Positions 1 to 64,000 of a stretch of 64,000 bases of DNA are shown here, piece after piece. Origin of the DNA: Callorhinchus milii. Taxonomy: Eukaryota. The DNA lies in contig NW_024704742.1 in assembly GCF_018977255.1 (NCBI RefSeq), positions 65,536,001 through 65,600,000 of the forward strand. Direction: 5' to 3'. The translations under genes and the position numbers were made by a program. Under the pieces are notes generated by a model that was not told the origin of the DNA, made no database searches, and saw only the letters and a program-made list of their open reading frames with translations. How positions within the stretch are numbered: the first letter of the stretch is position 1; each line of letters begins with the position of its first letter.

Positions 1-77
1 GCATTTTATTATATGGTTAGTGTCTTGATTTCTTGACAGCGTTTCAGAGAAATATATCTACAGTGTTTTCATTGCAG

Positions 78-143
78 AATTTTGTTTCATCTACATGGAA
101 TCAGACCGGCACAGTGAGCGGGAGACTTTCAGCCAAACATCCG
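78..143 (+). CDS. POLN: DNA polymerase nu, coding exon ([22 protein letters not shown])
   Basis: Acceptor ttttcattgcag and donor CCG|gtaagt; 66 nt, phase 0/0. The peptide matches vertebrate POLN '[20 protein letters not shown]' (family-A TGRLS motif), as recalled from the human sequence. Confidence 0.95.
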
Positions 144-2559
144 GTAAGTGACATTCACACTGTGGCATTCTCTTTATGGGTGACGGTTCGCTACCAGCCA
201 TTACCAAGCAAGTAATAATAATAATCATCTTTGTATTTGGTACAGCCCCCATAATTTCAAACTGTCTCAAAGCTCTTCACAGGGAATTACTGTTGAGTGG
301 TAGTGGCTGTTTATTTGTAGGCAGGTTTATCATAGAGGGATTTTTTTCATGTGATCGGTAAACATGCACAACTAATCCTTTTAAGGTAAATCATAAATGC
401 TATGGTGAAGAACTGTGTGCTTTCTGGATGAAATGATGACAGTGCCCTGACATTTATTGTTGCCTGACCTCAGTATTTTATTTGGTGGAATTGACACTGA
501 CTACACATAACTATATATTGCCTGACAGAAGACAATATACTGGTATTTATTACTCCATAAAACTGAAGAAGATTTAGTGAAGCAATGATGATGAGCGCAT
601 ATTTATTTACTGTCAATCAGAAATGAGTGCTGACGCAACCCAGATACAGTAAAATCTCATCATTATGAATTACAGTCCACCTGTGGTGCATGTCAGAGTC
701 TGAAATCTTTCATAGTCTGAAGATCACACACAATTTTTAAATTCTTAAATAAGTCTATTCTTTAAAAATGAGTTATGGAAAACTGACGTTGAAATTATAA
801 CAATAATAATCCTTGCATTTTATTTAGCGCCTTACCATGTCGTTGAGACATCTCTATGCGCTTCACAGAATATATTGTAAAGTGGATTGACTGTATATTT
901 TGTGGGCGAAATGCGGCAGCCAATTGCGCACAGCAGTATCCCACAAACAGTGGTGAATTGAGTGACCAATTTTTAAAAAAACAATTGAGGGATTATTACC
1001 CCTGGAAAGTGATCCGCCAATCGACTAACGGCCGTGCACTGTAGAGAGAGAGAGAAAAAACATATTATGACTGAATTTTAAGAATATTCCAAGCTTCTTC
1101 GCAACCTTACATTTAATGACATTGGTTGTAAGGTTAAAACCATGAGGTTTAGTGTATGCACAGTAAATCTTTGTCTGGCAAATGGGGTGCACATCGCTGA
1201 TCAATAACAACATGCCCTCAGTCATAAAAAGATTGACCTATGCACGCTGGCTGAATTTTTTAAATTACAACTTTAAAAGTATTCATTCAAGTTTAGCTGC
1301 CAAAGAAGGTCTCAGGAGAGCAATCCTTTGTGCTGAGTCAGTTTGAAGTCAAGCTAACAGTCGCTGGAGGTCAATACGTCCTCCAGAATATTGCCTGACA
1401 AATGTAGTGTTGACCCTTGTAATGGTATTTATAACTAACCCATACAAGGCTAAATATTATTGCCAGAGCTGGTGTTGACCACATCCATGGATTGTTGCAA
1501 AAATGCGGTGTTTTACTACTGTCCTGGGTCAGAATATTCAATTCACTAATAAAATGGGGTTAATAATCCTTGCTTTTGATCCTGCACACAATTGTATCTG
1601 CTTCTGTGAGGAGCATTGCTGCTGGTACTGAGGTAGCTAGCTTGTAGCTGGCTCAGTATTTATTAAGCTTCAGTATTCGATCTCCCTACTTCTCCCCCCC
1701 CCACCTCGACCCCCAGCTCCGGTCTGTAACTCTGTCTGTCCAGTGCCTTGGGATGTCCTCCCAACATGAAAGGCGCTATGCAAATTTAATTTTGTTGTTG
1801 TTGTTATTTAGAGAGCCAAGCCATGTCTCATTACATTACTACACACATGCAAACACTTATGCAACTAAAAGCTCAAATAGCAAAATCCTGTTTAATAGCA
1901 GTACTATTGTTAAATATCCAAATAATCACATGTCTAGTGATAGTCTGTACAATTTTACGAATGTCCAAGAACATAAGAATTTCTAGGGTAGAAAAGGCCA
2001 CTGCAATATGAATAAGATAAATAGAACTATAGAAATCTACCAGCAGAGTAGGAGACCATTTAATCCATTGTAATATTGTTGGTATTTGCTCCTCCAATGA
2101 AACCATTTGTCCGCATCCCAATTCCTCACTCTTTTCCTGTACCTGCAATACACTTCCTTTGCATGTACTTACTTAAGTGATTCCCTTCTAAATGCCTACC
2201 TGAATTGTACTCCAACCACCACCTCTGGCAAATCATTCCATGTTCTAATAATCCTGTGGAAGATAACACTCTTCTTTCAGCGCTTTGGGACGTCCTCCTG
2301 ACGTGAAAGACGCTCAATAAATGGAATCTTGTTGTTGTTAATCTCTCCTTTCACGGACCCAGTTTTAATCTTATTTTGTTGCCCTCTTGTCCTTGAATCA
2401 CCAACAGGCAGAAATAGTTTCTCACTATTTATGCACCGCCTCTCAAACCTTTTCATGATCTTTATTTCATATCAGAGAATAAGGTGCTGGATTACCACAT
2501 GTTCAACCATTTATAAATACCACAGTGAGATTAAAATGATCTTTATTAATAATAATAAT

Positions 2560-2668
2560 TAAAAATAAAAACATAAGTCGCTGGGAACACTTAGCAGGTC
2601 AGGCAGCATCTATGGAGTAGAGGAAAGTTAGTTAATGTTTCAGGTTGATGACCTTTCGTCAGAACTCA
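2560..2668 (-). mobile_element. Penelope-like terminal-repeat fragment containing a minimal type-I hammerhead motif (2630-2666)
   Basis: The minus strand reads AGTT-CTGACGA-A-AGGT(catca)ACCT-GAAAC-ATT-AACT, followed by ...atagatgctgcctgacctgct. The same family occurs at 25.5 kb and 48.4 kb. Confidence 0.6.
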
Positions 2669-4139
2669 CAGCTTGCATTAATATAGCCCCTTTCACATCA
2701 AGTGAAAGTCTTAAAACATTTCACAGAGACAGTTGAGAGCAATGGCAGGGAGGAGAGCAAAGTGAATTTAAGACATGTTCATAGATTCTATTAAGAGAGT
2801 TTTAAAATCAAAGAGCGAAGGCTTGGTCACCATTAGTAGGACAGAGAGTGAGAGGAGTGGAGGACATGAGCAGTAAAATATGCCTGGAGGAGATTGTGTA
2901 CCTGAAGGAGAACATGAGAACATTTGAGGATGAAGGTCTGGGGTATTGGAACTTGGAAAGGATGAGAGCAATTAATGTGTGTAGCAGATTTTTGGAAGTA
3001 CTGCGGAAAATCGTTTTCCAAATTAAGACAAAAATTACAACTTTTCTAAAATTTTATAGAATCTTAAAGGCTAAAACAGTGAAAAATCGTTTCCAGCAGA
3101 TTTTAACAACTGCTTAAGTATTTGTGTATCAGTAATATTTATATTCTATACATCAGGCATTGGCGCATCCAATTCATTTTCAGGCACTGAGTTGTTGAGA
3201 TATTGTGTTATGGGTGTGATGTAATTCAGCTTCACCTCAGTTTTTTTGTAAAGTGAGTGAGTAAATAACCTAACATGAGTACTGCTAGTGTATACTTCTG
3301 TTGTGAGGGGAAGGGCAAAGGCATATTGACTATTCTTAGTAACACACGGAGTGTCTTTGGTCCTAATCTTTCTCACTCAGACACAAGACTATATTGCAAT
3401 TGAGAGTGAGTGGCATATTGAAAATAATTAACTCCACAGATTGCTGCACTCTGTGAAATTATATAAAATTACAGTATATCACAGAACAGTTTTAAGTTTG
3501 CCGATTAGAGTGGCCAGTAGAAATTAAATGGACCCATTTATCAGATTGTCCCTGCTAAGAAAAGCCCATTGGAACTGACAGGCTGAATGAATCGGTGCTT
3601 CAGAACATTTTGCTTTTTAAAGAAATATCTTCATTATGAATTGGTGTCAGCTGTACTTGGGTGGCTTAATGTCTTTTAACAAGAACAGGGGCCAGGGCCT
3701 GTGGGAATAAAGAAATAGGTGCCTGGTGATTGGGAGGTTAGGCAAAGCTCATTCTGACTACAAATTATAGACAAGTGCCTTTCTCGGGCATGGAGCACAA
3801 CTGATAGGTCACAGGTGGTCTGAGATACAAATCAAAACGAGAGTGAAAAAAAGCTCACATCATAATTGAGGTGGTGAAGGTCACTATTTGTAAAAATGTC
3901 AGTATCCTGTAGTACTCTCTGAAGGCTTCCTGCGAGCTAGCAGACATGGCAGGGACTAAAGATAAGGGACTCCATACTATGGGGCAAAAAAGCATAATGC
4001 ATGGTCACATCTGGGGCTCCTTAGAGCTCTATCCTCAGTCCGCTCCTATTCATCCTATTCTATACAAGTTAATAATAATTATTATACAAATTCCCCCTTG
4101 GTGACATCATCCTCAAGCATGGGCTCAATGTACACAGTA

Positions 4140-4470
4140 ATGGAATAACTGTGTATTCGTAGGCAAACACGGGAGCACAATTGTACACACAATGTCCCAC
4201 AAACAGTCATGAAAAAAATGAACAATTTTACTTGGGGATTGTTGACCATGACACTGGGAGAAACTCCCTTCTCTTTTCGAATAGCCCCACAAGGTCTTTC
4301 ACCATCCACCTGAATCGGAAGACAGGACCTTGATTTAATGTCCCATCCAAAGTACGACACCTCTGACAAGGCAACCCCTCCACCCAGCACTGCATTTGAA
4401 TACTAATTTAGGGTCTTGGACCTACAACCTCCTGACTCAGAGGTGAGGGTGCTCTGAACCAAACTGACAT
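4140..4470 (-). mobile_element. DeuSINE (SacSINE1/AmnSINE-like), degraded
   Basis: Reverse complement of the tRNA-like head (ctctgagtcaggaggttgtagg) and of the Deu domain (ctgtttgtgggacattgtgtgtacaattg). Confidence 0.65.
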
Positions 4471-5514
4471 ACAGCTATTTTTCAGAAGTATTGACAAAAC
4501 AAATTGTTGGCAATGATTGTATCAACAACAACAACTTGCATTTATATAGCACCCCTCATGCAGGGTAGCGCCCCAGAGCGCTTGACAGTGCGGAGCACAG
4601 CGCCGAGCTGGGGGAAGGTGACCATAGGCATGGTCGAATAGGAAGGTCTTCAGGCCCGACCTGAACATGAGGAAGAAAGGGACAAGGTGAAGGGATAGAG
4701 GAAGAATGTTGCAGAGTTTCGGGTGGTAGTGGCTGAAACCGTGGCCACCAATGGTGAAATGGAGAGCTACTGTATGATTACAGAGGCATACAATTTGCAC
4801 TTATATAACATCTTTCATGTCAGGCGGTTGTCCTGAAGAGCTTGACAATTCTGAGTGGGCACCAGCTGAGGGTGGGTCTGAGGATGGTGAAGAGGAAAAG
4901 ATGACTGGAAGGAGGAGAGAAAATTGCAGCATTGGTGATAATTATCATATCGAAAACTGAAAAATTGAAAAACTGAAACTGTAGTTAATAGTTGTAGTTA
5001 ATCCCCCAAATAAATTTGATCGTCTGTTTCATGACTATTTGTGTGACATTGCTGTGTGCAATTGTGCTGCTGCATTGGACTACAAATACACAGTTATTCC
5101 ATTTCACAATAAAACCTGTGAAGTGCTTTGAGACGTCCTTCAGGCATGACAAGGTGCTATACTAAATGCAAGGATTAGTATTGTTATTTTTGTAAACTGA
5201 CTTTAACATTAGAATTTTACAAGCTTGTCAGAGCTATGTACTAATTTAAACAGACGACACACAGCAGACAGTTTGCTAGTTGAAAACATAAACTTCAAAG
5301 CATGTTTTGATGTACTCATGGTAGCATAAAATGAATAGCACTGGCATTTAATTTAGCTCCTTGTCATCTCAAAATAAGTTACATTGCAGTGTGGTAGATT
5401 GTTAGGTATACAATTGCTGCAAGTAAACTGCAATATGAATATCCCATTCACAGCAATGAGACGAATAACTAGTCAAGCTTATTTTTCGCTGGATATTTTT
5501 TTTCCATGATTCTA

Positions 5515-6420
5515 AGAGGTGTGGGGATAAGGCAGGGAGGTGGGATTGAATGAACACCTTACTCTAATATCCGGTGCAGGCTTGATGGGCCAAATGGCCT
5601 CCTGTGTTGTACATTTCTATGATTCTATGATCTAAAAGAGATATAGTGAGTGAGAAGGATAGTAGCAGGCTGCAAGAGAACATAGACAGGCTGGTGAAAT
5701 GGGCAGAAACGTGACAGATGGAATTTAATGCAGAGATTTTTGTATGTGGAGAGACCTGGGGATATGAAGTGATACATTTTGGGAGGAGGACTGAGGAGAG
5801 GCAATATAAGATAAATGGTACAATTTTAAAGGGGGTGCAGGAACAGATAGACCTCATTCACAAATGTTTGAAGATGTCAGGACAAGTTGACAAAGCTGTC
5901 AAGAAAGCATATGAGATCCTTGTTTTTTTTATTAATAGAGGCTCAGAGTATAAAAGCAAGGAAATTATGTTGAACCTTTACAAATGTTTGGTTAGGGCTC
6001 ATCTGGAGTATTGTGTCCCATTCTGGGCACCACACTTCAGGAAGGATGTCAGGGCCTTAAAGAGGATGCAGAGGAGAATTACAAGAATGATACCAAGAAT
6101 GATGGACTTCAATTATGTGGCGACACTAGAGAGACTGGGATTATTCTCCTTAGAGCAGAGGAGGTTGAAGGTAGAATTAATAGAGGTGTTCAAAATTATG
6201 AGGGGTTTTGATAGAGGAGATAGGGAGAAACTGTTTCCTTTGGCGGGTGGGTCGGTAACCAGAGGATACAGTTTTAAGATAATTGGCAAAATAACAGAGG
6301 GGAAAGGAGGAGAATTTTTATTACCCAGAGAGCTGTTACAATCTGGAATGCACTGCCTGAAAGGGTGGTGGAATATATGGAAAGGACTACATAGAAAAGT
6401 AGTGGTAGCAGATTGTCTCA
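5515..6420 (+). mobile_element. CR1 LINE: a 3' tail (5515-5630) followed by an ORF2 C-terminal fragment
   Basis: ORF 5718..6590 contains CR1-typical 'LYKCLVRAHLEYCVPFWAPHFRKD..LKRMQRRITRMIP..LGLFSLEQRRL...LIEVFKIMRG'. The upstream tail is gggccaaatggcctcc...ttctatgattctatga. Confidence 0.9.
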
Positions 6421-7394
6421 GGAAATTGACAAGGGATTTAGGTAGCTATTTGGCAAATAAATGGATTGAGACTGTGAGAGATAGAAAAGTGTATTTATTG
6501 GAACCAGCCCAATGGACTGAAGTATATTTTTTCCCAGCCCTATACATGCCCTGCCCTTCTTCAAAATATTGTAATACCGTGGTATCTTAAGCATCTGCTT
6601 GAGTCACCACAAGAAGCAGACAGAACATCAGTTTAATGTTTCATGTGAAGGGCGGCACCTGCAACAATGCAGCATTCCCTCAGTTTTGTACTGAAATATC
6701 AGCCTAGATGAATAAGTTCCAAGTATGGGACTCAAACCCAACATCTTCTGACACACAGGTGAGAGAGTGCTACCAACTGAAATAAACACCTACAACAAAT
6801 GCTGCTAATAAGACAAGTGGATGGTTGGCAACGTTCAGCTTAAATTGAGTACATTCTTTCTGCAAAGAAAGTTAATACTGTATTTTTATTGGAATCAGTA
6901 CAGGTGTTATGTTGTTTCGTAAAAGACTTGTAATAGTTTCTAAGGCTTTCAATTCTGATTTCTGTGAGCCTATCCTGAAGTACTCTCTTGAGATAAACTC
7001 AAATTCTTTTCATTATACAGCAGAAAAAAAGCTATTGCCGTTTCAATAAGTAAGTGAAGCATAAACCATGTGATGGGGGCTGTGATGAATAGCATTTTCT
7101 TATTAAATAAGTTAGTCTATTTTCTGAGCGTCATAACATTTTATCCCAGTTTAGAGCCAATTTGAGTATAGCAGAGTCAACATGAATGTTCCTTTAGTTA
7201 TTTTCAGTTTAGTTTAGTTTAGTTATTTAGTTATTTAGTTATTCCAAGTTATTTTCCATTAGCGGATTAATTCATTGGTGAGGGGTAGATTCAATTTGCT
7301 GAAATAAGGGGACATTTTCTGATATTACAAAATATTTATGTCGACTGTACAAAAATGTCAAGGGAACCAGAATCTGTTTTCACTCCCCCCCCCC

Positions 7395-7750
7395 CACCTC
7401 TGTGACCTCCTAAACCCCTACCACCATGCCCGCTCCCTCAGCTGAGCGGGCTCCAGCCTGCTTCAGGTCCTGCCCCACCATTGGCAGGCAGGCCTTCATC
7501 CACTCTGCCCCTACCATCTGGAACTCCATCCCGCAGTCCCTCCGCCTCACCCCCTCCCTTGCCTCCTTCAAGACCCATCTCAAGCCCCTCCTCTTCGACC
7601 GTGCGTTCGGTCACCCTCTTATCCGACCTGCCCTCCACCCTCCCTGATCCCGACTCCCAGCTCGGTTCCGAAACACTGATTATCCAGCACCTTGGGACGT
7701 CCTCCCGACTTGAAAGGCGTTATACAAATGTCATTTTGTTGTTGTTGTTC
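7395..7750 (+). mobile_element. L2 LINE 3' end
   Basis: In-frame 'APTIWNSIPQSLRLTPSLASFKTHLKPLLFDRAF', followed by the 3' stem-loop (gcaccttgggacgtcctcccgacttgaaaggcg) and (TTG)n. Confidence 0.85.
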
Positions 7751-7997
7751 TAATGTCACAGAAATAAACTTTGTCATGTAAATCTAAATAAGAATAACTT
7801 CCACAACTTTCACTTGTGGCCAGAAGGGATCTGCTGATTAGTAGTAGAAATAGTAATCATTGCATTTGATTTCATGCTTTATCGCACCATTTGAAAACAT
7901 CTCAAAGGGCTTCACTGTGAAGTGTAGTGAATGTATATTGGTAGGTAGCAGCCAGTTTGCGCACAGTAACCTCCCACAATGTACCTGTATCACATGT

Positions 7998-8300
7998 GGA
8001 GTCCTGTAGCTCAGTGGTTAGAGCACTTACCTCGCAAGTGAGAGACCTGGGTTTGATTCCCGGCAGGGCAAAACCTTGCCTGATAATAATCCCGCAAGAA
8101 AAAAAACAATAATAATTTAGTCACTCAATCCACGCCTGTTTGTGGGACACTGGTATGTCCAATTGGTTGCCGCGTTTCGCCCACAAATATACAGTCAATT
8201 CACTTTACAGTATATTCTGTGAAATGCTTTGAGACATCTTGCAGACGTGATAAGGTGCTATATCAAATGCAAGGATTAATATTATATTTTATTTATTATT
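7998..8300 (+). mobile_element. tRNA(Ala-like)-headed DeuSINE with L2-type tail
   Basis: Head ggagtcctgtagctcagtggttagagc with A and B boxes, then the Deu domain (tgtttgtgggacact...aattggttgccgcgtttcgcc), then the tail aaatgcaaggatta(tta)n. Confidence 0.85.
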
Positions 8301-9965
8301 CAGCATTGTATTTATATGCTATAAGATCCCTTCTGTGTGGCCTCTCTTTTCCATTCCAAAATGCCCTGTTTTTCCTCATAGTTTATCTTGCTGACAACGG
8401 GGATCAGCCGTCACATTCTCTTTTTTGTCTCTGAGGTCTGTTCTGAAAGTTTTGTTCACATGTTTGGATCTCTTTCCTCCTGTACTCTGTACACTGCCTC
8501 TCTGTGATTGAAAAACTCTATTGATTTGCTTTGGCCAGTACATAACCAATCATTCATTCCTCAGGACCAGCTCATTGCTGATATTTTTGACTCACTATGG
8601 CTTGCAATGCGTTACTTCTTTAGAGATTGTGCATTAAATATCAGATGATAACTACCTCCTACTACCTCCACCTCCTGCCAATCTTACCCCCATTCCTCTC
8701 TTTGCTCAGCTGACTCCAAACTTCTGCACGCCCCTCATTCCCTCTGCTCCACCATTGATGGCTATACTTTCAGCCAGAACACCTCAAAACAATGGAACTC
8801 TCTGCCTCAGTCCCTCTGCCTTGCCTCCTCCTTGCCAATATTCAGATCATACCTGAAAACTTTCCTCTTGGACTGGTGCCTACGCTCACCTCCCCTCTCT
8901 CCCCAGCTTGGCGCCAGGCTCCACCACTGTTAAGCACTCCGAGACTTTATCCCGTGTGAAGAACACTATATAAATGCAAGTTGCTGCTGTTGTTGATTTT
9001 CACCCTATAGAATTGTGGCTTCATTTTCAACTGGTGACTCGTGTGAGTGAGGAAGTGTTGGATTATATTAAAAGAGTTTGAGTTACTTGAATCATTTGGC
9101 GATGTCTTTAGTGATGCTTTCTCTTTCTCCAGTGTGATGATATGGGTTCCTGATATTACAAAGGTCAGCTACTTAATGTAAAGAAAAAAACTCAGCACTA
9201 ATTAGCACCCAGGTTGGACTGAAAGTTATTTATCACTATATTCAGATAGTGCAGTACTCTTGGCTGGAGAGAGACAAGGCAGATCACCTTAACAATTAAA
9301 ACACTTAACAATGAGGCAACTCCATATTGGCTTTAATTTCCTTACATTTGACATAGCACATATAACATCAATAATGTCTCAAAGCACCACTATGTTTCTG
9401 TAGTGTTTAGTGGCTTAGTGTAGGCGAACAGAACAGCCAATTTGTGCACACAAGTGTCCCCAAAATAGCCAAGAGGTTTGAGCTAATAATTAGAGCAATT
9501 TAGAGCAAATAAAGTAATTTGCTGCTGTGTTCCAGACAGCTTTTTTACAGCTTAATGTTTATTATTGGACGACCAAACACACTAATACTACTCCTAACAC
9601 CAGTAAGTAACTTATTGTTATGATTTAGTTACAGAGCTTTATATATTAAATGGAAAAAATAAAACTTAGCGTTCCGCCTTCTGAATGCTTTTCATGTGTA
9701 AGTGGGATCTGTGGAACTCTCATTTTGTTTTTTTAATATTCTGAAGCATGGTGATGGGTTTCTGCATGTGTCAGACATCCAGCTGACCAAAAAATGCTTT
9801 ATTTTTTAGTCACTAATTTTCAGTTTACACGTCAAGTTTAAAACATGAAGTGTATTAAATGCCCACCATGTAGCAGTCATTGTTTTTTGTTGGGAAATTC
9901 CTGTTTTATATGTAGATTGGATTTATTAATTCAGTGATTTCAATTCTGCAGGCAATTTATAGCTC

Positions 9966-10403
9966 TCCGACCTACTATCCCCCTACCTACCTGCCCATAC
10001 CCTCCGTTCCTCTGGCTACGGTCTGCTCCACATCCCCCGCCCCAACCGCCCTACCATCGGTGGCCGGGCCTTCAGCCTCTCAACCCCGAGGCTCTGGAAC
10101 TCTATCCCCCAGTGCCTTCGCCGCTTCCTCCCTCTCCTCCTTCAAGGCCAGTCTCAAGACCTTTCTCTTTGACCGTGCCTTCAGCTCCCCTCTCAACTCT
10201 CTACCCCCTCCTCGTCCCCTCCCTTCCCTCCCCTCACCCTGACCATTTTCCCCTCCTCGCTCTCTCCCTTCCCTCCCCTCACCCTGACCATTTCCCCCCC
10301 AATGCTCGGGTCCTGACCCAACTGTCCAGCGCCTTGGGACGTCCTCCTGACGTGAAAGGTGCTCTATAAATGGAATCTTGTTGTTGTTGTTGTTGTTGTT
10401 GTT
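9966..10403 (+). mobile_element. L2 LINE 3' end, young subfamily
   Basis: Close similarity to 23890-24317, including the duplicated 3'UTR unit cctcccttccctcccctcaccctgaccattt and a long (TTG)n tail. A second copy of the tail lies at 10608-10772. Confidence 0.9.
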
Positions 10404-10965
10404 GAGACAGCTGAGATTTCTACCACTTATAGAGAGAGCGCGAGAGAGAACAGTGAACGTGGGTAACGGATGATCTGGGGACCCAGTGGAGGCAGATTGG
10501 GCCAGAAAAATGAAGCGAGAATTGAATTAGCTACTGGGAAAAGACATTTAATTAAGTGTTATGGCAGCTAGAAATGGACTGGTGTGATATCATTATTTTA
10601 TTTTGAGGCCTTCACCTCCCCTCTCGACTCTCTACCCCCTCCTCGCTTCCTCCCTTCCCTCCCCTCACCCTGACCATTTCCCCCCTGCTCGGGTCCCGAC
10701 CCAACTGTCCAGCGCCTTGGGACATCCTCCCGACGTGAAAGGCGCTCTATAAATGCAATCTTGTTGTTGTTGTATGTGTGATAACTCTAATGGACTACAT
10801 GTCATATGGGTACAATATAAATAGAGCAAAAATAAAACATTTTCTTAAAATGAGACACATGAGGCTATGCTTTCTAAGTATTCTGTGACATTTTTTTGAA
10901 GATTGGAGCAGTATCAATACTACAATCTAAAGTACAGATGTACCTAATATTCTAATGTTTTAAAT

Positions 10966-11260
10966 TTTTTGGGGGTGGTCAGCCGGGTGTCTGACACATA
11001 TGGAAACCCATCATCATGCTTAAGAGTATCCAAACCAAACTGAGAATTCCATGCTTCCCATCTATAAATGGAAATTCACATTTATTGGAATGGAATGCGC
11101 ACTCTCTCCCTGGAGGGATGTATCTTGCTTACTTAATTCCAGAGTGTATTTGGCACAGGCTGGCAAGAGTCAAGGCTTGGGACCCAGAGTGTGCGTTGGG
11201 GTAGTGCTAGAGTTTAACCAGCTAAAACCACCAGCTTGACGTGGAGAGCACTATCCATCA
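10966..11260 (-). repeat. Unclassified interspersed repeat with a 3' hairpin and A-tail
   Basis: Related copies at about 9742-9795, 27230-27465, 28838-28970, 55578-55860, 60596-60902, 61758-61970 and 63897-64000. Where the 3' end is present, the consensus is gatgggtttccacatgtGTCAGacacccggCTGACc(A)n. Confidence 0.75.
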
Positions 11261-12859
11261 AACTTTCCTATCGCTTGCCCACCATTAGGATTTGGGCTTG
11301 AATGGATACAAGAAGCTGAGTAGGAATAATCCTTGCCCCCAATGACTGTTAATTTGTTCAATGCTTATTTCTATTCCTGTACATTATTATTAACAATAAA
11401 CATTATACATTGTTTTTCCAATTTATTTTTGAAGTCTACCCAATAGCAACTATTGTGTTCTCATTAGTGTGAGGTAGAAGTAGTTGGAGAGAGCTTCTGT
11501 TTTTTTTTTGGATGTGCTGCTCATTCGAGTCAGGGCAGTACTTTACTACGAGATCAATATGGACTGAAAGGTCCTGCTGCTTGCAGCTCAGTCCTATTTA
11601 TATGACAGAAGCTGCTGCAGACGAATGGGCCTTTATAAATGGGAACATGGTGCTCTCCATGGGCGAATGCACTGAGGTTGTAGGAAGGTTATTTTACCAT
11701 TGCTCCGAAAGGCACACTCATCTAAATACTCCATTCAGTGGATTATAATTTCTCCCCAGATTACTCTTTTTGCATGTGACATGTTACCACATAAATAGGT
11801 CAAATACTGTACTAAACTGACTGGAAAACTGGAATCAAAAATAAGGTTGAATTTTTTAGATTTTCTAATATTCTCCATGGAATTCATTGGATAGAAATGA
11901 CGCCAATCTCCTGCTAGACTGTAGGAACCTGCTGTGGCTTCACAGAAGTTGAAAAAGAGATTGGGATTCAGAGAGTTCAGGAGGGTCAGCCTGAGAAAAA
12001 GTGGATAGTCAGAAGATCTGCAAGTTCCAAAACCTTTTGTGAATCCCACAAAATAAACACATTTGTCCCTCCCCCACCTCCCCAACCACACACACAAAGC
12101 ATACAGACATACATGCACTCACCCACCCACTCAATATAAATAGCAGGCCAGCTCAGTCACACTATAAGGCTGCTGAGCACACTGAGAAATTAATAAATAC
12201 GCACATTGCCAAAGATGCATTTAACCAGGAAATGATAGTTTAGTACAGCTTAAATATTGGATTCATCCCTTCAATTATTCATAGGACATTCAATTACCCA
12301 AATAGCTGCTTGGCACATGACTTGTGGATCTTGTCAGTTCCTGGCTTATGAGTGTGATGATGCTGACATTTGTGGCCATGAAACATTATATACACTGTGG
12401 GAGACACTCTGCTGAATACACAAGAACTGTTGTTCAGAACTTGCATGTGGCTTGAACTTATTGTTAAAAGTAACAGAGCAGAATTCATGTTTAAGTCATG
12501 CACACATCAAAGCTACTGAGTTTGTGAGGAGTTTAAATGATGCCCATGTTCTGAATAAATTTATCCATCAGTCGCTCCCACACACATTTGTATTGTCAAT
12601 GTTTTTTTGAAGGGTTATCCATTGGCTGTTTGCAGTTGGGAATTGTTGCAGGTTTATTTGACAACAGCAACTTGCATTTATGTAGTGCTTTTCATGCAGG
12701 CAGCGTCTCAGAGCACTGAACTGCTTATGAGCCAACAAGACAAGATGGGCTGGATGGCCTTCTTCTGTGTCGTAAATTTCTATGGCTCCATGATACCAGG
12801 AATTATTTATTTTAGGTGAACTGTTGTAACTTAACATGATATCACAAGAGTTGTTTGAA

Positions 12860-13345
12860 TAAAGATGGCCATTGGACCCATCTGATCTCATCCTTCCAGA
12901 ATGCCCATCCTACAAAGCATCAAGCTGCTTTTTAAATGAGTCCAGTGCCCTGGTCTCTACCAGCTTTCCTGGCAACCTGTTCCAGTCATTAATTACCCTC
13001 TGAGTAAAGAAAAACTTCCTGGCATCTGTCTGGCAATTGTCCTTTGCTACTCTAAACATGTGGCCTCTTGTTCTACTGTCTTGGTGCATCCTAAAGTATT
13101 GTTGTAAGGTTTACTTTTTCATTCCCATTTAAATCTTATGCACTTCAATGAGGTCCCTTCTGAGTCTTCATCTTTTAAGACTGAAGAGTCTTAGCTTGTC
13201 TAATCATTATTCAGAGCTCATTCTGCTGTGAGTAGCACTGTATGGGTATCTAGGTATGGCCTGACCAGAGCACTGTACAGCCTGAGTATGACTGCGGATC
13301 TAAACTCAACTTATTTACCAATGTAGCCCAGCATTGGGTTTGCCT
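12860..13345 (-). mobile_element. CR1 LINE, degraded fragment
   Basis: Reverse-complement CR1 signatures, including aagttttt ctttactcagagggtaattaatgactggaacagg and cagtgctctggtcaggccatacctaga. Confidence 0.65.
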
Positions 13346-15697
13346 CATGCTGTTTTGATCTATTGGCTGGGCCAATAGAGAAGTGCGGCCACAATTTCTT
13401 TGCGGAATCTGCTAAAACAGACCCTCTCCGCTACAAACGTGTAGAAATGCAGTGAGCACGGCCCCGGGCCTCTGTGCGCTGCTGCCAGCTATTTACTCGC
13501 CTCTACTGTGGGTGGAGCAGCTCTGCATGTGAATGCCTGGTGCAGCACCAGTGGGAAATGGGCTTCGCTCTCCCCAAGGTCCTGCTGTTGAGATTGTCTG
13601 TTTCAAGTCTGATGGAATGCTTAACATTGAAAGAAAGAGTTTGATCTTTTATATAGTGCCTTATATCAAAATGTCTTGGATTACGAGACAGACAAATGCA
13701 GTACTGTTTTAGTAGGCAAACATGGCATTCAGTCTGTGCAATGTAGTGTGAACTAAGTGGGGGAGATGAATGACCTATTCATTTGGAGGATTTTTGACCA
13801 GGATACCCAAATAAATCCCCTTCTCTTTTTGAATAGTGTCACAGGATCTTTAATATGCACCTGAACAGGCAGATGAATTCTTTGTTTATCACAGTGCTGG
13901 CCAACTTTTATGGTTGGCCGGCAAAATACATTTTCTTGGTTGATTATTTCCTGATTTGTGACATAAATCAAGAAATATTTAATCAAGNAAAAACTGAAAA
14001 AGTGCTACCGATCGAACACGCACTTACCTAGACTAATGCGAATATTTGGGGGCCGCTTCTCAATGGGCCACTCCTGCCCATGATCACAGGTCGGCCATCA
14101 CTGGTTTACCATCTTATGTGAAGGACAATATCTCTCATAATGAGGCGCTTCTCCCAGTACTGCATTTGAGTGTCACAATAGACTATGAGCTTGTCAGGTG
14201 CCAGTCTGGCTGAACTGATAACACTATAACTTCTGAATTAGAAGGTTGTTTGTTCAAACCCCACATCAGGTCTTTGAACTCATTTTGTGGAGGTACTGCC
14301 CTTCGATTGAGACATTAAACCAAGGTGCTGTCTTGCCACTGAGGTTCAGTTGGATGTTAACGATTGCATTGCACTATTCGAAAAGAAAAGGGTCTGCCCT
14401 GGCCAACAAGTCCCCAGATAAATTGGTCATTCACTTCTTGGCTGTTTGTGGGACATTCATCTGTGCAAATTGGCTATTGCATTTGCCCATAAAATATGCA
14501 GTCACTCCACGGTAAATCCTGTAAAGGGTTTTGAGACAATTTGATAAGGCACTATATCAAATGCAAGGATTATAAATCCAACTGTGGGGCTTGAACCTTT
14601 TGATCCAGAGGATGATGTGCTACAAATTGCCAGGAAGACACATCTGATCAGCAGTTATGTTAACCGATCTTTTGTATGAATGGTTTGTCTTCATACTGTC
14701 ACTTTCGTGCAGTGAAAGCATGCGAACCAGCATGAGGGCCAAGCCAGATCCTGTCATCAATCAATGTCCACAAAGGTACATCTACCCGACCTTCCAGCAA
14801 GTGTGCCGTGATAGCAATCATGTCCAGTTTGTGAATGACTTCATTGTCACATATGCAGGGTACTATTCCTTGGATTTATTTTTCAAAAAGCTAAATACAA
14901 CTAGAACAGCCATTCATTAAAATGCAGTCTTAGGCTCAATGTGTTTACTGAATAGCAATTCCTTCTTCAGTGTGCAACCTGCTCTAATGAAACAATACAG
15001 ACAGCATGCCTAATCATCCTCATGGAAACTGGAATTATAACATCACTAAAGAAGGAAAGAGAATTTACAAAGCCAACTAAAGAAATCTTTCAACCATTAA
15101 ATTCAACCAGGCATAAGGACTTTCACTTACAAAGAAATAAAGAAGTTTGAGCTTTTTTCACTGGAGCTAAGAAGGTTATGGAGTGACCCGATAGAGGTTT
15201 TCGATATTATGTGAAGGCCTTTGGTCATGTCATACATGTGAATGGCATTGTGTGGCAATGCTGCGCCACTATAGATTGCGTATTCGCAAGAATGAAAAGA
15301 AGTAAAACACCAAGATTTTCACAGACAAAATCTGTGACTGAACTATGGGCATGCTCCTGAAGTGAAAGGTGTTAAATAAATGTAAATTTGTTGTTGTAGT
15401 TGTTGTCAGCTAGAGGTCTTCTGTATCAGAACTCATGTCTGAGGGCAAATAGAGTGTGGGAGTGCAAGGAATTATGTGTATAGATATATATACATATATT
15501 AGACATTAGTCCTACCCTCCTTCTTTATGTTTTTTTACCTTCTGATTTATTTTTTTAAAATAATTATGCTGACATGATTCCATGGCAGCCATATTTATGT
15601 ACAATAAACCTCACATAAGTCATATCAGTTGGGACCATACATTTAATATGAGTTAAGCAAAGTTTGAGTTATGTCAAACTTGCATACAATATAAACT

Positions 15698-16019
15698 GAG
15701 TCCTGTAGCTCAGGGGTTAGAGCACTCGCTTTGCAAGCGAGAGACCCGAGTTCAATTCCAGGCAGGTCAGGGCGAAACCTTGGGCAAATTTCCTTACTCC
15801 ACACCCCTAATAATAATCCCTCCAAAAAAAAAATAACAAAGTGGTCATTTTCAATCCACGACTGTTTGTGGGACATTGCTGTGCGCAATTGGCTTCCACG
15901 TTCGCCCACAAATATACAGTCAATTCACTTTACAGTGTGTTCTGTGAAGCGCTTTAGGACGTCCTCCCGACGTGAAAAGCGCTATATCAAATTCAAGGAT
16001 TATTATTATTATTATTATC
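15698..16019 (+). mobile_element. tRNA(Ala-like)-headed DeuSINE, young and full length
   Basis: Head gagtcctgtagctcaggggttagagcactcgctttgcaagcgagagacccgagttcaattcc, then the Deu domain, then the tail aagcgctttaggacgtcctcccgacgtgaaaagcgc...(TTA)n. Confidence 0.9.
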
Positions 16020-18469
16020 AATCAACATCCACAAAGCCACAACCACCTAACCTTCTAAATCGCCTTGATAGCAGTATATCCAATTTGTGAATGACACGAG
16101 TTGAGACTGATACTTTTTTTTCTAAAACCAAACCCTTTTCCTCTGATTATTGTACTAATTTGTTCTGGGCCAACTCGTGACTATCTTTCTGGTTGGGGGT
16201 GTAAGTGGATCTTCTTGGGGTTAAGCTGCTTCCAAGCATGGAATATTGGAATTGATTTGATTCCCTGTAGACTGGTGCCTGAGCCACATGGGTCTGCAGT
16301 ACTAGTTACTGTTAGTGACAGACCAGTCAGTCTGGCTTATCAGCGGGAGTTGTTAATCCGTCTAGGACAACCTTTCACATCAGGGCTGTGGCTTACAGTG
16401 ATAAAGCAAGAGCCAAACGGGAAGAATTTAACTGTTTCCTGTGACTGAACACAGTCTGTAAATCGAACCTGGGACTTTCCAGGTTTGTATGTGTCAAGAT
16501 CAGAAGGAATGTTTACATATGGAGAAAATATTGTGATTTACACTTCCAATTATCAACAAATGGTGGCAGTATGAGGCAGCAGTCAACTTTTGTTTGAGGT
16601 GGGGAGGTGTACCATTTAGTGCCTACCACAACTTTAACATTGTATTTACTGGTAATTCAGCTGGCAGCAAAAAAACAAGCGATTAAGCTGGAAAATATCC
16701 CTATTATATGAAAATGTTTGAATAAATTTGGCATGCAGGCTTGTTTTTGAGAAAACAACGAAACTGAAGGGATTTCCATGAATTGCTCAGAAACGAAATA
16801 GCAAACCAGATGTTATCAAGGCAAGCCAGTACAAGCAAAGTAACTTGTTTTAGCCATTCAGATCCTGTTTAGTAAAAGTACCTGGTGGCATTGTTGCAAG
16901 AACAAATATTGAACTGCTTATCTATTTACTATTTGTGTAGTGTATACATTTGTTGCAAAACCCAAAGCCTAACTTGGTGGTGAGGAATTTAGCTTGACTA
17001 TGGAAGAGAATTGAGATGTGATTATTATCATTTTGTATTTTGTAGACAGAAGCGGCAGACAATTTGTGCTCACCAATGTCCCACAAACAGCCAATAATAA
17101 TAATAATAATAATCCTTGATATAGTGTCTTATCACATGTTGAGATGTCTCATAGCACTTCACAGAATATATTGTAATGTAGATTGATTGTGTATTTTGTG
17201 GGCAAAGTGCGGCAGCCAATTGCGCACAGCAGTGTCCCACTCAGCTGTGCATTGAGTGACCACGTTTTTTTTAATAAAATGAATGAACAATTTTACCTGG
17301 GGGATTGTTGGCCAGATGACCGGGAGAAACTCCCTTCTCTTTTCAAAGGGAAATAAGATAGAGGTCAAATTCGGCTAGGATTGTGCTAGTTTCTCGGCAC
17401 ATCATAGAAAAATGTTTCTGGTGGTTGGAGGTTATCTCCCAACAAAAGCAGGAACCACTCAATGTGTTAATTATCTCAAGTTTTTTTTCAATACATGTGC
17501 TAACTAGCATCATAGGTCTTCACACATAATACACTGCAATTTTCAAACCATTGTGTTACACAAGCAAGGGTACAGTTCAAGGTTATAGGAGACCCATGGT
17601 CTGCTTCAATGTGCGATGAGCACCTGTTAACTTAAATACTTAACAAAAGCCTTTGAGAATTGTTACAACTGACATCAACGATTAGAATAGAAGGTAACAT
17701 ATATTCTCCCTCCTCAAAAAATCTATTGTAGACACAGATTTGTTTCTAATTAAATTAGGAGGCGTGACATGGGCTTAAATTCAGGGAAGATGAACAAAGA
17801 GTTTAGATTTAGCTCTTTTCCACACAGAGTAGTGAATATGTGGAATAGGCTGCCCAGAGAGACAGCGGAGGCAGATTGTTGGCAAATTCAAGAGGAAAAT
17901 AGATAGCTATTTGGGGGAAGAATTCAATTGGTGGGTATTGGTAGTCTTGTCTAGGGCAGTATTGTCCAATAGAAATTGCTGACTAACACTACCACACTAT
18001 CTTAGCCACAGGCACTAATTTTAGTAAACTGTAGCCTTACATACACTCACACAATACAGGTAAATGTATTTCACGTGTATGTTTACATGTGTATTCGCTT
18101 AACAAACATCTATCACCATTCAGTGCGAAACCTTGCAGTCATCTCTTTATTTTTCTTTTACAAGACGTGCCAGACCCACCCCATCCAGAGCACGGTTGGC
18201 TACTGTTTGCCCTTTGCCATGACATGCCCTGTTGGAGCTGTTCACTATTGCTGGGCTTGCTTTCTTCTGCTGACCTGGAGCGCTTATAGCTGATCGATAT
18301 AGCTGACCACGATTGACAGCTCCTCTCTCCATACAATATTGTGTTTGTTTCCATTGTTTTCACCTGTGTTAAACACCGGTTTAGCAGGTAACCAATAAGC
18401 AGTAACCAAGGAAGTAAAAGCACACATGATCAAAAACCACTGGCACATGCTGCTTTTCATATTACCATT

Positions 18470-18730
18470 TTCAGAAGAAACTTCTTTACCCAGAGAATGC
18501 TGGAAATGTGGAACTCGCTACCACAAGGAGTAGTTGAGACAAATAGCATAGATGCATTTAAGGGGAAGCTAGATAAGTACATGAGGGAGAAAGGAATCGA
18601 AGGTTATGCTGATAGGCTTAGTTGAGGATTGGCAAGAGGAGGCTTATGTAGAGCATAAACCCAGCATAGACCAGTTGGGCCGAATGGCCTGTTTCTGTAC
18701 TGTATATTCTATGTAATTCTATGTAATTTT
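18470..18730 (+). mobile_element. CR1 LINE 3' end
   Basis: Contains ttctttacccagagaatg...gatgcatttaaggggaagctagataag...gggccgaatggcctgtttctgtactg, with tail ttctatgtaattctatgtaa. Confidence 0.8.
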
Positions 18731-18744
18731 ACCAACAAACACAC

Positions 18745-20868
18745 AACAACACAACAACAACAAGATTCCATTTATAAAGCGCCTTTCACGTCAGGAGGAC
18801 GTCCCAAGGCGCTGCACAGTTGGGTCATGACCCGAGCAGGGGGGAAATGGTCAGGGTGAGGGGAGGGAAGGGAGGGAGCGAGGAGGGGGGAAATGGTCAG
18901 GGTGAGGGGAGGGAAGGGAGGGAGCGAGGAGGGGGAAGAGAGTTGAGAGGGGAGCTGAAGGCTCGGTCAAAGAGAAAGGTTTTGAGACCGGCCTTGAAGG
19001 AGGAAAGGGAGGAAGCGGCGAAGGCACTGGGGGATGGAGTTCCAGAGCCTGGGGGCTGAGAGGCTGAAGGCCCGACCACCGATGGTAGGGCGGTTGGGGC
19101 GGGGGACGTGGAGCAGACCGGAGCCAGAGGAGGGCAGGTAGGTAGGGGGATAGTAGGTTGGAGAGGTAGGAGGGAGCGAGGCCGTGAATGGCCTTGTAGG
19201 TGAGGATGAGGATCTTGAAATCAATCCTCTGGGGGATGGGGAGCCAGTGGAGGCGAGCGAGGGTGGGAGTGATGTGGTCCTGGTGCGGGACAGTACACGA
19301 GCTGCAGAGTTCTGAATGACCTGCAGCTTGTGGAGGGAGGTGGCGGGAAGGCCGGCGAGGAGAGAGTTCCCATAGTCCAGCCTTGAGGTGACAAAGGCGT
19401 GAACCAGGGTTTCAGCAGCGTGAGGGGTGAGGTAGTGCCGTAGTCTGGCGATGTTCCGGAGGTGATGGAAGGCGGTGCCAGTTGTGGTGCGGATGTGAGG
19501 GAGAAAGGACAGCTCAGGGTCGAACAAAACGCCGAGGTTCCTGACTGGCTTTGAGAGGTGGAGAGTGCAGCCTTGGATGCTGATGGTGTCAGCGCCTGAG
19601 GTGCGGAGGCGCTGACGTGAGCCAATCAGGAGGGCCTCGGTTTTTCGCACGTTGAGCTGAAGAAAGTTGTCTCTCGTCCAGGACTCGATGTCGGACAGGC
19701 AGCTGTCAGGACATCGGTGGTCGTGGAGTTGAGAGTAGAGGAGGAAAGGTAGAGTTGGGTGTCATCCGCATACATGTGGAAGTTAACTCCATGTCTGCGG
19801 ATGATGTCACCCAGGGGGAGCATATAGAGGGTGAAGAGGAGGGGACCAAGGACAGAGCCCTGAGGGACACCACATGAGACAGTGCGGGGGGTGGAGGAGA
19901 AGCCATTCGTCGAGACAAAATGAAGACGGTGAGAAAGGTACGACCTAAACCATTCAAGGACAGTGCCTTGAAGGTTGAGGTGGGAGGACAAGCGGTGGAG
20001 TAGGATAGCGTGGTCGACCGTATCGAATGCTGCCGATAGGTCGAGGAGGACGAGGAGACAGAGGGAGCCCTGGTCACAGATGGTCAGGATATCATTGGTG
20101 ACCTTGACCAGGGCAGTTTCTGTGCTATGGGCAGCACGGAAACCTGACTGAAGGGGTTCGAAAAGAGAATGGGTGGAAAGGAAAGAGCGCAGTTGGGAGG
20201 CGACAACTCTTTCCAAGACCTTGGAGAGAAAGGGGAGGTTGGAGATGGGCCGGTAACTTGATAGCTGCGACGCATCAAGGGAGGGTTTTTTCAGGGTGGG
20301 CGTGATGATGGCAGTTTTTAATGGAATGGGGACAGAGCCAGAGGAGAGGGACAGGTTGATGATGTCAGTGATATGTGGGGCAAGAAAGTGGAGCTGGGAG
20401 ATAAGGAGTGGAGTGGGGATGGGGTCAAGGGAGCAGGTGGTTGGTTTTAGGGATAGGATGAGTTCAGTGACAGAGGGTGGGGAAACGGGTACGAAGGTGT
20501 GTAGGGGAGGATGGGTAGGAGTCGGAGTGTGGGAGGGAAGGGGTGGGTGGTGGGTGGAAGTTGGAGGGGAAGTGACCGCGGAGCGGATTCCCTTGATCTT
20601 GGATTCAAGGAAATCCAGCATCTCCTCGCAGTGAAGGTTGGAGGAGATGACCTGCGCGGGGTGGCGGGGGGGACGGAGGAGTCGGGTTGTGGTGGAAAAC
20701 AGTAGCCTGGGGTTGTTCTTCGCCTCCAGGATTATCCTGGAGTAGAAGGACGACTTGGCCGAGGCTAGAGTGGAGCGGTAAATTTTGAGGAGGTCCAGCC
20801 AGATATGTCGGTGGACCGTTAGGCCAGATTTGACACAGGTGCGTTCAGCGGCCCGCACCTGGCTTTTC
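18745..20868 (-). mobile_element. L2 LINE, 5'-truncated (~2.1 kb), with the reverse transcriptase domain and a frameshifted ORF2
   Basis: ORF 19626..20897 contains [53 protein letters not shown] and YADD. The C-terminus is in ORF 18967..19650. The tail is (CAA)n on the + strand at 18745-18762. Confidence 0.95.
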
Positions 20869-22129
20869 AGTGACACAAGGTCAAAGTACACATGCATCCG
20901 CAGTGCGAATATGAGTATTGAGATACATACCCGATAACAGTGTCTATTCCTTATTTTTTATTTACTGAACAAAAATGCAGTTTTGCCACATCTGGATTCC
21001 CAATTTGCCACATGTGACTAGTGGCTAGCGTATTGGACAACCCTGTTCTAGGGTCATTTAGTTTTTTTTCCTTTGGGCTGATGAATCACATTCCTGGTCC
21101 TGTATATTTCTACATTTCTAATAAGTTCTGGAGCGATGAGATCAGATGGCCAGAAAGACTTTCATCATCCAGACCAATCTTGTAATATGATATTCCTTGT
21201 ATCTGACACGCACCCATGATAGTGAAACGTCTGAAAGGGCTTCACAGATAAGTGGAATGACTGCATTTGTAAGCAAATGTGGCAACCAATTTGCACAAAG
21301 CAAGGACTCATAAACAACCATGAAGTGAGTCACCACTTCATTGGTATAATTTAATGGTATGCTTTAATGTACCCATCCAAATTAAGCAGCATTAACTGTT
21401 ATTAGGACAAAATAGAATGCATGAACAAATCCAACTAAATAAGATTTTTGTTTCCAGAACACAGATTGTATTATGTGATTAGAAACTGATTAAGTTGAAT
21501 GGTACTGGCACATCTACAAAGCCTTTTCTTGTTTGTTATACAATCTATTTATAGTGCAGATTTGATTCTGAGGAGGAGAGGGATTAACTCAGGTCTCTGA
21601 GTTGTATCAACCTGAGAGATACCGTATTTTTAGTCTTGAGTTTTGATCCTTGAAGGGTTATGACAAGAGAGAAATCAACACAAGATGCAGTGAAGCACTT
21701 TTCTTACTCAGTAACTCCAGGGAAAAGTTAGTGAAAAATTCATCTCAGGAATGCCAAATATTTGAAGCACACCAATTGTTAAATCTGCCTGTTTTTATGA
21801 CTGATTTAAAAAACGATTATATAATTCTGAGTCGAATAAAGTTCAACAAATTGAAGAGTCAGTTGGCATGAAACTAATGTTGACGATAACTGGAGGCACT
21901 AGCAAAATTGCATTTTAAAACCAATGCTCCCTGTACTCCTTTTTGTACCGTGGGGACCTGAGTGTTTCCCCTCAGTGAGCGGTGGGAAGCGGGAAAGCTT
22001 TTAACTGAGCACGGATTCTGCACAGCTTTGACAGACACTGACCTACACTACATAATTATAAAAGTAAAAAGTTAAAATGCCGATCCAGCTGCTGTGATTA
22101 GAAGAATCCTGTCCATTCCATTCCCTGAC

Positions 22130-22742
22130 CAGGACCGCTTTGTTCCACCTCCATCACATTGGCCACCTCTGTCCGAACCTCACAACCAACGCTGCCGAAA
22201 CCCTCGTCCACGCCTTTGTGACTTCCTGGCTGGACTGTTCCAATGTCCTCATCGCTGGTCTCCCCACTCCACCATACACAAAATATAATGAATGCAGAAC
22301 TCCGCCACCTGGATACTCACCCGCACAAAACTCCACACCCCCAATCACACCAATCCTTGCTGGACTCCACTAGCTCTCAATTACTGAACAGATCAATTTC
22401 AACATCTTCTGACTCGTTTTCAAATCTTTTCTCGCACCTCCTTACCTATCCGATCTGCATACCCCCCCTCCCCACTCCATCACCTGCTGCCCCCACTCTA
22501 TCATCGGTGGCTGTGCCTTCAGCCACTACGTCCTGAAATCTGGAACTTTCTCCCTCAATCCCTATGCCTTGCCCCCTCTTTCCCCACTTTCAAATCCTGC
22601 CTAAAGACCTTTTCTTTAATTGTACTTATGGTCAACGCCCCCCTCTCTCTCCCCGGCTCCTTGTCCAACTTCCGCCACTGTGAAGCACTCCGGAATGTTA
22701 CCCCGCATGAAGGGCGCTATATAAATGCAAGTTGTTGTTGTT
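22130..22742 (+). mobile_element. L2 LINE 3' fragment, older
   Basis: Encodes 'AAETLVHAFVTSWLDCSN' and ends in aaatgcaag(TTG)n. Confidence 0.8.
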
Positions 22743-23072
22743 CTGAAAAAGGCTACGGGAGACAACATTTTCCCAAAGTCGGGGTGACTTGAATTTACAC
22801 AGCATAATAATAATGATAATAATAATCCTTGCATTTGATATAGCGTCTTTTAACATCTTCAAGACATCTCAAAGCGCTTCACAAAATATACTGTAAAGTA
22901 AATTCATTGTATATTTTGTGGGTGAAACCCGGCAGTCAATTGCGCACAGCAGTGTCCCACAAACAGTCCTGGATTGAGTGACCAAATTATTATTGTTATT
23001 TAGGAAAACATCTCAAAACACTTTGCAGAGATGGACTGGAAGCCCGAGCAGAGTGGGAGAGTTTTTGTTCAC

Positions 23073-24317
23073 TCAAGGCACTGTCCTTGAGTGGTTTAGG
23101 TCGTACCTTTCTCACCGTCTTCACTTTGTCTCGACGAATGGCTTCTCCTCCACCCCTCGTACTGTCTCATGTGGTGTCCCTCAGGGCTCTGTCCTCGGTC
23201 CCCTCCTCTTCACCCTCTATATGCTCCCCCTCGGTGACATCATCCGCAGACATGGAGTTAACTTCCACATGTATGCGGATGATACCCAACTCTACCTTTC
23301 CTCCTCTACTCTCAACTCCACGACCACCGATGTCCTGACAGCTGCCTGTCCGACATCGAGTCCTGGACGAGAGACAACTTTCTTCAGCTCAACGTGCGAA
23401 AAACCGAGGCCCTCCTGATTGGCTCACGTCAGCGCCTCCGCACCTCAGGTGCTGACACCATCAGCATCCAAGGCTGCACTCTCCACCTCTCAAACCCAGT
23501 CAGGAACCTCGGCGTTTTGTTCGACCCTGAGCTGTCCTTTCTCCCTCACATCCGCACCACAACTGGCACCGCCTTCCATCACCTCCGGAACATCGCCAGA
23601 CTACGGCATTACCTCAACCCTCACGCTGCTGAAACCCTGGTTCACTCCTTTGTCACCTCAAGGCTGGACTATGGGAACTCTCTCCTCGCCGGCCTTCCCG
23701 CCACCTCCCTCCACACTGCAGGTCATTCAGAACTCTGCAGCTCGTGTACTGTCCCGCACCAGGCTCCGCGACCACATCACTCCCACCCTCGCTCACCTCC
23801 ACTGGCTCCCCATCCCCCAGAGGATCGAATTCAAGATCCTCATCCTCACCTACAAGGCCATTCACGGCCTCGCTCCCTCCTACCTCTCCAACCTACTATC
23901 CCCCTACCTACCTGCCCGTACCCTCCGTTCCTCCGGCTCCGGTCTGCTCCACGTCCCCCGCCCCAATCGCCCTACCATCGGTGGTCAGGCCTTCAGCCTC
24001 TCAGCCCCGAGGCTCTGGAACTCCATCCCCCAGTGCCTTCGCCGCTTCCTCCCTTTCCTCCTTCAAGGCCGGTCTCAAAACCTTTCTCTTTGACTGTACC
24101 TTCAGCTCCCCTCTCGACTCTCTTCCCCCTCCTCGCTCCCTCCCTTCCCTCCCCTCACCCTGACCATTTCCCCCCTCCTCGCTCCCTCCCTTCCCTCCCC
24201 TCACCCTGACCATTTCCCCCCTGCTCGGGTCATGACCCAATTGTGCAGCGCCTTGGGACGTCCTCCTGATGTGAAAGGCGCTTTATAAATGGAATCTTGT
24301 TGTTGTTGTTGTTGTTG
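23073..24317 (+). mobile_element. L2 LINE, 5'-truncated (~1.25 kb), near-identical inverted counterpart of 18745-19971
   Basis: Contains [13 protein letters not shown] and YADD, with the same two frameshifts, 3'UTR duplication and (TTG)n tail as the minus-strand copy. Confidence 0.95.
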
Positions 24318-25544
24318 AGATGGGGATGGGGGGAATATAAGAGGTGGCTGTTCAGTCATTAAGGTCAGATTCTATTTAATAAAGTATTTCTTAATAATCC
24401 TTAGCAATAATTAAAGAACGGAATGTGTTTAGGAATACCGCAAATTTGACTCCCAGAGAGGTTTATTTGGAAAGGAAGCATTCATCAGATAGAGAATTAT
24501 AAATAAGCTCAATATTCACTGGGAGAGTACCAAGCCATATATGAGTCATGCACTATACATTTTGAATTCTTACTTAATAACTACAATTATATCTGTTATA
24601 GCAGTGCACTTCTCAAAGTACAGCTACACCCTAATTACTGTTGTGAATAGAATGACTTATAAGCATAGCATCACTTTACCACCAGTGAGATAGTGTCCAG
24701 CTGAGCAGAACTCATGAGCCAGAAATGTCTCATGGTTTTAGCTTTAATACCCTTGAACCCCAGTGCCTTGGAATGTCCTTCCGACGTAAAAGGTGCTATA
24801 TAAATGCAATTTGTTGTTATTGTTATTGGGGCCTTCAGCTTTTCTGCCCCTAATCCCATCCCAGAATCCCTCTGCTTCACCCCCTCTCTTGCTTCCTTCA
24901 AGGCCCGTCTCAAGACCTTCAAACCCTTCACTGTCCTGCGCTTTGGGATGTCTTTCCAATGTGAAAGGCGCTGTATACATGTAATTTGTGGTTGTTTAAA
25001 GCTGATAAAAATAATGACTATAAAAGATTTTGGAATTTTTTTTAATTCAGTCTTGTGGGCTGAAATTTTGGTCTCAGTTATGTGTAGCCACTAATGGGAT
25101 TTTCCCTATTATAATCAGTCTTCGCCAAAAGCTCCATGTGTAATATCTACTGGGATTTTTTCACTGGTTTGGAAACCTATTTTCCCCAGGGCTTTTGGGG
25201 CACTGCAGAAACCCACCTTTTAAATTAAAGATGAATTGACTTTTCTAAAATCCTGCTCAATCCTAAATTTTAAGACAAATTTGTCTGAGCTCTCCATCAC
25301 GGACAAGGCCATATCCAACCAATTCCTTATCTCTTTCTACTCTCACAGCCTTTTCAGGCTCCATTGGCTCCTTGTCCAGAACCGATCGATCGATTAAAGA
25401 TCACTTACATACTCTAGCACCTCCTTTTTATGTGCTTTTTAAATGAGTCTAGTGTTCTAGCCTCTAATACCTTTCCTATGGTATCGTCAGAGGTAGGCAG
25501 TGTGGCTGAGGTAGAGGAAAGCAGAGGAACGAAAAGACCAGGGC

Positions 25545-25645
25545 AGTTCTGACAAAGGGTTGTGGAACTGAACCGTTGACTACTTTCCTTTCTCCATAGA
25601 TGCTGCCTAACCTGCTGAGTTTTCCTAGCTCTCTCTATTTTTGTT
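25545..25645 (+). mobile_element. Penelope-like terminal-repeat fragment with a degenerate hammerhead motif
   Basis: Reads AGTT-CTGACAA-agggttgtggaact-GAACC-GTT-GACT, followed by ...atagatgctgcctaacctgctgag. Confidence 0.55.
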
Positions 25646-28289
25646 AGAGGAAAGCAGTCCCGATCAGGGACTGGATGTGGGGTAGAAAGGAGACCTGGGG
25701 GTTGAACTGGATGCCTAGGTTGCGTACAGGGATAGGCCAGGGAGGTTAAAGGAGGTAGAATCACGGGGGAGAAGATTTTAATGGGAACCAAGGAAGATGG
25801 CTTCCATCTTCTCTATATTCACATGCAGAAAGTTGGTGCTCATCCAGGCCTTGATGTTTTGAAGGCTTGGATGTAGGTAGAAAAAGCTACTTTTATAGTA
25901 ATAATATTATTATTTTAAAAAATTATTATTAAAAAAACAACCTTCAGTAAATTGGAAGGCCGGATTTTTAACCGAGTATCATAATATGTTGAAGAAAAGG
26001 GACCACAGGCCAGACATGAAAATAAATAAGTTCTTCTTTGTCTTTTGACTGCATTTACCAGTCCTTATGCCTACATCTAGCATTTGATCTGATGATAAGA
26101 GGTGTCGATTAAATTACTGCACAATTTGCAGATTAGCAGGATGTAGTTTTAAGTGGTGAGCTTTAGTGATACACAGTCATAGAGACAACATGTACCTGTT
26201 TGGGGAAGTGTCAGATGGAAAAGCTGTCTTTGTATACCCCCTGCGTAGTTCAGATTTTTTGGGTTTCTGTGCTGCAAATGCCAGACTCTCGTGAGAGCGA
26301 TGTACAGATTGCATTGATTTAGGTCAATATCTCACATTTTTTCAGTACTTGGTGCCCACAGATACAGAGATGTATTAACGTTAGTGCTGACAAGAAGTAT
26401 TAAAGAAAAATACTTTCCAGGACAGTAATCTGTTATGAGTGATGAAAAATTCTATTTGAGGGTTGGTTATTTTGTAGGTTGTTCAACTTAATTTTTTTAA
26501 AGCAATTCTATGAAAGTGGTTATTGAATTTGATAATCCTGAGTTTCTCTCTTAGGAGCATAGCAATTCAGAGAGGAATTCCTGATTTATAACTTTCCGGT
26601 CCTCATTGCTACAAATCGCACTGAGGAAATTAAACTGCAGTGATGGATGGCCTTAACAGCATTGTCTTGACTTTTTAGAGTTTTGCAAAACTTTTGAATT
26701 CAGTCTTAATTTGAAAGCTGTTTTCCCGCTCGAAGCTCCAAGAAAATGTTGACTAAAGGAAAAGGAAACAGCAGAGTTCAATTTAGTAAAGCAGAGTTGC
26801 TTTTAAAAATTAAGTCATGCAAAGCCAATCATCAAATAGAGTTTCTCACCAATCATAACCTATCCAGGGACGTATTATTTTAATAACACTCTCATTGCTG
26901 GCATTAATACACTTCTTTAGTTTTAAATTAGAACCAAAAGCCTCAAAATCGCTCATGGCATTAGCTGTGAGCCATAACTATCCTCCATTTGGGGTTGGTA
27001 AGCAGGGTTTCCTTGGAGATGAGATGGCTCCAAGTGTTACACGCTTGGCAACGGAACATCAAAATTGATTCAATCCTTTGTGGTATTCTGGGGTAGACTG
27101 ATTCCTGAGTCAGACAGATCCTAACTCCATGGTACTGCTGCTGACAGCCCAGCCAGCCTGGCTCATCAGCATGACTTGGGAATCTTTCCACTCAAAATCC
27201 TTTAGACCCTTTAAGTCAAAGACCTTATGAGTAGAGTGGTCCTGGCTGGTCAAGCAGCAGGAAGCTTGGTAGAGAGTTCTCTTAATAGTAGTAGGTGGTT
27301 GAATTCCAGCAGCTCCCCAATACGTACTCTGGGGTCCCTAAACCTTGACTCTTGCCAACCTAGGCCTAATACTCAAGGGATTAGGTAAGTACAGTGTGTC
27401 CCTTTAGGAAGAGTGCACATTTCATTACATTCTAGATGCAGGGAAATGTCCATTTATAGGTTGCATCCATATGTAGATCTCCCTATCTAGTATCCACCTT
27501 CGGCCCACCCTTCAATCAGTTAGTATGTTAATTACAATCAAGACACATTTTTAAAGCATTTGTTAATTAGGACCATCGGTGTAAATTAGCATATCATACA
27601 CCCCAATTTTCACCCCATAATTTCTTAGCTTCATAATTAATTAGCATTTCTTATGTTTTTATGTTATGTTCAAATACAGTAAATAATTGTTAATTATTAA
27701 GAAGGTTCTGTGCTTGTTTAATTCAGCGAGTAATAATAATCACATAGTGGTTAGTGGTTTATCACGTAGTTGAGACATTTTTTGGAGGGATTATTACCCC
27801 CGGAAAGCGATCTGACAATTGACTAACAACTGGGTTCCTACTTACTGCTAGGTAAACAGAGGCATACAGAACAAGGAAACTTGTCTAAGGTTTCACCCTG
27901 CCCGGGAATCGAAACTGGGCCCTCTCTCGGAAATAGTGCTTCTTATCCCTCTAAGATAATTACTCAAACCCTCCAGCATTTCTAAGGACCAGAGTTTTCA
28001 CCAGAAATTTATTTGGGCTTTGTTGCCTTAATCTATGAAGGTATTTTATTTTAAGAAAAATAAAGTTAATATTTTGTTGATGCCTTAATTTAGAAAGGTT
28101 TTTTTGAAGCTCCAAAATAAATTCTGTTCTTCACAGACTTTTCACTGAATTTACCAAACTGATTATAATTAACATCCTGACTGATCTCTAGCCAGAGTGG
28201 ATACTCAACCCCTCCCCCACATTCATTACTGAATCTGGGATTTGTATCACATTTACTTGCCTTGATTTTCTCCTATTTCATGAGAGAGG

Positions 28290-28565
28290 GATCAGCCTGA
28301 CTCGGTGGTAGCACTCTTGTCCCCGAGTCAGAAGGTTGTGGGTTCAAACCCCATGTTGGGACTTGGAATCACATGGTCTAAGCTGACACCCCAATACAGT
28401 GCTGGGGGGGTGTTGTATTGTTGGAGGTGCCATCCTTCGAATGAGACTTTAAACTGAGGTCCCGTCTACCTGTTCAGGTGCACATTAAAGATCCCATGGC
28501 ACTATTTGAAAAGAGAATAGAGTTTCCCCCGGTGTCCTGGCCAACATTCTCCCAAATAAAAATTG
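28290..28565 (+). mobile_element. DeuSINE (SacSINE1-like), 5' two-thirds
   Basis: Reads tcagcctgactcggtggtagcactc...gagtcagaaggttgtgggttcaaacccc...cttcgaatgagactttaaactgaggtccc...aaagatcccatggcactattt. Related copies lie at 38775-39143, 39888-40190, 14215-14575, 6625-6785(-) and 59395-59565(-). Confidence 0.8.
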
Positions 28566-28969
28566 GTTAGTTATAATTTTTGCCCGAAAAAATCCGATAG
28601 GTGAAAATATACGTGACAAGTAAGAATAGCTCCATACCAGAAAAGAAGCAAGTGAAAACACTTTTCTTAATTTTCAGTTCACATCAAAGCTGGAATGTGA
28701 CTTCACTAAGGTGCTGGGTTTCCTTTCTCAGCCTCTTCAGCAGGGTTTTGAACAGGAGACCTCAATAGAAAGCATGATCATCAGGGTAATTATTTATCAA
28801 TCTAGCAATATCCAGTTGTACCCAACTTATACAAGCCTTAGCTCTTGGCAACCTTAGGTAAGCAGGGTGCATCCCTCCAGGAAGAATGCACGTTCCATTC
28901 CAGACACAGGGAAATTTCCATGTATGGATGGCATATAAACATGTAGCTCTGCTTGGTTTGGATATTCTC

Positions 28970-29458
28970 ACCCGCTTGGCATGGTTTCTCACCCGCACCA
29001 AACTCCACTCCCTGATTACCCCAGTCCTTGCCAGACTGCATTGGCTGCCTGTCCCAGAGAGGATCGACTTCAAGATCCTCATCCTTGTCTTCAAATCCCT
29101 CCACCCCTCTGCACACCCCTACCTCTCTGACCTCCTCTCTCCTCAAAACAGTGCCCGTTGCCTTCGTTCCACCGGGTCTGGCCTCCTCCTCGTCCCCCGA
29201 ATCCTCCGCTCCACCCTCGGCGGCCGTGCCTTCAGCCACTTCGCCCCGAGGCTCTGGAACGCCCTTCCTCACTTACTTTGTCTCGCTCCCTCTCTTCCTA
29301 TTTTCAGGTCTTGGCTGAAGACCTTTCTTTTTGACCGCACCTCTGGTCATCTTCCTCCACCTCTCCCTGGCTCGGCCCCGGGATCCGTTACTGTGAAGTG
29401 CTCTGAGACACCATCCGGCGTGGAGGGCGCTCTATAAATCCAAGTTGTTGTTGTTGTT
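28970..29458 (+). mobile_element. L2 LINE 3' end
   Basis: In-frame 'ITPVLARLHWLPVPERIDFKILILVFKSLH...GRAFSHFAPRLWNALP...KTFLF', with a (TTG)n tail. Confidence 0.9.
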
Positions 29459-30022
29459 TCCTCATGTGTCAGATTATTTTGGTCCATGTGCTCTGTCACA
29501 AAGCTGAGCATTGTTACTATCCCAATATCATGCTCCAAGAGGGAGTTCAAATGCCAGACAGCTGCGATAAAATATTAACAAAGTCTGGGTTGAATGGTAC
29601 TGCAGCAATCTAAGGAAATATGTGGTACAGAATGTAGTTGAAGTTTAGTTCATGCACTTTACACTCCCCAGTGGGAAGCTAATCTTGCACAGAAACTCCA
29701 GGCTGGTGAATTGCTGGAATGCTTCTAACTATGAAACAAAGTGTTATGCCTTAGAGAAGCAAATTGGTTTAAAGACCTATCTCATCAAGTTCATGACTGA
29801 CTCAAGAATCATTTTGGTTTCATTTACTTAAGGAAAACAATGAGTCAGAATCCACCTACATCTTATCACATTGTGCTATGTATTTCACAGTGAATCAGTT
29901 GCAGTCATAACTCTAAATTTTATGATCAACAACATATTGCACTTAAGGTGTTTTTTTCACTTGCCATTTGTACAATTGCTGAGTGGGCGGAATGATGACC
30001 TGCTCCCAGACTCTACTAATAT

Positions 30023-30346
30023 GGAGACCTGTAGCTCAGTGGTTAGAGCAATCACCTTGCAAGCAAGAGACCTGGGTTTTATTCTCGACAGGGCGAAAGC
30101 TTGGGCAAGTTTCCTTACTCCACACGCCTGATAATAATCCCTCAAAATAAAAATAAAAATAATAACTTGGTCACTTAACCCACAATTGTTTATGGTACAC
30201 TGCTGTGCGCAATTGGCTGCCACGTTTTGCCCACAAAATAAACAGTCAATTAATTTTACAGTATATTCTGTGAAGCGCTTTGTGACGTCTCGAAGATGTG
30301 ATAAGGTGCTATATCAAATGCAAGGATTACTATTATTATTTATTAT
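30023..30346 (+). mobile_element. tRNA(Ala-like)-headed DeuSINE
   Basis: Same head, Deu domain and tail layout as 7998-8300. Confidence 0.85.
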
Positions 30347-31451
30347 AAAGCTGCTGTGTAGCTGATCACCAAAGGTTTACTAGGACCCAGCTGTACCGCA
30401 GACAGTATGGAGGTCTAATGCCCTTTATAAGGAAACCTGGAAGTACATTGCACCATGTTGACTGCTCAGATGACGTTAAAGATCCTATGGAACTATTTGA
30501 CAAAGAAGCTTCTACTGGTATCATTCATTTCATAGTTGTTTGGGACATTGCTGGGCACAAATGAGTTGCCACATTTGCTTACAAATACACAGTCACTATA
30601 TTCTACAGAACACTGATATCTTTGAGACGTTTCAATGTGATAGGGCGCTGTTTTATTATTTAGTTATTTCCTGAGTCTCCCACCACGACCGACTACAGCC
30701 TGCTTCTTTATGGTGCAACACCCTTAATACATCATAATTATTTATATTGTGAACGTGTTTGGTTTTATGTCTCTTTCCCTATTTTAATGGTTCCTTTTTT
30801 TATTATCTCATTAAATAAACACTGCAGTATAACTATGGGCATCAAACTCACCCCCGAGTGAGTGATGCTTTAGCAGATATATTTTTACTAAATTACTGGA
30901 TCTGACTCCATGAATGAGCATTACACTTGGCATTGGGATTAAGTGTCAGCCAGGCTCAGTTGGTAGCACTCTCGCCTATGATGCACGGCTACAACATATA
31001 AAAAAGGAAGGGTGCCACCTCCAAAAATGTAACATACCCCCAGCACTGCATTGGAGTGTCAGTCTAGACTATGAGTTATGAGATTTTATAAGTCCCAATG
31101 TACGGCTTGAATCCACAATCTTATGATTCAGAGACGAGTGTCCTGCCAACTCAGACAGCTACATATTATGAAATATATTGCGAGCAAATTATGATTAGAG
31201 ACAAGGGACCCCAGGAAATTAGATCTGCAGTGACAGGTTATAAGTCCTCCAAGACACTGCCCCGAGCAAGTTGTAGTTGTAGTAAGCTCAAAATTTGTAG
31301 TGTTCAATAATTTAATGTTGCTGAGAATTTAGTGTCAGTTATAATTTACCTATGATAATTTACCGCAGATTATATTTTACCGTAATAATTTACCATTGGT
31401 GATCATTTATAAGTAATAATTTACCAGTGATAATTTAACGTTGGTTATAAT

Positions 31452-34015
31452 CTGGGCCAATAGAAAAATGTGGAAATATTTGCCAAAAATTGTGGGGAGA
31501 TTTGGAAAATTACGGGGGTTGATTGGTGCTGTGGACGTACATTTTACTGCCAAACTACATTTTTTCACTTTATTGATAAAAACTAAACATGAGGAAATAA
31601 CACACGTTAGATTGTTGCAAAAAAAATATGAATTGCTTCTTTAATTAGGTGACCCATTTTTTTTGGTAGGGGGGAAGCGGGGGTCACCAGTGAGGCTACA
31701 GGAGCTCACCACCCCCTGCCTCTCAGGGCCCAGCACTGCACACAGACACAGAAACAGAGACCCAGAGAGCGAGAGACACACACACGCAGAAACCCAGAGA
31801 GGGACACGCACAGAGACAGAGATCCTGAGAGAGACACACACACACACACACACACACAGACCCACAGAGACACACACACACACACACACACACAGACCCA
31901 GAGAGGGACACACACAGAGACAGAGATCCAGAGAGAGAGACACACACACAGAGACCCAGAGAGAGAGAGAGACACACACACAGACCCACAGAGAGACACA
32001 CACACACACACACAGACCCAGAGAGGGACACACACAGAGACAGAGGTCCAGAGAGAGAGACACACACACAGAGACCCAGAGAGAGAGAGAGACACACACA
32101 CAGACCCAGAGAGGGACACACACAGAGACAGAGATCCAGAGAGAGACACACACACAGAGACCCAGAGAGAGACACACACACACAGAGACCCAGAGAGAGA
32201 CACACACACACAGACCCACAGAGACACACACACACACACAGACCCACAGAGAGAGAGACACACACACAGACCCACAGAGAGAGAGACACACACACACACA
32301 GACCCACAGAGAGAGAGAGAGACACACACACAGACCCACAGAGAGAGACACACACACACACACACACAGACCCAGAGAGGGACACACACAGAGACAGAGA
32401 TCCAGAGAGAGAGACACACACACAGACCCAGAGACCCAGAGAAAGAGAGACACACACACAGACCCAGAGACCCAGAGAGAGAGACACACACAGAGAGACC
32501 CAGAGAAAGAGAGACACACACACAGACCCAGAGACCCAGAGAGAGAGACACACACAGACCCAGAGAGAGAGACACACACAGAGAGACCCAGAGAGAGACA
32601 CACACAGAGACAAAGACCCAGAGAGCGAGAGAGACACACACACACACACAGAGACCCAGAGAGAGACACACACAGAGACAGAGACCCAGAGAGAGAGAGA
32701 CACAAACACACAGAGACAAAGACCCAGAGAGCGAGAGAGACACACACACACACACAGAGACCCAGAGAGAGAGACACACACACACACACACAGAGACCCA
32801 GAGAGAGAGACACACACACACACACAGAGACCCAGAGAGAGAGACACACACACACACACAGAGACCCAGAGAGAGAGACACACACACACACACAGAGACC
32901 CAGAGAGAGAGACACACACACACACAGAGACCCAGAGAGAGAGACACACACACACACACAGACCCAGAGAGAGAGACACACACACACAGAGACCCAGAGA
33001 GAGAGACACACACACACAGAGACCAAGAGAGAGAGAAACACACACACACACAGAGACCCAGAGAGGGACACACACAGAGACAAAGACCCAGAGAGCGAGA
33101 GGGACACACACAGAGACAGAGACCCAGAGAAAGAGAGACACACACACAGAGACCCAGAGAGAGAGAGACACACACACAGACCCAGAGAGAGAGACACACA
33201 CAGAGAGACCTAGAGAGAGAGAGACACACACACACACACAGACCCAGAGAGAGAGACACACACACACAGAGACCCAGAGAGAGACACACACACACACACA
33301 CACACAGACCCAGAGAGAGAGACACACACAGAGACCCAGAGAGGGACTCACACAGAGACAGAGACCCAGAGAGAGAGACACACACACACAGAGACCCAGA
33401 GAGAGAGACACACACACACAGAGACCAAGAGAGAGAGAAACACACACACACACAGAGACCCAGAGAGAGAGACACACACACACACAGACCCAGAGAGAGA
33501 GAGAAACACACACACACAGACCCAGAGAGAGAGACACACACAGAGAGACCCAGAGAGAGAGAGAGACACACACACACAGACCCAGAGAGAGAGACACACA
33601 CAGAGAGACCTAGAGAGAGAGACACACACACACACAGACCCAGAGAAAGAGACACACACACACAGAGACCCAGAGAGAGAGACACACACACACACAGAGA
33701 CCAAGAGAGAGAGAAACACACACACACACAGAGACCCAGAGAGGGACACACACAGAGACCCAGAGAGGGACTCACACAGAGACAGAGACCCAGAGAGAGA
33801 GACACACACACACAGAGACCCAGAAAGAGAGAGAGACACACACACAGAGAGACCCAGAGAGAGAGAGACACACACAGAGACCCAGAGAGAGAGAGACACA
33901 CACACACAGAGACCCAGAGAGGGACACACACAGAGAGAGACCCAGAGAGCGAGAGAGACACACACACACACAGAGACCCAGAGAGAGAGACACACACACA
34001 CACACACACAGACCC

Positions 34016-34048
<33 letters not shown>

Positions 34049-35353
34049 CCCAGAGAGAGAAACACACATACACAGACCCAGAGAGAGAGACACACACACA
34101 CACAGACCCAGAGAGAGAGGGACACACACACAGAGACCCAGAGAGAGACACACCACACAAACAGAGACAGAGACCCAGAGAGGACCACACAGAGAGAGAC
34201 ACACAGGGACAGAGACCCAGGAGAGAGAGAGAGACACACACACAGACTGTGTCAGAGAGAGACACACACACACACACAGACTGTGTCAGAGAGAGAGACA
34301 CACACACAGAGACTCAGAGAGAGACACACACACACACACACACACACAGACCCAGAGAGAGAGGGACACACACACAGAGACCCAGAGAGAGACACACCAC
34401 ACAAACAGAGACAGAGACCCAGAGAGGGACCACACAGAGAGAGACACACAGGGACAGAGACCCAGAGAGAGAGAGAGAGACACACACACAGAGACGCAGA
34501 GAGAGACACACACACACACACAGACCCAGAGAGAGAGACACACACACACACAGACCCAGAGAGAGAGATACACACAGAGACAGAAACCCAGAGAGGTACA
34601 CAAACATACAGAGACAGACCCAGAGAGGGACACACACAGAGAGAGACCCAGAGCGAGACACACAGAGACAGAGACCCAAGAGACACACACACAGAGACAG
34701 AGACCCAGAGAGACACACCCACACAGACAGAGACCCAGAGAGAGACAGATACCCAGAGAAGGACAGTCAGAGAGAGAGACCCAGAGAGAGAGACACACAC
34801 ACAGAGACCCAGAGAGAGAGACACACACAGAGAGAGACACACACAGACCCAGAGAGAGACACCCAGAGACAGAGACCCAGAGATACACACACACACACAC
34901 AAACCCGGAGACACACACACACACAGACCCAGAGAGAGACACACACAGAGTCACAGACCCAGAGAGAGACACACGCATAGACAGAGACCCAGAGAGAGAT
35001 ACACACATAGACAGAGACCCAGAGAGAGACACACACATAGACAGAGACCCAGAGACACACACAGACACAGAGGCAGACACATAGAGACAGACAGAGACAC
35101 AGACACACAGAGACACACACAAACAGAGACACACAGAGAGACACAGACAGAGACACACACTGACACACACACAAACAATCACAACAGTGGGGCCTCTGAG
35201 TGAAGCCCATTTGCCATTTGCGCCACACCGACCTAAGTGATGTCAAGTAAACAGCCAGGAGGCCAGCTGGCCAGAAACTTCCTTCACAGAGGTTTATAAC
35301 GCAGGGCAACATTTCTGGCAGAAAAAGTGCGCCTGTCTTTTCTATTGGCCCAG
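31452..35353. mobile_element. Putative non-autonomous DNA transposon (TIR element with hAT-like 8-bp TSD) carrying a satellite
   Basis: Left TIR CTGGGCCAATAGAAAA (31452-31467) and right TIR TTTTCTATTGGCCCAG (35338-35353) are perfect inverses. The flanks are GTTATAAT (31444-31451) and GTTATAAC (35354-35361). The same ataatttaccagtg minisatellite continues on both sides. Confidence 0.75.
31739..35185. repeat. Compound (CA)n/(GA)n satellite with a GACCCA-punctuated unit
   Basis: Repeated GACCCA-(GA)n-(CA)n units with variants (gagacagagacccag, gagatccag, gagcgag). The + strand is almost free of T. Confidence 0.97.
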
Positions 35354-35760
35354 GTTATAACTTACCAGTGATAACTTGCTGGTGATATTTTACCAGTGAT
35401 AACTTGCTGGTGATAATTTTCCTGTAACAATTTACCAATGATAATTTACATTAGATTTGCTTTATTGAAAACTGTTACGTTTTGCCCAGATTCCCTGGGC
35501 CCCTCAGCATATTTGATGATTACATAAATAATAATGATTGTCTTTAATTGAATTCATATTTGCTCAGATCACACTTCATCTTAGCCAGACGGTCACGGCT
35601 GTTCAAAAATGCCTCTACAGAATCTACAAATCTTCCAAGAATATTATCTTTTTTAACACAACATAAGATTTATTAATAACAATTCAGTGAAACTATAATC
35701 TTGTTATTCATTGGAATTTTCAGCTCTGGTTTACAAACTTATCTATCATGTTTATTACAG

Positions 35761-35818
35761 AACATCCAAGCTATCCCAACACAGCCAATTCAAATCACCA
35801 AGCAGCAGTACATTCAAG
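35761..35818 (+). CDS. POLN: DNA polymerase nu, coding exon (NIQAIPTQPIQITKQQYIQ-G)
   Basis: Acceptor tttattacag and donor CAAG|gtaata; 58 nt, phase 0/1. It continues KHP|NIQ as in human POLN 'KHPNIQGISKHPIQIT'. It is too short to appear in the ORF track. Confidence 0.92.
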
Positions 35819-35859
35819 GTAATAATCTGCAATCTGTTCAGACTGGATGAGGAGTTATA

Positions 35860-36783
35860 AGAACATAAGAATTTGCTAGGTGAAAAAAGACCAAGGTCCA
35901 TCTAGTTCGTCTTCCACCATCAAGCCAGTCGCTTGACATGTTGTGTCCCAAATTGTATACTGTATCCTGTGATATTATTTTCTAGCAGAAATCTATGTAA
36001 TTTGTTCTTGAAACAAACAACACTTTCTGCTTCCATTGTCTGTCTCCCTAGGGAGCCTGTTCCATAAGTTTACTACTCTCACTGAAGTAGTATTCCCACA
36101 AATTTGGTCTGAATTTACTTCCCTTCAATCGCATGCCATGCCCTCCGGTTCTACTGTTCAGTACAAAAAAAAATAGCTTATTATGATCTACATTATCTAG
36201 TCCCTTCAGAATTTTAAAGACTGCAATCATATCGCCCCTCAACCTTCTCTTCTCCAGTGTGAACATGCCCAGTTTATCTAATCGCTCTTTGTAGTCCAGT
36301 CCTTCCATCCCCTCAAACATTTTGGTTGCCCTCCTCTGAATCCTCTCAATCGCTTCAATATCCATTTTTATACTGCGGTGACCAGAACTGTGCACAGTAT
36401 TCCAAGTGTGGTCATACCAGTGATTTATAAAGTGGTAGGATTATCCCACTATTTCGGCTCAATATTGCTCTTTTAATACAGCTCAGCATCTGGTTTGCTT
36501 TACTCACTGCGACTGAGCACTGTTGCAATAGCCTCAATTTATTGTCAATCAGGATCCCCAGGTCCATTTCATTTTCGTACAGATTATTTTTTTTCCATTT
36601 AAATAATAGTCCTTTCCTGGATTTTTTGTCCCCATGTGAAGCACTTTGCATTTCTCTACATTGAATTTCATCTGCCATCGATGAGGAGTCATTAGCTTTA
36701 TGTGATCTGCAAAGTTAGCCACTGTGCTCGTGACACCTAGCTCCAGATTGTTTATGAAGATATTAAATAAAAGAGGTCCCAAA
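35860..36783 (-). mobile_element. CR1 LINE ORF2 C-terminal part with 3' end
   Basis: ORFs 36549..36782 (GPLLFNIFINNL...FAD), 36412..36678 (LPLYKSLV) and 36048..36395 (IERIQRRATKM..LEKRRLRGDMIAVFKIL). The tail is (ttcttatg)n on the minus strand at about 35860. Confidence 0.9.
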
Positions 36784-37544
36784 AAGACTTCACTGGTAAA
36801 TAAAGTCTCACTTTATTCATCAGCAAAAGTATGAATTTTCCACTGATTCTCTGATCCAGCAGACAGTGCATTGTATTGGTGAGCTGGTCAGCATTTTTAT
36901 CAAACATGTTTTTTTTCACCTATTCTTCTAACACGAGGCAAATTGCTTAATCTTGTAAATGAATTGTCTATATTGGACACTATTCTGAGCATTCCTAATC
37001 CTCATATGTGGAGTGAATATTGCATCAAAAGGGAAGGTAAATGGTAATTTTAACATGTTAGGGGCTTTTAAGAGTTAAAAGAGGAAGTACTCTTCAAGTG
37101 AGAAGCCACATGGAAAGGTGAGTATTTACTCCACAACAACATGTTACTATGCATTTATATAGCGCCCTTCTCATTGGAAGGATGTCCCAAATCATCCTTG
37201 AAGTTAGTGGGCTATTGATGAGGAAGAAAAAGTGTCACATCCTCCCTTGACAAAATCAATTCAGTCCTATAAATATCTTAAGATGACTTTCCCCAATACA
37301 TAGCAGCACCCAATCCAGAACATGAGAAACAAAAACATTGAGGCTCAAAATTTTGCATGGTCTTAGACTCCTTAAGAATCTTACCATAAAATTTAAGATT
37401 GTGCAGGTATTTTGGAAAGTTGTTTGTTAGATTCAGTCGTAATTTAGAAGCTGTTTTTTAACTACGGCAAACTAACTTCCAAATTAGGATTGAATTCAAG
37501 ATTTTCCCCAAATTCTGCACAATTTTAAACTTTAAGACTTAAGG

Positions 37545-37935
37545 TTGAGGGACTTCAATTATGTGGAAAGACTAGAGAGGCTAGAATTGTTCTCCTCAGA
37601 GCACAGAAGGTTGAGGGGAGATTTAACAGAGGTGTTCAAAATTATGAAGGGTTTTGATAAGAGTATTTCCTCTGGCGGGTGAGTCAGTAATCAGATTTAA
37701 GGTAATTGGCAAAAGGGGAGAATTTTTTTACGCAGGGAGTTGTTATGATCTGAAATGCACTGCCTGAAAGGGTCGTGGAAGCAGGTTCAATAATAGCTGT
37801 CAAAAGGGAATTGGATAGGTACTTGAAAAGGAAAAAAATTGCAGGACTGTGGGGTAAGAGCAGGGAAGTGGGACTAGTTGGATAGCTTTTTCCAAGAGCC
37901 GGCACAGGCTCGATGGTGCTGTAAAATTCTATGAT
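37545..37935 (+). mobile_element. CR1 LINE 3' end
   Basis: Similar to 6105-6370 (gacttcaattatgtgg...ttctcctcagagcacagaaggttgaggggagatttaa), with tail ttctatgatt. Confidence 0.8.
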
Positions 37936-38774
37936 TAAAACTAAGACTATGGCAATTTTGGATGTCTGAACTGTCTTTCCTACAAAAGCGAAGGTTCACT
38001 TTTAAATCCAAGAAAGCGAGTTCTGCTAACAGCCAGCTATATGCTGCCACACAGCTATTAAATATGAATGAGAATTATAAATTGTGTTTAATATTTAAGA
38101 TCCTTTTACAATGGTCAGAGCTAAAAATACGTTTAAATCACTGGTGCTATTTGGTTACTTAGAAACTTCAAATAGATTTTTGAAGTCATATGAAAGGAAA
38201 ATTTCACAGTATGTCTGGAATATTTATAGTAAAGCTTATCAACTTCCAAAGACTAGTCGGATCTTCATGTTTTAATACAAGCAGGGCTAGTGGCAATGTA
38301 GCCCTATACAGACCCAATGATAAAGTTTAAACCGTTGTATTTGTTTACAAATTAAATGAAAGGAAAAGTTGAACTGAACCAGGCTAGGGTGCTGAATCAT
38401 CAATGTATTTAATTGGTCTTTAATTAAAATTGCGGAGGCTTCTGACAGCTTCAGATATGACATCTCAAATCAACAGAGAGAAGCCATATGACATGGTGCA
38501 CCTAGACTTTCAAATGGCCTTCAGTACATGCATAAGAGATAGCTTTATAAACTTAAAGCAAAGTCCCAATGTAGGTATAAAACATTTGTCCAAACAGTTC
38601 TCCTTAACTTTCTGAGCTGCTAGGAAATCAACAGAGCGTTTTCTTTAGACCCACTTGCCAAGGCCAGGACCAAGCAATGAGGTGAATTTGTCATTAAAAG
38701 GTGAAGTGGCTGTGGGGAGGTACGGCTCCAGCCTACACTGATCTGACAACCCCTCCCCAACCCCAACCGTGCGT

Positions 38775-39143
38775 GTGTCAGCCTGGCACAGTGGTAGCAC
38801 TCACACCATTGAGTCAGAAGTTTGTGGGTTCAAGCCCCACATGGGGACTTGGAATCACATAGTCTAAGCTGACACTCCAACAATAACAACAATAACAAGA
38901 ACAACAAAATTACTGCGGTGTAGTGCTGGGGGTGTGTCCCATTGTTGGAGATGTGACTTCGGATGAGACGGTAACCAAAGTGCCATCTGCCTGTTCAGGT
39001 GGATGTTAAAGATCATAAGGCACTATTCAAAAAAAAAGAGAGTTTTTCTCCCGGTGTCCTGGCCCACAATCCCCCAAATAAAATTGGTCAATAAAAATGT
39101 CTCAATGACGTGATAAAGTGCTATATCAAGGATTATTATTATT
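38775..39143 (+). mobile_element. DeuSINE (SacSINE1-like)
   Basis: Reads gtcagcctggcacagtggtagcactc..gagtcagaagtttgtgggttcaagcccc..cttcggatgagacggtaacc, ending in a (TTA)n tail. Confidence 0.8.
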
Positions 39144-39323
39144 AACTCTCTGGTTGCAAGTTATATATGTATTTCATTGCAACTACAGAATCTCTGTGAA
39201 TCAGTGATCATCCAAATCCTATCTTGAAAAGATTTCTGGGAAGTTTAGGAAAAGGAAAAGTAAACAACATGACTTCAAAGGAAAGTGATCCTCTATCTTA
39301 TGTCTATTTACCTCTGCTTGTAG

Positions 39324-39401
39324 GAAAGGAGCCAGAGACAGTAACCATCTCTCCAAGGAACATGTTTGTTTCATCGGACGGGTGGACATTTTTAGCTGCA
39401 G
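39324..39401 (+). CDS. POLN: DNA polymerase nu, coding exon ([27 protein letters not shown])
   Basis: Acceptor ctctgcttgtag and donor GCAG|gtaacc; 78 nt, phase 1/1. Matches POLN '[26 protein letters not shown]'. Confidence 0.95.
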
Positions 39402-42400
39402 GTAACCCAATATTTATTTCTATTATCGCAGCCCGTAAGCCTACTATTCATTGCTGTGCATTTATTGAAAACGTTTTGAGACATTGTGATGTGATAAGAC
39501 GCTGTAAAATGTAAGTATTCCTTGTTCTTAGTTACAGAAATAGTATGTATCAGTTAATTGCATCACATTCAAACAAAACTCCCTGCCAATCTTCACCTCC
39601 TTAAAAATATAAACCTCTTTGCTGTTATTTTGTGTCAATCCAGCTCAGTTAGTCGTACTCTTGCTTCTGAGTCAGAATGTTGAGGTTTCAAAATAAAAAT
39701 TTGGATTTAAGGTTGTAATCCTGGCTGAAACGCCAGTAAAGTATTGGGAGAATGGTGCATTGTTGGAGTTTCATATAAGATATTAAACTGAGATAGTTTA
39801 CCTGTTCTTCATGTGGACATTAAGGGGTAATGGGGTTTCCTGTTATAAAAGATTACTATTTTCTATGAATCATCACTAATCAAATTGATGTCAGCCTGGC
39901 TCGGTTGGTAGCACTCTCGCCTCCTTATCAGAAGATTTTGGGTTCAAGGTTCACTCATATAATCCAGACTGATTCTCCAATGCAGAGTTGGGGTGTGCTG
40001 TTTTGTTTGGATGAATGTTAAATCGAGGTTCCTACGCCTCTTCAGGTGAACGTTAAATATCCCATGGTAATATTCAAGAAGAGAAGTTTATTCCTCCCAG
40101 TGTCTTGGTCAATAATCTTCCAGATAGAATTGGTCATTCACTGTTTGTGGGACATTGCTGTGTACAAATTGTCACTGCCTTTTATGGTTATTGGCGATAA
40201 ACCTACATGTAAAGGGAGCTACAAGGGCTGGACACAATCAGGCTTGATTGGAGTTTGTAATAATTGAGCTCTAATATAAAGCTGAGGGCTTAGGAGTGTG
40301 AGATGAGAGTCTGGAGAAGACAGAGTTAGAGTTTCCTTGTTAAAATAAACTATTTTTTGTTAACAGTATTGTGCAAGTTTTGTTTTTCAGGTGTGATTCA
40401 CACCCTCATTCCAAGTCACTATACTTTACAGTAAATGAAGTGAAGCTTTGAAACATCTTCCTGATGTGAAAGGCACAAATTCCAGAATTCTTAATAATCA
40501 ATTAGGATGTTATTATTATTAATAATTTTAATAACATCCTAATTGATTCTGCATCTCCTATTTTCGGGCCAGTGTATGCCATATTCTTGCCACCCTCTGT
40601 GTGAAGAAATGTTTCTCTGATCGCCCTTTTAAATTTGTTTGCTCCATTCATGCCCCCTTTGTTTTCAAATCGAAAGTAGAAGACACATTTTCCAGTTTGG
40701 CTCATTACCAGTGTAACAAATGGATGGTCCCATGTTTTCTGAAATAATTCTGATCTTCACGACTTACCCTTTGATAGCTAAACTGTAAGGATGTCAGTCT
40801 AACAAAAGCCCTGAGATCTGGCTGAACGTAATGAGAAAAGGAAATTGCAGATGAAAGTCATTCACTTTCAAGTCACGCATACTTGACCCAAATCTATTAT
40901 CCAGCTGTAAAAGTCCAGCAGCGTTTTTTCCCACTAATTCTGGAAATTTCCACTGCAGTTTCGGCAGTAACTAAAACAACATTATCATAAATTACAAGGA
41001 AGATTAACAAAAGTGCGCTGCAGTTAAGAAATATTCCAACAGATAAAAGGCTAATGTGAGATCTTTGACTCTAGATTGTAAACTGACTGCAATAAAAGGT
41101 GGTAATTTTTATTTCTTTAAGTTTAGAGAAAGATGCAGTGTGGATTTTTGCACCAAGACAGGCTGCTATATTAATGTTTGCAAGTATTTTTGGATTGCAA
41201 AATTAAATAGGTATGAGAAAAGAGAGGGAAGGATTGTCCTAGGCGGTATTCCTCCAGATAACATTTGTCATTCACTTCATGGCTGTAAGTGTGACCTTGC
41301 TGTACACATATTGGCTGCTGTCTTTGCCTACAAAATATTCAGTCACTACATATAACTGTAGATCCATGTGAAGAGCTTTGAGATCTTTTAAGCACTCTGG
41401 GACACTACCCTGCACGAGGGGCACTATATAAATTCAAGTTGTTGTTTTGATGTTATTGGTATACTAAATGCAAGGATAATTATTATTATTAAGGAGTACT
41501 GAGAAATGTATTTGTTGGCAAACACGGCAGCCATTTTGCACACAGCAAGGTCCTATAAACAGCTATGAAGCAAATGACTAATTTTATTTGGAGGATTGGC
41601 AGAAGCATATTAGAGTACGGGCAAAGAGGAGAGATTGGGATTAGGTTGGATGTCTTAGGAGCAAAATTTACAGAAACTAATTAGCCAAATGACATGATGC
41701 TGTGTCATACATTTCTGTGGACACAATTGTAAGAGTGAGAATTAGAGAAACACAAAATGCAACATTAAAGGTGAAAAATGTGGTAGTTATCACATTGAAT
41801 CTGTTATTAATTGTTGCATTTTTCAAACATTGCATATAAGCCAAATCGTTACCTCAACACCATTTCATATGCTCTGCGCAGATGCTCCCCCTTTATAGTG
41901 GGGGGATGCTCCAGGAAGCCTATCAAGAGACGTAGTTGATGCCAATTCCTGGAAGAGGCATAGTTGATAAATGGCTGCCGTTAAGGTAACTTCCTGCCCA
42001 CTATGCATGTGCGTTGACTTCCCATATTAAAAAGTGCCATCTTCTGATCAATGACATTTCCTGCATGTATTCCACATGTATATATGTTTGTGGGACACTG
42101 CTGTGCGCAATTGGCTGCTGTGGTTTGCCCATAAAATATAGTCAATTCACTTTACATTATATTCAGTGAAGTGCTTTGAGATGCCTCAACACCATGATAA
42201 GGCACTATATCAAGTCCAAGGATAATTTATTCATTATTAGGTATAGCTTAGAGGAAGTGACATTGATGATGCCTGACAACCCAAAGGGCACTGTCTTATG
42301 AGCAAATCCATTTTATGGGTGGGGGATTTTCTACAACATTAGGATCTATTATGCATGTTGTATGCAGTCTGTGCAAAGATAACTTTATCATGCGTACACC

Positions 42401-44884
42401 ATTGTGAGGATTACTTATTACTCACATAAGGAATAATTTTTCATTGGTTGTTAATTACATAACTAAGAGCATGTGCATCTGTAATTCCCTCTGCACATGT
42501 GTGTTTACAAATATTTTCCACACCTAGCATAATACAGCTGCATTTACATAATCTAAGTAACTCACTTAATACGCCCTAATATATCCTTTACCCATAGGGA
42601 TCAATTGCTGTTACTAGATGCGTCTGACATTCCTGTGTTTGCCAATTTTAGTGGCACTGTAGATATGTGCACACAGCAGAGACTCTGTCAAATGGATGAA
42701 TCAAATGTGCTTAACTCTGGGTTCAGCATTCCTTTCCCTAGGAAACCAGATACAATCTTCACACATAAAAGAGGAGAAAGGCCCATTTAGCCTGTTAATC
42801 TTTTTATTAAAAGTCATTAAAGAGGATCTCTTGCAGCATTGCACAGCTGAGAAGGAAAATTGAAAAGTAAGTCATATATTTAACTTCCGATCCCATCTCC
42901 AGAGGTAGAAATGTGAAACCAATTCCTGAGAGCACAAACAAGATCCAGATAGAGAAGGTACTTTAGTTAATGGATCTCATCCTTTCAGAATGCCCACCCT
43001 ACCATTCAATGCAATATCAATTTATATACAGTAGAGTCTTTATAGCAGGAATGTTCCAAGGCGTTTATCAATCCTGGCTTGGCACCCGAGCTGGGGGTGG
43101 GAGCTGAGGGGGTGGGGATGGGAAAGATGACCAAAAGCGGGGTCAAAGAGGTAGGTCTTGAGACAGACCTTGAACGAGATGCGGGAGAGAGAGTCGTAGG
43201 CATGGAGTTCCAGAAAGCGGTGGCAGATCAGCTGAAAGCCCAGCTATCGATGGTAGAATGGTTTAGATGGATATCAAAGACATTATTTGAAAAGAGAAGG
43301 GAGTTTCTCCTTATGCCTGGTTAACAATTCTGTAAAATAATTAGACATTCATCTCCAGTGTATGTCATGGATGTCAGTTGGTCCTTGCTGGCACAAATGG
43401 CTGCCATGTTTGCCTATAAATGCAACACCCACCATCACAATTTACATTTATATTGTGTTTTTTAAGGAGATATCACAAAGGCTTTACATGACTGACTGGG
43501 ATCCTGTGGGAGGAGGGCAAAAGTGGCCAAAAGCACAATGGAAGAGATAGGTCTTAAAGCAAATTTTGAAGGTGGGAACGGGGTGGAGAAAGGCGGAGTG
43601 ATTGATTTCCAGAGAATGGGAGCAGAGTTGCTCAAGGCTCTCCCATCAGTAATGGGGCGTATAAAGTGGGGGCCAGGTTGGTGTTTTTTGCTGAGTGGAG
43701 GAAGAGAAGGGGCAGCAGGGTCACTGGAGGTTGCAGAGGTAGAGTGGGATGAGGCCATGGAGGCACTTGAATGTCAAATGAGAATTTTGAATTTGTTGCG
43801 CTGGGAGATTGAAAGCCAGAGGAGCCAAGTGAGGCTTGGGATGATAGGTTCATGAGGCCTGGCGTGGGAGAGCGTATGAGCCGCAGAGTTCCAGATGGTC
43901 CACAGCTTGTGTAGGGAGAAGCTGGGGAGTCCAGCAAGGAGGTGTTGACAGATATATAATACAATCACAACACTTGATAGTAATAAACACATGGTGCTTT
44001 GAGACGTTTCAATAGGTACTATAATAATGCAGGCCTTTCTCCATTATCTAACTGCTAATGTGCTGCTCTGTGCAAGGAACAGATCTGATGGGCAAATGGC
44101 CTTGTCTAGCTCTATCCTTTCTTGTACTCTTCTACTTGATCAGTTTTGTAACATTAAAGATTAAACGTAAGATTGTTGACCTGGTGATTTAGAAAGAACT
44201 GAACAGAAACAAAACAAAACTGATATTGCTTTTATTAAATTGCATAATCTCAAACTGTCACTTTGGTTTCGGTGAAAAATAAATAGACCTATTTTAATGC
44301 TTAGGCCTCAGAAATCTAATAAGAAATAATGGCTTTAAGTAGCTGTTTTTATTTTCTGAACTCCTTCTTTCAATGTAGTAATACAGCATGTAGTTATCTC
44401 AGTTTGTACAGCTGCAATGTCACTCGGCTGGGAAACCTTCAGCTGCTTACTCTGCACAGCATGAATATTTATAATGCCAAAGGGGCTTGTTTAAAGCTGA
44501 TCTGCCCCCAGAATATTACAACAAAATCACATTTAATTGACAAAGTACTTTAAGATTATCTTACCTGAAAAGCATTAGAGGAAGCAGCTATCCTTTTATT
44601 CTGAGCTACGATCAACGGTTAGACAAGCTCGGGCTCTTCAGGCTTGAGAGAAGACGATTCAGAGGGGACCTCAGAGAGGTGAATAACGTTTTAAATACTT
44701 TAGAATGCAACAAGACAGAAGAACAAGAGGACACGGGTTTAGAATTGAAAACGGTAATTTTAGGACAGATACCAGGAAGTTTTTCTTAGAGGGCAATCAA
44801 CTTAGGAGGGTTGCCAGGAAAGGTGGTTGAGACCAGTACACTAGACTCATTTAAAAAGCAGCTTGGTGCTGTGATAAAGGGCGG

Positions 44885-46042
44885 TCTCGTGTGGCATTCC
44901 TCAGGGCTCTGTGCTTGGTCCCCTCCTTTTCAACATCTACATGCTTCCTTTTGGTGACATCATCCGCAGACATGGAGTCAATTTCCACATGTATGTGGAT
45001 GACACCCAACTCTATCTTTCTGCATCCACCCCTTGACTCCAGGACCACTGCTGTGCTGACAGAATATTTGTCAGACATCAAGTCCTGGATGAGAGCGAAC
45101 TTTCTACAGTTGAATGTCAACAAGACCGAGGCTCTCCTGATTGGCTCCCGTCAGGGCCTCCACACCTCAGGCGCTGACAGAATCACCATCCATGGTTGCA
45201 CACTCCACCTTACTGAGCTAGTTCAGAACCGTGGGATCTTGTTTGATCCTCAACTATCCTTTCTACCCCACTTCTGTACCATGTCCCGCTATGCTTTCTA
45301 CCACCTCAACCAACATAGCCCGGCTCCGCCACTGTCTTACATCACAGGTTGGCGAAACCTTCATACACGCATTCATAACATCCAACCTTAACTACGCAAA
45401 CTCCCTGCTTGTCGGTCTCCCCAACTCCTCCCTCCATAGGCTGCAGATCATCCAGAACTCTGCAGCCCGTGTCCTCTCCCACACCAAGCTCCGTGACCCT
45501 ATCTCACCCGACTCCACTGGCTTCCCATCACACAGAGGATACAGTTCAAGATCCTGGTCCTCACCTTCAAAGCCCTCCATGGCATTGCTCCCCCCTACCT
45601 CTGCAACCTACCAACCTCTCCGTTCAGCAAGCTCCTGCCTGCTTCATGTCCCCCGCCTCGCCCGCCCACCATTGGCGCGTAGGCCTTCTGCCACTCTGCC
45701 CCACCCTCTGGAACTCCATCCCAGTCTCTCCGGCTCGTCCCCTCCCTTGCCTCCTTCAATACCCAACTCAAGACCCTCCTCTTCGACCGTGCCTTCGGTC
45801 ACCCTCCTTCACTCGCCCACAAATATATGGTCAATTCACTTTACAGCATACTCTATGAAGCGCTTTGAGACGTCTAGAAGACATAAAAAGTGCTATATCA
45901 AATGCAATTATTATTATTATTTACTCCCTGCCCTCCACCCTCCCCGATCCCGCCCCCAGATCAGGTCAAAACTGATTGTCCAGCGCCATGGGACGTCCTC
46001 CCGACGTGAAAGGCGCTGTATAAATGTAATTTTGTTGTTGTT
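44885..46042 (+). mobile_element. L2 LINE, 5'-truncated and degraded, with a nested SINE 3' fragment (45810-45922)
   Basis: Encodes '[29 protein letters not shown]' and 'LQIIQNSAARVLSHTK'. A SINE tail interrupts the L2 3'UTR. The (TTG)n tail is at about 46035. Confidence 0.85.
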
Positions 46043-47261
46043 AGGGTGGGTGTTCCACTGAAGCTATGAGGAACAACAAAGCTGGAGATCTTCTATCTTA
46101 ACAAGGGACTAGAAAAAATACTTTCTCTTGTGCAAGATTTGTTCATCAGTAACTTATGGATACTGTATACTGTAGATACAGTTGCCATGTGAAATAGAAA
46201 TTGGTCCCAGACATGTATGCAGATGAAACAACCATTTTTAATCATACCCAAACTCACAAAGTCAAACTGTAACATAGGTAGCGGGCACCAACCTGTTTGC
46301 CTGGGGAGGGGTGGGGGCAATGGTGTCGAGGAGACTTGATGGCTTATTCTTCATGCCCCTGTAGGGAAGTGCTTGTCTGGCCCCTAGATTTGGAATTTCC
46401 TGATTTTCTCTACTCTCCTATGAGAGCACAAGGTGGTGGGATGCGAGCAGCCTATGGAAATCTTCAGAGACTATTAATTGTGTTACCTGGTCCATCAGCT
46501 TCTCACAGAACTGGCATCCTTCAGTACTTTAGTAGAGGTTTCGATGCCTGCCAGTGCTCACAGTCCAGACTCTCACAGAAAGAAGCTAAGCCCTTGGGGG
46601 CGTGGAGGAAATTGGGGGGTGGGAGCTTTGGAACTGAAGCCACAGCAAAAGTCACCTTCTGCAGGAGAGAGGGGCAGAAAATGTAAAGTAAAAAAGCACA
46701 TAAACAAACTAGTTCTGTATTTTGGGGTTCCTGCTTTCTATTGAAACAAATGTCTTTTCAATTCCTCCGCCTTTCCCCCTCAGTCCCTATTTTTAGTTCA
46801 CGCCTGAAGACCTTCCTGTTCGACTGTGCTTACAGTCATCTGCCCCTTCCCCCCCCCGGCTCAGCTTCAGGTTCCGCCACCATTGGGAGCCCCGAGATGC
46901 ATCAATTTTTATGGTCCCACGTGAAGGGTGCTCTATAAATGCAAGTTGTTGTTGTTCTTTTACTGATCACAAGGTCATAATATTTTACAGCTTGAATGGA
47001 AGCCATTCATCTATTTAGTCGCATTTTCCTTCCTTTTCTCTGAACCCTTTAATATTTTTCCTTATTACATATTTGCCTAATTTCCAAGTAAACCCTTGTC
47101 ATTGCAGTTGTTTTCATTTCAATGTTTTTTTTAAATTTGGAGTCCGTTCAATATACATTGCTATATTGTCTCGCATGCTGTGTTAGCCAAACTAAGCCAA
47201 CAAGGGATAGGGGTGGGGTGCAGGGTCCATAAATTATTTTAGATATAAGATATATTATATA

Positions 47262-47448
47262 TAATAATAATAATAATCCTTGCATTTGATATAGCGCTTT
47301 TCACGTTGGGAGGACGTCCCAAAGCGCTTCACAGAACTCACTGTAAAGTGAATTGACTGTATATTTGTGGGTGAACGCGGCAGCCAATTGCGCACAGCAA
47401 TGTCCCACAAACAGTCGTAGATTGAAAATGACCAATTTATTGTTGTTA
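47262..47448 (-). mobile_element. DeuSINE 3' half, young subfamily
   Basis: Near-identical to 59958-60148 and 62927-63110. Confidence 0.85.
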
Positions 47449-48308
47449 TGTGTATTAGATATAAAGGGCATGAGGAATGAGCAAGAGAGGGGGAGAGAAG
47501 ATTGGCTTATGTGGAGAAAAGCACCATCACCTGTTTGATGGACTAAATGACCTGTCTCCGGGCTGTAACATTTTATAATTCCCTGGCACAGTCTCAACGT
47601 CTCCATGTTAGGGGAGAAATATCAGGCAGTTTCCGTTTCTGATTACTTTCCATTGAGCCTTGCTGGAAGTCAAAGTAGAGAGAGAGACAGGAGTGCCACA
47701 TGAGAGCAGGATAAACCTTGGCTGTGATGGCCTCTCGGGTCAAATAGACTGCTGGCACTTACTGCCCAGGTTCACACATAAATAAATAGCCGCTTGTATA
47801 AGTGATTTGAGGGCTGTGGACATTCATGCAGCTATCCATCAAATCAATAGAAATGGAAACGGTTATTAGGAGTGCAGCAAACTACAGTGCAGCAGAACAC
47901 ATTAATGAAGATGAATTGATTAATTTATTTTGTATTTTGATAAAGGGGTTTTAAAATCAAGTAAATATATAAAGCAATCAAGATTTTTTGTGCATGCAAT
48001 TGCTTGAAAGAATGTAATGAGTTTATGTTTACTCTTCCAAGTTAGATTAAGGAACAGTCCATATGAAATGGGGAATTTGACCTTGACTCGTGATCCATAA
48101 CTGTAAACAGGACAACGTTTCACAATGATCCTTTAGCTCTCCAGTGTCAATGGCATCATGTTGCACACTACAGCTCAGCGTAGTTACATTGTAAATATTG
48201 TTGTGCCTGTATAATTCTTATTGCAAATATTCTGCTCATAGATCAAATGTCTATGGCATTTAATGATACGCCCTACATTCATGTCTGCCCAGGTTATATA
48301 ATTATATA

Positions 48309-48562
48309 AACAAAACGCAAAATACTGCAGATGCTGAAAATCTGAAACAAAAACTGAAGTCGCCAGGACCACTCAGCAGATCAGGCAGCATCTATAGAGA
48401 AAGGAAAGTGAGTCAACGTTTCGGATCCACGACCCTTTGTCAGAACACAAAGTAACGAAATTCTGACGAATGGTCGTGGCCCCAAAACGTTGACTCACTT
48501 TCCTTTCTCTATAGATGCTGCCTGACCTGTTGAATGTTCTCAGCGACTTATGTTTTTGTTTT
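48309..48562. mobile_element. Penelope-derived fold-back element with two inverted arms, each carrying a minimal hammerhead motif
   Basis: The arms at about 48345-48445 and 48461-48562 are reverse complements (caggcagcatctatagagaaaggaaagtgagtcaacgttt / aaacgttgactcactttcctttctctatagatgctgcctg), separated by a spacer of about 15 nt. Confidence 0.7.
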
Positions 48563-48582
48563 ATATGTATGTTCATTTCCAT

Positions 48583-49675
48583 CAACAACAAGAACAACAA
48601 GATTACATTTGTATAGAGCCTTTCACGTTGGGAGGACGTCACAAGGCACTGGACAGTGTACAGCATTTCAGACCCGAGCTGGGGTCGGGGTGGAGAAGGG
48701 AGGGGAGGGGAAGGGGGGGTGACCGATGGCATGGTCGAAGAGGAGGGTCTTGAGGCGGGACTTGAAGGAGGCTAAGGAGGGGGTGAGGTGGAGTGATTCG
48801 GGGATGGAATTTCAGAGGTTGGGGGCAGAGGGGCTGAAGGCTCTCCTGCCAATGGTGGGGCGGGTGGGTCGGGGAACGTGGAGCAGGTCAGAACCGGCTG
48901 AGCGGAGGGAAGGTTAGTTGGTAGGGGGTTAGGAGGGCGCAGAGGTAGGGTGGGGCGATGCCATGGAGGTCTTTGTGGGTGAGGACCAGGATCTTGAACT
49001 GGATCCTCTGAAGGATAGGGAACCAATGGAGTCAGGCGAGAATGAGGAAGATGGGGTCACGGAGTTTGGTTCGGGAGAGGACACGGGCTGCAGAGTTCTG
49101 GAAAGACCAACGAGCAGGGCGTTTGCATAGTCGAGCCTGGAGGTGATGAAGGCATGCACAAGAGTTTCAGTGGCCTAGTGGCAGAGTCGGGCGATGTTAC
49201 GGAGGTGAAAGAAGGCAGAGTGGGTCGTGGCTTGGATGTGGGGAAGAAAAGACAGTTGAGGGTCGAACAAGACACCTGGGTTCCTGACTGGCGGTGAGTT
49301 GTAGTGTGCAACCATGGAGATTGATGCTGCCAGAGCCTGAGGTGCTGAGGCGCTGGCGCGAGTCAATCAGGAGGGCCTCAGTCTTGTTCACATTCAACTG
49401 TAGGAAATTTTCCTTCATCCAGGACTTGATGTCCGACAGGCAGTCTGTCAGGACAGCAGTGGTCCTGGAGTTGAGGGTAGAGGCAGAAAGATAGAGTTAG
49501 GTGTCATCCGCATACATATGGAAGTTGACCCCATGTCTGCGGATGATGTCACCAAGGAGGAGCATAGAGATATTAAAGAGGAGAGGGCCAAGGACAGAGC
49601 CCTGGGGGACGCCAGACGTGACAGTGCGGGGGTTGAAGGAGAAACCGTTAGAGGCAACAAAGTGGAAACGGTGAG
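48583..49675 (-). mobile_element. L2 LINE, 5'-truncated and degraded
   Basis: Encodes '[16 protein letters not shown]...NFHMYADDT' and 'ENFLQLNVNKTEALL'. The tail is (CAA)n on the + strand at about 48583-48600. Confidence 0.9.
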
Positions 49676-50145
49676 AAAAATCCATACTGAGTTTCATTAC
49701 ATCGCTAGTTACCTACAAATAGTTCCAAGATTTAATAGTAATAATCCTTGCATTTGATATAGTGCTTTATTACAACATTGAGACGGCTCAAAGCGCTTCA
49801 CAGGATATACTGTAAAGTGGATTGACTGTATACTTGTGGGCAAAATCTGGCAGCCAGTTGCGCACAGCAATGTCCCACAAACAGCCATGCAGTGAGTGAC
49901 CAATTGAACAAAAAAAAATTCTGTGATTGTTAGCTAGGACACCGAGAGAAACTCCCTTCTCTTTTCGAATAGTGCCACCATGAATGTTTTTTAACCAAAA
50001 GTAGCACCATTAGCAAATTTGTCTTCCATTGGTTTCTGAGCTCAGTCAAGATTTAACTCATTATTTTGGCATGACAATTTGAGATTATGCATCTCAACAG
50101 CAAAACTGAGTTACTCCCGGGGTAGGTTACACACAGATATGACTG

Positions 50146-50146
<1 letters not shown>

Positions 50147-50205
<59 letters not shown>

Positions 50206-50253
50206 TGACTGACTGACTGACTGACTGACTGACTGACTGACTGACTGACTGAC

Positions 50254-50302
<49 letters not shown>
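50147..50302. repeat. Compound tetranucleotide microsatellite (GACA)14(GACT)13(GATT)12
   Basis: Read and counted directly from the sequence. Confidence 0.97.
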
Positions 50303-51105
50303 TCTTATTGCAAAAGGGATTAAGGGATATGAGGATAAAACAGGGTCAGGTTATTAGCTGGAGTTAGATTAGAAGATCAGCCATGACTGAATGGCGGGGC
50401 AGGCTCGAAGGGCCGAATGGCCTACTCCTGCTCCTACATGTTATGTTATGCTATGAGCTTCAATACATGGTTTACAAGTGTCATGTCATAATCATAATAA
50501 ATTCTTACTCGTGTAACAAACACAAAATGTTAGCAATACAAAATCTGAAAATATTTTTTACTGTAGATGGGAGCTTTAAAATGTTTCCTCCAATACCATT
50601 ATTCTTTATTTGTGTAACTTCTTTCACTGTCCCAATCTTTTTACATTTATTACTTTGGTTCTTTTTGAATTACATTTGTTCTACCTGAGCAACGTTACTT
50701 TGATAGGATCTACAATAATATTTCCATTTTGATATAGTGCCTACAGCATCTCAAAGTATCTCCAAACCAGTTGACGTAAACCATCTACAACAACTGCCCG
50801 GGAGATGCTTTGTATTTGTAGGCTATTGCAGCAGCCAATTTGCACGCAGCAATGCCCCCAAACAGGCATGAACTGAAAGATCCATTTATTTGGGGAATTG
50901 TTGACCAGGACACCCAGGAGAAACACCCTTCTCTTATAAGCTGATGGTACAGTCTCAAAGGGGATGAAGGAACAGAGAGACCTGTGGGTTCATATAAGCA
51001 AATCTTTGAAGATGGCAGGACAGGTAGATAAAGCTGTTAAAAAGCATACAGGATGCTAGGCTTTATAAATAGGGGCATAGAATGCAAAAATCAGGAAGTT
51101 TTTGA

Positions 51106-51460
51106 GGAGTCCTGTAGCATATTGGTTAGAGCACTCACCTCACAAGCGAGAGGACCCAGGTTCAATTCCCGGGCAGGGTGAAACCTTAGATAAGTTTCCT
51201 TACTCCACACGCCTCTGTTTATCTAGCAGTAAGTAGGAACCTGGTTGTTAGTCAATTGGCGACTCGCTTTTAAAAGAAATGATAATAATTGGGTCACTCA
51301 ATCCACGACTGTTTGTGAGAACACTGCCATGCGCAATTGACTGACGCGTTTCACCCACAAAATATTCAGTCAATTCACTTTACAGTATATTCTGAGAAGC
51401 GCTTTGAGACGCCTAGAAGATGAAATAAGGCACGATATCAAATGCAAGCATTATTATTTT
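51106..51460 (+). mobile_element. tRNA(Ala-like)-headed DeuSINE inserted after a CR1 fragment (50940-51100)
   Basis: Head ggagtcctgtagc...caggttcaattccc, an extra internal segment (cctctgtttatctagcagtaagtaggaacc), the Deu domain and a (TTA) tail. Confidence 0.8.
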
Positions 51461-52284
51461 CAGCACATAATAGATGCTTGGTTGTCCATTTGACCAAATG
51501 GCATTATTGTGCACTCCATGTTAACAGCCTGCTTTATTTTAGTTCTATCTTATTTGTGTAGCACCATGACGTTTATGATTCCACACATTGAACATTTGTT
51601 AAACTGTGGTGTCAGACTATGGTTCTCACTGCTCTATTCACCAACACATCCAGATCCCAAACTGGCAGAGACTGAGAAACTATTTTTATGTGGTGAGCGA
51701 AAAGAACACTTGCCAGGAAAACAGCAGTGTAAATGGTGCTTCGGGACTGAAAGTGCGTCGCCTCTAGGGAATTTCATGTAGGTCATGGCCACCTGCAGGA
51801 ACTCAGTTCCAATCTCCAAAATATATGAAAGCAGGGGAGGACTGGCTCCCTGAAAGAGCCTGGGATTTTGATGGAAAAAATGGGTTGCTGGTTTGTGGGG
51901 GGGCACAAGGGCCAAAAAGCATGAAACAACACGCAAAAGCACGGCCCCGGCCTCCATATTGGTATCGCCCTAAGCCTGACAGCCCCTCCAGTCTCCAGGC
52001 TCGGGGTGTGGGCAGTGGGCCAGGCAGATGGCAGTGGATTGCTAGCAAATTCACCATCATCTTGGTGGCAACAGCGGCTTTTCGCCCGTCCAGACTTTCC
52101 GTCGTGCACCAAGACTGTAGAATGGACCTGCACAAGGAAAGAAGTAACTTTGCCAGCAAAGCCAATGTGCTGCTGCACATTAGATTCCTTGTGTCCTGGC
52201 CATGGCATAGTTGGTGCTCGGGGCAGCTTTTGGTAAATCAGGGGCCATTATCACTGGGATGTTCAGGAACCATTCGCCCACTCG

Positions 52285-53620
52285 GGAAATTTCAGACATC
52301 AAGTCCTGGATGAGAGCTAACTTTCTACAGTTGAACATCAACAAAACTGAGGCTCTCCTGATTGGCTCCCATCAGCGCCTCCTCACCTCAGGCACTGACA
52401 GCATCACCATCCAAGGATGCACACTCCACCTTACTAAGCCAGTAGGAAACTTGGGGTCTTGTTTGACCCTCAACTATCCTTTCTACCTCACATCTGTACC
52501 ATGATCTGCTCTGCCTTCCCCCACCTGTGCAACATTGCCCGGCTCCTCCACTGCTCCCCGCAGATCTCCGAGACCTCATCCACGCTTTCATCACATCTAG
52601 GCTCAACTATGCTAACTCCCTTCTTTTCGGCCTTCCCAACTCTTCCCTCTATAAGCTGCAGATCATTAAGAGCTCTGCAGCTCGTGTCCTTTCCAGAGCA
52701 GGCTTCGTGACCCTATCACCCCTATCCTCGCCCGTTCCCCTGGCTCTCCATCCCCCAGAGGACAAAATTCAAAATCCTCGTCCTCGCCTTCAATGCACTC
52801 CACGGCCTTGCTCCTTCTTACCTCTGACCTGCTAAGATCATATGGACCTGCCGCTCCCTCCGGTCAGTCAGCTCTGGCCTGCCCCACCATTGGCAGTCAG
52901 GCCTTCAGCTTCTTTGACCCCACCCTTTGGAACTCCAGTCCACAGTCCCTTCGCCTTATTCAAGGCACATCTCAAGACTCTCTTCTTCACCCTCCTACCC
53001 CTGCCCTCCAACCCCCACCTGACTCCAACACCCTGCTTGGATCCAATTCACTGACTGTCGAACGCCTTGGGACATTCTCCCAACATGAAAACGCTATACA
53101 AATGCAATTTACTGTTGTTGTTAAACTGAGAACCCCTCTGTCTGTTCAGGTGCATGTTAAAATTCACATAGCAGTACTACCGATGTCCTGACCAACAATC
53201 CCCCATATTAAGTAGGTCATTCATTTCATGGCTGTTTGTGCAATGTTGCTGTTGCTGCACACTCAACCTCACGAAGCCAGTCAGGAACCTGGGTGTCTTG
53301 TTTGACCCTGAACTGTCCTTTTTCCCCACATCCGCGCCATGACCGGCACTGCCTATCACACCTCCACAACATTGCCAGACTCCGCCACCGCCTCACCCCT
53401 CAGGCTGCCGAAACCCTGACCCACGCATTCGTCACTTCAAGGCTCGATTATTGAAATTTCCTCCTCATCGGCCTTCCCAACTCTTCCCCTCACAAGACGC
53501 AGATCATCCAGAACTCTGCAGCTCGTGTACTCTCGCGCACTCCTGACCCCTGACTGCCCAGCGCCTTGGGACGTACTCCCGACGTGAAGGATGCTCTATA
53601 AATATAATTTTGTTGTTGTT
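52285..53620 (+). mobile_element. Two tandem degraded L2 3' fragments (52285-53120 and 53255-53620)
   Basis: Encode '[27 protein letters not shown]' and 'LHNIARLRHRLTPQAAETLTHAFVTSRLDY'; both carry L2 tails. Confidence 0.8.
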
Positions 53621-54888
53621 AGAAAATTGGCTGCCATGTTCACCTTCAAAATACAGTCAATACACATTACAGTAAAAACTGTGAAATGCTAGAGACACCC
53701 TCCCTATGTGCAAGGCATGATATCAAAAACAATATTATTATTATTTTTAGATTTGAATTGTTTTCTTCGCCTTTGGTTGCCAAGTGTTAATGCCAAGTAG
53801 GTGACAAATATTAGACGGCAGCAGCACTGTATAAGGGTTGTGGTGACTTAAAGATTTCATGATGCCATGTAACAAAATTGATGTCTACGGATTTCTCTCG
53901 TTGAACTGGACAAATTTTCACAGAATATTTAAAAATGTGAGAGAGGTAAGTACGTTCTTAAACAGGTTCTCTTTATCTCTATCCCTTTTTCTCAATTTTA
54001 TGCTTTTTTTCATTTTACTTTCTGTTCCACTTTCCCAATTATCTTTGGCTTCCTGCATCTTGTGGTTCTCACCCTGTCATCGATGATCTGGGCAGCCTCA
54101 CTAACACAGGCGCATTCACTTTGCTACTTCTGTGCGTGATGACAACGGTTGCTACTGTTCTTGTCACTACAGGTATTTATTTTTAACTTACCCTTTACAT
54201 TGGAAATTATTTAAAAATACTGAAAGCAGTACCAGTGCTGGCTTAAACATTCTTCTTTCTTCCCCCCCTCCACCTTTGAGGGACGAATTTTCAGCTACCA
54301 TAACTATAATAAATTGGTCATTTCAATCCACGACTGTTTGTGGGACATTGCTATGCACAATTGGCTGCCGCATTTCCCCCATAAATTTCCCCCATAAAGT
54401 CAATTCACTTTACAGTCTATTTTGTGAAGCGCTTTGAGATGTCTAGAAGACGTGAAAAGCGCTATATCAAATGCAAGGGTTATTATTATTATAACCCAAA
54501 TAATAATCCTTGCATAATCTGGAACTCCCTCCCTAAATCCCTCCATCTCGCTCCCTTTCTATCTGTAAAAGATTCCTGAAAATATAATTATAATGATAAT
54601 CCTTGCATTTGATATAGCGCCTTATCATGTGGTTGAGTTGTCTTAAAGAGCTTCACAGAATATATTGTAAAGTGGACTTACTGTGTATTTTGTGGACAAA
54701 ATACTCTTTAGACCAGTGGTTGCCAACCCCACAACAGTCTTTATGCATGAAATTCTACTTGGCATCCTGAAATTCTGCCGATCTTCAAGCCTCATATAGT
54801 GCTGCTGCCATCTATTATTTGTCACCTCGAATTATCAGAAGGCTGAAAAGAAGACTAGATTGTAACAACAGTCTTTTTGTTATTTCAG

Positions 54889-55003
54889 ATTTTTCCCAGG
54901 TTGAACTACGTATCCTAGCACATCTCTCCTCAGATCCAGAGCTGCTGAAACTTTTCCAAGATCCAGAAACATCAGATGTTTTTTCTATTCTCGCTTGTCA
55001 GTG
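54889..55003 (+). CDS. POLN: DNA polymerase nu, motif A exon ([39 protein letters not shown])
   Basis: Acceptor ttttgttatttcag and donor AGTG|gtaagt; 115 nt, phase 1/2. Contains family-A motif A, DFSQxELR, with the catalytic Asp split across the splice junction. Confidence 0.97.
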
Positions 55004-58000
55004 GTAAGTGCCATATCTGATTCTTTAGAATTTTTTTTTAATATGAGTCATTCCCAAATTACTGTGAGCCAGCTGGCCCCCTGCCAGCCGACACATAAAC
55101 CAAGGCAAATAAATCATCCGGTAATACAGGATTCTGGGAGGAGGTTAATTAGCACCGTCTAGTCTCATGCAGTCTGTTACCTTGTTCATCTTTAGAGCAA
55201 AGACCCAAATCTGGCCTGTGCAATCAAATCTGATCACTCCAGTGACTGACTTGATTCTATTTCATGGTAGCTCCCCACGCTTTACTCCGAGATACCCTTC
55301 ATCCAAACCGTTTGGGTGATTAATTCAGACAAGCGGAGAGGAGAGACATTCCACCTGGGATTTTTCAAAGGTTCCTTTAAAAAATTTAGAAAACTGTCTT
55401 CAAAATTAAAACTGAATTAAAAAATTCTCCAAAATTGGCACATTCTGAAATGCTAAGGTACAAAGTCCAAGTCTAGACCCAGGCAAAATTTTGTCTCCCT
55501 GATTGTACATCGATTTCAAGATTGTTCTCAGTAAACAATATTAATTCAACATTGAAGCTAATATAGAGTGGCCTTCATTTTTTTTGAGGGGGTCAGCGGG
55601 TGTCCAACACATGTAGAAAGGTAGTACCATACGTAATAGTATTTTGACAGACAGTTCCAGGTATGCATGAAAATTTCCCTGTTTCTGGAATGCTGTGGGC
55701 ACTCTGTCCAGAGGGACACCCCAGTTCATCTAATGGCAAGTGCCTAGGCTTGTGGACTCCAAAGCCTGTGTTGGAGTACTGCTGGAGTCTAACCCAGCTA
55801 AAACCATGCAACCTTCCAAGCACAATCCAGCAAGCTTCCTGCTGCTTGTCCAGCTAGGTCCATCCTACCATTTAGGGGTTTGCTTTGCATGGTTAACAGG
55901 AGCCAAGTGGGAAGAATTCCAGGTATGGCCTTCCGGACTAAGCCTATATGGAATTTGAAGCTTCTGGACATCATACTATCAAGGTACTGATTACCTCAGA
56001 AATATCAGGGAAAACTCCATTTTGAGCTCCAGCGTTATAAACAAGGCCACACAAATGCGGACGTGCAAATCATTTTTATCATAAAATAATAACTTAACAA
56101 TGTAATTATGTTAAAGCTTCAAGCTATATTATTAGGTCATCAATACTCTTTGGGTGAACAGTCAAAGAAAGTGATGCTAATGAAGGAAGTTCCATTCTGA
56201 TATGAAGTCTTCTGTTGACATTTAGTCCCCATTACAATGTGCGAACGGAGCTCTTGGCAGATGCATGAATGGGTCATTTTGTGTATATCAGCTTAACTCA
56301 ACAACAAAATCAGATAAGTGACAAAGTACAGATCGCAATTTTTCACCGAATATATATTTTGCAATATATCATTCCATGTGCATTTTGGACAATAATTTGG
56401 ACTAATTAAAAGTTGCATTTAGGGATACAAATTAAAAGTGAATGCTACAGTTAAAGATCCTATGTCACTACTCGAAAAGAGAAGGGAGTTTTCCCCCAAA
56501 TAAAATTGATCACTCGTTTCATGGCTGGTTGTGGGACAACGTTATGTGCAAAAATGCTTCCACGTTTGCCTATGAAAACAGTCACTCCATTTCACAATAA
56601 ATCCTGTGAAGCATTTTGAGACATCCTTCTGATGTGATAAGGTGCTTTACCAAATGCAAGGATTATTATTGTTATTAACTACATAAGTAAATCCTGAGTG
56701 AGTGCGAAAAGCACAGCCCAGTGATAAGTTATATATTACATTGATACATAGGTAAATGAAGGGGGGAAGTACATTGATTGATACTGGTGTCAGACTGCTG
56801 AATTACAGATTACTGAAGTAAGCGGAATACATTAGTTGCATATTGAAGGGACTGAAATTTGCAGTTAAAGAGCTTGCAACATGCAATGGTTCATGTTCTG
56901 CTGGGACCGTAGAGTTGTTTTATGTGGATTGCGTTGCTGAATAATGCAGATTGCGATGTTGAATTGTTATTCCATAGTCTCTCTTCAGTTGCCTTTGGGA
57001 GCCGGGGAGAAATCCTAGGTTCATTTTCTTGGAAGATTTAGTTGTGATATTCACTTCCCTCAGAGAATTAAATAAATTGGGAAGAATCAACAATAGTGCA
57101 AGTTGTGCATGGCCTAACGTGAACGATTGCCTGGGACACTGCTGTGCGCAATTGGCTGGCTCGTTTCGCCCACAAAATATACTGCCAATTCATTTTATAG
57201 TATATCCTGTGAAGCGCTTTGAGACGTCTCGAAGACCCGATATCAAATGCATGGATTATTATTATCAATCAGCCTTTTCTCATTCCAAATTTCTTATGTC
57301 CTTCAACAACAAAGTGCACTTATATAGGGCTTTTCACAAAATCTAAATGTCTCAGAGGCTCTTAACAGATATGTTGGGGAGCACCGAGCAGGGAGAAGTG
57401 AGGACGTTGATCAGAAGCATGGGTTTTGAAGGCTGGGAGAAATGAACCAAAACAAACAGATTTTTGAAAGAGTTCCAGAAAATAAACAGGAGCACAGTGA
57501 GTAAAGGCTTTGTCAGCAATGATCGGACAAAGGTTGGTGGAGTCAAGCAATAGGCCAGTCAGAGGAGCAGAGGATAAAGGCAGGAGAATAGAGCTAAATG
57601 GAATTGAATGTGTAGAGAGGAGAGAGAGCATAAAGTGATTTGAAGGTCAGGGCAAGGTTCTTAAAGTGGATCCAATGGGAGCCGGTGGAGCCTGGTAAGG
57701 GATGTGCGGAACGTAATGTGGGAGCGAACATGGGCTTCACTATTTAGAGGTTATACTCATGAGCCTTAAACAAGCAAGCTGAAACTCATGTACTAGTGGT
57801 TGTTATCAGGAGAAGTGAGGTTCTGAGGCCTCATATTCTTACCATTATTGGTTTGCAGTTTAATTGTGCAGAATTTTCAAAATTCTTAAATTTAGTCTTA
57901 ACTTGGATTCTGGTTTTCCTCAGTTCTTAGACTTTCCAAGATTGTAAATTGTAAGGTCTTAAGGCTAAGACCAAGAGATATTTTGAGCATAGACTGTTTG

Positions 58001-59957
58001 TGTAATGTAGGGGAATTTACTTCGGATTCTAATGCAATCCATCTTGATTGGGTACAGGTAAACAAGTGAGCAGTGCATTGGGTATGGGCTTGTCCTAAGC
58101 GCTCCGAGATGCTGCCCCGAGTGAAGCGTGCTATTTAAATGCAAGTTGTCTTATACTTATATATTTATATTTTGTTAAAGGTTTCATTTTACAGTTACCA
58201 AGTTCTATGTGCAGCACTGTAACAGCGAAGGGAAATTATAGAGCTCACTGACAGACTATCAAATCTAATATTTGGAGATAGTCCCTAATGTCATTCTACA
58301 CTATTTTTTAAGAAGTGCAGCCAAGATAGCGATTCCCAGCACCTTGTACAGAGCAGCTTCTCCTTGTGTTCCAGACTGACATCTGATTGAGTGTCAGCGA
58401 GCACTGGAGCTTGATGGTAACATTGTCTGCGCACAGCGAGTGGCTGATGAAAATTTGGCTCAGCAGTTATTTTGCAGTGGCCAGGGCGTACGAAAACAGC
58501 TTCAGCAAAAAGGTGGCTGCGGCTATCCAATATGTAAACACAGATTCCTCTTCAGACAGAAAACTGGCAACCCTGCCAGCCCATGTCAAAAGAATTAGGA
58601 AGGAATGGCTGAAGCAGTGCTGCTCGAGTACACCTGCGGTGTATTTTCAACAACAACAACTTGCATTAATATAGCACCCTTCATGCCAGACAGCATCTCG
58701 GAGTGCTTTTCAAGCCAGTCGTAAGAGTATCACAGAGGCTGACCTACCTGAGAGCTAGACTCTCTGCTGCTGTGCTCACTGACGACTGATCAATAACCCT
58801 GGTCACATGCCCTCAGCTGTAGCTGCAAGACTACAAATGCAGCAGGATGAGAGGAGATGAGATGCGCATCTCATGTCACAGACGTTGTGTTAAGGTCGCA
58901 GTTAGTTTATGTGCTCTGCACTGCGGCGACACCTTGTGCCTCGGCACAAATAACGTTGTGTAGAAATATAAAGAGGACGGGCACTACTTTTTAAAGTCTG
59001 TTTTATTCTTGTTTGTTTGGGTTGGGATAATAATAATAATCCTTACGTTTGATATACCCGCCTTATCACGTCATTGAGACGTCTCAAAACGCTTCACAGA
59101 ATATACTGTAAATTAATTGGATATTTTGTGGGCGAAACGTGGTAGCCAATTGCACAGCAGTGCCTCACAAACAGTGGATTGAGTAACCCTTTTTTTTAGA
59201 GAGGATTAGAATATCTTTATTACCCCCGGAAAAGAATGTCTTTAATGATGTTCACGTGGAAAGGTGAGAGGGGAAATAATTGATATTCACAAGATGATTT
59301 CTAATAGAGAAACCTGCTGGACCCTGGATGTGTGTCAGGTCAACCCTCCGAATGCCCAACTCCTCCTGCCAGACACCTCCTTTGGCCACAACCTTCTATT
59401 TTTGAATTGAGCCTTGGGATCTTTAACGTTCATCTGAACAGACAGACAGGGAATCTTGGTCGAACATGGCATGTGAAGAACAGCACGTCCTACAATGCAG
59501 TGCTCTCGGCACTGCGTTAGAGTGTCAGCCTAGATTAGGTGCTCAAAGTCCCAAGCTGGGGACTCTAGATCTCATCAAATAATTTTGTTACCTTCATCAA
59601 TTTTACACACAACCCAAACAAATTAAAATATGTAAGAGCTATACTTTCATCAGCGGATAGATGGGAATATATTACTTTACATGAAGAAACCAGGAGCGGG
59701 CGTTTCTTCTTTATAACAACAAAAAGTTGCATTTATATATCGCCCTGTCACTGGGTAGTGTCTGAGAGCGCTTGATAGTGGCGGAGCATGACGCCGAGCC
59801 GGAGAGAGGGGAGAGGTGACTGTAAGCATGGTTGAAGAGAAAGATCTTCGGGCACAACCTGGAAGGAGGGGGCAAAATGGGGGGAATGAGGGAGAGTACT
59901 CCAGAGTTTCGGGGCCTAGAGGCTGAAAGCACGGCTTTTATATTTATATTTTATTTT

Positions 59958-60284
59958 ATAATAATAATAATAATAATAATCCTTGCATTTGATATAGCGC
60001 TTTTCACGTCGGGAGGACGTCCCAAAGCGCTTCACAGAACACACTGTAAAGTGAATTGACTGTATATTTGTGGGCGAACGTGGCAGCCAATTGCGCACAG
60101 CAATGTCCCACAAACAGTCATAGATTGAAAATGACCAATTTATTATTGTTTTGGGTTTTGGAGGGATTATTATTAGGCTCTGTGTGGAGTAAGGAAACTT
60201 GCCCAAAGTTTCGCCCTCTCTGGAATTGAACTCAGGTCTCTCACTTGCAAAGCGAGTGCTCTAACCACTGAGCTACAGGACTCC
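59958..60284 (-). mobile_element. tRNA(Ala-like)-headed DeuSINE, young and full length
   Basis: Reverse complement of 15698-16019. It adjoins an L2 3' fragment (59716-59935, minus strand). Confidence 0.9.
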
Positions 60285-60493
60285 ATATGGAACAAATGGT
60301 TAGCATAATATCCTAACCTGTTAGAAGTAAATTTATTTTTGCCTTAAACAACAAAAATCAAAGCAAAATCACCAGTTCAGCTGTTCTTTATTGGTGTAAA
60401 CGTTATATTGCCATTTAGGCAAATGGAAAAAAATATTTCAGGTACAGTTTGTCATTTAATGAATTTCTGTTTTTCTTCATTCGGTCCTGGTAG

Positions 60494-60576
60494 GAAAGGT
60501 GTCCGTGTGGATCAAGTGAAGAATGCCGATCGAGAGCAAACCAAACGAATTGTCTACGCTGTTGTGTATGGAGCAG
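60494..60576 (+). CDS. POLN: DNA polymerase nu, motif B / O-helix exon (KGVRVDQVKNADREQTKRIVYAVVYGA-G)
   Basis: Acceptor cctggtag and donor GCAG|gtgagc; 83 nt, phase 2/1. Contains the RxxxKxxxYxxxYG motif B; human POLN reads 'DREQTKKVVYAVVYGAG'. Confidence 0.97.
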
Positions 60577-62312
60577 GTGAGCTTTGCAGAGCCAGTGCTT
60601 GTCCATCCAGAGCACTGCCACTCAATGGCAAGCTGTACGGTTTTAGCTGGTTAGACTCCAGCCGTACCCCAACACACACATTCTGGAGGCTCTAAGCCTT
60701 GGCTCTTGCCAACCTGTGCCTAATACTTTCCAAAATTAAATAAGCAGGATGCGTCCCTCCATGGAGAGAGTGCACATCCCATTCCAGACACAAGGAAATG
60801 TACATACCGTATGTAGGTGGCATACATAATTGGTTTGGATACCTTTTAACACGTGATGGGTTTCCACATGTGTCAGACATCCAGCTGATCAAACAAAAAA
60901 AAGCCAGTGTGGGAAAGAAAGAGACTTTATTATTATATTTATGTGTGTATGTGTGTTTGTGTATGAATGTTAGCAAGGGGTGGGAATGAGATGTTCACAG
61001 CTCAATGATTGATCTCGTAACCCACATTTTCAAAGGCTACAAAGTAAGTATGATAAGAAAACTTTATTACAATTTAGTTATAAAATATTACTAAAATAAG
61101 TATTACTAAAATACTATAATGCTAAAATTCTTCAAACGTGCCAGAAAGGAGGACATTTGCAGAAGAAATATACATGAACCCTTATTACAAATTGATGAAA
61201 GCAACATTATTCATTTGCTATTTACATTATTTATTTCCTTTTTTACTTTACTGGCAGAGTTATAAATTATTTTGCCTACACAAAGTTTAAAGATACTTTT
61301 TTTTATCAATATTAGATTAGTTTTAATTAAATAAAGGTCACTTTGATCATTGGTTGAAAGGGTTGCAATTTCCTGAGTGGGAGGAGTGATGACATTGTCA
61401 CATAGTCTCAGGTCAGACAGCCGAATAACTCAGCAGCTTTCCATTTAATGCAAACAATCTCCCCAAATAAAATTGGTCATTAGTTTCATGGCTGTTTGTG
61501 GGACATTGCTGTGCATGATTGTGCTGCCTCGTTTGCCTACAAATACACAGTCACTCTATTTCATAGTAAATCCTGTAAAGTGCTTTGAGACGTCCTTTTG
61601 ACATGATAAAGCGCTCTACAAAATGTAAGGATTATTATAATTATTATTATAATGCAGATCAGTCACCATATTTTTAAGAAGATAGCCAAGTAGTGGATTG
61701 GCTAGCTGGCCATTTGATTGGCTAGTTTGGTGGATGGGTCGGTAGGCTTGTTTAGTGCCTTTTTTTTGGTCGGCCGTGTGTCTGACACATGTGGAAACCC
61801 ATCCCCGTGCTTAAGAGTATCCAAACCAAACTGAGAATTCCACGTCTTCCACCTACACATGGAAATCCCAGAGATAAATCGTTGGAATGGAATCCGCCCT
61901 CTCTCCCTGGAGGGACACATCCTGTTTACCTAATTCCGGAAAGTATTAGGCGCAGGTTGGCAAGAGTTAGGTTGATGGCTGATTTGATGGATGAATGGTT
62001 GAGTAGCTGGATATGTGTAGGGCTTCCTGAGTGGTCAGTGGGTTGCTGGCTGGCTAGTTGATTGATATTCTGTTGCCATAGACTTCAGCTTGGAGCCAAG
62101 GAAACCCCCAACCCATTCCTCCCTTCATCTCGGGACTTTCAGTAAAAGTAAAAAGTTAATCCTTAGATGAGGCAAGCACAACTTTTGCCCTTCCTCGCAG
62201 ATCAAGTTTAGAAAATAAACATTAGGGAAAGAAAAACCTAAATCTGCTTCAAAACAAAAAAAACACGGTGAACGTTGGCTGTGAAAAAGGAACCACTTGC
62301 GAGCAGGGTGGT

Positions 62313-62330
62313 CCTGCCATCTAGTGGTCA
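62313..62330 (-). promoter_or_regulatory. Candidate CTCF-binding site
   Basis: The minus strand reads TGACCACTAGATGGCAGG, which matches the CTCF core consensus CCASYAGRKGGCRS. It lies in apparently non-repetitive intronic DNA. Confidence 0.4.
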
Positions 62331-62430
62331 TTAATTAACCCCATCAATAGATATGGAACATGGCAAACTTTACTCCGCTTTCTTATTACAATCTTTATCA
62401 CGAGGCCCCGAAGGATCAGATTAACGAGAC

Positions 62431-62519
62431 CGTATTCAGCTGCTTCTATGATGAAAATGGAAGTAAATGAAGACGTATTCAGCTGCTTCTATGATGAAAA
62501 TTGAAGTAAATGAAGACGT
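62431..62519. repeat. 43-bp tandem duplication
   Basis: Two copies of cgtattcagctgcttctatgatgaaaat(g/t)gaagtaaatgaaga, with one mismatch. Confidence 0.9.
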
Positions 62520-62926
62520 GCCCTTTTATAATTGTTAAATGCATTATGCAGAAGTCAGCGTAATGGAAACCTACATCTATCAAAAGCTGACCCCTGAAAC
62601 CAAGTGGGCCCCATGCTTGTCTTTTGTAAAGATCTAAACTTGACAACTGCTCTGGATACTAAATGTGTGATTAACATACATACATGGTGGGTGAGTGGGA
62701 GGGTATTCCTGGTAATCTTAACAGAACTGGGTCAACTTGGAAAAGGACTCAATTGAAGAAGAATTAAAGAGAGTTTGGGCGGCCAGTCAGATTAAACGAT
62801 GATTTTGCAGGCTGAAATTCCCATTTGTTTAATAAAGACGGATCATGCTGAAACGTCTTAAAGGGCTTCAGTACTTACATGTAATTAGTGTGAATCGGGT
62901 GTCAACCTGCTCAGTTGGTAGCACTC

Positions 62927-63201
62927 ATAATAATAATAATAATCCTTGCATTTGATATAGCGCTTTTCACGTCGGGAGGACGTCCCAAAGCGCTTCACAG
63001 AATACACTGTAAAGTGAATTAACTGTATATTTGTGGGCGAACGCGGCAGCCAATTGCGCACAGCAATGTCCCACAAACAGTCGTAGATTGAAAATGACCA
63101 ATTTATTATTGTTTTTGGTTTTGGAGGGATTATTATTAGGCTCTGTGTGGAGTAAGGAAACTTGCCCAAGGTTTCGCCCTGACCTGCCTGGAATTGAACT
63201 C
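62927..63201 (-). mobile_element. Young DeuSINE (head truncated), inserted next to a SacSINE1-like head
   Basis: Near-identical to 59958-60233. It is preceded by gtgtcaacctgctcagttggtagcactc, the head of the other SINE family. Confidence 0.85.
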
Positions 63202-63719
63202 ATGCACTTTGAGACATGCTCCCAACATGAAAAACACTATATCAAATCCAAGGATTATTATTATTATAAAGTGTAGTGACTGGTGACAGAAATACTATAC
63301 CAGACAGTAATATCCAACAAATAGTAACAAGGTGAATGATCAATTTAATCTGGAGGATTGTTGGCCAAGACATCAGGTGTAACACCTTTTTGAATAGTGT
63401 CGGGATATTTATGGAAGCTGAGGCCGTAACAAGAATTAAAAGGGATTTAATTTTTTGGTGTCTGATGATAATAATAATCTCCTTGTATTCGTCTTATCAC
63501 ATTTTGAGGCATCTCAAAGCGCTTCACGGGATATACTGTAAAGTGGATTGACAATTTTCTGTGACCATTTTGAAACTTTTTGATACATTATGCCATCATA
63601 AAAATGCAAGCGCACGCTTGTAACTGCAGTTCATTGTGGTGTGCTTTACAAAATTGCTATAGGTTTTGCATTGATCAGTGTTATTTCGTATTAATCTTTT
63701 CGTTTATAATGCCATACAG

Positions 63720-63851
63720 GCAAGGGACGTCTGTCAGAGTGGCTAGGAATTCCTGCAAACCAAGCCAGTCAGTTCAGTGAAAACTTTCTACAGAAGTATA
63801 AGGGGCTCCGCACTTTCACACAGAAAACTATTCAGCAATGCCAGATGCAAG
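63720..63851 (+). CDS. POLN: DNA polymerase nu, coding exon (GKGRLSEWLGIPANQASQFSENFLQKYKGLRTFTQKTIQQCQMQ-G)
   Basis: Acceptor gccatacag and donor CAAG|gtactt; 132 nt, phase 1/1. Aligns with POLN '[45 protein letters not shown]'. It is not in the ORF track. Confidence 0.93.
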
Positions 63852-64000
63852 GTACTTTTCAATAATCAATTTAAACATCCTTCCAGATGTGTAAAGCTTT
63901 TTTTTGATCAGCCGGGTATCTGACACATACGGAAACCCATCACAATGCTTCAGAGTAATCAAACCAGACTGAAAATTCAACATGTGTATGCTATCTACAT

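Follow-up and report, generated by a model that had tools for sequence, protein, structure and literature searches.

The DNA analysed here, referred to as the window, is a stretch of 64,000 nucleotides from Callorhinchus milii (contig NW_024704742.1), in which positions 144-35760 form a single intron of POLN. The placement in POLN made by the original prediction holds, given that the exon upstream of this intron (40..143, + strand) aligns to residues 363-384 of DNA polymerase nu (4xvi; E 1.1e-6). A 58-nt POLN exon follows at 35761..35818 (+ strand), with its acceptor 407 bases after the repeat-rich element described below. Together, 35761-35818 and 39324-39401 would encode 45 residues in fitting splice phases, precisely the number missing between residues 384 and 430 of 4xvi, and we infer that both are POLN exons; searched singly, 39324-39401 gave no match, and the 58-nt exon is too short for a search.

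The intron contains a 14-bp minisatellite of the ATAATTTACCAGTG type, which had been proposed to be older than the element and split by it. TRF finds the 14-bp repeat on both sides, with a left half at 31336..31443 (+ strand; period 14, 6.9 copies at 31336-31437) and a right half at 35362..35449 (+ strand; TRF 35357-35449), and BLAST joins the two (76% over 101 bp, E 1e-13), in agreement with that proposal. The register of the minisatellite continues across the element, and an uncommon GTT variant is present on both sides. The empty site referred to below is reconstructed from the letters of the window rather than observed. An empty allele was seen in none of the three organism-A runs (3/3), and the organism-B contigs leave most of the flank without cover and say nothing on the orthologous site there.

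Between the two halves lies a TIR- and TSD-bounded structure of approximately 3.9 kb (31444..35361), which is confirmed as real; its previously given coordinates and letters were reproduced when rechecked in the window. The left TIR (31452..31467, + strand, 16 bp) is a CTGGG-ended variant before which contigs have loose ends in four runs, and it is complementary at 16/16 positions to the right TIR (35338..35353, + strand, 16 bp) that closes the right arm, as expected of the perfect repeats first described. The CTGGG start is common to both ends of this copy. An exact 16-bp inverted pair arose in 1 of 300 dinucleotide shuffles of the 2,554 non-array bases around the element; a first shuffle null (21/500 at at least 16 bp) was set aside, given that self-palindromes had been counted. 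In the whole window, a C[AT]GGG[CT]C...G[AG]CCC[AT]G pair at most 6 kb apart, with flanking 8-mers differing at two positions or fewer, is found at the element only.

The TIRs are flanked by GTTATAAT on the left (31444..31451, + strand, 8 bp), where the family consensus (G/C)TCATGA(G/C) stands directly before 31452, and by GTTATAAC on the right (35354..35361, + strand, 8 bp). Because this 8-mer is palindromic, the window alone also permits a 24-bp TIR without duplication, or a shifted TSD, in which GGTTATAA is duplicated perfectly and the two ends of the element are uneven. We place the left boundary at 31452 because contigs of other copies break off there, and this breakpoint rules out both readings. 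With the boundary thus fixed by contigs, the 8-bp direct repeat with one mismatch is recovered as described (7/8 identical). Five other 8-mers inside the host minisatellite differ from the left copy at no more than one position, so that the TSD carries less weight at this site than a TSD in unique DNA.

The arm, array and arm layout is likewise as first read: a non-coding left arm of 287 bp (31452..31738, + strand) that contig depth assigns to an abundant repeat family, an array of 3,447 bp (31739-35185), and a right arm of 168 bp (35186..35353, + strand) that ends in the right TIR and is homologous to a lone arm at 13367. Three subterminal AAAAT(T)RYGG motifs, approximately 22 bp apart, lie at 31465..31515 (+ strand; TRF period 22 at 31463-31509) and are candidate transposase-binding repeats. 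Three occur in 109 bp, where their frequency in the remainder of the window predicts 0.011, a contrast that is inflated because the pattern was drawn from the left arm itself, and a pattern search found none in the element's own right arm. Their CGG-like character is a lead, as a candidate only, to the CGGBP-type hAT-19 transposases treated in PMC8097297. The claim that the element has no transposase agrees with a Pfam scan that gave no families in 4/4 arm-spanning frames; Rfam over 30900-35900 also gave no matches. Long open reading frames across the array (up to 1,143 codons) were rejected as a by-product of its T-poor strand (32 T in 3,447 bases).

The interior (31739..35185, + strand) had been called a giant (CA)n/(GA)n satellite, which is a misnomer. 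By TRF (period 30, 107.7 copies) and by unit splitting (108 or 113 units, depending on which of two ways the array is split) it is a compound minisatellite with higher-order duplications, in which approximately 110 GACCC(AG)n(AC)m units have a median length of 30 bp. Pure dinucleotide runs reach at most (AC)12 and (AG)8, the orientation is single throughout and there is no N. Exact duplications of 117, 106, 94, 80 and 79 bp occur inside the array, and variant units cluster, with 3 repeated 3-unit strings, a number that none of 1,000 shuffles reached. From left to right, one-off unit types account for 5/22, 5/24, 1/25, 9/23 and 16/19 units, that is, the interior is uniform and the right edge decayed.

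Public contigs from 4 of 17 listed runs (X3, X7, X8 and X10; three of organism A, one of organism B) were aligned to the left end. These short-read contigs, examined at the left end only, cannot assemble arrays or show array length or unit; their summed depth is not equal to copy number, and joints at likeness under 95 need caution. The rows cited below come from a listing beyond which stand another 1,203 loose-end, 232 joint and 106 difference rows. In the source organism and in a second organism, the left arm is part of an abundant family. Loose contig ends before 31452 number 62, 70, 59 and 57 in the four runs, and the flanks before this position are varied (agreement 0.40-0.41), yet end in GTCATGAG or GTCATGAC. 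The palindromic (G/C)TCATGA(G/C) is present in 6/6 flank consensus rows listed at 31452/31454, rows that are not independent of each other. In the two runs that list a row for 31454, a further 42 and 38 contigs stop at this position after ...(G/C)TCATGAC-CA, which corresponds to a CAGGG terminus.

Summed depth in the left arm is 157-2698x flank depth over 31450-31624 in 3/3 organism-A runs, falling to 4-6x in the inner left arm (31650-31674) and 1-2x at the array start (31825, a single base at the edge of the aligned stretch). In the form that they have in the window, the inner left arm and the array start are thus present at only about 1-6x single-copy depth. Depth at 31737 is 876-1328, and two organism-B joints, among the joints listed, lead from the arm into 31738 and 31746, so that other family copies, too, seem to have a CA/GA tract after the left arm. 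CA/GA-rich loose ends follow 31785 in 4/4 runs (27-39 contigs). The GACCC hinge is absent from the four consensus rows listed for these ends, which may come from unrelated microsatellites. The longest paralogous pieces listed differ by approximately 10-18%, and of 16 listed sites, four are TG in the window but CG in 53-60% of the X7 family depth. No near-identical siblings of the left arm were seen in the contigs of the organism-A and organism-B runs. One contig covers the left junction (X7 record 17).

The window holds a second, diverged member of the family, a lone right arm at 13367..13602 (- strand, TIR 15/16). Without its TIR it scores 54, against a maximum of 36 in 498 control windows, and it stops where the CA/GA tract would start, without an array; neither a left arm nor a paired end for it was found in the window. 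Two left-arm matches, at approximately 55520-55605 (score 57) and 16890-16930 (score 44), were rejected as AT-rich and gappy and without a TIR. A 22-base degenerate end motif had no matches in metagenome and viral contigs, where fish DNA is not expected, and the TIR strings had none in the supplement of PMC8097297. Among literature texts matching TIR 12-mers there was no transposon paper, judged by title or abstract start, and listings of literature on hAT families of sharks and chimaeras contained nothing about the POLN-intron element. The family may be an unannotated repeat worth adding to libraries.

We consider it probable that an older, non-autonomous hAT (Ac-type) element inserted into the POLN-intron minisatellite and that its array amplified afterwards, most likely as a neutral passenger. 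The element would have been mobilised in trans by a transposase made elsewhere that recognised its 16-bp TIRs and its subterminal repeats. As the flanking structure indicates, the element would have entered a palindromic AT-rich 8-mer of the existing 14-bp minisatellite and duplicated it. Family members would bring a short tract of CA/GA next to the left arm, in keeping with part of the contig evidence, and after insertion the GACCC(AG)n(AC)m unit of this tract may have amplified to approximately 110 copies. The pattern within the array suggests dinucleotide-run slippage combined with unit and block duplication, possibly via unequal exchange or gap repair. The insertion appears old because of the TG-for-CG sites, the TSD mismatch and the distance of the paralogous pieces (about 10-18%). 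Growth in place is favoured by the CpG decay of the left arm and by the lack of near-identical siblings among the contigs, and the growth appears local because of the exact duplications, the clustered variant units, the gradient of one-off types and the fall in depth toward the array. The array is probably a length-variable locus. Of the original alternatives that the element seeded or carries an expanding satellite, a short family-borne CA/GA tract that expanded at the POLN locus is therefore favoured. The dispersal of a kilobase array has no support so far, with the inner arm and array start at about 1-6x single-copy depth and the lone arm array-free.

Alternatively, the same hAT element may have jumped with the kilobase array already inside, as a member of a CTGGG-ended subfamily that moves long arrays, which we judge unlikely. 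A length of 3.9 kb is normal for hAT elements (2.5-5 kb, PMC3942097) and the TIRs are perfect at both ends, but the exact 80-117-bp duplications of the array are younger than the decay of the arms, with their CpG loss and TSD mismatch. Long arrays elsewhere would be invisible in short-read contigs; nevertheless, contig depth is low for the inner arm of the window type and the other copy in the window (13367) is array-free. The CA/GA-rich loose ends behind 31785 (4/4 runs, 27-39 contigs) would fit such arrays, but lack the GACCC hinge in the four listed rows.

The original assignment to a non-autonomous DNA transposon is borne out by the abundance of the family, by its hAT-like boundary, terminus and target preference, and by arms without a Pfam domain. 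As a candidate MITE, a class of short, non-coding, high-copy elements, it is non-coding and from an abundant family, with arms that total 455 bp, but this copy is 3.9 kb long. It is most likely an Ac-type hAT element, a superfamily judged from the ends because no transposase partner was found. The target nTnnnnAn belongs to the Ac family of hAT, and it is present as GTTATAA(T/C) at the POLN site and as (G/C)TCATGA(G/C) in the family flanks. The Buster family, with target nnnTAnnn (PMC3517528), does not fit, given that the central bases at the POLN site and in the family consensus are AT, not TA. In published descriptions, hAT elements have an 8-bp TSD, a TIR of 10-25 bp, a range into which the perfect 16-bp TIR falls, and a size of 2.5-5 kb (PMC3942097), and they target NTNNNNAN (PMC3878927). 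The reconstructed empty site matches the Tol2 target TNA(C/G)TTATAA(G/C)TNA (PMC8151067) at 10-11 of 12 specified positions. Outside the element, 19 and 2 of 59,987 positions reach 10 and 11 matches to this target, respectively. The usual hAT terminal start is YARNG, from which CTGGG departs; the CTGGG ends thus fall outside this consensus and the CAGGG starts (38-42 contigs, two runs) inside it.

We regard it as quite improbable that the element belongs to another superfamily with 8-bp TSDs, most plausibly P (or Merlin/MULE), with its history otherwise unchanged. The P terminal consensus CANRG also accommodates CAGGG, and the P target GTCCGGAC also accommodates nTnnnnAn. Insertion sites of 8 bp are common to hAT and P (PMC3878927), and the 8-bp TSD and short TIR, which agree with P as well, do not discriminate between them. 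The extended target, however, resembles the published Tol2 consensus, and hAT elements are reported in all vertebrate lineages surveyed in PMC4350176, which describes the elephant shark lineage as poor in DNA transposons.

It is highly improbable that the ends of separate copies were joined, through independent insertions or a tract-mediated deletion, with the TSD as a by-product of the minisatellite. The host repeat does supply near-copies of the 8-mer, lone arms occur (13367) and CA/GA tracts could promote deletion, but the minisatellite keeps its register from one side of the element to the other, the uncommon GTT variant occurs in both of its halves, both ends share the CT variant, and the array has one orientation throughout. 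Least probable of all is an array whose length is mostly a product of the assembly: although no read or contig examined spans it, the array has ordered variant units, a decay gradient and no N, and one contig confirms its left junction. A collapsed or doubled assembly would also not be expected to leave 117 bp as the longest exact duplicate inside the array.

Judged by analogy, the growth of tandem repeats inside a non-autonomous DNA transposon is a process already described in other animals. The miDNA4 MITE of Xenopus tropicalis is likewise a non-autonomous TIR element, in which a satellite monomer was born and then tandemly amplified (Scalvenzi and Pollet 2014, as described in the review PMC9659126). 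In that review, miDNA4 is listed as Tc1-mariner-derived and its arrays are described as spread genome-wide, whereas the ends and target of the POLN-intron element point to hAT, its array unit, unlike that of miDNA4, combines two runs of dinucleotides, and the array described here is that of a single locus. The same source describes tandem repeats inside the Xmix MITE/Xstir of Xenopus laevis and simple (GTCY)n microsatellites inside lepidopteran MITEs, but these have other units and other hosts and are not given as hAT in its table (PMC9659126). In Drosophila virilis, internal repeats of the foldback TIR element Tetris likewise seed kilobase arrays (the TIR-220 satellite); these are 220-bp repeats within long TIRs, in contrast to the 16-bp TIRs and central array found here (PMC4079207). 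For Tol2 and Mar, likeness was judged by published descriptions, not by sequence alignment. Tol2 (hAT, Ac family) shares the 8-bp TSD, the short TIR and the palindromic T-N-A-(C/G)-T....A-(G/C) target (PMC8151067). The hAT MITEs Mar and Vege also combine an 8-bp TSD with a short TIR, and the TIR of Mar starts with CAG(G/A)G, like the CAGGG starts of the family, but its target is the Buster-type nnnTAnnn, which the family consensus (G/C)TCATGA(G/C) does not fit (PMC3517528).

If growth in place after an old insertion is the true history, the locus is a neat case of a known process in a lineage reported as DNA-transposon-poor (PMC4350176). The abundant family with its common seed tract would also be a natural experiment, in which one could ask how frequently, and at what speed, compound microsatellites turn into minisatellites. 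A bolder reading, which we hold to be doubtful, is that the CTGGG-ended hAT subfamily acts as a genome-wide seeding device, with hundreds to thousands of copies whose CA/GA tract may switch to the GACCC-hinged 30-bp unit and balloon to kilobases, and that the POLN array could also bias splicing of the 58-nt exon. The seeding would then provide many dated, independent replicates of the microsatellite-to-minisatellite transition. Nothing here shows a host function for the element, and neutral passage in the POLN intron is its most likely role. On the POLN pre-mRNA strand, the 3.4-kb CA/GA-rich tract ends 575 bases before the 58-nt exon, which is frame-shifting, and hnRNP L binds CA repeats.

The ~3.9-kb insertion begins with the terminal inverted repeat (TIR) CTGGGCCAATAGAAAA at 31452-31467, whose exact reverse complement closes it at 35338-35353. 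Of 300 dinucleotide shuffles of the 2,554 non-array bases around the element, one produced an inverted match of 16. It is bordered by the 8-mers GTTATAAT (31444-31451) and GTTATAAC (35354-35361). A 14-bp minisatellite is present at either side and continues in register once the element is excised in silico together with one of the 8-mers, in agreement with the original prediction that an older minisatellite had been split. This host minisatellite contains five further 8-mers with at most one mismatch to the left target-site duplication (TSD) copy. Given that the bordering 8-mer is a palindrome, the ends are ambiguous from the window sequence alone: they could also be read as a 24-bp TIR lacking any duplication, or as unequal ends bordered by a perfect GGTTATAA duplication. 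Both readings are ruled out by the contig breakpoint at 31452.

Sequence words from 30500-31738 were shared by 17 public sequencing runs, of which four, all from one organism A study, hold at least half of the words. Contigs of 4 of the 17 runs (X7, X8 and X10 from organism A, X3 from organism B) were aligned to 31100-31825 at 80% likeness. Loose ends, where a contig stops matching, lie immediately before 31452 in 62, 70, 59 and 57 contigs of the four runs, which fixes the boundary there and rejects the alternative end readings. The flanks before 31452 agree overall at only ~0.4, with consensus rows listed that end GTCATGAG (three runs) or GTCATGAC (one run). Another 42 (X8) and 38 (X10) contigs start at 31454, with a listed consensus ending (C/G)TCATGAC-CA; hence many family copies begin CAGGG and others CTGGG. 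The listed flank rows, which are one-sided, mutually dependent and drawn from a list with 1,203 further loose-end rows, give a palindromic 8-bp family target of the form nTnnnnAn. The insertion structure is genuine, with well-defined boundaries, and the predicted transposon holds in its exactly complementary TIRs, its sharp family-wide contig break and its 8-bp palindromic target.

Unique flank has a single flat depth of 8.0, 10.5 and 10.7 in X7, X8 and X10. Over 31450-31624, summed contig depth, which is not a copy number, amounts to 157-2698 times the flank value in organism A and to 1,729-14,305 in organism B. This shows that the left arm (31452-31738) belongs to a family that is abundant in both. 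At 31630-31690 depth drops about a hundredfold and the block is skipped or replaced in several contigs, pointing to several deletion subfamilies.

The array (31739-35185) comprises 3,447 bp (A 1596, C 1010, G 809, T 32). The predicted giant (CA)n/(GA)n satellite is indeed a CA/GA-rich tandem array, but its actual unit, repeated 108-113 times, is ~30 bp long and reads GACCC(AG)n(AC)m followed by a short tail; pure dinucleotide runs extend to (AC)12 and (AG)8 at most. Exact internal duplicates span 117 bp at offset 34, 106 at 402, 94 at 244, 80 at 424 and 79 at 474. Variant units cluster beyond every one of 1,000 order shuffles. Across five bins, taken from the left, the counts of one-off unit types are 5/22, 5/24, 1/25, 9/23 and 16/19; thus the interior is recently turned over and the right edge old. 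Long ORFs cross the array because it nearly lacks T, and were rejected as coding: Pfam gave no match in any of the four arm-spanning frames scanned, nor did Rfam in the element region.

The left arm looks old: of 16 listed sites that were checked, 4 have TG in the window where CG makes up 53-60% of X7 family depth, the two TSD copies disagree at one base, and the longest paralogous pieces listed show ~10-18% difference. Depth of 876-1328 at 31737 and two organism B joints that lead out of the arm, to 31738 and to 31746 (with sides of 31 and 36; to be read with caution at 80% likeness), suggest that family members bear some CA/GA tract, the length of which contigs cannot reveal. Our best reading is that a short family-borne tract probably expanded at the POLN locus after insertion. 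Gap repair, slippage or unequal exchange could have driven such growth; DNA transposons are reported to acquire internal deletions and duplications when the gap left by excision is repaired (PMC3878927). It is unlikely that the array was already expanded when the element moved, given that the near-identical siblings of such a mobile array are not seen as a cloud: depth is 4-6 times flank at 31650-31674 in organism A (zero in organism B) and 1-2 times at 31825, an edge figure at the last aligned base. Judging from depths, only the X7 contig 31615-31799 (depth 7.4; 16 differences at unlisted positions) appears to match the window at 31650-31674. The suggested dispersal of kilobase arrays through the genome thus finds no support so far. 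Growth within the element, as we propose, is described for Xenopus miDNA4 and Xmix/Xstir (PMC9659126) and Drosophila Tetris (PMC4079207), where repeats arose and amplified inside non-autonomous elements; lepidopteran MITEs likewise contain repeats (PMC9659126).

The defining features of hAT elements are short TIRs and TSDs of 8 bp (PMC3942097), and the element is likely one, on the basis of its ends and target rather than a transposase partner; that these belong to a P-type element instead is improbable. TNA precedes the 8-mer in four of the six flank consensus rows listed, as in the weak consensus reported for Tol2, TNA(C/G)TTATAA(G/C)TNA (PMC8151067). Of the 12 positions that this consensus specifies, the reconstructed empty site matches 10 or 11, scores of 10 and 11 occurring at 19 and 2 of 59,987 other positions. 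The target does not match the nnnTAnnn reported for Buster (PMC3517528). The TIR strings were absent from the transposon papers searched, a set outside Repbase, Dfam and most supplements.

The two termini, CAGGG and CTGGG, coexist in the family. CTGGG occurs at both ends of the POLN-intron copy (31452-31453, 35352-35353), in 57-70 contigs per run and at a lone right arm (13367-13368). It departs from the usual hAT start, and suggests a CT-form subfamily that moved while bearing a non-standard second base. That this subfamily seeds many independent kilobase arrays, perhaps affecting POLN splicing, is doubtful.

A composite of two family copies is very improbable. The flank-arm junction is bridged by one X7 contig (31118-31502; one difference, 51 letters in the arm), X8 and X10 contigs entering by 28 and 20 letters, below the 31-letter criterion; an assembly artefact is hardly credible. 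No empty allele occurs among the contig rows listed for organism A, contigs dropping rare variants; organism B contigs lack depth over most of the flank.

A second copy is represented by a diverged right arm at 13367-13602, in opposite orientation, with a TIR of 15/16 and a score of 54 without it (maximum 36 in 498 control windows). Its likeness to the right arm (35186-35353) ends at the expected start of the CA/GA tract, and no partner end was found. The eight bases preceding it (TCTATTGG) mirror part of the TIR in a short hairpin, TCTATTGGC-TGG-GCCAATAGA (13359-13382), which may be chance or the leftover of a second end; the DNA upstream is presumably a CR1 LINE fragment, by eye. The best match to the inner left arm outside the element, weak and gappy (55520-55605, score 57, no TIR nearby), may be a very ancient relative or a chance resemblance.

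The host POLN intron (144-35760, forward strand, 35.6 kb) follows an exon at 40-143 that matches DNA polymerase nu (4xvi) residues 363-384 (E 1.1e-6); a further forward-strand exon at 54889-55003 matches residues 430-466 (E 9.2e-12). Forward-strand candidate exons at 35761-35818 (58 nt) and 39324-39401 would supply exactly the 45 missing residues in fitting phases; the latter, searched alone, gave no match. The 58-nt exon begins 407 bases after the element and has a poor polypyrimidine tract, and its skipping would shift the frame. The same intron holds an inverted pair (18751-19971 and 23073-24309; ~1.2 kb, 97-98% identical, 3.1 kb apart), which we take to be LINE pieces, L2-like by ORF; the copy at 19626-20957 retains a 443-codon reverse-transcriptase-like frame. 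Elsewhere, a compound microsatellite at 50142-50300 passes from (AGAC)n through (TGAC)n to (TGAT)n, by a single base change per step, and 43 bp are tandemly duplicated at 62431-62519 with 97% identity.
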